The notes beneath the pieces are model-generated. The model searched no databases and was not told where the DNA came from. It was given only the letters and a program-made list of their open reading frames with translations. From NCBI GenBank assembly GCA_030390025.1, contig CM059432.1, positions 99,078,001 to 99,142,000 on the forward strand: a stretch of DNA of 64,000 nucleotides. Direction: 5' to 3'. Below, piece by piece: positions 1-64,000 of the stretch (position 1 is its first letter; every line of letters begins with the position of its first letter). The translations under genes and the position numbers were made by a program. Origin of the DNA: Squalus acanthias (lineage: Eukaryota).

Positions 1-279
1 CTCCCTTCTAACTTGTTTTAAATCTAATTTACTACTCTTCCTCTAATTCCATAGCACTTAATTTTCTCCAGTAGCCTGCTCTGTGAAACCTTATCCAAAG
101 CTTTTTGAAAGTCCATATGAACACCATCCATTGCATCTCCCCCATTCACCATAGCTGTCATCTCCTTAAAAGAACTCTACCAGAAATATCATACGCAATC
201 TTCCTTTCTGAAATCCATGTTGACTGCTTCTAATTGTTTTTTCTTCAACTAGATGGTTATTAATTTCATCTTTAAACCA

Positions 280-1030
280 GTTAAATATTGGGAAGTCCAA
301 AGCCATTGTCTTCGGCCCCTGCCAGAAACTCTGTACCCTTGCCACTGATACCATCCTCCCCCCTCGCCACTGTCTCAGGTTGAACCAAACTGTTTACATA
401 TTCACTATCCTATTCGACCCCAAGCTGAACTTCCTACCCCATATATTCTCTATCACAATATCCGCCTACTTCCACTTTTGTAATATTGCCCACCTCAGCT
501 CCTGCCTTAATCCATCTGCTATTGAAACCCTCATCCATGCCTTTGTCAGCTCCAGACTTAATTATTCTAATGCTCTTTTCACTGGCTTCCCATCATCCAC
601 GCTCTGTAAACTTCAGCTCATCCAAAACTCTGCTGCCTGTATTCTATCCTGCACCAAGTCCTGCTCACCCATCACCAGATGTTGACCTACATTAGCTCCT
701 GCTCTCCCCCAATGGCTCTAGTTTAAAAGTCTCATCCTCGTGTTTAAATGCTTTCATGATCTTGCTCCTCGCTATCTCTGTAGCCTTCTACAACCCTACA
801 TATCCCCAGAATTGTCCGTTCCTCTGACTCTGCCCTCTTGTGCATCCCCCACCCCCACCGCCCCATCGCTTCGCCCCATCATGGGCAGGCACGCCTTCAG
901 CCATCTAGGCCCTATGCTCTGGAATTCTCTCCCTCCACCTCTCCACCTCCCTCTCTTCCTTTAATACCTTCCTTCAACCCACCTCTTTACCCATGTTAAA
1001 AGTGCTACATAATTATAAGTTGCTGTTGTT
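280..1030 (+). mobile_element. L2-type LINE 3' fragment
   Basis: Peptides 'AIETLIHAFVSSRLNYSNALF...KLQLIQNSAA' and 'RHAFSHLGPMLWNSLP' are typical of the L2 ORF2 C-terminus. It ends in an aaagtgctacat...gttgctgttg tail. Confidence 0.8.
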
Positions 1031-1287
1031 TTAATTAAAAATTCCAAAATTTTCTTTGCCACAGATGTTAAACTAACCAGCCTGTAATTACCTGGGTATT
1101 GCATTGATCACTCTCCAGTCCTCTGTCCCATATCCACGCTCAATAGAACCTTGAACCATAAGTTCTAAGGGCTCTGCATTACCTTCTCCCATTTCCCTCA
1201 GGATCTTTGGATGTAATCCATCAGGTTCCAGCACTTTGCCCTCCTTTAGCTTAAACAACTACTATTTCATGTTATTTGCTTTAAGTA

Positions 1288-2105
1288 CTTTACAGCAAGA
1301 CCTGGACGATATTCAGGCTTGGGCTGATAAGTGGCAAGTAACATTTGAGCCACACAAGTGCCAGGCAATGACTATCTCCAACAAGCGAGAGTCTAACCAC
1401 CGCCCCTTGACATTCAACGGCATTACCATCGCCGAATCCCCCACCATCAACATCCTGGAGGTCACCATTGACCAGAAACATAACTGGCCCAGCCACATAA
1501 ATACTGTGGCTACAAGAGCAGGTCAGCGGCTGGGTATTCTGCAGCGAGTGGCTCACCTTATGACTCCCAAAGTCTTTCCACCATCTACAAAGCACAAGTC
1601 AGGAGTGTGATTGAATACTCTCCACTTGCCTGGATGAGTGCAGCTCTGACAATACTCAAGAAGCTTGACACCATCCTGGCCAAAGCAGCCAGCTTGATTT
1701 GCACCCCAACCACCACCTTAAACAGTCACTCCCTCCACCACCGGTGCACCGTGGCTGCAGTGTGCACCATCTACAAATGCACTGCAGCAACTCACCAAGG
1801 CTTCTTCAACAGCACCTCCCAAACCCGCGACCTCTACCACCTAGAAGGACAAGGACAGCAGGTGCATGGGATCACCATCACCTCCAAGTCACACACCACC
1901 CTGACTTGGAAATATATTGACGATCCTTCATCGTCGCTGGGTCAAAATCCTGGAACTCCCTCCCTAACAGCACTGTGAGAGTACCTTCACCACACGGACT
2001 GCAGCAGTTCAAGAAGGCGCTCACAACCCCATTCTCAAGGGCAATTAGGGATGGGCAATAAATGCTGGCCTTGCCAGCGGCGCCCACATCCCATGAATGA
2101 ATAAC
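1288..2105 (+). mobile_element. CR1/L2-group LINE 3' fragment (second family)
   Basis: Post-RT peptides 'LQQDLDDIQAWADKWQVTFEPHKCQ' and 'EYSPLAW'. The 3' UTR ends gggcaattagggatgggcaataaatgctggccttgccagc...tgaatgaat. Confidence 0.8.
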
Positions 2106-2821
2106 AAAAAATCTCTCATCTCACTTTCAACCAATTTAGGATGTACCTCCTTCCCAACATCCCTAAACACTGAAGCACAGTACTTGTTAAATATCTCCAC
2201 CAATTTCCGCTTATCCTCTATTAACTCACTATCCTCTCCTCTCAGGGATCTCTTCTCACATTTGATAATTCTCTTTTTAATGACATATTTGTAGACTACT
2301 GTGTTTTTAAAAAATATTTTTTGAGATTCTCTCCTCATGGTCCATCTTCCTTTCCTTATCCCTTTCATGACCTCATTTCCTTATTTTTTCCTATTCTCTC
2401 TTTCTTTTATCATACCTATTCCATCAGCAATTCATAATTAGGAAGAAAATGAGGCCTCTCTCAAAATTATTATTAAAGATGAATTTTGGGGGTTAGGTGC
2501 ACAAATCTGCTACATTTCAAAGTTAATGAAAACAGTCAATTTGTTTTTCCACTAGATGGCAGAAGAATACCAGTAATGTCATAGAGTAGCGCTTATTTAC
2601 CTTTCTCCTGATATATTTGTGTTAAGAAAATTAATACATTTTTCTGATAAATTAGGCGGTCACTTCCAGTGTATACACATTTATCATATCTTCAACTAAG
2701 TCAAACAGTTCAATGAATCCAAATGTTTGGGGTTTAAAATAAGTTTAGCATTCAGATAAAAAATATAACAAGACATTTAACTGTTGTTAGCAATGATCAA
2801 CATTAAGTACAGAGACGTCTT

Positions 2822-2867
2822 TTATTAGGTAATGCAGTGCACCAGACAGCACTGCATTACCTAATAA
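2822..2867. repeat. Perfect 19-bp inverted repeat with 8-nt loop
   Basis: ttattaggtaatgcagtgc-accagaca-gcactgcattacctaataa. Confidence 0.9.
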
Positions 2868-3110
2868 CCATTGTCGGCTTCACATGTTGCTCCAGAATGG
2901 GTGACTTAAATATCAACTTCCATTGCTGCCGAGCACTCAACCCAAGCTGGCTCCTGCATGCTGATTGAATACTAAAGTTACACATATCTGAATACATTTA
3001 GGGACAATCATGTTATGATGTATAACCATTTATATTGATTTAGATTATCAAGGTGTTAGTTTTTTCAATGTTTATAATATTTCAGTATCACACTAAAAAC
3101 ATATTTGCCA

Positions 3111-3560
3111 GTGTCAGCTGTGGCTCAGTTGGTAGCACACTTGCCTCTGAGTCAGAAGGTTGTGGGTTCAAGTCCCACTGCAGGGACTTGAGTACATAAA
3201 GCTAGGCTGACACTGGAGTGCTGCACTGTCGGAGGTGCCATCTTTCAGATGAGACATTAAACCGAGGCCCCGTCTGCTCTGCCAGGTGGATGTAAAAGAT
3301 CCCATGGCACTATTTCGAAAAGGAGTAGGGGAGTTATCCCTGGTGTCCTGGCCAATATTTATCCCTCAACCAACATAACAAAAACAGATTATCTGGTCAT
3401 TATCACATTGCTGTTTGTGGGACTTTGCTGTGCGCAAATTGGCTGCTGTGTTTCCCACATTACAACAGTGACTCCACTTCAAAAAGTACTTCATTGACTG
3501 TAAAGCGCTTTGAGACGTCCGGTGGTCGTGAAAGGCGCTATATAAATGCAAGTTTTTCTT
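3111..3560 (+). mobile_element. tRNA-derived Deu-domain SINE (SacSINE1/AmnSINE1-like), near full length
   Basis: A box tggctcagttgg and B box ggttcaagtcc. Central gtgctgcactgtcggaggtgcc...aaagatcccatggcactatt block. L2-type tail aaaggcgctatataaatgcaagt. Confidence 0.85.
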
Positions 3561-5022
3561 TTGTCTTAGAAAACAATGATGAAAAGATGCCTTTCCTTCT
3601 CCCCCCCCCCCCCACCCCCCATCTTACAGTACACCTGATATATTCCATTACAAATCTTTATATGTTTTTATAAAGGATTCAATACTATTTCAAGAAGGGA
3701 AAGAGCTCAGCATGCCATCATGGCATTATGCCTCACGCTAGTGATCAATGACATTTACCAAAACAAATAATAGTATCATGAAGAAAATATCTGTAGCATG
3801 TTGCTAAACAGGATTGGGAAGTTATATCAGTGCCTTTTAAACAAAATTGATGCTCCTTTAAAATCTGAGAACAAATTAATTGCTAGATAAAATGTAAAAT
3901 TTGGACAAATATGTATCCATTTCCAGTCTTACTCATTTTTATTCATGTCTGTTTTAACAATTTTTTAAATGAACCACTTAGATGACAATACTTCTAAAAT
4001 TCAGAACAGAACGGCCTGTAATTATTTGCAATGCTAATGTTATTACTGATGGTACAATTAGTTCTAAACATCGCCAAAAGGTTGATGTATAGTTGCACCT
4101 CTAGTGCTATTTACATAGACATCAGTAGAGGCAAATGAAAGGGCAGGAATAAAAGAAATAATATATATTGGTGTGCATTATCAATAAATGCCCATTCTAC
4201 GTGTTGTTTATTCTTTCAGTGGATTTGTTTCCCAGTCAATGAGCTTCACAAATCTTAATGATTGCTCTATTTGCAAATGACATTGTTTTCTGCTTGTAAT
4301 TAAATACTAGGCCTGAACACAAAACCCAAATCCAAATTGGGCCACATTAGATGAATTCAGAAAGTATAAAGGGCTGAAATTCACCAAGGATGCTGCTGGC
4401 CTCCCATCATAATTCCAGACTGACACTAGCAGAACCCCACAGATATATAATGGTAGAGACTAAAATTGCGCCGGGTCTCTGCTGTTTCCTTGAATTTCTG
4501 CTTGGGCCTCGAAATCCTTCTGCCCCTTACTTGAGCATCCACGTCAGAGGGTACAGAGCCAAGGGCAGTGCTGAGGGCAGGGACTCCCAAGCTGGGCATC
4601 ACCACTCCCATGGCCTAATGGAGACCAAGGCAGAAAAGCACTACTGGCCTGCAATCCCAGCAGAAGTTGGCCCCACCTGTGGGAGAGTCCAGGCTGGAAT
4701 CGGGACCTGTACCCCTTAGTAAGAGAAGCCCAGAAATGCTGTGTGGGCCATATTTTGCTTCGATTGGTGAGGTGGGGGTGGGGGTCGGGGGGGACAGCAA
4801 TGATTCCCCCCCTCCCAGGCTGACCATTTACATTACACGATATGGCCTCTTCTGTTGGGGGTGATCCAGATGTACTCACGAGCGTCAATGGCTCACTTTC
4901 TATGATGCTGTCCCCATGACCTCTGAATTGTGACATGGTGAGTAACGGCATTAAACCACACATGTTCAGACTCAAAATGTTGCCATTTAAAATTGGATTC
5001 ATCTCTCCCTTTAAAAGCCCTA

Positions 5023-7566
5023 GGGCTTGATTTTAATAGCCCTGAGGAGGCGGGTTTGGAGGTGAGTGGGCAGCGAAAATCAGAAAAAATGGCTTCAGAC
5101 TGCCAAGCCCCCACACGATTTTCGTGAGTGTCGGGTCAGCCGCTCCCAAACTGACCCGACTGGAACCGGTGGGACAGGTAGTTAAGGCAGTTAACAGCCT
5201 GTTACACTGCCTTGCTAATCCTATTTTGATAGTGGTTTCTCATTTTCGTGCTTCTGGCTCCTGTTTCCCGTCTTGTCAGAAACAGGCCAGCTTCAGGGAG
5301 ACGAGTTGCTGGAGGACATGATTTGGAGTTATTGGTGCTACACTTTAAAAGCGTCCTTTAACATGGCTGACATTCAAATGCAACAACTTTGTTGTTGGAG
5401 GTTTGGGATAAGTTCATAAGAAATAGGAGCAGGAGTAGGCCATTCGGCCCTTCGAGCCTGCTCCGCCATTCAATAAGATCATGGCTGATCGTCAACCTCA
5501 ACTCCACTTTCCTGCACTAATCCCATATCCCTTGATTCCCTTAATATCCAACAATCTATAGATCTCTGTCTTGAATATATTCAACGACTGAGCCTCCACA
5601 GCCCTCTGGGGTAGAGAATTCCAAAGATTCACATCCCTCTGAGTAAAGAAATTCCTCCTCATCTCAGTCTTAAATGGCCGACCCCTTATTCTGAGACTGT
5701 GGCCTCTAGTTCTAGACTCCCCAGCCAGGGGAAACATCCTCCCAGCATCTACCCTGTCAAGCCCCTTAAGAATTTTATATGTTTCAATGAGATCACCTCC
5801 CATTCTTCTAAACGCCAGGGAATATAGGCCTAGTGTACTCAACCTTCGTTGCACTCCCTCCAAGGCAAGTATATCCTTTCATAGGTAAAGAAACCAAAAT
5901 TATCTATGCTTACTTTACTCCAAGACTATGACTAGAGAAATAATCTAATAATTTTATAGATATTATTACATGATAGAAAAACCGTATTGTTTAAGGCTGA
6001 AAAATACAGAATATAGGTTTGATCCACCACACTGCTGAGAACACCCACACCATCATACTATAAGAGGCAGGGTAGGTCAGCTACTTGAGCATCGACTGAT
6101 CTAGTCAAGACCAATGATAATAGTAGAACATCTTTCTACAACATCAGGTTGATAGTGGCCTTGGAGGCCCTTTACTAAAATAGAAAAGTTCAGGATATTA
6201 TCAGTCACAGTGATCCCCACTAACTCAGTGAAAGACAAAAATAGCCAATGCATAAAACTCAATGGAACTGAAGTTCTCGGTCAATGGGTCTTTTAAATTA
6301 TAGAGGGCCTGAACCCGACATAATTTACAAGGAATCTGATTCTTATTTTTGTGCGGCTTTTTCCAGTTACAATTAAATAATTCTTGAGGATAATAATCCA
6401 AATAGTCTACTAAGGTAGTTCTGATATTTGCAAATCTAATAAACATGTGACTGTTCAAGCTGACACCCATCTGCAGCGTTACCTGATTGGAATAATTTCA
6501 GAGCACTTTGAGCAAGCTTCTTGCCTCAACTGAAATCTATAGCAACAGGATGGGAACCATTTACATCCTCTTATCCTGGTCGTCAGATTCAGAGAAAGAG
6601 CAGCCGCAGCAGCACCACAACCAGCCACAACAGCAGCACCAGCACCAGGAGCGCCAACCTCCTCCTCACCCACCTGATGCTGCACTGGACACAGGGCATC
6701 AGCCCCTGACAAAATTGCTGGCCGGGAGACCAGCGATGGCATCACCATGGCCAGATTTTCTTCACTTGATGCTGTAAACCCTGGCTGCCACATGATGTGC
6801 CAGGTTGACACCATCCCACACCAGCACCGTGAAGCATCCCTTTAATGTCCAAGCCATTCCATGCACACACATCACTATAGCAGGGGTGGGGGGTAGTGAG
6901 TTATGACTGAACAATCACTGGAACTCAGTAAGACACTTTTCAATGTGTGTTCAGATCTGTCCAATAAGGAGCACTTTTGGAAAAAGATATTACACTGTAT
7001 GACAACACAGTACCAGAAACTTCACATGGACATTGGCTCAACCTCTCAAGTGTCTACCCTTGTGTGTTGTTAGTTGGTATGCTTGCAGTAGGATGAGGGT
7101 GAGTGTGAGGGGTGGCTAGTGAGATGCAGAAATGATAAAGTAGATAGAGAGAGTTGGGTGGAGGTGCAAGGTAAGTTGGTGTCCTGGTGAAGTCTCTTCT
7201 GCCCTTGGAAGGGAAGAGAACCTCCCTGCGTGCTGTGACTCCCTCTATAAGCATATAACCATAAGAGAGTCATTGGAGAGCCTGGGTGAAAGTGTTCACC
7301 TGTGTGCCGTGATTGTCAGTGTTTACAGCACCTCAATGCTGTCAAACACTGACAGATCAACTGTCAAAATAAAATTGTGCATGGTCCCTTTAAGGAAACT
7401 GGCAGATGACGCATCATCAAATGACGTCATCAGACCCGCTTCCTGTTAATTAAGGCCAATCAAGGGAAAATCACATCTGCAGAGCGGAGGCAGCTGGGGG
7501 CGGGACCAGAACCCGGAAACCAGCTGACCCGCCACCCATCTCGCCTCCAGAATTAAATTTGCGGCC
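5023..7566. mobile_element. Internally deleted Harbinger derivative interrupted by CR1 (boundaries tentative)
   Basis: Ends gggcttgatttt ... aaatttgcggcc. A Gln/His-rich N-terminal remnant lies on + (6550-6780) and a Myb-gene start on - ('MLIEGVTARREVLFP', ~7200-7290). Confidence 0.5.
5416..5900 (-). mobile_element. CR1 LINE 3' end
   Basis: 'LGLYSLAFRRMGGDLIETYKIL...RTRGHSL...RRNFFTQR..NLWNSLP', followed by the CR1 3' UTR. Confidence 0.92.
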
Positions 7567-7644
7567 ATAGAATCAGTCTCATATGTACACATGCAAAGCT
7601 ATTTTCTGTAAGTATGTCCAGAATTTGATGCCACTATGATTAAG

Positions 7645-7990
7645 GGTCCGATAGCATAGTGGTTATGTTACTGGACTAGCATTCCTGAGGCCTGCACTTA
7701 TAATCCAGAGACGGTGATTTCAAATTCAGGTTCAGTTTAAAAAATCTGGAAATAACAAAAATCTGGTATCAGTAAAATGACCATGAAGCTATCGGATTGT
7801 CATAAAAAACAAAATTTGTTCAGTAATGTCCCTTTAGGGAAGGGAAACCTACTGTCCTTACCCAGTCAGGCCTATATGTGTCTCCTGTCCAACACCAATG
7901 TGGTTGACTCTTAACTGCCATCTGAAGTGGTCTAGCAAGTCACTCAGTCAGGGCAAGTAGGGATGGACAATAAATACCGGCCTTGCCAGT
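7645..7990 (+). mobile_element. tRNA-derived SINE (second family) sharing its 3' tail with the LINE at 1288-2105
   Basis: A-box-like tagcatagtgg. Body contains gggaagggaacctactgtcc...aatgtggttgactcttaactgcc. Tail gggcaagtagggatggacaataaataccggccttgccag. Confidence 0.7.
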
Positions 7991-9129
7991 CATTATATTT
8001 CCTCCATTTATGGTATATGGATTACGTTGTAATATAGGGGTTTGATTTGACTGTTATCATGTTGGTCTGTTGTCTCATTCACTGGTCCGATGGCCCGCTA
8101 TGTGTGTCGAGATGAGGAAAAATCTAAATTATCTTCTAGTCTGTCAACATCTGCATCCCTATCAGAGTACTAGGTATTCTCACAGCTCAGTGAAAGATCA
8201 GTCAGAAATGTTCTGGTACCATAGGGGGGCTCTTTCTTTACTCATGCAAGAGTTTCAGGAAATGCAAATTCTGGATAATTGAATTTACAGCCATTTGGCC
8301 CATTGTGTTTGTGTCAGTGCTAGCTCTCCAATTTAATCCGGCTATTCTAACTCAAATTCCCTGCTCTTTCTTTGTATTGTTTTATATTCATCCTTTTCAA
8401 ATACTTATCCAATGCACTTTTAAATTAAAAGGGCTGATATTCCTTCCCACTCATACCTTTGCATAATCAGGTGCAACGCAGTTGAAGTGCATTTTTCTTG
8501 GCATGACCTGAGCCTGCCTGCATTGCCAGGTTCAGGTCATTTTAATGGGCCGGTTATTCCACTGGTACAGACCCACCTCTAGCTGGGCCTTGCACCTGGA
8601 AGTGAAGGAGGAGAAGCCAGACGGTTTCCAACCCTGAAAATCCTTTATCAGCTTGGGCTCTCCACATCCTTACTGCCTGCTCCTCTCAGATCCTTCACTT
8701 TGAACAGGACTGGGTGCAAGCCCTAAGGCCTGGTTTCTGTAGGTTCGCCTCAGAACAGTTTCCTGTCTGGTGCAGGAGGAAAATGAGGTGGGAGGTGCTA
8801 GGACCACACTCACCAAATCGGATTTGCATGCTTGCCCCTGGTGTAGGTACAAGCACTCCACCCCCTTGGGGGATTGCCAGGAAATCCCAAGGCAACTCAA
8901 AGGGGTGAAGGCCGATATTAACAGTTTCTGCCTCTTTTTCTCAGCTTTGTGCCCAGAAAATAAGCAAAGTAGAGGAAAATAGGTTTAAAAATCTATGCCT
9001 CAGTAGCCACTTGTGGGAAAGCATTCCAAGTTCGAATAACTATGAAAAGATTTATTTCAACTTCCTCCTTTCGTGTATGTCTGAATCTGTGCCCCTTGGT
9101 TACTGATTTGCCAACCAGTCTAAACAATC

Positions 9130-9988
9130 TTTCAGGTGGGTTGGGTGCAGGACAGCTGATTTCCGGCTTCCGGTCCCGTCCCCAGCTGCATCTGCTCCAC
9201 AGACGTGATTTTGCCTTGATTGACCTTGTTAAGCCAGCCCTGTAGACTTGCCGGCCAATTAACAGGAAGCGGGTCTGATGACGTCATTTGATGACGTGTC
9301 ATCTGCCGGTTTCCTTAAAGGCACCATGCACAATTTGATTTTGACAGTTGATTTCTGTGTTTGACAGCATTGAGGTGCTGAAAACGCTGACAATCACTGC
9401 ACAAAGGTGAGCTCTTGCACCCAGGCTCTCCAATGACTCCTTCAATAGGCTGGAATAGATGGCAGCTGCAGGTGAGGTGACAGAAGTGATCTGTCACTGG
9501 TGAGAGAGGTTTTCCCAATGAGGTGGCACTGGACATGGATTTAAAAACTTGTAAGCTAAAGAAAAGTGTAAATGTATTAAAAATGCAGCACCCAACATTT
9601 TCTTTGCTCTGAAACTCACCATGTGCAACATTGCATCCTTGACACCACTTCTGAAGCTGTCATCATTCCACAAACATTACACCAGACTCATAACACGCCA
9701 CACTTACCTGGCGTGGTGTCCGGACATCGGGAAACCCGACCCAGAAGCGGGAAAATCCAAAAACATGCTGAAAACTGCTGACAAGTACCTGTTAATAGGC
9801 AGGTAATTGCCTTTAATCCTCTTCCCGCTGCTAGGCGTCGGGTCCATTTGCAAATTTGGGACTCGACACTTGGGAAAGTTGTTTGGAGGCGGGTTGATGG
9901 CGGGATCGGAACCCGCCGTCAATCAAAACGAATTTAACCTCTGACCCGCCTCCAAACCCGCCCTCTGAGCGCTGGCAAAATCACAGCC
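9130..9988 (+). mobile_element. Non-autonomous Harbinger derivative (family A)
   Basis: Alignable by eye to 59648-60524 and, in reverse, to 13135-13765 and 7270-7566. Right end gcaaaatcacagcc. Confidence 0.75.
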
Positions 9989-11402
9989 ATAATATCTAAA
10001 TGTCCATTTCTAGCTATTAATGCCAGATGTGGGAGTGATAAAAAAAAAACATGCATTGTTAAGTAGTGCAGTTATCATACATTGATTGGCTACTAGCAAA
10101 ATTTGAGATATTCTTACAGTTATATGATAATAATTATATGTTACGATTAGCTCCATACACCATCGTATAAAAGATAAATGATTATCACTTTCAGCTGGCT
10201 GTTAAGGATTACTGGTGAGTTTTTCCGGGTGGTTTGGTTGGTAACTGCACTGCACTGAGCCATCCTGCCGGCCTCCGCATCATCTCTGCTGGATTCAGGT
10301 GGGAGTCAAGATCAGGATATTTTAATGAATCCTGGGAGTAAAAATTGTCAGGGCCTCATGCTGGTGCTGTCGTGGGCACTTTCCTCCAACTCCGGCCACA
10401 GCAAGCTGCACTCCTGCCCCAGGTTAATATCAGGGCTGTTCCCTCAGTACAGCTGCTATATACCAATCTTTGATTGAAACAAGACCATTTTAATTACACT
10501 TTGCTTTTAAAAAATATAAAAATGTAAATAATATCTTTGCAATGTAAACTATTTATAATGTGTTATTTCTTGCAAGCATAAATGTCCTCTTTTCACTTTG
10601 ACTGTTTTAAATCATAAACAAGATGCTCTCAACTGATATGGGCACTGCCAGTCTGTTCACCAGATTCTGACATGCATAATCTGCCAAGTCTATTATAATT
10701 CATTCCACAGGAGACATTATTAACTAGCTACTGTGAATGCAGAGCGCTGTCCCCAAAGGTAAACTGTATTTATGCTGTACATCAGTTGATGCGCACATAT
10801 GGATAAAAGCTGAAGCTTCAACAGTTTTCAATGACAGTTAAGCACTTATTAATTTTTCAGGATTTTGCTGTTTTGGTGACTCTCCTCTGTGTTTTGCAAG
10901 CGGGTTAATGCCTGAATTAAAGTGGAGAGATGAATGCCATACTAATGCATTATGTGTTTATCTGCTAATACCTAACAGTGACCTCCATGAAGGTACAATT
11001 AGTCATCACAATAGCTGGCATGGAATCCATTTTGAAAATGGTAATTATGGCTAAATGCAATACATCATGCTTAATCAGGTGGAGTTGCCGTACTTCTTTA
11101 TTTAGCAAAATATCACTAGAATGTCATTGTCTTCAGATTTTTTTAAGGTGCATTTTCATTATGATTGGCAGACAGGAATAAAAGCACAGAAAATCCATCA
11201 CAAAAAATGCTTACTCCACAAGTTTGATCTTCAGCTGGCATATCAATTTTTGATTCTAGAATTTCCCATCCAGAGAACCATACGGCCTTGAAAGTGTAGA
11301 TAAAATAGCCAATAATTTAACAATATTAATGTTTACAATAAATTGATAAAACTCTGTAATATACTCAGTTCCATTTGACTATTGTTACTATAGCTTATCT
11401 AA

Positions 11403-14035
11403 ATAAGAACATCAGAACATAAGAAATAGGAGCAGGAGGAGGGCATTTGGCCCTTCGAGCCTGCTCCGCCATTCAATGAGATCATGGCTGATCTTCTACC
11501 TCAACTCCACTTTCCTGCACTATCCCCATATCCCTTCATTCCCTTAATATTCAAAAATCTATCAATCTCTGTCTTGAATATACTCAACGACTGAACCTCC
11601 AGAGCCCTCTGGGGTAGAGAATTCCAAAGATTCACCACCCTTTGAGTGAAGAAATTTCTTCTCATCTCAGTCCTAAATGGCCGACCCCTTATTCTGAGAC
11701 GGTGACCCCTGGTTCTAGACTCCCTAGCTAGGGGAAACATCCTCCCTGCATCTACCCTGTCAAGCCCTGTAAGAATGTTGTATGTTTCAATGAGATCACC
11801 TCTCATTCTTCTAAACTGTAGAGAATATAGGCCAAGTCTACTCAATCTGTCCTCTTGGACAATCCCCCCATCCCAGGAACCAGTCTGGTGAACCTTTGTT
11901 GCACTCCCTCTATGGCAAGTATATCCTTCCTTAGGTAAGGAGATCAAAACTGTACACAGTACCCCAGGTGTGGTCTAACCAGCGCCCTAGATAATTGCAG
12001 TAAGACATCTTTACTCTTATACTCAAACCCTCGTGTAATAAAGGCCAACATACCATTTGCTTTCCTAATTGCTTGCTGTACCTGCATGTTAACATTCAGT
12101 GATTTGTGTACAAGGACACCTAGATCCCTCTGAACACCAACATTTCCCAATCTCTCACCATTTAAAAAATACCCTGATTTTCTGTTTTTCCTACCAAAGT
12201 GGATAATTTCATATTTCTCCACGTTATATTCCATTTGCTATGTTCTTGACCACTCACTTTGCCTGTCTATATCCCCTTGAGGCCTCCTTTAATCCTCCTC
12301 ACAACTTACATTCCCACCCAGCTTTGTATCATCAGCAAACTTGGATATATTACATTTGGTCCCCTCATCCAAATCATTGATGTAGATTGTGAATAGTTGA
12401 GGTCCAAGCACTGATCGTTGCGGTACCCCACTAGTTATAGCCTGCCAACCCGAAAATGACCTGTTTATTCCTACTCTCTGTTTTCTGTCCGTTAACCAAT
12501 CCTCAATACATGCTAGTATATTACCCCCAATCCCATGAGCCCTAATTTTGTTTAATAACCTCTTGTGCGGCACCTCATTGAATACCTTCTGAAAATCCCA
12601 ATACACCACATCCACTGGTTCCCCCTTATCTATTCTGCTAGTTACAACCTCAATAAACTCCAACAGATGTGTCTAACATGATTTCCCTTTCATAAATCCG
12701 CGTTGACTCTGCCCAATCCTATTATTATTTTCTAAGTGCCCTGTTATCACGTCCTTAATAATAGATTCTAGCATTTTCCCTACTACTGATGTCAGGCTAA
12801 CTGGTCTGTAGTTCCCCATTTTCTCTCTTTCTCCTTTCTTACAGAGTGGGGTTACATTTGCTACCTTCCAATCCGCGGGAACCATTCTAGAATCTATGGA
12901 ATTTTTGAAAATGACAACCAATGCATCAACTATCTCTATAGCTAACTCTTTCAAAACCCTAGGATATAGGCCATCAGGTCCAGGGGATTTATTGGCTTTC
13001 AGTCCCATTAATTTCTCCAGTACTACTTTTTTACTAATACTAAAATCTTTCAGTTCCTCATTCTCGCTAGACCCTTGGTTGTCCACTAGTTCTGGGAAGG
13101 TTTTTGCGTCTTCTTCCGTGAAGACAGATACAAAGGCCAGAATTTTGCCAGTCCTCAGATTGCAGGTTTGGAGGCGGGACTGCTGTCAAAATTGCAAAGA
13201 TTGACAGAGGGTAGGAAACCCGCTGTCAACCTGCCTCCAATCAATCTTCCCAAGTGTCGGGTCCTCGATTTGCGCATGGACCCGACACCTAGCCACGGGA
13301 AGAGGATTATAGCCACTTACCTGCCTGTTAACAGGTATTTGATAGTTGTTAACAGGCTCTTTTTCAATTTTGCTACTTCTGCCTCGGGGTTCTCGATGTC
13401 TGGACACCACGCCAGGTAAGTGTGGCATGTTGTGAGTCTGCTGTAATGTTTCTGCATTGATGACAGCTACAGAAGTGGTGTGAAGGATCCAATGGTGCAC
13501 TGGTGAGTTTCAGAGGTAAGAAAATGTTGGGAAAATCATTTGTAATGCATTTACACTTTTCTGTAGGTAACAAGTTTTGAATTGGATGCCTAGCCCCACC
13601 TCATTGGGAGAACCTCTCTCACCAGTGACAGATCGCTTCTGTAACCTCACCTGCAGCTGCCATCTGTTCTAGCCTAAGGAGGGAGTCACTGGAGAGCCTG
13701 GGTGCAAGAGCTCACCTTTGTGCAGTGATTATCAGTGTTTGCAGCACCTCAATGCTGTCAAACACTGGTCCCAGCCCAGTTTATGTGGAGCCCGTCCCAA
13801 CGGAACAGCTGCCTCTTTCCCCAGTACTGGTGCCAGTGCCCCATGAACCGAAACTCCTTCCTCCCACACCACTCTTTGAGCCACGCATTTATACCTCTAA
13901 TCTGTTTGTCCCTATGCCAATTTGCGCATGGGTGGCTCAGGTAACAATCTAGAGATTATTACCTTTGAGGTTCTGCTTTTTAATTTGGATCCTAGCTCCT
14001 CAAACTCCCTCAGCAGAACCTCATTCCTAGTTGTT
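11403..14035 (-). mobile_element. CR1 LINE (RT to 3' UTR 11403-13134; probable ORF1 remnant 13766-14035), frameshifted
   Basis: ORF pieces 'KSPGPDG.YPRVLKEL', 'NYRPVSLTSVVGKMLE', 'SGVPQ.SVLGPQLFTIYINDL...KFADDTKL' and 'RPHLGYC', plus the CR1 3' UTR. Confidence 0.92.
13135..13765 (-). mobile_element. Truncated Harbinger family-A derivative inside CR1
   Basis: Begins with TIR ggccagaattttg. Reverse-complement match to ~59890-60524. Confidence 0.75.
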
Positions 14036-14043
14036 CAATGTAC

Positions 14044-14508
14044 GAAAGAAAAGAAAGACATTTATATAACATTTACATAGCGCAATTCACAACCTCAAGG
14101 CATCCCAAAGTGCTTTATAGTCAATGAAGTACTTTTGAAGTGTAGTCACTGTTGTAATGTAGGAAATGCAGCAGCAAATTTGCAAACAGCAAGGTCCCAT
14201 AAACAGCAGTGTGATATTTGACCAGATGATCTGTTTTAGTAATGTTGGTGAAGGGGTAAATATTGACCAGGTCACCAGGGAGAACTCCCCTGCCCTTCTT
14301 GGAAATAGTGCCATGGGATTTGTTACATCCAGCTGAGACTTGATTTAACGTCTCATCCGAAAGACAGCACCTCCAACAGTGCAGCACTCCCACAGTACTG
14401 CACTAGAGTGGCAGCTTAGTTTATGTGCTCAAGTCTCTGGAGTGGGACTTGAACTAACAACCTTATAATTCAGAAGTGAGAGTCCTACCACTGAGCCAAG
14501 GCTGACAC
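14044..14508 (-). mobile_element. Deu-domain SINE
   Basis: Reverse-complement match to 3111-3560, including head and tail. Confidence 0.85.
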
Positions 14509-14509
14509 A

Positions 14510-17504
14510 AAAAGGCCAGGAAGAGGAGTCCTGAGTGTAAATAGTACAAACCAGAGTGGGCTAGTTATGGGAAGACCGCACCAAGCTGGAGAGACATGTG
14601 GAAACTGTAAGAGAACCACTTCGGAATAAAACACTGTTGTTATTAGTATCCCATGTCTGAATATATCCTAATAAAAGTCTTAATACAAGATGGAAACAGT
14701 GGTGGTAATTCATCATTAAAAAAATCCAGTGATCATAGGAAACTAAAAGGGAGAGTTTGGTGGGGGTCTGATAGGAAAATAAAGGGGGGTGAATAAAAGA
14801 CCTATAAGTGGGTAAAATAGAGAGACAGTTTGAAAGTGCAGATTAATGCTTTCTTTCCACTTTAGTCCGTGAGATTAGTTCAATTTCAGTAATCCAGAAG
14901 CATGGTAAAGAGGGACAAACCAATTTGAAAGACTTAGAATTGCCTTTGGTTTAGATAAAAACAAAGATCAACTGAATCAGATTAACACATTGATATATTT
15001 AATGGGTGAGAAAGCTCAGGATATTTTGAGCTATTTCCAACCGTCTGAGAATGACTGGTACATTATAAACCTGTACTGGATAGATTGGAAAAACATTTTG
15101 TTGCACATAAAAACTTGAGTTTTGAACAAATTAAACTGAAACAAAGGCAACAAGAAGAAAGGGATTTCTAGATAGATTTGCTTCAGTTCTATACTGTCTG
15201 GCTGAACACTGTAGTAATGGCACTTTGCATGACAAAATGATTCATGATCATTTTGTAGTGGGACTTGAAGATAAGAGACTTTCTGAGAGATTACAGTTCG
15301 ACCCTGAATTAACCTTTGATAAAGCAATAACTCAAGGAAGACAAGCAAGGAGTAAAGCAGCAAGGGGAGCAAATGTTGATCAGTTGGAAATATGGGGGGA
15401 GATCAAAGCAGCATTGCAAAGCACCCAGCCAAAGCATACTCCAAAAAGACTCTGGAGAAAGAGAACCTATGGTAGATGTAGGAGATTCCAAATGTAACCT
15501 GAATATATACGCCCTGCTAGAGATGCAAATAAAAGGGACACTTCTGAATAGTACATTGGAATAAAAAGATGATCAGTAGCACTTCAGAGGGGGAACACAA
15601 AGAATACAAACATATATTTTTGGACATGATAGAAAAGAAGGAAGGTAAGCCCATAGACAGGACACCTGTTTCATGTCAAAGTCTCTATTGACTTTAATAT
15701 TGAAATGGGGACGATGCCTATAATAACTGATTGTCTTTATAATAACAAGAAAAGTGGATCACTAAAAATCTTTTAAAAATTCTATTCGTACCATAACATA
15801 GAATGATTCTTGGACTTCCTGAATTCAGGAAAAGAAAGTGCAGCATGAGATTTTAGACATGCACTATCAGCATATCCTGCTAAATAAAGCCTTGGACTAA
15901 TATCCTCAGAGAATACAATAAAAACAGTGTCAATGGACTTCAACGCAGTGTTTACTAAGTTTTTCAAAAACAAGGGCAAGCTCGCTGCTGAATATGGTAT
16001 TAAACTGTGGCCATTTTCCATATCAGCTACTAGATTAATTCCTATTCAACTGTGATTGAAAGTGAAATAAGAATTGCTTAGAATTGAGAAATTGGGTATG
16101 ATATCAAGAGTGAAAGTGACTAAGTCTGGGTTACAGAAGCAAAGGCTGAGGGAACAGTACAACAAGAAACCTCAACAGCTTCATCATATGTTATTTGATA
16201 TCTACTTAGTTTGTAAAAAGAAGTGCCAACACCACCTTACCAAAACAACAGAAAAAGTGACACCCAGAAACCCTTAACCTAACAGTCTGGTGAGATACCA
16301 GAAACCAAAAGAAAAGACAAAAGTTCTCTGAAGTGGGGCCAGAAACCTCTTCAGAATCCTGAGGCACAGCCCCAGTGCAGGTAGCAAGATAAGTCTTGGA
16401 AGACTGAAATACGGATTTTTCTGACTTTTGGCCTTTGGCTTCTCCCACCTTCGCAGGGCACAAAGGTTAGGAAAAAGATGATCAGTTCACCATCTCTTTT
16501 ACATTATCCTGGGATTTCTGGGGCTGTTTTGGGGTGGTTGGGGGGAGCGCACAGTGTTTGCCCATCCATGTGCAGTAGCAAGACCAGTCAAAGAATGCTA
16601 ATGAGGTAGGAGGAAGAGTTCCTGGTCTTCTGTGTCATTTTCCTGTTCAATAGCTTGATGGGTATTCCAGGGTAGGAGGTCTCAAAGAACATAGTGTTAT
16701 GGCCTATCTCTGGACCCCCACCGACTGGGGGATCATGGGGGTTCTGGGGGCAGATGAAGACAGTTCATATTTTTTAAATCCACCAGAATTTTAAAATTAA
16801 TTGAGACATTTTAGCCACTGATCTCCACCAATAGCTGGAAGATCCTGATTGCCACGACCTTAAAAACAATTGGTTTGAATTTCCTGTCCGTTTTGCCATT
16901 GCTATGTCTTGTGCATGTGTTGGCGTGGCGGAGGGGGTGGGGGGGGGTGGAGGGGGTGGGGTGGGTGGGGGGTGTGGAGGGGGTGGAGGGGGGTGGAGGG
17001 GGGTGGAGGAGGCTTAGTGGTGGAAACAAGCATGTGCTGGGGAACTGCCTGGAGCATGGAAATGGCTGGGAACAGGAAATCCTGACAATCCTAGGGCTGT
17101 TCTGGAGCACTGTACTTTGGGTGCACTGCCCCCATCTAGCGCCAGGGAGTGGGTAGGCAGAATAACATACACTTACATCTCTAAAAAGACTGGACTTATA
17201 CCCGATAGGTCTGGGAGGATAATCTTTCATTAGAATATTTTTGCCTGGAATTGGGAACATAGGGTTACCTAGTTTTGGCATAAGGAATGAATGAATTATA
17301 TGCAATGTAAGAAATGGCAAGTAGCCAAAGTGCTGAATGAGTGGAAAAGAGGGGACAGAAAGAAGTGCAGACCAATAGGAACTGATTACAAAGAACTCTA
17401 TAGCTTAGGAAGAGGGGTGAAAAATGCAAGAGAAGTATCCAAGAAGAAAAACCGGTTGTTGTGAGTATCCTGTGTCTGAGTCTATACTAATAGAAACGTA
17501 ACGC
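14510..17504 (+). mobile_element. Old degraded Gypsy LTR retrotransposon
   Basis: Gag-like 'MIHDHFVVGLEDKRLSERLQFDPELTFDKAI' (15225-15497) and pol-like 'LRIEKLGMISRV'. Diverged LTR ends at ~14625-14687 and ~17445-17504 share gttgtt..agtatcc..tgtctga.t.tat.ctaata.aa...ca. Confidence 0.55.
16923..17012 (+). repeat. G-rich low-complexity tract (G-quadruplex potential)
   Basis: Many G4-G10 runs separated by t or tgga. Confidence 0.8.
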
Positions 17505-17832
17505 AATTAAAGCTTTGAATACTATCACAATGAATCCCTGGGCTGCTATGCCATATCACTGTAATGGCTCTTTCTATGTTATGTACACTCTGCTGGACAG
17601 AGTACACAAGAGACATGTCATTTGCACATGATATCAATGATATTTTGCATAAATCTCCACAGCCAAAATCTAATTATGTAAGGTACAGCAATATCTGAAT
17701 AATGTTCTGTAATCAGTTATTCGCGCCAGTATAATCTCATTAGTGTGCACTGCAGCATATGTTTTCTACCTTGTACGAGCAGTACTAGGTACATCATCCA
17801 ACAGCATGCAGACTGAGGCAAGAAAACACATA

Positions 17833-18594
17833 GGGCCAGAAATTCCGTTTTCCGGCTTCCTGCGGGTGCAAGCATCGCGCGCGTACTTACCGACCACGCC
17901 TGCCGTTGTGTTTTGGGCCCAAGAGAACTTTGGCTCCTGGGCCTCCTCCAGCTGCCGGCGCACAGTGCTTGCGTGTCCCAGGGGCGCAGTTAGTTCGAAG
18001 CGTCCCCTGGGATCACGTGGGCCATGGAGAGCCAATCCTAGCAGGGCATTTTCATTAATAGATTTGACAGGAAGACCTGTCAAATCTATGAATTGAAATC
18101 GGCCCCAAAACAACACCTAAACTTCAAATAAATTTAAAAAAAACATCACATTTTTAAAATAACTATAAGTTAAATAAATTAACTACTTTAAACAAAAATT
18201 TTAATTTTTGAAAAAATTTAAATACTTTTTAATGGTGCTAAAAATAAACTTACCTTTCTTTAAAGTATCTAAAAAAGATAAACCTGTTGAAAATTTTTTT
18301 AAATTGTAATTAATTAACCACTTACCTTGTTAAAAACAGATCTTGCGCCTCCTTTTTAAAAGCGCAGCTTCTTCATACTTACCCTTCCGGAGAAACCTGA
18401 AAAAAAAACGAAGTTCGCTGCATGCGCGCAGCCTCTCCCGCGCACGCGGTTCACCTCTGAACCCCTCCCTTCACGAGACCAGAAGTTCCGGTTTCCCGCG
18501 CATGCGCAGTGCATGCAGGAAACCGACACTTCAAGTGGCCTTACGGGTGAGTACACAGCGCGTACTCACCCGACAAGCGCCGAATTTCTGGGCC
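17833..18594 (+). mobile_element. Harbinger-type MITE (family B), 762 bp
   Basis: TIRs gggccagaaattc / gaatttctgggcc with TSD ATA. GC-rich arms, AT-rich core, internal hairpins. Reverse copy at 38185-38947. Confidence 0.88.
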
Positions 18595-20374
18595 ATAGAC
18601 TGCTGAATGTTATTCAAGAGTTTTTAATCCTTTATACTTGTTTGCCTTCATTTTCTCTTGAATTGAGTATCAGAAAATTAATATTGTTGGGAGGGTTGGG
18701 CAGGGGGGGGGTGATATTTTCTTGGCAGTAATTTTAACACTGAGTGACCACTCTGTAGAAAATGAAAATTAAGGTATTAGGGTAGAACTTTTAATTGACG
18801 TAGCTGCTTAACTTGTTCATACTACATTTCTCCTTGCAGGCTTTTTAATAGACAATTTAACATCTGTATAAAATAATGCACACAGAATGTAATATGAGAA
18901 TGTTAAGCATTCATATGTTAACGTTGCCATTCTGAAGTTCTATCCTGTTGCATCATAGCAGTCACTCTTTATACCTATTCAGAAACTTCTAAATTGGATA
19001 TAATACAGTGATGAATAATTCAAAATTGGGGAGCTTAAAGATTCCATTCAGCCAGTTATTAAAAGACTGGACCCAATTAACTCTCGGCATGCTGCTACTT
19101 CCAAATTTAGCTAGTTACAAGGAGTGCTCAACTGGAATTGTAAGTCACAGTTAGATCAGGCCTTAATCTATGCTGGTAGGGCAAAGTTAGTTCAATAGAA
19201 TTAAAGATTAACAAAATTGTTGTGGAGATAAGCGGGAGTGTACACATCATTGTGATGTATATGGAGACATTATACATTAAGGTTGATGATTTTCCTTGTA
19301 CTGATGCACACTCCAATATTGAACCCTGACATTCTATTAGTGCATTGTTCTGAATGCACAGTCTATGTGGATTCAATTGCATCACAGACATGATGGAAAC
19401 AAAGTATTCTGTCGGGACTATTGACCTGAATATGTTAATGTTAGCAAGACCCAAAGGATAAAACAGAATCTCAAAGTTGCAGTTACATATTGGAAGATAA
19501 AAGTCATCATGCTGAAGAGTTTGCTTTACAAATACATTGGAATTGAAAGACTGGCACAGAGGGACATGAAGAAGGCACCAGAGAAGTTGGTAGAAAAATA
19601 AATGTCTCTTCCTTCAAGCACTAGAAATATATTACAGGTAAATAAAATATAAATGTTGATTTTAAAACTAATATTATGGTTTTCTCCACTAGACTCTGAG
19701 TTAAAGACTTGAAGTGAAAAGATGATTGGTAAAAAAGAAACATCTCTCGATAATGTTTGCAATGCCATAGCAATTCTCTGCAACATCCAAACAATATATG
19801 TAATAGATAAACATTGTAGTAAAAAAATATTTTTATGATATCACAGCCTACGACAGGTTTGCAAGTTCACTGTACTAAAGTTTGATTATTCATTTCTATT
19901 TACAGATTTATCAAAAAGTAGTTGTCAAACTTTGGTAGGACTTCCAAGACTTTAGGATAGACCTTAGGAGAAGTGGATCCTGGTTACAAACATCTCCCAA
20001 AGGAAAACCCTTTAGTTGACTCAAGAGATCTTGGAACAGCGACATCATGAAGGGTTATTGTTCCCCCCAATTATGTCAAAGCATGTTGCATAATGTTTTG
20101 CACTTTTGACCATATCAGTGCATATTGGATTAACATTTTACTACATTAAAGGCGCTATATAAATGCAAGTTGTTGTTGTTGGATATTCTCTGATTACACC
20201 CCGGCTTGCACATTTTGAATCATGTGATTAAGATGTTGGGAGATCAATGAAGGGACTAAAGTTGTTTTGTGTGTGTGATTTGTCCCTTAGTTTGTTGCTA
20301 TAATCCTATGACTTTATAATGTAGACCAGAGAAGATCAATGGAAGATCTACCAATTGATGTTGATGAGTCTTCC

Positions 20375-20575
20375 TACTGCTCTCCTCCTTTAAGATGCTT
20401 CTTAAAACCTACCTCTTTGATCAAGCATTTAGTCACCTATCCTAATATCTCCTTCTTTGGCTCAGTGTCAATTTTTCTCTGATTGTACTCCTGTGAAGTG
20501 CTTTGGGACTTTGAGTGATAAGATGATTGGGACTATGCTAAAGGCGTTAAATAAATGCAAGTTGCTGTTGTTGTT
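20375..20575 (+). mobile_element. L2 3' end fragment (another tail at ~20140-20180)
   Basis: cttaaaacctacctctttga...aaaggcgttaaataaatgcaagttgctgttgttg. Confidence 0.7.
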
Positions 20576-22701
20576 GCTTGATTGTACACTCTGAACTCCT
20601 GTACCTGGATAGCAGATATTTACTGGCTGTTGGTAGCTCCCTCCCATGTCTTCAAAATGCTTTAGTTGGCGATAGCAAAACTGGATAAAGCCATCTCCCT
20701 TGTGCAGGCAATGAGGAAATTATGTAATGTATTACTAGAGAGCATACAAACACTGTGATGGAGAAAAAATGTTGCAGATGCTATACAGGCAGACATTGAT
20801 ATCTTCAAGCAGAGCTGAGGAATATTTACAAAGGACTTTTCACATATATTTTAACTATTGCTTTTGACATACTGCTTTAAGTAAAGTTTATGCACCGTTC
20901 TTCCGGACTACTTTTACTGTACTGGGGGATATATGTAAAATAGTCTATATTTAAAGTGTACTGTACTACTGGAATTGCAGGGGCATTAGGGGTAAAATTT
21001 CTTTCTTGGGAATTAATTTGAACAACTTAATCATGATTTCTTCCACCCATGTTAATCATTTTTCCCAGGGCGCCAATGTCTCCTTGATGGACTTTAAGTC
21101 ATGCAAAACATGCAGAGCACATGAAAACAAAGCACAGGAAAAGACCATCTGATCCATCGAGCTTGTCCTATATCGTCATGATATAAGTTCTGCACACCCT
21201 TATTCACACAACTCCCACCATCTACCAATCACACAATCTCCTGGGAGAGAAATATATTTGGCCACTTTAAGAAAAATCTCTGGGAAATTCCTCTCTGACC
21301 CCTGAAGGTGATCAAATAAGTTCCAGGAGATCACAGTGGCTGGGAGACACATCCCTAAATACCTATCTACGTTTTATAAAATCAATCAACCAAACAATAT
21401 TGAGGTGGTTTATACATTTACTATAATGCTGTGGAGTTTGCGGAATTTTAGGTTTCATAAGGATCACATAGGTAACATTTATGTTCATCCCTTTGGAGTA
21501 GGCATTGTATCCTGTATTCTGAAAAGATTGGCCTTAAATTTTATGAAATGTTTAACTAAAATAAACAATCCAGACGTTGTGATGCGTGGTCTTCTCTCCA
21601 TCTTCTTAGCTCCATTTTGGAGCTACTACCACCAGCATATGAGTAATATTTACTCTCTGCATTTGCATGAATTAGAATATGAAATGTGTTTCAATGAGAC
21701 AGAAGATTTGAATAATTTCAACTATTTTCTGATTGTATAACTTGTCACTGGTTTGCAATAAGTGAAGGGACTTAACAGTGTAGGACCACCTGGAAGTCAA
21801 AATATTGTCCCATGAGGTTCATGGAACTTGTAATACATCATGAGATACTGCAGCCCCATAGAATATGTGATACAATAAAGTTAAAAAGAAAGATTATTTA
21901 TGTGCTATCTGTACTTTTCAAAAACTTAGGAAATTTGAATTCATCACACTTTACAACTAAAGGTAACTGAATTTCTGAGAAATCAATCATTGAGCCTTAA
22001 TTAACATTGGAGAATGGATACCAATGAAATTCTACACTTTTGTTTCCAGAAACAGTTCACATAGCTCAGAGAGGGGGGACAAAAGGAAAAGATTGATTTC
22101 TTGAGCTAGCAGAAATAGAGATAAATAGATGTATACTTGTGTGCGCTCCTGCTCTTTATATATTTCCTGTTCCAGTTTATTGTAAAGATACGAAAATATA
22201 CTTTTTCTCTTTTTTCTGAAAAAAGTAAAAGGTTCTTAAGCCTAGAAATTGGGTGGTTTATTGCCACCCGTTAATGCCATAATTGGGTGAAAAATATCAG
22301 CTGCCACTCTTCCGCTAGCTGGTAGTAGGTCCTGCGGCGGCCGCCATTTTAGGGTGGCCGGCAGTGCTGTCAATAGCAACGATTCTGAAAATCATTGAAA
22401 TGAAGCAGATCGTGGCGTCAATGAGTGTGCAACTGATCTGCGAGTTTGGACTTTGCCACTCCACTTACCGGCATGAGCTGAGCAAGCGTTGACAAGCACG
22501 AAGGAGGCTCCAGAAGTGGTATTTAAAGGGATCATCGGCAACCGCTTGCACCTGGCATGTTTGTTCAGTTTAACTGGCTCTGTGCAACTTTCTGCACCTC
22601 CAGCAGCTTTATTAACTTCTTTCAAGGTTCTAAGGTAACAGGGAGTGCTGTTGCAAGTGGAGAACACCTTCATTCTTATTACAAGGCTTCTGCTCACAGT
22701 C

Positions 22702-23878
22702 ATGAGGGCTGTACTGGCAATCCCCCTTGCGCTCGAGTATCTTCGGGAGAGGGAGCGGAGGCAGCGAAGCAGACAAGAAGATGAGCACAGAGGGAGGAGG
22801 AGGAGCATCAGGATGGCTCTCAACAGGAGGCCTTACCCACCTAGGGTCTTCAGAGAGCACTTCTCTTATATCCATTTAAGTGAGGAGTGTTGTATTAGGA
22901 GGCTACGCTTTACCAAGAAGGTGGTCACAGAATTCAGCCACCTTCTGCAACCAGACCTGCAGCCTGAGAGTAGGGCAAACAAGGCTCTCCCAGGGGCCCT
23001 CAAGGTCACCGTGGCCCTCAATTTCTTCGCCAGTGGATCCTTTCAGTCTGCAGCAGGAGACATAGCTAACATCTCCCAGTTCGCCATCCATTGCTGCACC
23101 CAGGAGGTCACTGAGGCTCTCTGCAGCAGTAGAAGGGACTATGTTTTCTTCTCTCTGAGCAGAGAGAAGCAGAATGAGCGCGCATGTGGTTTTGCCACGA
23201 TAGCGGGCTTCCCCATGGTGCAGAGCGCCATCGACTGCACACATGTGGCTTTGCGGGCGCCGTATAATAATCCTGACATGTTCCGTAACCGCAAAGGCTA
23301 CCACTCACTTAATGTGCAGTTGGTGTGCGACCACGCCCAGAGATTCATGATGGTCAATGCCCGCTGGCAGCAGCCATGATGCTTTCATCCTGTGTCAGTC
23401 CGGTTTGCCAGCACTCTTCCAGCCACCACAGCAAACTCGAGGGTGGCTGCTCGGAGACAAGGGTTATCCACTCTGCACCAGGCTCATGACTCCCCTCCGC
23501 AACCCCAACACTCCTGCCCAACACTCATATAACGAGAACCATGCTTCCACCAGGAACATCATCGAGCAGACCATCAGGCTACTGAAGCAATGGTTCTGCT
23601 GCCTTGATCATTCAGGTGGAGCCCTCCAGTACACGCCGGAGAGGGTGTTCCATTTTGTGGTGGTTAGTGGCATGCTTCACAACTTGGCCTTCATGAGGGC
23701 GTAGCCCTTGCCAGCAGGGATTGCGGGACCACCTCAGAAGGAGGACATGGGAGAGGAGGAGGAGTAAAAGGATGAGTAGCAAGAGGAAGAGGACGAGGAG
23801 GGAGGGAGGAGGCAGGCAGCCAATCCCCCTTCCAGACGGGCTGTACGTGAACGGCTCATCAGACTCCGATTCCAATGA
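22702..23878 (+). pseudogene. Harbinger (HARBI1-like) DDE transposase, frameshifted near 23365 and stopped at 23704
   Basis: Motifs 'RRLRFTK', 'LNFFASGSFQ', 'GFPMVQSAIDCTHV', 'NRKGYHSLNVQLVCD', 'GSSHDAFIL', 'LLGDKGYPL', '[15 protein letters not shown]' and 'LHN', followed by an acidic tail. Confidence 0.92.
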
Positions 23879-24156
23879 ATGAAACCACAGATCCCCATTG
23901 CTCACCACATCCCCATCGTACCATCCCTCTGTTACAGAATATCACAGCGTCCTCCTGGGCACAAAACTAGTAAATGGTGGGAGGAGGGCTTAGGTGGAAA
24001 TTGTAGTACAAATAATAGTTCAAAAACAAACAGAAAGGAAGAGAGTAGCGTAACAGTCAGAAATTGTGCTTTAGGCACTACAGGTGAAGGGAAAACTAAA
24101 AAATGTAAAGTGATTAAAGCAGGAAAGAGAAATAAGAAACATGTGAGTAAAACATT

Positions 24157-24885
24157 GGGCTAGAAATTGCAGTCGGAGGTATACTACCGGAGTATGCCTC
24201 CGACCCACGAAAGAATTAAGAAAGTACCTGCTGGGGGCCAGGCGGCGAAAACTTGTGGACTCAGGCCTTGAGGTGGAGGGCAGCGTAATGGCCCATGGAT
24301 CCCAGGGAAGCAGGCGATGTGGAAACGTATCTGGGCCTGGTCCTCCAATCAATAAGCAAAATTCAATTTCAATCATTTGCAAAGGGAATTCCCTAAAGAA
24401 ATGCAATGGAATCCCCAAATAAATATATAATGTACAGAATTGGAATTTTATTCATAATTACCTTCACTCCACCAATCTCACTGAAAAGTTAACTTTTTGA
24501 TAATTTTATACATCATTAAAACTATAATCTGGGCCAATATTTGCATAAACTCATTTCATAATTTAGGCTATGAAAATGTTTAATTAAAGCCTTAGCTATT
24601 CCCTTACGCTGATGCAAACAGGCCCTGTGCCTGCTTACTTCAACCATAAGACTTTGTGCGCAATCACTGGCCAGTTGGTGGCCAAATAGCCCAACTCTGC
24701 ACCAACGATTGCTTTCTCATGGCCCCCGCAGGTGGCCTGTCAAGGTGCTCGTTGACAAGCTGCAAGTTCTAGATTTTGCGTATGTGCAAGCGCATGCAGA
24801 AACCCCAAACTTGCAGGGCATTTCAAAGGGAATACGATGGCATACTCTGATAGTACACCATCATACACACCACAATTTCAGGGCC
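24157..24885. mobile_element. Harbinger-type MITE (family C) in CR1
   Basis: Ends gggctagaaattg / caatttcagggcc with TSD ATT. Subterminal hairpin 24172-24204. Confidence 0.8.
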
Positions 24886-26383
24886 ATTAGAGCTGAAGGA
24901 CAGGCTAAGGTGTGTGGCCCAAATAAGCGTTCTTTATACAAATGCACAGAGTATAAGGAATAAATTGAATGAACTGCAGGCGCAAATTCAAATTGGAGGG
25001 TTTGACATTGTAGCCATTACTGAGACATGGCTGCAAGATGGTCAGGACTGGGAACTAAATATACCAGGTTATAAGGTCTACATGAAGCATAGGGAAAATG
25101 GTAGAGGGGAGTAGTAGCCTTAGTGATTAAGGATGAAATCACTCAATGATAAGAGAGGATATAACGAGAGGTAAGCAGGCAGTGGAGACTTTATTGGTAG
25201 AATTAAGAAAACTGGAAAGGATTTAAGACTGTAGTGGAAGTTGTGTATAGGCCCCTTGGTGGCAGCTGTGAAATGTTAGATTGTATAAATGCAGAGATTA
25301 GACAAGTGTGTAGTAAAGGCAGAGTGGTTTAATGGGGGTTTTTAACTTTCATATAGATTGGGATAAGCAGACTAGCACCTGTCAGAAAGGTAGCGAATTT
25401 CTTGAGTGTGTCCAGGATAGGGTTTTCTACAACAATATGGTCTAGAAGCAACAAGGGGGCATGCCATATTAGATTTAGTAATGGGTAATGAGCCAGATTT
25501 AGTTAACAGCCTAACATTGTGTGAAAATTTATCCAATAGCGATCATAATATGATCGAGTTCAACATAATGCTTTAAAGGGAGAAACGCAATTTAGATAAG
25601 GCCGACTTCAACGGGATGAGACAGACACTGTCCACAATAAACTGGCCAAATCTGTTAATGGGTAAAACGACAGAAGATCAGTGGGAGATGTTCAAAAAAA
25701 ACAGATTATTCCCCTGAGGAGCAAGAGCTCTACTTGTCAAAAAAAACAGCCATGGACGACTGAAGAGGTAAGGGACAGTATAAAACTAAAGGAAAAAGCA
25801 TACAAAAATGCAAAAAATAGCACAGATGCTGGTGAATGGGAAAGATACAAAGAACAGCAAAGGGTGACAAAACAGATAGTAAGAGCTACAAAAAGGGAAA
25901 ATGAAAAAAACTTGCAAGAAATATCAAAATCAACACAAAAATTCTTACAATTGTATTAGGGAAAAAAGGGTAATCAGAAGCAATGTTGGCCCCTTAAAAA
26001 CTGATAACGGTGATATTGTCAATGATAATAAGGAAATGGCAGACATGTTGAATAATTACTTGGCATCAGTATTTACAGTAGAAGAAGAGGATAGCATGCC
26101 GAAAATCCCAAGGAAAGGAATATTGAATCAAAATAACAGTAATGAAGAAAATAATGGCACTAAAGAGTGACTAATCCCCAGGACCAGATGGTTTCCAGGG
26201 TTTTAAAGGAAGTAGGTGAGCACATTGCCCTAACCATAATCTCCCAAAGTTCTCTCAATTCAGGAACCGTTTCTTTAGATTGGAAAATTGCGCATGTCAC
26301 TCTGTTATATAAGAATGGCAAGAGAGGGAAAAAATTGAGAGGTCGCACAACACCAGGTTATAGTCCAACAGTTTTATTTGAAA

Positions 26384-26421
26384 TCACAAGCTTTCGGAAC
26401 TATCGCTCCTTCCTCAGGTGA
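26384..26421 (-). ncRNA. Minimal type I hammerhead ribozyme motif
   Basis: Reverse complement reads tcac-CTGAGGA-aggagcgatagttcc-GAAA-gctt-gtga. Confidence 0.8.
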
Positions 26422-26755
26422 AGTAAATTGGATACAGAATTGTCAGAGCATATATAGATGGAAAAAAAAGCATGTGTACTTTACAATTGCAGACCAATAA
26501 ATTAAATCATCCTGACTATCTGCCGAGGTGTGATAAAGTTAATTAAGTCAGCCAGGAAGGTACCACATCAAAAGACATAGCAAGATACAACTGAGACAAT
26601 GAGGTGAAGTCGCAGGGGTTCTAACGTGTCAAAAGCTGCCGTCTGTATGTAAAACGAAAAGCTTTAAAAAAAAATTTACTTTTTTACTGGGAAAATTTTT
26701 ACTTTTTTACTGGGAATCACATCTGTGAACAAGCTAACGACGACTCGAGTCCGGA

Positions 26756-28091
26756 TCACGTCATGTATCGTGACATAAACCCAAGATCTCGATTGAGACC
26801 GTCTTCATGAGTGCAGAACTTGGCTATCAGTTTCTGCTCGATGATTTTGCGTTGTCGTGTGTTTCTAAGGTTGCCTTGGAGAACGCTTACCCGCAGATCC
26901 GAGGCTGAATGTCCTTGACTGCTGAAGTGTTCCCCGACTGGGAGGTAACAATCCTGCCTGGCGATTGTTGCGCGGTGCTCGTTCATACGTTGTCTCAGTG
27001 TCTGCATGGTCTCGCCGATGTACCATGCCGCGGTGCATTCTTTCCTGCAACGTATGAGGTAGACAACGTTGGCCGAGTCACATGAGTATGTACCATGTAC
27101 CTGGTGGGTAGTGTCCTCACGTGTGATGGTGGTATCTGTGTTGATGATCTGGCATGTCTTGCAGAGTTTGCCATGGCAGGGTTGTGTGGTGTCGTGGTCG
27201 CTGTTATCCTGAAAGCTGGGTAATTTGCTGCGAACGATGGTACTTCTGAGGTTAGGCGGCTGTTTGAAGGCAAGTAGTGGAGGCGTGGGGATGGCCTTAG
27301 CGAGGTGTTTGTCGTCATCGATGACATGTTGAAGGCTGCGAAGAACATGTCGTAGTTTCTCCGCTCCGGGGAAGTACTGGACGACGTAGGGTACCCTGTT
27401 GGTTGTGTCCCGTGTTTGCCTTCTGAGGAGGTCTATGCGATTTTTCGCTGTGGCCCGTCGGAACTGTCGATCGATGAGTCGAGCGTCATATCCCGTTCTT
27501 ACGAGGGCGTTTTTCAGCGTCCGTAGGTGTCCATCGCGTTCCTCCTCGTCTGAGCAGATCCTGTGTATTCGCAGGGCTTGTCCATAGGGGATGGCTTCTT
27601 TAACATGGTTAGGGTGGAAGCTGGAGAAGTGGAGCATCGTGAGGTTGTCCGTGGGCTTGCGGTAGAGTGAAGTGCTGAGGTGTCCGTCTTTGATGGAGAT
27701 TCGTGTGTCCAGGAATGAGACCGATTCTGAGGAGTAGTCCATGGTGAGTTTGATGGTGGGATGGGACTTGTTTATGTTATCGTGTAGTCTTTTCAGTGAT
27801 CCTTCGCCATGGGTCCAAAGGAAGAAAATGTCGTCGATGTATCTGGTGTACAGCGTTGGCTGGAGGTCCTGTGCAGCGAAGAAGTCTTGCTCGAACTTGT
27901 GCATGAAGATGTTGGCGTATTGGGGTGCGAATTTGGTCCCCATGGCTGTTCCGTGTGTTTGGGTAAAAAAATGGTTGTCGAAGGTGAAGACATTGTGGTC
28001 AAGGATGAAGCGGATGAGTTGTAGGATGGCGTCTGGAGATTGGCTGTTGTTGATGTTGAGTACTGAGGCTGTTGCAGCGATGCCGTCATCG
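26756..28091 (-). CDS. 5'-truncated but uninterrupted Penelope RT + Cys-rich linker + GIY-YIG endonuclease
   Basis: 'GTAMGTKFAPQYANIFM', 'RYIDDIF', 'LYRKPTD', 'CHGKLCKTC' and 'NVVYLIRC...WYIGET...RMNEH'. The first ~20 aa of the ORF-track call come from the inverted arm. Confidence 0.92.
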
Positions 28092-28551
28092 CTTTCAGGA
28101 TAACAGCGACCACGACACCACACAACCCTGCCATGGCAAACTCTGCAAGACATGCCAGATCATCAACACAGATACCACCATCACACGTGAGGACACTACC
28201 CACCAGGTACATGGTACATACTCATGTGACTCGGCCAACGTTGTCTACCTCATACGTTGCAGGAAAGAATGCACCGCGGCATGGTACATCGGCGAGACCA
28301 TGCAGACACTGAGACAACGTATGAACGAGCACCGCGCAACAATCGCCAGGCAGGATTGTTACCTCCCAGTCGGGGAACACTTCAGCAGTCAAGGACATTC
28401 AGCCTCGGATCTGCGGGTAAGCGTTCTCCAAGGCAACCTTAGAAACACACGACAACGCAAAATCATCGAGCAGAAACTGATAGCCAAGTTCTGCACTCAT
28501 GAAGACGGTCTCAATCGAGATCTTGGGTTTATGTCACGATACATGACGTGA
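28091..28551 (+). CDS. Duplicated Penelope GIY-YIG endonuclease segment (partial)
   Basis: Translation is identical to the C-terminus of the minus-strand ORF. Confidence 0.85.
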
Positions 28552-28885
28552 TCCGGACTCGAGTCGTCGTTAGCTTGTTCACAGATGTGATTCCCAGTAA
28601 AAAAGTAAAAATTTTCCCAGTAAAAAAGTAAATTTTTTTTTAAAGCTTTTCGTTTTACATACAGACGGCAGCTTTTGACACGTTAGAACCCCTGCGACTT
28701 CACCTCATTGTCTCAGTTGTATCTTGCTATGTCTTTTGATGTGGTACCTTCCTGGCTGACTTAATTAACCTTATCACACCTCGGCAGATAGTCAGGATGA
28801 TTTAATTTATTGGTCTGCAATTGTAAAGTACACATGCTTTTTTTTCCATCTATATATGCTCTGACAATTCTGTATCCAATTTACT

Positions 28886-28923
28886 TCACCTGAGGAAGGA
28901 GCGATAGTTCCGAAAGCTTGTGA
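28886..28923 (+). ncRNA. Minimal type I hammerhead ribozyme motif
   Basis: tcac-CTGAGGA-a-ggagc(gata)gttcc-GAAA-gc-tt-gtga. Helix I is tcac/gtga; helix III is reduced to the palindrome AAGCTT. Confidence 0.8.
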
Positions 28924-30047
28924 TTTCAAATAAAACTGTTGGACTATAACCTGGTGTTGTGCGACCTCTCAATTTTGTCCACCCCAGTCCAACACCGGCA
29001 TCTCCGCATCAAGAGAGGGAAACCCAGGGAATTATAGACCAGTTAGCCTAACATCTGTTGTCGGGAAATTACTAGAGTCTATAATTAAGGATAGGGTGGC
29101 TGAACACCTCAAAAATTTTCAGCTGATCAGAGAGATCCAGCATGGATTTGTGAAAGGTAGGTCATGCTTGACAAACCTGATTGAATTTTTTGAGGAGGTG
29201 ACTAAAGTAGTGGGCAGGAGAATGTCTATGGATGATATTTATATGGACTTCCAGAAGGCATTAGATAAAGTCCCTCGTAAGAGACCATGGAATTGAAGAC
29301 AAATTATTGACCTGGTTAGGAAATTGTTTGAGTGGCAGGAGACAGAGTGTAGGGATAATGAATAGGTATTCTAATTGGCAGAATGTGACTAATGGAATCT
29401 GTGTTGGGGCCTCAACTATTCACATTATTTATTCACGACTTAGATGATGGCATAGAAAGCCATATATCCAAATTTGCCGATGACACAAAGATAGGTGGCA
29501 TCGTCAGCAGTGTAGATGAAAGCATAAAACTATGGAGAGATATCGATAGATTAAGTGAATGGGCAAAACTGTGCCAAATGGATTTCAATGTAGGCAAAGG
29601 TGAGGTCATCCATTTGGACCTAAAAATGATAGAACAGGGTACTTTCTAAATGGTGAAAAGCTAAAAACAGTGTAGGTCCAAGGAGACTTGGGGGTCCAGG
29701 TACACAGATCATTAAAATGTCATGAACAGGTACAGAAAATAATCAAAAATGCTAATGGAATACTAGCCTTTATATATAGAGGACTAGAATACAAGGGGGT
29801 AGAAGTTATGCTGCAGCTGTACAAAGCCACACCTGAAGTACTGTGAACAGTTCTGGGCACCACACCTTAGAACGGATGTATTGGCCTTGGAGGGAGTTCA
29901 GCATAGGTTTACCAGAATGATACATGGACACCAAGGGTTAAATTACGAGGAAAGATTACACAAATTGGGCTTGTATTCCCTACAATTTAGCAGGTTAAGG
30001 GGTGATTTGATGAAGTTTTCAAGATGTTAAGGGGAACAGATAGGGTA

Positions 30048-30239
30048 TCACACAGAATCACAGAATCCCCACAGTGCAGATAGAGGCCATTTCGGCCCAT
30101 CGAGCCTGCACCGACACATATCCCACCCTATCCCCGTAACCCCACGTATTTAATCCCCCTAACACTAAGGGTCAATTTATCATAGCCAAATCAACCTAAC
30201 CCGCACATCTTTGGACTGTGGGAGGAAACCGGAGCACCC
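30048..30239 (-). mobile_element. 5'-truncated HE1/V-SINE-like SINE
   Basis: V-domain-like gtgggaggaaaccggagcacccg and a CR1-type tail. Apparent TSD gggta. Confidence 0.7.
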
Positions 30240-30348
30240 GGGTAGATAGAGAGAAACTATTTCCGCTGGTTGGGGAGTCTAGGACCAGGGGGCATAGTCT
30301 AAAAATTAGAGGCAGACCTTTCAGGAGTGAAATTAGGAAACACTTTTA

Positions 30349-30470
30349 AGGCTACGGACCAAGTGCTGGAAAATGAGATTAGAATAGATAAGGGCTTGAT
30401 GGCCGGCGTGGACACAATGGGCTGAAGGGCCTCTTTCTATGCTGTATAAATCTATGACTCTATGACTCTA
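30349..30470 (+). mobile_element. Short CR1 3' UTR insertion with (ctatgact)n tail
   Basis: gggctgaagggcct...ctatgactctatgactcta, flanked by tttta duplication. Confidence 0.65.
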
Positions 30471-31090
30471 TTTTACACACAAAGGGTGGTAGAAGTTTGT
30501 AACTCTCTTCTGCAAATGGCAATTGATGCTAGATCAATTGTTATTTGAGATTGATAGATTTTTGTTAACCAAAGTTAGTAAGGGATATGGGCCAAAGGCG
30601 GGTATATGGAGTTAGGTCGCAGATCAGCCATGATCTCAATAATTGGCGGAACAGGCTCGAGGGGCTAAATGGCCTACTCCTCTTCCTATGTTCCTATGGA
30701 AGGAGAGACACCACAAAAGATTCCGAACACACTTCATAAAATGATCAAAATTCACTTCACACATATTTACAGCAACAATATGAACTAATCACCCTTGTGC
30801 AATTCCTTAGTGCCTATCGTTCGTGTGCCTTTTCCTACTCTAGTGCTCCTACAAAGTGCTCCCCAGGTGGCTGCAACATGGCTGGTGGAAGGCTGCTGAG
30901 TTTCTATGGGGGAGACTACAGATAGCCTTGCAGGACAACCTCGAGCAGCTCTGGCCCTAGAAGGCCCGGCTGCAGACTGCACCACCTCGGCATGGGTGGC
31001 AGCAGTCTGGTCTGGCTGGCTGACAGGCAGCAGCAAGGGCAATGGTGGTACGGCATTAGTGGGCAAAGGAATGCTGTCATCCTGAGAGAG

Positions 31091-31303
31091 TGAGAAGTCA
31101 CACAACACCAGGTTATAGTCCAACAGCTTTATTTGAAATCACAAGCTTTCGGAGCGCTGCTCCTTCGTCAGGTGAAGTGACTTCACCTGACGAAGGGGCA
31201 GCAGCTCCGAAAGCTTGTGATTTCAAATAAAGCTGTTGGACTATAAACTGGTGTTGTGCGACTTCTCACTTTTGTCCACCCCAGTCCAACACCGGCATCC
31301 CCG
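31091..31303. mobile_element. Miniature palindromic Penelope derivative with hammerhead motifs on both strands
   Basis: ~90-bp arms centred on 31179. HHR motifs at 31139-31175 (-) and 31183-31220 (+). Nearly the same tail as 28977-29009. TSD catcctgagagag. Confidence 0.92.
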
Positions 31304-32576
31304 CATCCTGAGAGAGGACAGCAGGGTCCTGCGCCACTGACCCACTGCCACTCCTCTGGGGTGGCACCTCAGCATTTCTAGCAATCTGTTGGAGCACACA
31401 TTGCTGGGCAGCTGCGACACCCTGCTAGCGCCGGTCGACAGTGGTAAACCCAGCCACGATGGCAGCAGGGTGCTTGGGTGGCATCAAGCAGAGACTACAT
31501 GAGAGCGGTCTGCGCTTCCGCTGCAGCACTTAGACATTGGGTCGCTTCCACCTGTGCTGCAATGGCAGACGCGACATCGCCCATCATGTGCCATTACGGC
31601 TGGGTCAACACGGTCTCTTCGGGAGTCTTCCATCTTTTCCAGCCTGGAAATCATGAGCTCCAAGCTCTGCACAGAGCCTCATGCAATGTTGGAGGCAAAC
31701 TCCTCCACGCTTCTTGACATTGCCATGAGGCTCTGTGGCAGGCTTGCCATTGCACCTATAAATTCGGTGTGCATGTCCATCACCCTTCTTCTGAAGGCTG
31801 TCCCATTGAGGTCCTCATCTGAGTCCTGTGCAGCAGAACTCTCGCGCGAACTCACCCCCGAGCTACCTTTTCCCCCTGGCCTTGCTGCAGCCCACTCGTG
31901 CCCGGTGCCTCACCCTGTGCAGATCCTGTTACTGCACTACCCTCTAAAGTATGCATAGTGCCAGTTTCTGAGCTGGTGTCAGCGAGTGACAGATGCAGCG
32001 ATGCAGTGTCTTCTTCTTCCTCTTCTTCTCCCCCCTCGCCCTCTTGCATCATCTTGGGGATAGGCTGGTCCAGTGCCTGCTGTTTATTATCTGAAAGCAG
32101 AAAGGCACAGGGGTTGGGTTATGGTGAGGAGATGGTACGGGGATGCAGATATGCATGCATACAGCATCAGCTGCTTAAAAATAAGAAGAGGTTGTTGGAT
32201 GAGGGGGAAGTGGGATGTGAGAAGAAGGATTAGGAATGACCATACCATTGTTGTTCCCAGGGGTTTCAACCTCGCCGGTTGCCACGGCCTTTACGATCTA
32301 CTGCCCAATGATCTGCGGAACTCTCTCCTCCAGCTGGCTGAGGTCCTGCATGTCAGCCTGCCCCTGCCTGTCTGCTGTTGCTCCCTCTGGTTGTGAGCCA
32401 CCTTGGCCTGCAAGACAAAGGGAAGTGTGTGTGTGAGTGCGGTGCAATGTGTTTGGGTGATGTGCCTGCCATAGTTGAATAGCTGTCAGTGTGTGCAGTG
32501 TGTGAGTGAGTGTTGCAGCAGTGGTAAGGTTGTGAGGGTGAAGTGAAGCTATGATTGTGAGGTGTGAGGGGTGATA

Positions 32577-33040
32577 AAGAATGACTTGCATTTATATAGC
32601 GCTTTTCACGACCACCGGACGTCTCAAAGCGCTTTACAGCCAATGAAGTACTTTTTGAAGTGTAGTCACTGTTGTAATGTGGGAAATGCGGCAGTCAATT
32701 TGCGCACAGCAAGCTCACGTAAACAGCAATGTGATAATGACCAGACAATCTGTTTTTGTTATGTTGATTGATGGATAAATATTGGACAGGACACCGGGGA
32801 TAACTCCCCTACTCTTCTTCAAAATAGTGCCATGGGATCTTTTACATCCACCTGAGAGAGCAGACAGGGCCTCGGTTTAACATCTCATCCGAAAGACGGC
32901 ACCTCCAACAGTGCAGCACTCCCTCAGCACTGCACTGGAGTGTCAGCCTAGCTTTATGTGCTCAAGTCCCTGGGACTTGAACCCACAACTTTCTGAGTCA
33001 GAGGCAAGTGTGCTACCCACAGAGCCATGGCTGACACCGC
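32577..33040 (-). mobile_element. Deu-domain SINE in intron 1 of the Myb gene
   Basis: Close reverse-complement match to 3111-3560. Possible TSD tgata. Confidence 0.88.
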
Positions 33041-33549
33041 TGATATGTAGAGATTGTTGGTAGGTGAGTGATGGGGGTGAGGTGCATTGAGCAGTGTGTG
33101 AGGCTTGTGGTGCAAATGGTGGGATATGGAATTTGCTGAAGCCTTCACTCACCTTGATCACCCGTGTGAGGTCATTAAACTTCTTTTGGCACTGGATGGC
33201 TGACCTTGGCACTACTGAGCTGGCTGTTACATGTGCGGCTATCTCCTGCCACATCCATTGGGAGGTGTATGGCGAGGGCTTCCTTCTAGCCTGGGGGAAG
33301 AGGACAGCCCGCCTCCTCTCCACGGCCACAACCAGTGCCTCCAGAGCTGCTTCCGAAAATCTCCTGGCTCTCTCCCTTTGAGGATGCTCTGCCATGGCTT
33401 TGGAGATCCTTTCTCTTACTCTTCCTTCTTCTTCTGCTTCTTCTTCTTTGGTGTACAGTAGTCAGTTTCTTAATAAATTAAATATGTTGCAATATTTAAA
33501 GCATGTTAAAAGATGCCTTTTAGCGTCCTTGTGTGTAAAAAAAACCCTT

Positions 33550-34293
33550 GGCCCAAAAATTAGTCTTAGTACGCGAGAGTACGCACTGTGTACTCTCGCG
33601 TATTCTGTCTCCAATTGCCGGTTTCCAGCATGCATTGCGCATGCGCTGAAAACCGGCACTTGATGAACTGAAAAGGGGGCGGTTCCTAGGTGAACCGCGT
33701 GCGCGCTACAGGCTGTGCGCACGCAGTGCACTTAGTGCTTTGAACGCGCAGGTAAGCATGGAAGATTTTGCACATAAAGAAAGGAGGCGTAAGACCCTCT
33801 TTTAACAAGGTAAGTAGTTAATTAAGTATTATTTTAAATTTTTTTCAACAGGTTTATCTTTTTTAGAGACTTTAAAGAAAGGTAAGTTTATTTTTATAAC
33901 TTTTAAAAAGATTTTAAATTTTTTCTAAAATTTAATTTTTTGTTTAAAGTGGTTAATTTATTTAACTATACTTATTTTATTAATGTGATGGTTTTTAAAA
34001 AAAAATTAAATGAGGTTTAGCTGTTCTCTTGGGGGGGTATAGATTCATAGCTTTGACAGCCCTTGCTGTCAAAACTATGAATGAAAGATGGTGTGCTGCC
34101 ATTGGCTCTAACTGAATCACGTGATCCCACAGCGCGCACGAATTAACTGCGTCTGTGGGATACGCACACACTGCACAGCTGCAGCCTTGAAACTAAAGTT
34201 CGTGTGAGCTCGGAAGGAAAAGGCAGGCGCGCAGTGAGATATCGCGGGGAAGTCTTACCCCCGCAGGAAGGCTCCGTCTTTAATTTCTGGGCC
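33550..34293 (-). mobile_element. Harbinger-type MITE, diverged family-B member
   Basis: TIRs ggcccaaaaatta / taatttctgggcc with TSD CTT. Collinear with 38185-38947. Confidence 0.85.
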
Positions 34294-36044
34294 CTTAATT
34301 TTAAGAGCCTCCTCGAAGGCCAGCAACCGGGCACAATTGGCGGAAACTCGCTGTACTGATTAATTCGACCCGGGCGCATGCTCAGTTTTGTGGGTGGGGC
34401 TAGCTTCCAGCCGATATTTTTTAAACTAGGGTAAAAGATCGCGGAATCTCAATTCGTGCTGGACGTAATTTGCGCTTGAAATTCACGATCATTTGCTCTG
34501 GTTTGGCCAAATTTGGGTGAATTGCGTTGGAAAAAAGAGTGTAACCTAGGCCAAAACTCCAGGCCAATGTTCTTATTTAATACATTTTCCAATCGTTTCT
34601 CTCTCCGCCACCCCGCCGCCAACACACACACAATCTACCTCAGTAACAAGTGTGTGACTGTCCAAGGTTCAAATATCACTATGGGTACTGCAGCATTGAT
34701 TCTTGGTTGACTTTTTAAGAGTAATTACAAAATGGTATTGGGAGAATTTCTGCACTCCTAAGTACTTTATTCCCCCTTCTGCTCCTTGCAGAATGCAACC
34801 AATCCTCTGAGGCTTATGTCCAATGGTGTCTAAGTATCGTGGCTGAGATTTGAGCTTAATTTCCAAGTCTAATCTAGTGCTGTGGTATTGTAGCTACTCA
34901 GCTGCTTCTTCGTGTAATCTTCTTCTAAAGAAAGATTCCAATATTGCTAGGATGTGCCTGGCCTTCATTTTAATATATTTTATACTATCATGGTGCCTGT
35001 ACCCTGAACTTTATAATGTCACAGTATGTAATGTGAGATAACTTTAATTGAGCTATCCAGCACCGGTAGTAAAGGTTATCTCACAAACAGTTTTACTTGA
35101 AATGTTTTACCTATTATTAACTTCGTGAGGAAGCCAAAGGAAAATCTCTCAGCAAAATAATTTCATGGATATGGGATTATAAATGTGCGTGACACTCATA
35201 CTGACAGGCACAATTATGTGCATAGGATTGATAATATAATCAGGAACTGCAAGTGGAGCCATAGGAGAAATTATATTCCAAGTACTTAGGTCTGACATCT
35301 TTTTATATATATTTCTTTTCAATGAGGCACAGAAATGGCCTTTACTGTTTCTGTTCTTATTCTGGTGGATGCAACCTGGGACATCTAGAAATTCAATAGG
35401 AATGCCATTAGCTACAGAACTACTTACTTATGAATTCTTATTAGGTCCAGAGTTTCATCCTCTGCACTTTTACAGAGCTCAGCCATGTAAAGGCTGACTC
35501 AGTGAGTTGTAAAATACTGCATGTATGCAACTGATTCAGGTCACAGGGCTAGGACAATTTGCTAAACTGTGAAATTTAGTTGCGTCTGTTAGATATTATT
35601 TTCACTCGATCATGAGTTATTAACACTTTAATTTCTGATGAAAAAAGAAACTGAAGCCTCCACAATGATTTAGTGAGTAAGTGAACCATCTTGTGTCACG
35701 CTTGGCCATACAGATCAGAAAGAACAATTTGACTGACCTCAGCATTTCCAGGATAAGAAGGGAAAAGGGTTAACTGAGGCTTTCTCTTCTGACCACTGTT
35801 CAGTGTGCTCCATTGGAAGTGTGTAGGTATCAATGTTGGAAGAAGGTTGAACTAAACCCAACTTCAATCACCCCATCAGTTGGACCACTTACTCATACTC
35901 CCTAACTGCACATGAATAATGGATAACTTCTCTATCATGGAATCAAGCCCACTCAATCTTAAGGGATAGTTCTACAAATGTTCTCCAATTCCCAAAGGCA
36001 AGTTGAATATCTCCATGCTGAATTATTCCTTCAATTTCTTTGTG

Positions 36045-36152
36045 ACGTTTCAGGTCTGACAAAAGGTCATCGACCTGAAACGTTAACTCTGTTTCTCTCA
36101 CTCCACAGATGCTGCCTGACCTGCTGAGTATTTCCAGCATTTTCTGTTTTTA
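36045..36152 (+). mobile_element. Penelope-like family-2 3' fragment with mutated hammerhead core
   Basis: ctgacaa-aaggtcatcgacct-gaaa-cgttaac...gatgctgcctgacctgctgag. Preceded by a 12-nt inverted piece, acgtttcaggtc. Confidence 0.7.
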
Positions 36153-37129
36153 TCCTAAATTTACATTGTGTGCCCATTTGCTGCCCAAGATCTGCTCCAC
36201 CCCATCACCCATTTGCTTAACAGGAAATGAACCAGGAGCAACAAGCACAGTGCTCACTACAGGCTCGATTTGTGCACACTCAGTCAGACTGGACTAAAAT
36301 TCCAGGTCCACGTCCTCCATTATGGAAACAAAACTTGCCTTTTATTTCAATACCAAACACCAAGCCAGTGACTTGAATTAACAGCACCATTAATGGCGGA
36401 GGCAGCTGGCACAAGAGAAATGGAGAAATACACAGGACCCTGAGCGACTTGACCCACCCGACCTCATCGCCATTAATCCTTTAGTGACAAAGGCAGCCCC
36501 CCTCTTTCCTCCTGCCCAACCCTTTCACAAATAGCCGGCGGTACTTCAAAGGACACGAGCTCCCAGACTAGGCTGATCCATCCACCAGAGAAACACATGG
36601 CCATGAATATAAAGCTCCAAGTCCGAGGTAGGAGGTAAATCGTGATAACGCCTGCTGCTATTTTATTAACTCAGATTGAAGATATTGAAGGACAGAGTCA
36701 CACCGGATCCTGATTATTACTGCCTTGCCACAGGCCCAGAGACTGGAGAGTCTCTTTCTTTCCTTCCCCGTCCCCCATCAATGCCACATGGTATGTATTG
36801 ACGCCACTTTTTCAAATGGCGAGCGGCTTCCAATCAACACGGCGGTTCCGCACGAGTGGAAAGAAAAAGCTTGAAAGGAAGGCTCGTGCTACCTCGACCC
36901 ATGCAACGCTGGACTAACGCATGGATTTCTCCACCCCAACTCAGGTTTCAATCCCCCGGAAGAGAGGTTATAACTCCCACTATTTTATTTAATAGTTAAA
37001 AGCGGCGAGTGGTTTATGAACGTGGAAGCAATTAGAGCTGGATCAAAAGAAAAACTACCGAGATAAATACCGTTGTAAAAGTCAGTAAGATGCAAAGGGA
37101 CTTGTCTAAGTATTCAAATGGTGTCCAAC

Positions 37130-37243
37130 ATTACATTACAACAGTGACTACACTTCAAAAATACTTCAATGGCTGTAAAGCGCTTTGGAACGTCCTGAGG
37201 TCATGAAAGGCGCTATATAAATGCAAGTCTTTCTTTCTTTTCT
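37130..37243 (+). mobile_element. Deu-SINE 3' fragment
   Basis: acattacaacagtgactacacttcaaaa...aaaggcgctatataaatgcaagtc. Confidence 0.8.
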
Positions 37244-37496
37244 TCAACAACAGGAAGAACCTGAATTGACTGTGCGTGCACAGTCTTAGCTGAGACTATT
37301 CCACTTGTCTCAATATACAGGGGAGACTACTGATGTTTATGCCATAAACATCAGTAGCCTCCCCTGTATATTGATTGGACAAATCAACTGGTGGACCCTT
37401 GAAATCTTCTCGAGCTCCCACCCCCGGTTGAGAAGCCCTGACGTATGGTAATAAAAGCTGAGTTGATTGGTTTAAGCAAACAAAAGATGAACAGTA

Positions 37497-37955
37497 AATA
37501 CTAGAAATACTCAGCAGGTCAGGCAGCATCTGTGGAGAGAGAAACAGAGTTAACGTTTCAGGTCGATGACCCTTCGTCAGAACTGGAAAAAGTTAGAGAT
37601 GGAACAGGTTTTTAAGCAAGTGCAAGGGCAGGGAAAGGGGGAAGGGGAGGAAAGAACAAAAGGGAAGGTCTGTGATAGGATGGAAGGCAGGAGAGATTAA
37701 GAGACAAAAGGGATGATGGTGCAAGGCAAAAGCAGATGGTAATGGGACAAGTTAAGAAACAAAAGATGACTCTAAACCCTATACTTGCTTAAAAACCTGT
37801 TACATCTCCAACTTTTTCCAGTTCTGATGAAGGGTCATCGAGCTGAAATGTTAACTCTGTTTCTCTCTCCACAGATGCTGCCTGACCTGCTGAGTATTTC
37901 CAGCATTTTCTGTTTTTATTTCAGATTTCCAGCATCCGCAGTATTTTGCTTTTGT
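37497..37955. mobile_element. Inverted-arm Penelope-like family-2 insertion with hammerhead motifs on both strands
   Basis: Arms 37497-37621 and 37783-37907; tail 37908-37955. 15-bp TSD aaaagatgaacagta. HHR motifs at 37548-37584 (-) and 37820-37856 (+). Confidence 0.85.
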
Positions 37956-38184
37956 AAAAGATGAACAGTACCAGTTTGAATTTCCCAATGGGGTATTAGT
38001 AGCAATGAAATAATTAATTGGTTTTACTGCTCAGAAGTCCATGATTATAATTGTACTTTCCGATTCCGTTTTTATTTACAAGAATAAAATAAAGTGTGTG
38101 TTGCTTTGGCAAAGCAATCATGTTAGCCCTAAATAGATACTTTTAACATCTTACTATTTTGAAAAACACTTAAAAAAACACATT

Positions 38185-38947
38185 GGGCCAGAAATTCGGC
38201 TGTTGTCGGGTGAGTACGCGCTGTGTACTCACCCGTAAGGCCTCCTGAAGTGCCGGTTTCCTGCATGCACGGCGCATGTGCGGGAAACTGGAACTTCTGG
38301 TCTCGTGATGGGAGGGGTTGAGAGGTGAACCACGTACGCGGGAGAGGCTGTGCGCATGCAGCGAACTTAGGTTTTTTTTCAGGTTTCTCCGGGAGGGTAA
38401 GTATGGAAGAATCTGCGCTTTTAAAAAGGAGGCGCAAGACCCGTTTTTAACAAGGTAAGTGGTTAATTAATTACAATTTAAAAAAATTTCAACAGGTTTA
38501 TCTTTTTTAGATACTTTAAAGAAAGGTAAGTTTATTTTTAGCACTGTTAAAAAGTATTTTAATTTTTCAAAAATTAAAATTTTTGTTTAAAGTAGTTAAT
38601 TTATTTAACTTATAGTTATTTTAAAAATGTGATGGTTTTTAAAAAAATTATTTGAAGTTTAGGTGTTGTTTTGGGGCCGATTTCAATTCATAGATTTGAC
38701 AGGTCTTCCTGTCAAATCTATGAATGAAAGATGGTCTGCTGGCATTGGCTCTCCATGGCCCACGTGATCCCAGGGGACGCATCGCACTAACTACGCCCCT
38801 GTGATACACAAGCACTGCGCGCCGGCAGCTGCAGCAGGCCCAGGAGCTGAAGTCCCCGTGGGCCCAGAGGTCAACGGCAGGCGCGGTAGGTAGGTGCGCG
38901 CGCGATCCTTGCACCCGCGGGAAGCCAGGGAGCCGAATTTCTGGGCC
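38185..38947 (-). mobile_element. Harbinger-type MITE (family B)
   Basis: Full-length reverse-complement match to 17833-18594, with TIRs. Flanks ATT/AAT. Confidence 0.88.
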
Positions 38948-39113
38948 AATGAAATGATCAATTCAGAAAATAAATAGAGAACATTTGTTCCCAATAACAG
39001 GACAAATAGTTTTTATTTAATCAAAGATCATATCTATAATAGAAAATTAAACACAGGCGTTTTAGATTCACTCTGAAGTTTTGAGTGTTCTATATAGGAG
39101 GGAAAAAGATTTA

Positions 39114-39992
39114 GGGGGAGAAATTCAGTATCGCCCCATTTGGGGCGCAATTATCGGCCGGGCGCAAAGATTAGCGCCTGGTGCTAATTATCGCCACTGA
39201 CTGCAAACTTGACTTTTATCGCCCCTGGAGGTGATTGGAGCGCTAAATCAGGCGCTTCACACCTGTCTTAAGGCGCAAAGGCCGAGTAGCGAGGCGCTAC
39301 CACAGAGCGCTGGCGAAGCTCATGTGATGTCAGTCAGCAATGGAACATACACACAATGGCACGGGCCAGTTCTTAAAGGGGAGGGTTGATCTTGCTTTCC
39401 ATCCACATCCTGCTGATTGCAGCCTTGAATCTCAGCCTGGAGAGACCTGCACATCAAATCTGCTGGAAAGAACAATGGATAGCTCAGAGTGCAGCCCCCA
39501 CAGTCTCTTCTAAATCGATACAAGGAAGGGCAAATCAAAATGAACCTGCAAAGTGCTGCTCAGTACCCAAAACTCCTTCACACAGCGTTGAATCTCTCCA
39601 GAAGTCTCTCTCTCTCTCTCTCAGAATGCGTGGTTCAAAAATGTCACCAACAATAAAAGGCAGGAAGCGGTCGCCTTTAAATAGCACTCCCCCAGTCCCT
39701 TCCTGACTGCAAAACGCTCCCCTCAACCTGTCATTGCTAGCGGCAGGCGGTAAGGCAGGGGGCGCCACTCAATATCCGCTCTGGGGCGATACCGGGGCGT
39801 TGCGCACTCGACTGACGTCACGATATGCCGGCGCAGGAGATCGTGGCGGTAGTGTTTAGCACTGCCACAAAATGTCTGGTTAATTTCACGAGCGGCGCAA
39901 ACATCGCCGCGCCTGGGCGCTAGATGCTTTGCGCCCCATTAGCACCCTCTTAAGGCGCGAACGGGAGGCGCAACCAACTGAATTTTTCCCCC
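39114..39992. mobile_element. Harbinger MITE (family D), 879 bp
   Basis: TIR gggggagaaattcag / ctgaatttttccccc (14/15) with TSD TTA. Confidence 0.9.
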
Positions 39993-40024
39993 TTAATTTA
40001 TATAGGCCCTGAATTTGAGGTCAG

Positions 40025-40432
40025 GTTCACTAGAGTTTAGAAGGATGAGAGGGGATCTCATTGAAATGTATAAAATTCTGACAGGGTTAGACAGACTGGA
40101 TGCAGGGAGGATGTTTCTAGAACGAGGGGTCACAGTCTCAGGATACGGGGTAGGACATTTAGAACTGAGATGGGGAGAAATTTCTTCACTCAGAAGGTGG
40201 TGAACCTGTGGAATTCTCTACCACAAAAGGCTGTGGAGGCCAAGTCACTGAATATATTTAAGAAGGAGATAGATAGATTTCTAGACACAAAAGGCATCAA
40301 GGGGTATGGGGAGAGAGTGGGAATATGGTATTGAGATAGAGGATCAGCCATGATCATATTGAATGGCGGAGCAGGCTCGAAGGGCCGAATAGCCTACTCC
40401 TGCTCCTATTTTTCTATGTTTCAATGTTTCTA
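40025..40432 (+). mobile_element. CR1 3' end
   Basis: 'SLEFRRMRGDLIE.YKILTGLDR', followed by the 3' UTR and tttctatg repeats. Confidence 0.9.
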
Positions 40433-40664
40433 TGTGAAGTGACGGCGTTCGCTGCTGGCCCAGAAGTACACTCCGCACAGGGATCTCGCAATCCCTGTGT
40501 CGAGAACTTCGGGTTTTCCGACCTTGAATTCAATTCAACAGAACTTAATGGGGATCCCCTTGTGCGAAGTGCTGTGACGTCAACAGGCTGTCTAAGCACC
40601 CAATCAAAAGGCAGATTTCTCTCAGACAGTGAACAAGGAAGTGGGTAAGCCCTTAAAATTCTAA

Positions 40665-41433
40665 GGGGGAGAAATTCCCTCCTTTGTGCCTCTCCTGGGG
40701 GGCGCTAACGGGGCGCAAAGGCCTTTTCGCCCGGCCGCGGCACTAACTGCGCCTCTTGCCAAATTCCACGGGAGGGTAGCGGCGGCACAACCGCGTTGCG
40801 CCCCGATCTCATGCGCCCAGAGATCATGGCGACATCTCCGGGCGCATCGCACCGGTAGCGCCCTGGCAGAAAAATTCCCCTTCGCCCCCTGCAGCAGCGC
40901 CAGGCGATGGCAGCGACTGCTGCAGGGTCACGATCAAGGCGGCCGTCCGCTAGCGGGGCAGAAGTTAAAGGTGAGTTGGCCTGCCAGCCTGAAAAAAATG
41001 CTGACTCTTTTGAAAAAAAATTTTTCGCTCTGGACGCGGGGTCCGTGCTGTAATCAGTCAGCCCTGCACTCTGCTTCTGTGTCGAGCTGATCGTGCGGCT
41101 CCCCCGCTCCCCGGTGCTGCAGGTAAGTTAAAAAAATACTGCAGAATTTGCAGTGTGGGGTCCTTCGCTATAATTCAGGGAAGAGTCCCTGCAACACATC
41201 AGCGCCACGCGGCCCAGTGCGTGGCGCTGCAGAGCCGTGCGCCCCGGGTCGCGAACTTCCTCCCCTCTTGCGTTCCGAGAAGGAAGTGGAGCGCTTGATT
41301 CAGTGCTCCATTTCCCTCTGGGAGCAAAAAGTGGGAACTTTAGAAAGGCTGGAAGAGGTTAGCGCCTGGCGCTAACTTTTCCAGCTTTTCTGATATAGCG
41401 CCCCAAAAGGGGCTCGAGGGGAATTTCTAGCCC
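40665..41433. mobile_element. Harbinger MITE (family D-related), nested
   Basis: TIR gggggagaaattccc / gggaatttctagccc with TSD TAA. Confidence 0.87.
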
Positions 41434-41935
41434 TAACTTTTTAAAATAGTTAGAGACAGCAAAAGAACGATTGGGGTTCTCACGTGGACAAAAGGAAAAC
41501 CTAAGATAAAGATACACAAACTTAAAAAAAATATATTTTGAAAAGTTTCATAAAAATTATAATTTTTATTAAAATGAACAAATTTGACACTGCACAAAAT
41601 TAAAATTAGTTTTCCAGGCCCTTAACATTTGGTTAGCAGTCAATACACTGTGAAAACCCCAGTTACACCTAATCCTTTACACTAACTTTTAGTGAGGAAT
41701 TTAACAGTGTAATTACTGTGGAAAAGCTGAAGTTTTCGTCAGTTGCAATGATTTATGAGATTTCACTGATTGCCGGCTCTGGGTGGGGGCACAGAACAGC
41801 CAGGTTCAGAGCTGTCATTGGCTGATTGAAACTTCGTGAATACGTCAAATCCCGAAGTTGCGGTCAGTTACAAAGACGGTATGACGGCGTACTCTCAGAG
41901 TACGTCGCTATACCAACTGCAAATTCAGGGCCATA

Positions 41936-42260
41936 GTTTCAAAGCACTTCATGTACAATGAATTACTTTGAAGTGCACTGTCCACTGTTATGTAGAAATC
42001 ATTAGTACAAAGTAAAATCGAACAATTAGCAATGAGATGAACAGTAGTGGTGCTGATTGAGGGAGGAATGTTGGTCTGGATACTGTGCAAACTCCCTTCT
42101 CTGCTTCAATTAGTGCCATTTAATGTCAACAGAACACGCAAACAGGCTTAGTTTAACATCTCATCCAAAGGATGGCATCTCAGTGCTGCACCAGAATCTC
42201 AGTCTAGATTAAATGCTCAGGTCCTGATGTGGGGCTAGAACCCACAACCCTCTGACACTG
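41936..42260 (-). mobile_element. Degraded Deu-SINE
   Basis: Remnants such as gtttaacatctcatccaaag and gtggggctagaacccacaacc. Confidence 0.6.
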
Positions 42261-43594
42261 AAAAGCTGGCAATAGGAAATGTCGATTCTTTAGGCATTAC
42301 ACGTATCTGAATTGAGATCATGTGGGTATTTTCCGCTTTTGCATTCACTTTACAGGGCAGAAAATCACAGGCTGGTGAGCGCTGAAGCAAAAAACACTGG
42401 CATTTGTCATCAAATTAATTTTAACATTCTAGTCACTGATGTAAAGGATCACAGTTAATTTTAAAAATAATGAGCCTGAAATCTCTCAGATGTTCCACCA
42501 GCCTCCCACTGTAACTCTGAGGAACATCCAGGGAAATAGTTGTCCCAGATATCTGCCATTTCCAGGAGATTCCTGGTTGTCATGTAAGGAGTGGATGCTC
42601 CTTCCACCCTTTACAATGCAAACGATGGCTTGGGGCAGATCCAGGGCAGAGATTCCCCATACCATGTTTATTAGTGGAAGCCAATGTGCTGAGTCAATGC
42701 AATCGTGCTCAATGTGGCTGAAACACCTGCCGGTACATCACACATTCTCTGCTGCTGCTCCAGAAGTATCCTGTTCATCGATGACCCCCGAGGTACAGCA
42801 ACTGTGTCCAGCTGAGCAGAGCTTGGAAAGCCCTGAAACCTATGACGCGGACTCCACCATCTGCTCTTGCTCACTTGAGAAGTGTGAGTCACCATGTGAA
42901 AACCCAACTATCTCTTAAACTTGTCACACTGATGTGTGAATATCTGAGCTGGTGCATGGTCTGCAGAAGTCCTGTGACGGTGCACCCTCAGAAGGAGTGA
43001 GCTCTTTTGAGGAGTCGTCGTCATCATGGGAGACCTGGACCACCTCCTGCTGGATGCAGGAAGGCCCTGTGGGAGATAAAATACATGAATAAATACTGTC
43101 ATGGTAAGAATGTTGGAAGCTATCATTATGAACGTGATCATATTTCACTCGCTGTTGACATCAAGTCAACATGACTGTTGTACACCATGTGGCTGGCTGA
43201 TATTTAATTCTGTCACCAGGGAGCTGACAGGACCCCATCTCTGATGGCCAGGTATGCCAAGACGTGGCTGACTCCTCTGCAGATGTCAATTTGAGAGATG
43301 GCTGGTGGGCTACGCCTGGTTCTCTGCCTCTCCCTGGTGTTCGCTGCTCTCTTCTGCAAGGAGGGAAAGAAGAGACCTATGAGTGAGAGTAATGGCATGT
43401 GTTCAGCCGATGGATGGAGAGCATTTGTTTAGGGTGACTATAGGGGATAGGCATGACATTGCATTAGGATGTGTAAGAGAGCCACCTGGTGGACTACTGA
43501 TGTATATAATAATAAAGCCATATGCAGTACACTTCTTACCGGAAGCCATGTTGTGCTGTTGTATATATATGCTGTGCCCAAGATATCACAGAAT

Positions 43595-43613
43595 TGGCGA
43601 TGAGGATGCGATT
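43595..43613 (+). promoter_or_regulatory. Primer-binding site, probably tRNA-Ser(GCT)
   Basis: tggcgatgaggatgcgatt versus TGGCGACGAGGATGGGATT, the expected complement of the vertebrate tRNA-Ser(GCT) 3' end as recalled (2 mismatches). Confidence 0.7.
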
Positions 43614-43763
43614 GCGGATTTCCTAGCTGAAATTTTTGTTGGAGGATAATCCTGCCAACTAACGGAGGGACTGTTAGAGGTTCTTCGCTTTGCAGAAAAA
43701 CTTAAGAATCCAAGGTAAATTTCAAGCACACAAGGCTGAACTGTTGACATTGTCAGAGTCCAG

Positions 43764-46700
43764 GTGGTCGCACCTATGGGAATAATAGGGTGCTTGGGTG
43801 AGTTCCATCATGACCGAGAGACTTTTGGAGCATATGTGGAGCGGCTAGAAATGTTTTTCACCGTGAATAGTATCGTCGAAGTCCCCGATGATGTAAACCG
43901 TAACTGGCCAGTTTTGGAAATGAAAGGGGCTTTTTTTTTGACTGAAGCAGGCCCTGAGGTGTATGAAACCCTCAAAAATGTATTTGTTCGCGCTAAGCCA
44001 AAGGACACACCACTGAAGGAGATCCTAACCAAGTTAAAAAAGCACTACAGTCCTGAGCCCCTGGAAATTGCTGAAAGTTATCGTTTTGGAATACGCGATC
44101 AATTAAGTGACGAGGGTATCAGTGAATACATTGTAGCTTTAAAAAAGCTATCCATTCACTGTCATTTCGGAAACTTTCAGGACCGAGCTTTGTGTGACCA
44201 CTTTGTTTGTGGGTGGAAAAATGAATGTATCAGAAGTAAATTGTTGACAACCCCTAACTTGACTTTTGACTTAGCTTGTCAGACAGATGGTTATGGCCAA
44301 CCGATACTCCCGAGAGTTCCGCGCCATTTCCAGTTGTCAGACAATTGAGGTGAATCGGCTGCAGGCTAAGAGTAAAAGGCAGTTGGGCCTCAAGACCTCA
44401 GCAACTGGCTAAGGTAACAGTACATTGAAGTCGTGCTATCGGTGCCTGGGACAACACATCGCTCAAAGCTGTCCATATATGAAGGCAGAGTGTTACAACT
44501 GCAAGAAAACTGGGCATCTTGTGAAGGCGTGCCGACAGAAGAGTAAACTGACTAGCAATGCTAGAAGTAGAATTGCCAGACACTACATACCGTTGAAGAG
44601 AAGCAGCAGGACGAGGAGTTTCTGGAGAGTCATGTCATCAGGAACTCAGCGATTCGTGAGTTATTGTCATCCAAGTAGATGTCGCAGGAACCAGGAAATC
44701 CATGGAAATCGACACTGGTGCATCCGTGAGCGTATTACCAGAATCACTATATCGCGACAAGTTGCGTGATTATCGACTACAGAAATCAAAGGTAGGGCTG
44801 CGAGGCTACTCAGGAGAGCAAATCCCTGGAGTAGGAAGGGTCACCATACCAGTGAAATGCAAGGATTAGTGTCAGAGCTTGTCTCTCATAGTAGTGGCAG
44901 GAGATAAGCCTGCCATGATAGATAGAAATTGATTGGGATCACTGAAGCTGGATTGGAATTAGATTTTTCGTGTGGAAGCGAATTTTGCATTGAAAGATGA
45001 TGTCATCAATCAGTATCCGAAGGTGTTCAGCAAAACGAGCAGTCCGATCCAAGACTTCAAGGCGAGTGTCAAAGTGCAGAAGGACGCAAGACCAGTTTAC
45101 TGCAAGCCATGTCCCGTACCATATGCACTCAAGGAGAAATTTGAGCAAGAACTCAAAAGTCTGGAAACTGAGAACATTTTCTCTAAGGTAGATCTGAGTA
45201 ATTGGGCTACACCCATTGTTGTTGTACCTAAGTCAGATGGTAAGGTGAGGTTGTGTAGTGATTACAAGGTAACCGTAAATCAGGTTCTAGAGTGTAATCT
45301 ACCCAATACGTTGCCAAATGTGGAAGATTTGTTCACAACACTGAGAGGTGGCCAGATCTTTTCGAAGTGAGATCTAACAAACACCTACCTACAACTTGAG
45401 TTAGATGAAGAGTCCAAGTCATGCTTGACTATGAATACTCATCTAGGCCTATATCAGTTCCATAGGCTACCATTTGGAGTGTCTTCTGCCCCTGACATAT
45501 TCCAGGGGGTGATGAACCAAATTTTGCAAGGGATTGAAGGGGTCGTGTGTTATTTGGATGACATACTCATTTCAACACCAAACAGGCAAATCCATGATGA
45601 GGTGTTGAATGAAGTGCTCAAACTGCTAGAGAAGAACGAAGTATGAGTGACAGCTCACAAGTGTGAGTTGTTTCAAATCTCAGTGGAGTACTTAGGGCAC
45701 AGAGTAGACAGAGATGGTTTACATCCAACCAAGGGAAAGCTGGATGCAATCAGAAATGCACCCACTCCCAAGAATGTCTCTGAACTTCGATCATTTTTGG
45801 GTCTTTTGAATTATTGCAGAAAGTTCCTCCCAAACTTGGCTACATTGTTACATCCACTGAATGAGCTGTTGAGAAAACAGGTCCCTTGGAAGTGGTCAAA
45901 AGATTGCAACACAGCATTCAAATAGTGTAAAAGCCAGTTAGTAGAGACTACCATGTTAAATCACTATGATGTATCTAAGGAGATCAAGCTAGCATGTGAC
46001 GCCTCTCCGTACGGAGTTGGGGCAGTGATCTCTCATGTACTAGAGAGTGGGGAGGAGAGACCAATTGCTTTTGCTTCACACACTCTCAGTGCCAGTGAGC
46101 GGAATTATGCGCAGATCGAAAGGGAAGTTTTGTCATTGATATTTGGGGTCAAGAAGTTTCACAAATACTTGTTTGGTCGTAAGTTTACCATAGTTACTGA
46201 CCATAAGCCCCTGACAGCAATCCTCCATCCAAAGTCTTCAGTTCCAACCTTAGCTGCAGCCCGAATGCAGAGATGGGCTTTGATTTTGTCAGCGTATATG
46301 TATGACATTGAGTACAGATGATCAGCTGATCACAGCAATGCTGATGCTATGTCCAGGTTGCCATCCCCATCACAAGTTACACCCAATGGGGAAGAAGTGT
46401 TCTATTTCTCATACATTGATGAGCTGCCAGTCACAACTGAAGAGATTGGTAGGGCAACCAAACGTGACCCAATTATGTCAAAGGTGTATGATTACATAGC
46501 AAATGGATGGCTAAACCAGGTATCCGAGGAAGATATCCATCCATACTTTGTTCATAAGAATGAATTGTCAGTGGATAAAGATTGTATCATGTGGGAAGCA
46601 AGAGTGGTTATCCCAAACAGCTCTAAATTGTTAGGAGATCTTCATGACCAGTACCTAGGAATGTGCTTGACCAAGAGCTTTGCACGCAGTTACTTATGGT

Positions 46701-47870
46701 GGCCAGGTTTAGATAAAGAGATAGAGTACATAGTCAGTCAGCATACAACATGTCAATCGGTGAACAAGAAGCCACCATCAGTACCACTACAGCCATGGAA
46801 ATGGCCTCCCAGAGTGTGGCAAAGGTTACATGTAGATTTTTTTGAGCTAGAAGGACAGCAATTGTTCATAGTGATAGATAGTCACTCGAAGTGGGTAGAG
46901 GTGTTTCCGATGCGGATAATAACAAGCAAAACAATTTGCGAAGATTGTTTTCTTCATACGGCCTCCCAGAAGAAATTATGTCCGATAATGGGCTGCAATT
47001 TTGTTCAGAAGAGTTCACATAGTTCATGAACAAAATGGTGTGAAACGTACCAAGGTTCCACCGTACCACCCTGTTTCAAATGGTGCAGCAGAGCGCACAG
47101 TACAAATTGTCAAACGTGCCCTGATCAAGCAAATGTTGGATCCAAATCCAAAGAAACATCAGTTGTCATTGGACCACAAACTGGCAAATTTTCTGATTAC
47201 CTATCGGAATACTCTTCATACCACTACTGGTAGGAAACCAGCAGAGTTGTTTCTCAAATGACAGCCACGAACCAGGTTCTCGTTGTTAAAGCCAAACTTG
47301 GCACAGTTCGTAGAAGAGAAACAATCAAAGCAGAAAGAGAGTCATAATAAAGGCAGAGTTAGAGAGAGAAGTGTGACGTTGAACCAGAAGGTTAGAGTGA
47401 AGAACCATCACCATAAATGGTTAAAGTGGTTACCAGGAAGAGTAGTGAAGATATGTGGCCCTCGCACATATTTGGTTAAGATGTTTGATCATGGAAAGGT
47501 TAGGTTTGTTCACATTGATCATATCTTACCTACAGATGTGGAAGGAGTTGAAAGCTGGAATGATTCCATTTATTCTGTTGAGTCAGATAGTCTTGTTGCA
47601 AGTAGAGAACCAGAAGCAAATCCTACATCAGACGTACCAGAAACAAGTCCAAGACAAAGTCAGAATTTAAGTCTGAGCCTGAGTCAGGCAGACAAACAGT
47701 CTGAAAGTGTAAAGAGTCCAAATGTAGATCAAGGTCAGCCCTTGGAGAAAACTTCTCCTCAGGCTCAGCCTAGAATGAGCCAAAGTCCTACAACAAGATC
47801 TGAAAGTTCTGTTCAAGAAAAAAGGTATCCTCTTCAAAACAGAAAACCAGTGGTTAAGTTTAATCTGTAA
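43764..47870 (+). pseudogene. Gypsy gag-pol with multiple stops and frameshifts
   Basis: Two CCHC knuckles (CYRCLGQH...C, CYNCKKTGH...C). Protease 'IDTGAS'. RT 'RLPFGV...YLDD'. RNase H 'CDASPYG...TDHKPL'. Integrase 'LHVDF...SNGAAER'. Confidence 0.93.
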
Positions 47871-50800
47871 ATATGAAAAATAAGTTCATATCTTTTGTTT
47901 GTGTTACAGAATTCTATAGTAGAATTTGGAAACATAAAATGGGTTCCATTTGAGAAATGTATACCAAGAGTTGTGTATACCATGCAACTCATGTACAATG
48001 ATTATTTGCTATGATTAACTTCTTCAATAAGGAAGGAGAAATGTAATAGCGCCACCTGTTGGACTACTGATGTATATAATAATAATGCACATGGGCAGTA
48101 CAGTTCTTACCGGAAGCCATGTTGTGCTGTTGTGTATATATATGCTGTGTCCCAAGATATCACAGGATGAGTGTGAGTGTCAGTGGTGGATGGATAGATG
48201 GGGATGTGAGTAAGTGCATAGACAGAGAAGGGTGGGTGCACCTGCACAGTACGTTGGTGTGAGGAGTGATGTGCTGGGGTAGGCTTGAGAGTTTTAAGGC
48301 TTGAGGAGTTTAAGGTGATATGCACATCAGGATGTAGGTGAATGTGTCACTGTACTCACCTTTCCAGCCCTGCTGAAACCGCTTTCTGCACTGAATCCAC
48401 GCTCCAGCTGTTGACCTCCTGGGCAACCTCCAACTACGCGTTCTTTGTGTCACTTGCAGGCTTCTTCCTCACTTCACTAGGGAGGAGTATCTCCCTCCAG
48501 GCTCTTACAGCTCCCTACAGCACATCCAGGGAAGTGGTGCTGAAGCGGGGCACAGCCTTTGCCTGTCTTGACTCCATAGCAACTGGTCTATGGCTCTCCA
48601 CCCCAACTCCAAACTCCTCAAACTTGGATATTTGGAGTGTCCCTTTAAATGCTGGTTTTGAAAACGCGTCATGCGAGTCGTCATCACGCCGACTGCCGCT
48701 AATTGGACGCAAAACCTGGAAGTAAAATGGTAATGAGGTGGCTTCGTTTAAAAAGCCAATGACGCGCTGCATTTACTTTTGGGTAGAATTTTTTTCTCCC
48801 TTTCTTCAGGTGGTCAAACCACTTTCCTGGCCTGGACTGCACAAGTGGAACCCACTTTCACCCATCTGGAGGCCAATGTGCCTCAACTCACTTGGTGTAA
48901 TGGCCTCCAGAAATGTGTCGAATCCCGACTGAGCCATTGGAGCGGGAAGTCCCAGCATAGGGATTCCCTGCCATGGGCTCTGTCTCCCTGACAACATTTG
49001 CCTTTAAGGGGTGGGTAGAGGTTCCTACCCTTATAGGCCATGTTGGAAACGCCCATAAACGACAGAAACCCATCATTTTTGGGGTCATTCCGTCAGTCTC
49101 CCACTGAAGTAATGGAGATTGTTGGAACCCAGGCGTTTCTCATGATGTTATTTGATTAATATATTGCTTCTTTGTCAGTTTGTTGAGTCTACGGGAACAT
49201 TTCTTAGATAGTATAATTAGTATTTAAACCTTTAACATATTTTCTCACCTGTGAGTTGGAGCTCAGATTAAAAGTTTAATTCTTCTCTTTATACAACTAT
49301 GCTCTTTAGCTAACTAAAATGCTGAAAGGAATGTGTAATGTTGATATAAGCATGTTGTTTAACTGTGATTACAGGACTATCATATTCAATTGGAAAGCCT
49401 TGATTGAGGCTAGTGAGAGTAGCATTTATTTTCCTCTTCACCTCTCTTGAGTACTATAGGTCCTTAATCAGCAATAGAATCCAGAATTCCCCAATGCACT
49501 GCAGGAGAGTTGGTAACCACTCGCACATTGTCCAAATATTCAGCCATATTTGCTTTGATTGTAAAAAGAGTCAAGTCCATTACTGTGACCCCTATTGACC
49601 TATTTCCTTCACTGTATTTTGGAGCTCCCTGGAGTGTGCCATTTAATTGACTTTCTTCTTGGTACTGCTCATAGATGTATTCAAACTCTCTGCTGTCAGG
49701 CACTGTTGTCATCACAATCTGCCTAAACCCAGATGACTTGGAATATTGCCCAATCAGAATCACTTATATACTCTTTACTGCATAATAAAGAGTATTGAGA
49801 GTGGCTGAAAGATGATACTTATGACCTTATAAAATTGGTTTGGCATCTTTGGAATGGAAAATGGGTTGTCGGATCTAGAATACGATGAATTTTATTGTTC
49901 CCCTCTCTTCATTGACTGTGAGCATTCTTTTGTACCCTATTTGCTGATTGACTTTATCTGAACATCTCATGGTTACAATTTTATAACAGTATCTACTATG
50001 CAGTGGCTCTTGTTCCCCCCTTTCCCATTATTTTACTGTGAAAGTGTTCATTTCTGGATGTGGGTGGTGGTCAGTCTGATTATCCATATCCACCTTTCTG
50101 AAGCCTTACTTTCCTTGTGCGTGTATAGACAGAATAATAACAATCTGTTTATATCTATCATTTATTATTAAAATCATATATAGCAAAGCATGCTGACATT
50201 TATCCTTTGTTTCACTTAACAGATTTATCATCACATAGCAAACTGTTTCATTTTTGGTTTGTCAGGCATATTTTGTTTGACAGTTCCATGTACATATAAA
50301 GCTGATAGTTTCCTCCTGATGTTATCAGTGATAAAAGGTAGACATCCTCTTTGCTTTGACAGATAATAGGAAAAAAAGCTGTACTCATCCAGAGTTTGCA
50401 TTATTCTACCTATAGAAAATAAGATTGGTAAATTATTAGATGTTCACCATCGTAAGTTCATTTATTGTGAATGTTAAATTGTATCCACCATTTAAATGTA
50501 TTGATAAAGCAAGAAATGCAGCATCAGCTAAATGCTACAGTAAAGAAAGATTATATTTCTATAAGTGATTGATTGTTCTCTACAGTAGTGAATAATGGGT
50601 GGATTTCTCACGTGACTTGTATGTTTGACGGTATTCTCGACTTGGCAAGGATGTGGATTTGTTGCAATTAATGTTGGATTACAGTTTTGAAATTTGCAAC
50701 TTTTGTAAAATCCTTTATGGATGGAAAGACAATCTGTTAACTCAATCCAGGGAATGGATTGCAATTTTAATTTCTGAATCCTAATAAATTAAATAAGTAA

Positions 50801-51099
50801 AAATCTGATGACTGAAAATGGAAGGGCTACCACAAGTGAAGTCACTTTCAGTAGTGTGAGTAAAAAACAAAAAAGCTGCCATTCAATTGACCCATGAAGT
50901 AAAACAGTTTGACAATATTAATTAATAATAAACAGTGCAAGAATGATTGTAAAACTCCCAAAAATATTAATATTGTGATGAATGTAATTTAGCAATATGC
51001 AAACACAGTAAAATATGTTATTTTCCCTTTCACATTGGTAGTGTTATTGTAATATTGTGCTGTTCCCCTATTATTCAGTGGACAAGACCAAGAGGTCCC

Positions 51100-51620
51100 A
51101 TTTACTACAGTTGTCCATGTGCACCAATGGCATTTTAACTGCCCGGATTATCCGGGGCCTATGACCACGTACACACAGCGTCTGCATGTGCGAAAACCCG
51201 GAGCTTGCGATCTGTCAAGATTCTGCTTAACAGATCGTACCCATCTGCAGGAAATGGACATTCGCTGGCAGAAAGTTGGGCCATTTGTCCAACTATTGCC
51301 AGCCAATGCCCATGAAACTCTTATGCCTGGTAAAAGCAGGTGTAGGGCCTTCTTTTACCAGCGAAAGATTTAAATAAATATTAAAATATTTTTTTTAAAT
51401 GATTTAAACATACAAAAACCTTTAAAATTAGTCTAGGTTATTTTTGGCCCCTTTAAAAATGTTGAAATATTATTTTTTTTTAATCAAATTTTTGTTTTCA
51501 ATGTTTAATTAAATAGTATTTTAATTAATTTTGAACATATGATGATTTATTTTTATTTAAGTGCTGTGAAAGTGTGTTTTTTTAGAGGATTCCTATTCAT
51601 GCTTATGGGGATCTTCTTTA
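51100..51620. mobile_element. MITE fragment related (reverse) to family C
   Basis: 51180-51365 resembles the reverse complement of 24600-24800 and is followed by an AT-rich core. Confidence 0.55.
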
Positions 51621-52068
51621 AATCATTAAGATATTTGCAGACCCCTTTAACTCACTAGCTATACCACATGGGTGTCAATGTCTGTTCTGGTGCTTGGAAG
51701 GGTGAGAACAAGTGGTGGCACATCTTTGGGTGGGTTCTCACTCTCAAGAGAGTGTCGTTAGCACTGTAGCTCACCAATTCAGTTTAAATGAGGTCAGACC
51801 GTAAAAATTGCTGAGGCCCCCCACTGACCTCATCAGATGGGTGGAGGGGATGCCCCGTCCATTGACTGCCTAACATATGCAATATACAAAATTGACTCCC
51901 ACTCTGTTTTCAATCTCGCCCATTGTTTCACTTTTTCCTTGGGAGTGCCTGCCATTGCTTTAGCTATTTGTTTCTCCAACACGTTTTATTTCTTTAATGC
52001 TTTTGTTTTCAATTGCCTGAGTGGGATGATACTTTATATCATTGAACAATCATTCCACCAATACTAAT

Positions 52069-52395
52069 ACAAAAAGAAAATACTGCAGATGCTGGAAATC
52101 TGAAATAAAAACAGAAAATGCTGGAGATACTCAGCAGGTCAGGCAGCATCTGTGGAGAGAGAAACAAAGGTGGATGACCTTTCGTCAGAACTGGAAAAAG
52201 TTAGAGATGCTACAGATTTTAAGCAAGTGCAGGAGCAGGGAAAGGGGGGAGGGGAGCAAAGAACAAAAGGTGAGGTCTGGAGGGTGGAAGGCAGGAGTGA
52301 TTAAATGACAAAAGGTATGATAGTTAAAAGCAAAAGGAGATGGTAAAGAAGCAAAAGATAATCTAGAAGAGGTGCAAATGGGAATGGCAGAATTT
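52069..52395 (-). mobile_element. Penelope-like family-2 3' fragment with tail; hammerhead partly deleted
   Basis: Matches the tail, arm and spacer of 37497-37955. Confidence 0.8.
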
Positions 52396-53194
52396 ACATT
52401 GTAGGAATTGGATAGGTCCAAAACCACAATGTAACAGAGATCCACCATAACCTGAATAATTTTTCAGCAGAGCCTCAGGATAAAGGGTCTTTGCTGATCA
52501 TGTGGACAAAGAGTTGTTTTAGAAAACTTGCAGGTAAGTTGAACTGAAAGGATAGATACTTTGTGAAAGGAAAACACATCAGTTCCCATCAAGACAGTGA
52601 GTGCCTTAAACTATTAGGACATCTAGAAGAATACACATTTGTAAGACTGTATGTAAAAATCTGCAAAGAAAAAATAACATAGGTTGCATCTTTCAAATCT
52701 CTTTCAGTAATCAGATAGTGATTGGCTGGGATTTCACAGCTCAGTCGGTGGCTGATTGCTTATTTCTTATTTTTGCTGCAACTGCACAAGCAGGTGTTTC
52801 ATAAATGCTAAATTTCTCTACTGCTGCTATGGCAAAGGGCAATTATAATAAGATAAGAATTTTAACTTGTGTTATACCCTACCTGTGATACAAATATATC
52901 AGGATAGTGAAAATCTTCAATGCCAAGATTTAAAACTCAGAATATGCATATATCTGTAGCTTCTATATAATCTAAATGTCCTGGATACACCATGTGATGC
53001 ATTTTTGTCTTCACCACCTGGCTGGTAAATAGGCAGAGCAGATTGCCTGCCTATTGTCAAATTGTAGAAGCTACCTGACTTTTATTTTTGTAATCAACAT
53101 TGGGTGGGTTCTACAATGCAAGATTGATCTGCTGTGCAAGATTACTGCCCGGGCAGTAAAGACAACACTTTTACTCCCATGTGTCAAATACTAA

Positions 53195-53782
53195 GGGGGA
53201 GAAATTCATTATAGCCCCGTTTGGGACGCTAGCTTTTAAAAGTTGAGGAAAATTAGCACCAGGCGCTAATGTTTCTAAACTTTTAAAAAATTCGGTTTTG
53301 TGCTACCGGATGGAAGTGAAGCTAAATCAAGCACTCCACTTCCTTCTTGGAGCGCAATCGGCAGCAGGCAGGGCAGAGACTTCAGCAGCGCTGCACACTG
53401 GGCCGTACAGCGCTGCCACGTTCAAAGGCTCCTTCCCTCCCTTAAAGGGAAGGGCCATCGCTGCAGGCTCTGCAATTTAAAAAGTACCTACCTGGACCAC
53501 CAAGGCAGCCACGATCCCGTGCGATCAGCCCGGCACTCAAACAGGAACCCACGAAAAAAACTGGAACAAGAAAGATACGTTTTCTTTTTACTTACCTCGG
53601 CCACCTCGCCTTCACTGATCACCCCTGAAGTGGCCGGCTGCCCGATGAAACATGCAGACAAGCTCGCAGACAGGCAACTGACTGAGCCAAGCCCTGTTCC
53701 GTACTTACATTTGGTCCCCCAGCCTGCTGCCGCAATCCTCCACCAGAAATGTCTTTTGAAAGGCTGCACTGAATTTCCATGC
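53195..53782. mobile_element. Harbinger MITE (family D-related), right end uncertain
   Basis: TAA then gggggagaaattc. The subterminal sequence matches the ends at 39114 and 41433. Confidence 0.65.
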
Positions 53783-54636
53783 AAACAATAACAACAACAA
53801 CCATTTATATAGCATCTATAATATAGAAAAATGTCCCAAAGCATTTCACAGAAGCAAATTACTCTAATTTTACACAAGTTCACAGCATACACTAGTCCAA
53901 ACATAACTACCATGCCAATGAGCTGAGCCTGGAAATTCCCTGTAAATACCTCTGCAGACCATGGGCGGACACAATTTTTTTCCATTGGCGTAAAAGTGAT
54001 ATAACTCATTGTGTGGAAATTCAAGGCAAAATTTAAAGACTCTTTAAGTAAAATAAACAATTCAAGTTTAGCAAAAAGTCATCTTTTTGCTCTCGTCCTG
54101 GACTCCATTTTGCACCTTTATCAATGGCAGCATTGCATTTATTTGTATTCATTGGCATATATCAGCATACATCATGTTAAACACTAATTTGAATAATACT
54201 CACTAGATTTTGTTTGGATTTCAGAGAATGGCATAAGGCATAGGGTTGGATGCTGTTCATTGCAAATTGCAGCATTCCCAGTTGGCTGGTAAGTGAAGTC
54301 AATGGGGTAAAACTGGGTCATGGGCGATAGCACAGAATAGGCGATATTGTATCGGCAGTCCACACTAAGGCCGCGATTTTCCCAGCGGAAGCGGATTGGA
54401 GTCGTGTTGAGTGTTCGGCGGCTTCTGGTCCCGCTGCCGGCTTCAGCCGCTCCGAAATCAGGATTTTAATTTAACTGGGCTTATTAAGCCACGTCGTGCG
54501 CTACCCGGACCAATCAGTGGGTTCGGGTGTGCTGCTCGCCCCTGCTGATGTCTTCCATTCAGGAGCTTTTAAGGGGCCCATGTAGCCTTTGCATTTCATT
54601 TGGTTTATGCTGCTCCTGAAAATGGGTCCTCTGAAA

Positions 54637-57600
54637 ATGACTGCTGCAAGATCGAAGGCTGCTCCTAGATTTGATGATGACTCCCTCCATTCTCTTGTGG
54701 AGGGAGTAAGAGGGCGCAGGGAGGTTCAGTTCCCTCCCGATGGCTGGAGGAAGCCTCCTCAGCAGACAAAGGCAGCCTGGCTGCAAGTTGCTGAGGAGGT
54801 TACTGCCAGGTCCTTGTGCTCACGCACCTGGGTGCAGTGCCGAAAACGGTTCAATGATCTGCTACGCTCAGCAAAAGTGAGTATAACATCACACTTACCT
54901 TCAATCTGCATCCCATCTGTTCTCATCACCAGCACTATGTATTGTCAACCTACTCCTCCACATCCCAACTTATCCTTACTTCCCTTGCACCCTTACCTAT
55001 CCCTCTCTCTCTATGGACAGAATCACTTCACCATTCTACTATGCACCCCTCACACTCGCTCTCACTGTTATGCAATGACAACAACTAACAAGGCACAGGG
55101 AGGGCCCTTGTGTATTGGCACCTCACTCCATCATTGTCTTCCTCTAAGCATCGATGTAATGGAATCTTTACACTCACTCCATCAATCTCGCTGAAACTCC
55201 ACTTGTGTCCCTCATTGCAGGAAAAGAGAGCCCACAATAAGAGGGAGAGAGCAATGACAGGAGGAGGCCCACCATCGCTTGCAACGTTAACAAACGCTGA
55301 GGAGGCTGCTCTCAACATAGTCGGAGGTGCTAGAGAGCTGGAAGTGGGCGACAGAGAGACGGGAGCACCAGAGCAAGCTGGTGACAGAATAGATTTGCAA
55401 CCCTCTCATTTAGATTTCATGAGTGACTGATATGGCATCTGATGTTCATACAGATTGAGTTCTGATCATCTGCACAATAGGATTTTTCTGCTACCTAAAT
55501 ATCACATGTCTAACTTATGCCTTTACTCCCCCAGAGGACCATCGAGAGCCCCCCTCCCCACTGTCCAGGAGGAAGAGCCAGATGACTCCTCAGAGGAACC
55601 TGGAGCCTCTGAGGGAGCAGCATCACCAGAAATCATTGCACCCAGCACCAGCGCAGAGACACACACCTCGGTGGGTCATTCGTGACATAGAGTAGTGTTG
55701 TCATCTGGTGTATCACAGCTCACAAGTGAGCATCAGCAGATGGTGGAGACAGGGATAGCAGTGGAGAGTCCTCGTCGGAGGTCGCAGGACGCTCCTAGCT
55801 CTGCTCTGCTGCATGTGGACCCTGTGCCTCTGGGGCCATCCAGAAAGAGAGCGGTGCTGGAGCTTCAGGAACAAGTGCAGGAGTCTCTGGCAGGATATGC
55901 ATCCACGGTAACTGCGAGTGTGCAGGGAATAGAGCAGTCGGCTAAATAGATGGTCTGATATGTAAGGGGTGACGTGTGGCTCTGTGCTTAGCCTGGGTGC
56001 TAGTGCGGGGTTAGGCCTTGTTGCCTGTTCTGGTCTCCAGCCAGCCTGGTAACACTAGACACCTGTGAGTGGTTCGACCCACTCGCCCTTACGGTTCTGA
56101 CACTGGACTTAGGTGCGAGAGCAATAATGCAGAGAAAACTCAGGTAGACCCGGTTGAATAGTGCGAAATGGAAAATCTTTATTGCATATTATTCAAGATT
56201 ACGAGATACATGTCATAAGCACAGATTAATGACAGTACAATCTTACACACAGTTATGAACTAATTTTAGGGAAACGAGGAGCGCACGACACATCGTAAAA
56301 GGGGACACACATTATAATTATCCTTAAAACTTAAACCCTCCCCTATCAATAACTGTCCTAATCTAGATTTGTAGGATCGAGACTCATGCTCACCACTCGT
56401 GATAACTCGGAGAATTCCGAAACTCTGCTCGGATGTTTTTACTGCAGCACCTGACTATCCACGTGTTGATCAGGGGTCTCTGTACCCCACTTGTTTACTC
56501 GCTTCTGCTCCGGCTAGCAGGCTGGACCGTCTGCTGTCATGAAGATCTGTGTTGCCCTCGGAGTTCTGATACTACTCAAAAAAAAAGTCTTCCTGTGTCC
56601 TACACCAGTTGTCGGTAGAACTCGAAGAATAGTCTTCTTGGGCCAGTTGTGGAGTAGCCGATAGAATTCGAAAATGGTCCTTATATTTTTAGGCGCGGTC
56701 GGGGCTTACTGACCGCGGTGACACGTGTAGTCTTCTTCTCATCTCATCTCATCTCGGGCCTTCGGTTCCAACACCGTTTACCGACTCCTCGGGATGGTGT
56801 GCCCGCCTCCAGGCCTCACAGCCCAGTTCTCCACAGATCTTCGCGGCAAGCCACGAGGTTGATCCTAGCGGATCAGAGTCAGAGTCGTCAGGCAAGAGAA
56901 TAAAAGTTCAGCAGCCTTCCAGCGAGTCAAAACAGCAAGAGAAAGATGGACGGTTGTACTTTACAGTTATAGTGCTGTAATTCCTCTTTTCCCGCCCAAT
57001 CTTAATGTCTATCTTTTGTCAGGGTTTTGGCGCTCAAACTTCTTGTATGGGGTGATCTCAGTCTTTAATGGGTTTCGGTGACACTTGTAACTGTCTGAGT
57101 ACCCGTTAATATTTCTCCCATTGTGGAACCGGCTAGTAGTCTCCCTGGAGGGGTTTTGGGGCTTCCAAATGCTTACTGTGAGTACCCGCGAACGGCTCTC
57201 TCATCGTAGAGCCGTGGGGATTTTGCATATTAATGTCTTTGGATGGGTCCTTGATCGCTCAGTACAATAGCCCTTGTTTGCACCTGGGAGACCGATTCCA
57301 GTATTTATGTTTAAAATGCAAACCCATCATGTCTTGTCATTATCTCAAATGTGCTGAGTCCTGTCCGATCTTGCTGAAATGTTTATTGAAACGCCATCTT
57401 GTCTGCCTACTGAAAGTCTAGAACTTTCTGCCACGAGGCGTGGTGGCCATTTTACAGGCTGTTTGTGTCCGTTTTGAAACCTGACAGCATTCTGCTGAAA
57501 TAAAGCTGTTTATACGAAACTTTATGTCTCCTTCTTATTTTTGTAAAATCGCGATAATTTTGCGAATTCTACAGATATGGAGGATAGATGGGCATCTAAT

Positions 57601-58042
57601 GAGGAGAGGAACCAGAGGTACATGAACGTTCCCATTATGGGGACTGTTAGTACAGAGATGTGTCCTCATGGCCCCACTGATGTGCAGCAAGGTGCTCTCC
57701 AGCCACTTGCTAGCAATGAAGTGCGGGTGACCCATGAGAGGGATGTTGGTGGTCGACAACAAGGAAGTGTGGGCTCTTCTCCAAGTGCTCACACTACCAT
57801 GTCACTGCGGAGCCCTCAGTCAGAGCCCCAGATTGCTCACCTAACTGAGATGGCCGTCTCAACCCCTGCAGGAGGAGCGGACTGTTGCTGAGCCCTCCCA
57901 GGTTCCCAAACCCAGAGGACAACCGCCAAAGGCGTCAAAGCAGGCACAGCATGGAAGTGAGCAAGGTGCCTCTACATCTGCTGAAGCTACAGGGGAAGAA
58001 CCACGTAGAAGCACGGGTAAAAGAAAGTTAACACACAAATAG
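54637..58042 (+). pseudogene. Harbinger Myb/SANT gene (exons 54637-54876, 55221-55380, 55535-58042, the last interrupted by an LTR-like insert)
   Basis: 'AAPRFDDDSLHSLVEGVRGRREVQF...WLQVAEEV...RTWVQCRKRFNDL'. GT/AG sites; C-terminal 'PRRSTGKRK'. Confidence 0.85.
55961..57573 (-). mobile_element. 1613-bp solo-LTR-like insertion
   Basis: TGTA...TACA termini and TSD GATA. The host reading frame resumes across it. Strand is tentative, based on a minus-strand AATAAA near 56178. Confidence 0.75.
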
Positions 58043-58321
58043 TCACAAGGGTAATCACTTGGGTGTTTTCATCTGATACAAACATTTGTCATTGTTAATA
58101 TAAATGTATTAAAGAAAAGCGATGGCAAAGATTCAAAGAGTTGGCCTATGTGTGCTCAGAAATGGAAGTTGCACAGTGAGGGGTCAGGGCATCTTTCATC
58201 TGTAATGATAGTGGTGAGAGTGATAGAAAACCACAGTTTATTGTACAGATGCTGTATGGTGTGTTAAGAAGGTCGACACATTAATTTCCATGTGCCAGCC
58301 GTATGTGGTTGAAGCTTCAAA

Positions 58322-58615
58322 TTACGCGAATCTGGCATGGATAAGTGCATCCCTTGCCTCATGGCCAGCAATGTGCTCGCATGCTGGTGGAATTGGCACA
58401 TCCACCTCCGCAAGGCATGCCTCATCTGCCGTTTCCTCCTCCTCCTCCTCCTCTTCCTCCTCCTCGTCCTCCTCCGCCTCCTCATCCTCTTCTGTGGAGG
58501 CTCTGTGCTGAGCCACTTGTTCCTCAGGCAGCGCTAAGCCACACTGCTGTGTGATGTTGTGCAGTGCACAGCAGACTACAATGATTCTGGAGACCCTGGC
58601 AGGTGCGTACTGTAG
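58322..58615 (-). pseudogene. Harbinger transposase C-terminal fragment
   Basis: 'LQYAPARVSRIIVVCCALHN', acidic tract and 'ARDALIHARF'. Homologous to 23620-23878. Confidence 0.85.
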
Positions 58616-59647
58616 TGTGAAGGAATAAGCCATATAACCTATGCAGAAAAATACACCATTCTATGAAAGAATTCTGGCCTTATTAAAGCATGACAAACTG
58701 GGTTTGGAAATCTGGAAACCTAACTGAAAAAGCTGTAGTAGCATTCTAGCAATAGAGATAAGATAGTTGTTGACACTGAATCAATAACCTTATTGAAACA
58801 GAAGGTTAAAGGCTCCCGACGGTCTGAATCTTTGGGAGCAGACAATGGTATACCCTGTACAAGGTGTTCTAATTTACACTTCGTAAAGAGGCACAAACAG
58901 AAGGCCTTAGTAAAAATGACATCAAATAAAATGCACCTGCTGTTACACCATTTTTTATGGTAGGCTTGGACACCTAGAGGAGACATGAGTCTGTATTGCT
59001 ACCAGCTGAGGTGACTAAGAATTACAGAAGTCAGCAGCAAAATGACTAGAGATAATTAGCTTATATCAGCAGAAATCCTTAAAGGGAATACCACTGGAAA
59101 AGGGTATAAATATTGAGCTCTCAAATAGGATAATAGATTCGCTGTAAAGGGGCAAAGCGATTCTTAGGCTTCAGTGTTTGTCGCACGATGGGCATCACGC
59201 TGAAAATGTCTTAAAATGGGAAGAGTCTCTTAAAATGGGATTATGCCTTAAGTGCCTCTCCCGCCGTTTGGTGTCGGGTCTGATTGTGACTCACAGACCC
59301 GACACTTTGCAAAGTTGCGTGGAGGAGGGATGGCGGCGGTTTAGCAACCCGCCGTCAATCATTTGAATTTTACTCCCGACCTGCCTCCAAACCTGCCCTC
59401 TGAGCACCAGCAAAATCGCGGCCTATGTCTCTCCCGATAGTCAGTTCCATTGACTTGAATAGAACTGAATATTGAGCAAGGCGGACAACAGGAGGCCGAT
59501 GCGATAACACCAATTTTGCTCTACCGCCCCAGACGAATCTTTATCCCAATCTGTCTAAAGAGCTTTCTTCCCTACATCTCAAAATACGGAAAATTCAAAC
59601 TAGTAAAAATGTTGAATTAGTACACAGTTCATTGGGCTAGAGAGTGT

Positions 59648-60524
59648 CGGCTGGATTTTACCTTTTGGTGCAGCCTAGAGGCGGGACAACTTCCTTCCGA
59701 GTTCCGATCCCGCCCCCAACGACGTCCGACGCACAGACGCTATTGTGCGTCAATTGGCCTTGTTAAGCCTGCCCTGTGGGCTTGCTGGCCAATTAGGAGA
59801 AAGCTGGTGTCAGATGACATCAGTTGATGACGCGTCATCTGCCGGTTTTCTTAAAGGGGCAGGCACAATTTTTTTGGACTGGTGATTTTTCAGTGTTTGA
59901 CAGCATTGAGGCGCTGCAAACACTGACAATCACTGTACAAAGGTGAGCCCTTGCACCCAGACTCTCCAGTGACTCCCTCCTTAGGCTAGAACAGATGGCA
60001 GCTGCAGGTGAGGTTACAGAAGCGATCTGTCACTGGTGAGAGAGGTTCTCCCAATGAGGTGGGACTACACAAAGACTTCAAAACTTATCACCTACAGAAA
60101 AGTCTAAATACATTAAAAATGATTTTCCCAACATTTTCTTACCTCTGAAACTCACTAGTGTACCATTGGATCCGTCACACCACTTCTGCAGCTGTGATCA
60201 ATGCAGAAACATTACAGTAGACCCACAGCATGCCACACTTACCCTGGCGTGGTGTCCAGAAATCGGGAAGCCCGCAGTAGACCTGTCAAAATTGGAAAAA
60301 GCCTCTTAACCGCCTGTTAACTACCTGTTAACAAGCAGTTAAGTGCCTATAATCCTCTTCCCGCCGCTAGGTGTCAGGTCCATGCACAAGTCGGGGACCC
60401 GACACCCAGGAAGATTGTATGGAGGCGGGTTGACAGCGGGTTCGGGACTTGCTGTCAATCTTTGCAATTTTACCGGATGTCCCACCTCCAAACCCGCCCC
60501 CTGAGCGCCAGTAAAATTCCGGCC
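59648..60524 (+). mobile_element. Non-autonomous Harbinger derivative (family A), apparently full length
   Basis: Imperfect TIR cggctggattttac / gtaaaattccggcc. Matches 9130-9988. Confidence 0.8.
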
Positions 60525-61544
60525 TAAGGTTTTATACTGAAACCAAATATTCAAAGACCTAGAAAAATGTTAAACTAACTTGTATTTACTTTTTCACCAA
60601 ACACTCTGCAATAAGACTACTAAAGAGCTCCTGCGAAAATACCATATCTAAACTCAGATCTTGTTATCTAGCATTCCCCTCCTTACGTAAATGATAGTAC
60701 ATTCCTTCCAGGATTTCCCTCCCTTAAGTTAACCTTTTGTCTGCTGTTCTTGCTTTTGTGTTCTCGCTCGGACACACACAGATAATGTTAAATAAATGTG
60801 ATTCAATTGTCCCAACCACTCAGAATATGTTACAAAATAACCAAGCAATGTAACATTTCAAATGTAAAGTTTCACTTTTCAGAATATTTATAGGATGTAA
60901 GAAGTGAGAAATGATCACTTTCAGTAGTTCATTTTTTTCCAGTGTTCACTGGTAGAAGTAGTGGAGCAAGATCTTTCACCATTGCATTTAGTGAAAGCCC
61001 CTGGGTTTGTGAATGATAAAACTTTTGACTAGAAATTTATTTAAGTGATACATTTGTCCCATGGGCAAAGTCATGCACCTATCATGAGGCCAATTTTCAC
61101 TTTCGGCAGTGGCAGAAAGCTGGCGCTAGTGGAGTGGATGCCCATTATACAAGTATTACAAGCTGCTAGGATAGGGAAATGTTGGGTTTATATAGGATAT
61201 TTTCATACATCCCTGTTGCTCTTATGTGGAAGTATTATAGGATATTGTGATATACCAATACTTACAGCAAATGTTAACATTTTTGGTATGTTAATATATT
61301 AGTTGTTGTGGTCTTTAATATTTTTTGAATTATACTTGTGTCACGGAAGTGAATTAATACCTGACAAAGACAGTGATGAAGTCAGAAAAATGTTGTCTTT
61401 GTCAGCTATTGCTCAGTGTGGATTTGTAACACATATCACACTGGTAGAGGAAGTACTTCTGTGGTGTGAATTAGTATTACGGGGGAAGATATCCTCTGTG
61501 CTCTATACAGATCTGCAGCCATGGATCATTTATTTATCATCGTA

Positions 61545-61651
61545 AAAGAAAAAAAGACTCTGGATTTCTATAGCGCCTTTCACTACCACCAGACGTCTCA
61601 AAGCGCTTTACAGCCAATGAAATACTTTTAAAGTATAGTCACTGTTGTAAT
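61545..61651 (-). mobile_element. Deu-SINE 3' fragment
   Basis: tatagcgcctttca...aaagcgctttacagccaatgaa...gtcactgttgtaat. Confidence 0.8.
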
Positions 61652-62813
61652 CGTATTCTTGGAATAAATTTTTAAAGCTATAAGCTTGGTATAAAGTACA
61701 TGCAGATTGATTGCTTAGCCAGCTGAGATACAATTTATACTGTATCTTCTGTCCACACACAACAAAATAACCAGCTTGAAATTTTAAACTTCATGATGCG
61801 TGGTGGAAAACCTTTGAGGACTTACATTTTGCTTCCTTCAGTCTGCAGAATCGATGGTCATATTGGTGATTTCAGAACTTTGGAACTCCTGACCTCCCTC
61901 AGTCATTCTTTTCTTTTCTAAACAACAAGTTTTTAAAACCCAAACTTGGTGCCACATAATCAGTACTAATTGATTTGCCTTGTCTCCTCTCCTACTCTTT
62001 TCAGCCTTGGCGATGATCTGCACTATGGATCTTGGCTTATCACCTATACCTCTTAAGTTAAAAATACCACAGAGCTGTTTGTAATACTGTGTTCTTTATG
62101 AAAGAATGTCTCAACTAATTTCACAGGTTACTAAAAGCAAAAGAAAATCATCAAAGCATCCCAAAGTTTGCAAAATTACAGTTGACTGAGGAGGTGACTA
62201 AATTGCTTGTGTTAACAATTTTGCAATCTAAGTTGTGTTCTCCTGTGTGTTACTGAAGATACCTTAGTTTTAAAATTTAGAAAAAGGCTTTTTCTTAAGT
62301 ATTTACTGTCCCATCTTTAGGTTCCAATGATAACACGCAGGTATTCTCTGACTGGGAATAAAGGATTCCCAGGCAATCAGCTCCAGGGACTTCAACAACG
62401 CTACTCTTCAATTGCCCACTAGAAGGTGCATAAGGCAGGCAATATTGACCATTTCTTGGAGCTTCTGCTTTGGGTAGTAAGCAGATTTGGGAATATGTGC
62501 CAAGTTTTCTCTTCCCAAGGTTGGAGACACTGAAGTTAATTCTAGCCCCTAATCAACACTCTGACTCAACATGAAGCAATGATTAAATCTGGGACCCCTA
62601 TGGACTGCATGTGTATCTTTCTCTCAGATTTTATGGTAAAGAGTATCAAATTTTATTTGTTTCTGTGCAAATGATAACAAAGTATTATAATGTAATTGTT
62701 ACAATTATAAGTATATTTGTTATGTCTATTATTCACCTTTTATTATTTTACTTCAGAGCTAAAGTTGAATGATTGTAAAGTGATGTAACTCATATGGCTG
62801 CTGGTAAATCAAC

Positions 62814-62952
62814 GTACTCCATACAGCTGTGATTGTAAAACCATGTACTCCATACAGCTGTGATTGTAAAACCATGTACTCCATACAGCTGTGATTGTAA
62901 AACCATGTACTCCATACAGCTGTGATTGTAAAACCATGTACTCCATACAGCT
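62814..62952. repeat. 31-bp minisatellite, 4 identical units plus 15 nt
   Basis: Unit gtactccatacagctgtgattgtaaaaccat. A degenerate unit lies upstream at ~62770-62800. Confidence 0.95.
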
Positions 62953-63354
62953 ATTGTTAAAGAACAAACTCATGCTGGCTCAATACAAATAATTATGGAT
63001 AATCTTTCCTTGGACTTATTTTAAAATAATTGTTGGTTAAATCTTTGCTTAAATCTTTGAAATAGGTAAGTTAGGGAAATCCATTCATCTGCCTTATTGT
63101 ATCAATCCAAGATGACCAAGATTTTAGTGGAATACGAAGCAAAAGTCCAATGTAGTATTTAAAACATGAAGGAATCATTTTTTTTCTTTAGTGTTCCTGG
63201 TGCAGAGGTTCACGTATCTGATGTGCATATCTGGAATCCAGGTGCATGAGCCCCAAGGTTTTACATCTGTATCTCTGTGCTATGAGCACTAAAGATGAAA
63301 ATTCCCTTCTAGATCCTGAAGACTGTGTAGTGCAGTGAGTTACAAAATCATTGA

Positions 63355-63730
63355 ATTCTACAGAACAGAAGACATGTATTTGGCCCATCATATTTCTGAA
63401 AGAGCTATCCACTTAGACTCAGTCCCCTGCCATATCACTGTACCATTTAATTTATTTTGTTTTCAAATATTTATCCACTTCCCTTTTAAAAGCTATTAAG
63501 GATTCTGGTTCCATGCACAGTTTCTGGTAGGGCATTCCGTGTCTTAACAACTCTCTGTGAAAAAAAAATCTCCTCGTATCTTCTTTCGTTCTTTTGGTGA
63601 TCATCATAAATATATGATCATAGTTACCAACTCACTGACCTGTGGAAATAGTTTTTCCGCCTTTACTTTATCAAACTTCTTATAATTTTCAACATCTCTA
63701 TGCAATCTCTTCTTAACCTAATGAAAGTGA
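63355..63730 (-). mobile_element. Old CR1 3' fragment
   Basis: ggtagggcattcc...aacaactctctgtgaaaaaaa resembles the CR1 'FFTQR..WNALP' region. Confidence 0.55.
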
Positions 63731-64000
63731 CCCATTATTATGGAACTTTTTTTTTGCATTTTTCTCTAATTTGTCTACTTATCTCATTCTCTATTAGCTT
63801 CAGCTTCCATCAGTGGATGAAAAATCGCAGGCTGTGCATATGTCATTTCCTAAGTTGCACTTCTTGCAACCGCTAGATTGACTCCTGCTCATACAGGTGC
63901 ACATCCCTCTCTGATGATTGTAAAATTAGTTTGGAAAGTCTCAATCTGATTTCCAGTGAATGTGAGCTCACAACACAAATGCAACAAAGCTTCGCACAAA

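What the first reader, a model, noticed from the sequence alone, without database searches (positions are those of the whole stretch)
31078..31316. ~215-bp non-coding palindrome carrying a hammerhead ribozyme on each strand
Seen: two ~90-bp arms meet head-to-head around a 1-nt centre (ggtgaagt-g-acttcacc). A tail follows, and the unit sits in a 10-13 bp TSD inside a Harbinger Myb exon. Each strand reads tcac-CTGACGA-[helix II]-GAAA-gctt-gtga. Arms and tail match the 3' end of the Penelope 2 kb upstream, but differ at the variable core position (CTGAGGA vs CTGACGA) and in helix II while keeping its pairing. Known: Penelope-like elements carry minimal hammerheads whose palindromic helix III allows dimeric cleavage. 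Inference: this is either a minimal product of Penelope integration or a non-autonomous, bidirectional ribozyme element. Transcription from either side would give a ribozyme sequestered in a long hairpin.
Basis: partly seen in the sequence, partly recalled or inferred. Interest (0 to 1): 0.75.

Follow-up and report, generated by a model that had tools for sequence, protein, structure and literature searches.

The report
Minimal two-ended Penelope-like insertion stub
This 217-base mirror-image sequence is two back-to-back copies of the ribozyme-bearing end of an abundant Penelope-like jumping gene, likely built afresh when the enzyme copied two RNAs from both cut DNA strands; its ribozymes are predicted to be locked inactive, so it is a known kind of insertion scar that hints at how these elements integrate.

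Summary
The palindrome, both minimal hammerhead motifs, the tail and a 13-nt flanking repeat are real. It is the smallest version of the published Penelope-like element (PLE) layout: tail-less inverted copy + direct copy with tail + target duplication. Two more insertions of that layout (2.7 kb, 0.46 kb; two families) lie within 7 kb. In public contigs, near-symmetric joins make up about 0.4-2% of family depth, with at least five different centres; the two deepest listed are not this one. The two arms differ at positions that are common family variants, which points to two template RNAs rather than a fold-back. The joins cluster at a predicted transcription start (TATA-like box at -30 to -32, initiator A), and the two deepest centres are what two cDNAs ending at a capped 5' end would give by annealing (post hoc). 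Folding predicts both ribozymes are sequestered (about 61 kcal/mol penalty). A self-propagating family is not supported but not excluded. The scan reported such stubs before on other DNA, mostly with the same verdict.

The parts
31078..31090 (.). Left copy of 13-nt target-site duplication (last 2 nt shared with inverted end)
   Evidence: empty-site loose ends, table 7
31091..31178 (-). Inverted, tail-less copy of the PLE end module; minimal type I hammerhead core starts at 31171 on the minus strand (helix II with 3-nt loop)
31179..31179 (.). 1-nt centre G; either templated by the base upstream of the left arm's source (C on its sense strand) or cap-derived
   Evidence: loose-end consensus before 31180 ends in C
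31180..31270 (+). Direct copy of the module starting at the predicted +1 A; hammerhead core 31187-31193, extra A, helix II 31195-31208 (4-nt loop), GAAA, AGCT palindrome, predicted cut after 31216
31271..31307 (+). Tail present on one side only (boundary +/- 3 nt); closes a predicted helix around the tail-less end
31304..31316 (.). Right copy of target-site duplication (first 4 nt shared with the element's 3' end)
26319..29022 (.). Context: 2.7-kb PLE insertion of the same layout (minus-strand 5'-truncated RT + GIY-YIG ORF 26756-28159, tail-less; direct copy 28091-29010 with tail; 13-nt duplication), inside a LINE RT remnant
37482..37970 (.). Context: 0.46-kb non-coding insertion of a second PLE family, same layout, 15-nt flanking repeat
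30785..33461 (-). Host: decayed Myb/SANT gene region of a multi-copy Harbinger-type element (transposase remnant 22639-23704 on +)

Best explanation
The palindrome is two head-to-head copies of the hammerhead-bearing end module of an abundant Penelope-like retrotransposon inside a 13-nt target duplication, likely built afresh during one insertion in which the enzyme primed DNA synthesis from both cut strands on two separate RNAs. Steps: (1) inferred from Frangieh 2024: the RT-endonuclease cuts both strands about 13 nt apart; (2) inferred from the same paper: one strand is primed at the end of the tail, the other about 35 nt further in, which gives tail on one side only (layout shown); (3) inferred: both use the copy of the module at the 5' end of the transcript, so both cDNAs run off after about 128 and 90 nt at a start site on the first A of the hammerhead's helix I (motifs shown, start site not shown); (4) inferred: the two cDNA 3' ends anneal or are joined with 0-6 nt overlap, giving a small set of recurring centres (centres shown); (5) predicted: any transcript through the locus folds into a 90-bp hairpin and neither hammerhead forms. 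The stub is a dead-end scar, not a unit that copies itself.
For: Same layout in 3 of 3 inverted PLE insertions in the window, at 2.7, 0.46 and 0.22 kb, two families, duplications of 13, 15 and 13 nt; layout published (PMC3846280, PMC8557442) and two start sites with both strands cut and extended shown in vitro (PMC11167929). Depth left of the centre, where only centre-crossing contigs can lie, is 9,885 vs 1,609,231 on the arm in X1 and 3,314 vs 826,280 in X5. Five distinct near-symmetric centres counting this one; in X5 listed other forms explain all but about 70 of 3,314 depth units (55% of that run read). Arm differences at 31197 and 31203 are common family variants: A at 31197 in 49% (X1) and 65% (X5) of depth; 3-nt loop in 28 + 23 contigs (X1, gap + loose end) and in 5,565 of 6,599 depth in organism B, which fits two templates. 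Initiator plus TATA-like box 30-32 nt upstream of the equivalent A in 4 of 4 copies tested, two families; background 37 of 127,880 positions. The two deepest listed centres are 2 of only 4 that terminal-paired annealing of +1 or +1-plus-cap-C ends can give, out of 41 blunt joins possible between -1 and +8. Asymmetric joins also exist, the deeper ones mostly with 3-4 nt microhomology (table 5). Hairpin: P(helix I, II) = 0.00 on both strands, penalty about 61 kcal/mol.
Against: Some centres are deep (single contigs of 2,600 and 2,507 in X1, 1,450 and 1,358 in X5, against 13-40 for ordinary contigs), as a propagating family would also give. In X1, 4,373 of 9,885 centre-crossing depth units are not accounted for by listed variants and could include exact copies of this centre. 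Depth sums are not copy numbers; tables were cut (54 joints, 48 differences, 711 loose ends not shown). The annealing rule and the TTAAAA box were chosen after seeing the data; 2 of the 4 predicted centres were not among the listed rows; this locus's own centre needs a mixed pair (+1 cap with -1) or a blunt join. No transcription start was measured; D. virilis Penelope has a TATA-less internal promoter (PMC2377424). The module did not match N-termini of 120 full-length homologues, so its 5' position in the mRNA rests on analogy. The 2.7-kb neighbour's arms differ at only 1 of 886 positions, which fits fold-back as well as two young templates. Later gene conversion could also make arms unlike.
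Confidence: 0.68

Rival explanations
1. Fold-back (self-priming): one cDNA stops near the start of the hammerhead, snaps back and is copied into the mirror arm, as proposed for junction palindromes in rotifer PLEs.
For: Centres of 0-2 nt are nearly symmetric; Arkhipova 2013 reads junction palindromes as self-priming; arms of the 2.7-kb copy differ at 1 of 886 positions; a 12-nt fold-back-like piece precedes a second-family copy at 36048.
Against: Arms of this locus differ at two positions that are frequent family variants, unexpected if one arm was copied from the other; spacers of 874 and 161 nt in the other two insertions are not simple hairpins; fold-back does not by itself explain why the inverted arm ends about 35 nt short of the tail in all three.
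Confidence: 0.14
2. Non-autonomous propagating family: read-through RNAs of whole palindromes are re-copied by the PLE enzyme; two cDNAs that each cross the centre are mutually complementary, so the palindrome would regenerate with its centre.
For: A few centres reach depths tens to hundreds of times that of ordinary contigs and recur in organisms A and B; four contigs of the run guessed to be RNA cross a near-symmetric centre (table 8); pLTR sequences can act in trans.
Against: At least five centres plus many asymmetric joins; the stub lacks the predicted promoter upstream of +1; near-symmetric joins are only about 0.4-2% of family depth; in X5 about 70 depth units remain for this exact centre; a 90-bp hairpin would hide the module that the enzyme must bind (inference).
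Confidence: 0.13
3. A working bidirectional ribozyme or retrozyme-like unit: the two hammerheads cut and release a small or circular RNA.
For: Both cores are intact and helices I-III covary between the two families in the window; one asymmetric join (31176 to 31217; depth 594 and 938) starts at the predicted cut site.
Against: The motifs are on opposite strands, so no RNA holds two sense ribozymes; hairpin suppresses both; triplet is CUU; minimal PLE hammerheads are inactive as monomers and weak as dimers, the anole one needs protein and is dispensable in vitro; the join at 31217 also has 4-nt microhomology.
Confidence: 0.05

Closest known systems
Inverted-pLTR insertions of endonuclease-bearing Penelope-like elements (Pen2a_Av, Pen2_Av of Adineta vaga, PMC3846280, passages read; general scheme in PMC8557442 Fig. 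2 legend, passages read)
   Same: Inverted 5'-truncated copy head-to-head with a direct copy, 30-40-nt tail at one end only, target duplication, TATA and initiator motifs in the pLTR, palindromes at the junction.
   Different: No ORF or spacer left: both arms are cut back to the hammerhead's first bases; arms appear to come from two subfamily variants; duplication 13 nt rather than 8-10.
Minimal hammerheads of metazoan PLEs (Cervera and de la Pena 2014, PMC4209133; parts 1-2 of 4 read)
   Same: Type I, 4-bp helix I, extra nucleotide between 9 and 10.1, G10.1-C11.1, palindromic helix III; the paper already notes pairs of such motifs 100-700 bp apart on opposite strands.
   Different: Here the two cores are 16 nt apart and helix II is 5 bp (7-8 bp in the schistosome families).
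Poseidon element PAc of Anolis carolinensis (Frangieh 2024, PMC11167929; parts 1-2 of 4 read)
   Same: Two internal start sites bracket the tail; both strands cut and extended; hammerhead just upstream.
   Different: This family has a Neptune-type CX4CxxC linker; the paper does not describe product joining or short palindromes in the parts read; here 1-4 nt microhomologies with the target are seen at both ends.
L1 twin priming and cap-derived 5' G (PMC2912911, passages read)
   Same: Two primed cDNAs anneal at a short complementarity; a reverse-transcribed cap adds a G at full-length 5' ends.
   Different: L1 primes twice on one RNA at non-overlapping places, so nothing is duplicated; here both arms cover the same 90 nt.
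Animal non-LTR retrozymes (PMC7229834, passages read; bioRxiv 10.64898/2026.07.22.740005, parts 1-2 of 5 read)
   Same: Short, non-coding, type I hammerhead, PLE-derived.
   Different: Retrozymes are head-to-tail tandems with same-strand ribozymes and circular RNAs; this is head-to-head with one ribozyme per strand.

Membership tests
EN+ PLE inverted insertion | Sequence derives from the end of an RT + GIY-YIG element | tested here: met
   91.4% over 128 nt to the end of the 26327-29010 element, whose ORF hits RVT_1 and GIY-YIG, both just under Pfam's cut-offs, and 155 long RT homologues at E<=1e-20
EN+ PLE inverted insertion | Inverted 5'-truncated copy head-to-head with a direct copy | tested here: met
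EN+ PLE inverted insertion | 30-40-nt tail at one end only | tested here: met
   about 35-37 nt, 31271-31307
EN+ PLE inverted insertion | Target-site duplication | tested here: met
   13 nt, single in empty sites
Neptune clade (parent family) | CX2-5CxxC linker between RT and endonuclease | tested here: met
   CHGKLCKTC 37 aa before the GIY-like motif; 107 of 120 listed homologues have such a motif; definition from PMC8557442, where Nematis shares a linker motif
Neptune clade (parent family) | RT phylogeny | not tested
   no labelled reference set at hand
Minimal PLE hammerhead | CUGANGA / GAAA / UH core with paired helices I and II | tested here: met
   all 4 helix I pairs change on both sides between the two families (TCAC/GTGA vs AGTT/AACT)
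Minimal PLE hammerhead | Extra nucleotide after position 9, G10.1-C11.1, palindromic helix III | tested here: met
   extra A, G-C, AGCU (ACGU in the second family)
Minimal PLE hammerhead | Self-cleavage as a dimer | not testable with these tools
   needs an assay; cofolding two units did not give the dimeric hammerhead as the lowest-energy form
Non-LTR retrozyme | Head-to-tail tandem units with at least two same-strand hammerheads | tested here: not met
   one core per strand, head-to-head; criterion from the bioRxiv paper
Non-LTR retrozyme | Circular RNA intermediate | not testable with these tools
   only contigs were available
Propagating non-autonomous PLE family | One junction shared by most copies | tested here: not met
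   five centres, the deepest listed differ from this one
Propagating non-autonomous PLE family | Copies with one centre form clades with shared derived changes | not testable with these tools
   no whole genome held; contigs give no full copies

The most novel reading that the evidence does not exclude
PLE integration is two-ended and makes strong-stop-like cDNAs: a dimeric enzyme primes both cut strands on the 5' copy of the module of two different RNAs, copies each to its cap, and the two cap-extended 3' ends anneal to close the insertion. The commonest stub centres would then be a direct sequence record of the transcription start, of cap copying and of the unknown second-strand step; a minority of stubs might then regenerate themselves because two cDNAs that cross a palindromic centre are mutually complementary.
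Probability: 0.3. Interest if true: 0.62.

Novelty: new member of a known kind. Interest (0 to 1): 0.32.

Why it matters
As an object it is ordinary: a known PLE insertion layout at minimal size, one of likely hundreds to thousands in this genome. Its value is as a read-out of mechanism. How PLEs finish integration and why they form head-to-head repeats with a one-sided tail is still open (stated in PMC8557442 and PMC11167929, passages read). If arms come from two RNAs and centres record a capped 5' end, the stubs give a cheap genome-scale test and a precise in vitro prediction. Such hairpins would also be ready double-stranded RNA for editing enzymes, as shown for 200-bp palindromic repeats in frog (PMC5625713, passages read).

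Tried and rejected
No whole genome held, so copies could not be collected. Rfam, 22000-36000 at E<=5: 6 matches, none a hammerhead; the two miRNA hits on the palindrome (39.7 and 36.2 bits, gathering 93 and 80) only reflect the hairpin. A conserved 19-nt module motif gave 0 matches in metagenome and 0 in viral contigs. No RNA holder listed on record; X17 is only guessed to be RNA, so its centre-crossing contigs show nothing about expression. Look-up of earlier findings by sequence: 0; by words on cap and annealing: 0. Module vs N-termini of 120 homologues: no credible match. Host exon piece vs longer proteins: 0 of 596 candidates at E<=0.001. Harbinger terminal repeats not found between 19500-22700 and 33400-35200. 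Cofold of two 46-nt units prefers swapped helix II pairing or monomer-like folds over the dimeric hammerhead; nearest-neighbour models lack the core's tertiary energy, so this decides nothing. Long unique contigs that start 1-2 nt before 31180 (table 8) were not used as evidence of a cap G, because the table favours pieces lengthened by chance matches. Left-bin depth (616,000 in X1) was rejected as a measure of centre crossing: single arms can lie there (X6 drops from 681,000 to 27,000 across the centre). Miniature DNA transposon rejected: inverted repeats are not terminal (one-sided tail) and the sequence is a PLE end. Six paper searches (open-licence library only) showed no paper on shark PLE palindromic stubs or on cap-anchored joining in PLEs; Arkhipova 2006 and Lunse 2017 (recalled) were not seen, and supplements were not opened (the junction figures S1-S2 of PMC11167929 may bear on the joining step).

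Full report
Observation. The unit is as described. The left arm (31091-31178) and right arm (31180-31268) are reverse complements with three substitutions and a 1-nt indel, around a single G. A tail of about 35-37 nt follows the right arm only, ending at 31307, where 101, 71 and 13 contigs of runs X1, X5 and X17 go on into unrelated DNA. A 13-nt direct repeat flanks it; other copies of the host repeat hold that 13-mer once, so it is a target duplication, with 4 and 2 nt of microhomology to the two element ends. A scan of both strands of the window for a minimal hammerhead (core, paired helix II, paired 4-bp helix I) gave 5 cores, all in PLE ends, two of them here. Rfam has no matching model.

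What it belongs to. The right arm and tail are 91.4% identical to the last 128 nt of a 2.7-kb element at 26327-29010, whose ORF has RT and GIY-YIG domains (both just under Pfam's cut-offs), many long RT homologues and a CX4CxxC linker typical of the Neptune clade (definition; no tree built). That element has the same plan: a tail-less minus-strand copy, a plus-strand copy with tail, and a 13-nt duplication. A third insertion, from another family, at 37482-37970 repeats it with a 15-nt duplication. So 3 of 3 inverted PLE insertions seen in the window share one plan at 2.7, 0.46 and 0.22 kb; two further second-family pieces (36048, 52068) have no full inverted partner. The plan is published: inverted truncated copy, one-sided 30-40-nt tail, duplication (PMC3846280; PMC8557442), and opposite-strand pairs of minimal hammerheads 100-700 bp apart were noted in 2014 (PMC4209133). 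Earlier notes of this scan call the genome shark-like; I did not test that.

Shared or private junction. No genome was held, so I laid public contigs of 4 of the 20 listed runs on two stretches. Depth sums are not copy numbers, but ordinary contigs lie at about 13-40. Listed indels resolve into four other centres, two of them seen in both orientations: 5 nt shorter (18,455 + 5,435 in X1; 2,721 + 2,251 in X5), 2 nt shorter (2,600 and 2,507; 1,450 and 1,358; 139.5 in X6), 2 nt longer (205; 161) and 1 nt longer (199). In X5 these and the listed pieces leave about 70 depth units for this locus's own centre, in the 55% of the run that was read; in X1 4,373 units stay unexplained. No listed piece crosses the centre without gaps and with fewer than two differences. 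Asymmetric joins with one arm ending in the same zone sum to 2,066 (X1) and 2,529 (X5) over the 12 such rows among the 15 shown (54 more not shown), against 26,796 and 6,480 for near-symmetric ones. So there is no single family junction, but joins pile up at one spot.

Why that spot. Tested here: the A at which the right arm starts corresponds to 28883 in the long copy, which fits the initiator YYANWYY with TATATA at -32; the second family has an initiator A at the start of helix I with TTAAAA at -30 or -31 in 3 of 3 copies. The combination occurs at 37 of 127,880 positions of the window (19 with strict TATAWA); the looser box was chosen after looking. Rotifer pLTRs have a similar TATA and initiator pair; D. 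virilis Penelope instead has a TATA-less promoter, though its transcript also starts inside the upstream repeat. If an mRNA starts there, it carries the module twice, at both ends. Priming on the 3' copy gives arms that run on upstream (the 2.7- and 0.46-kb cases); priming on the 5' copy gives cDNAs that run off after about 128 and 90 nt. Enumerating overlaps in which both terminal bases pair, ends at +1 with or without a cap-derived C give only four centres, and the two deepest listed ones are among them (6-nt overlap with 4 pairs, or 4-nt with 2; and 3-nt overlap with 2 pairs), out of 41 blunt joins possible between -1 and +8. The 2-nt-longer centre reads as two cap-extended ends plus one added base. 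Cap copying and annealing of two cDNAs are known from L1 (PMC2912911). This fit is post hoc, two predicted centres were not among the listed rows, and this locus's own centre needs a mixed pair or a blunt join.

One template or two. The arms differ at 31197 (G vs A) and in the helix II loop (4 vs 3 nt). Both alternatives are common in the family: A at 31197 in 1,105,810 of 2,250,433 (X1) and 658,447 of 1,019,626 (X5); the 3-nt loop with A in 28 gap-aligned and 23 loose-ended contigs of X1 and in 5,565 of 6,599 depth in organism B. By contrast the difference at 31247 is private (98% of depth in X1 has the other base) and 31259 is a CpG. Two arms that each match a common variant are more simply explained by two source RNAs than by a fold-back followed by two coincident mutations; later conversion from another copy remains possible. 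This fits the in vitro finding that the anole enzyme, predicted to be a dimer, cuts and extends both strands and starts at two sites that bracket the tail (PMC11167929). In both families here the tail closes a predicted helix around the tail-less end.

Ribozyme. The motif meets the published description of minimal PLE hammerheads: extra base after position 9, G10.1-C11.1, palindromic helix III; helix I and III change compensatorily between the two families, so the motif is selected in the parents. In the stub it is predicted to be dead: on either strand the antisense arm is made first, the sense arm pairs with it, helix I and II probabilities are 0.00 and forcing them costs about 61 kcal/mol. 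Even alone the two arms mostly misfold (helix II 0.09-0.11 and 0.00, vs 0.82 in the long copy). No RNA holds two sense ribozymes, so it fails the retrozyme criterion.

Host. The insertion lies in a 137-codon open stretch on the minus strand downstream of a Myb/SANT ORF of a multi-copy Harbinger-type element whose upstream part already has stops and frameshifts; the exon status was not confirmed and no effect on the host is expected.

Verdict. Real, ordinary in kind, and reported by this scan at least eight times on other DNA, mostly as afresh-built stubs; one note on a 2.3-kb perfect palindrome prefers fold-back. Shown here: layout, duplication, several recurring centres, arm variants, motifs. 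Inferred: two-strand priming, transcript start, cap copying, annealing, ribozyme inactivity. Confidence 0.68 for an afresh two-ended product, 0.14 fold-back, 0.13 propagating family, 0.05 working ribozyme unit. Interest 0.32; 0.62 if the capped two-cDNA mechanism (probability 0.3) holds.

Noticed in passing
window 26319-29022: Young 2.7-kb PLE insertion (arms differ at 1 of 886 positions; open 467-codon RT + GIY-YIG frame; Neptune-type linker) inside a LINE RT remnant; same layout as the finding.
   Followed up: yes
window 37482-37970: Second-family PLE stub with two hammerheads on opposite strands, 161-nt spacer, 15-nt flanking repeat; the + strand ribozyme has decayed (failed the scan).
   Followed up: yes
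window 52068-52400 (-): Second-family copy with tail, a 12-nt deletion through the hammerhead's GAAA and no inverted partner found by BLAST.
   Followed up: partly
window 36036-36153: Second-family tail-less copy that starts at the hammerhead core and is preceded by a 12-nt inverted piece of its own helix II/III region.
   Followed up: no
   Followed up: partly
window 31216: About 14-15% of family depth in organism A has C instead of T at the predicted cleavage base (CUC rather than CUU), a change that keeps the NUH rule.
   Followed up: no
window 31180-31185: Family members carry several unrelated sequences upstream of the hammerhead's first bases while the downstream 128 nt are shared, so the module's 5' edge is also a subfamily boundary.
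   Followed up: partly
window 22639-33461: Harbinger-type element with convergent transposase (+) and Myb/SANT (-) remnants, holding nested LINE and PLE insertions; another Myb/SANT ORF at 54586-55194 and an integrase zinc-binding ORF at 46322-47029.
   Followed up: no
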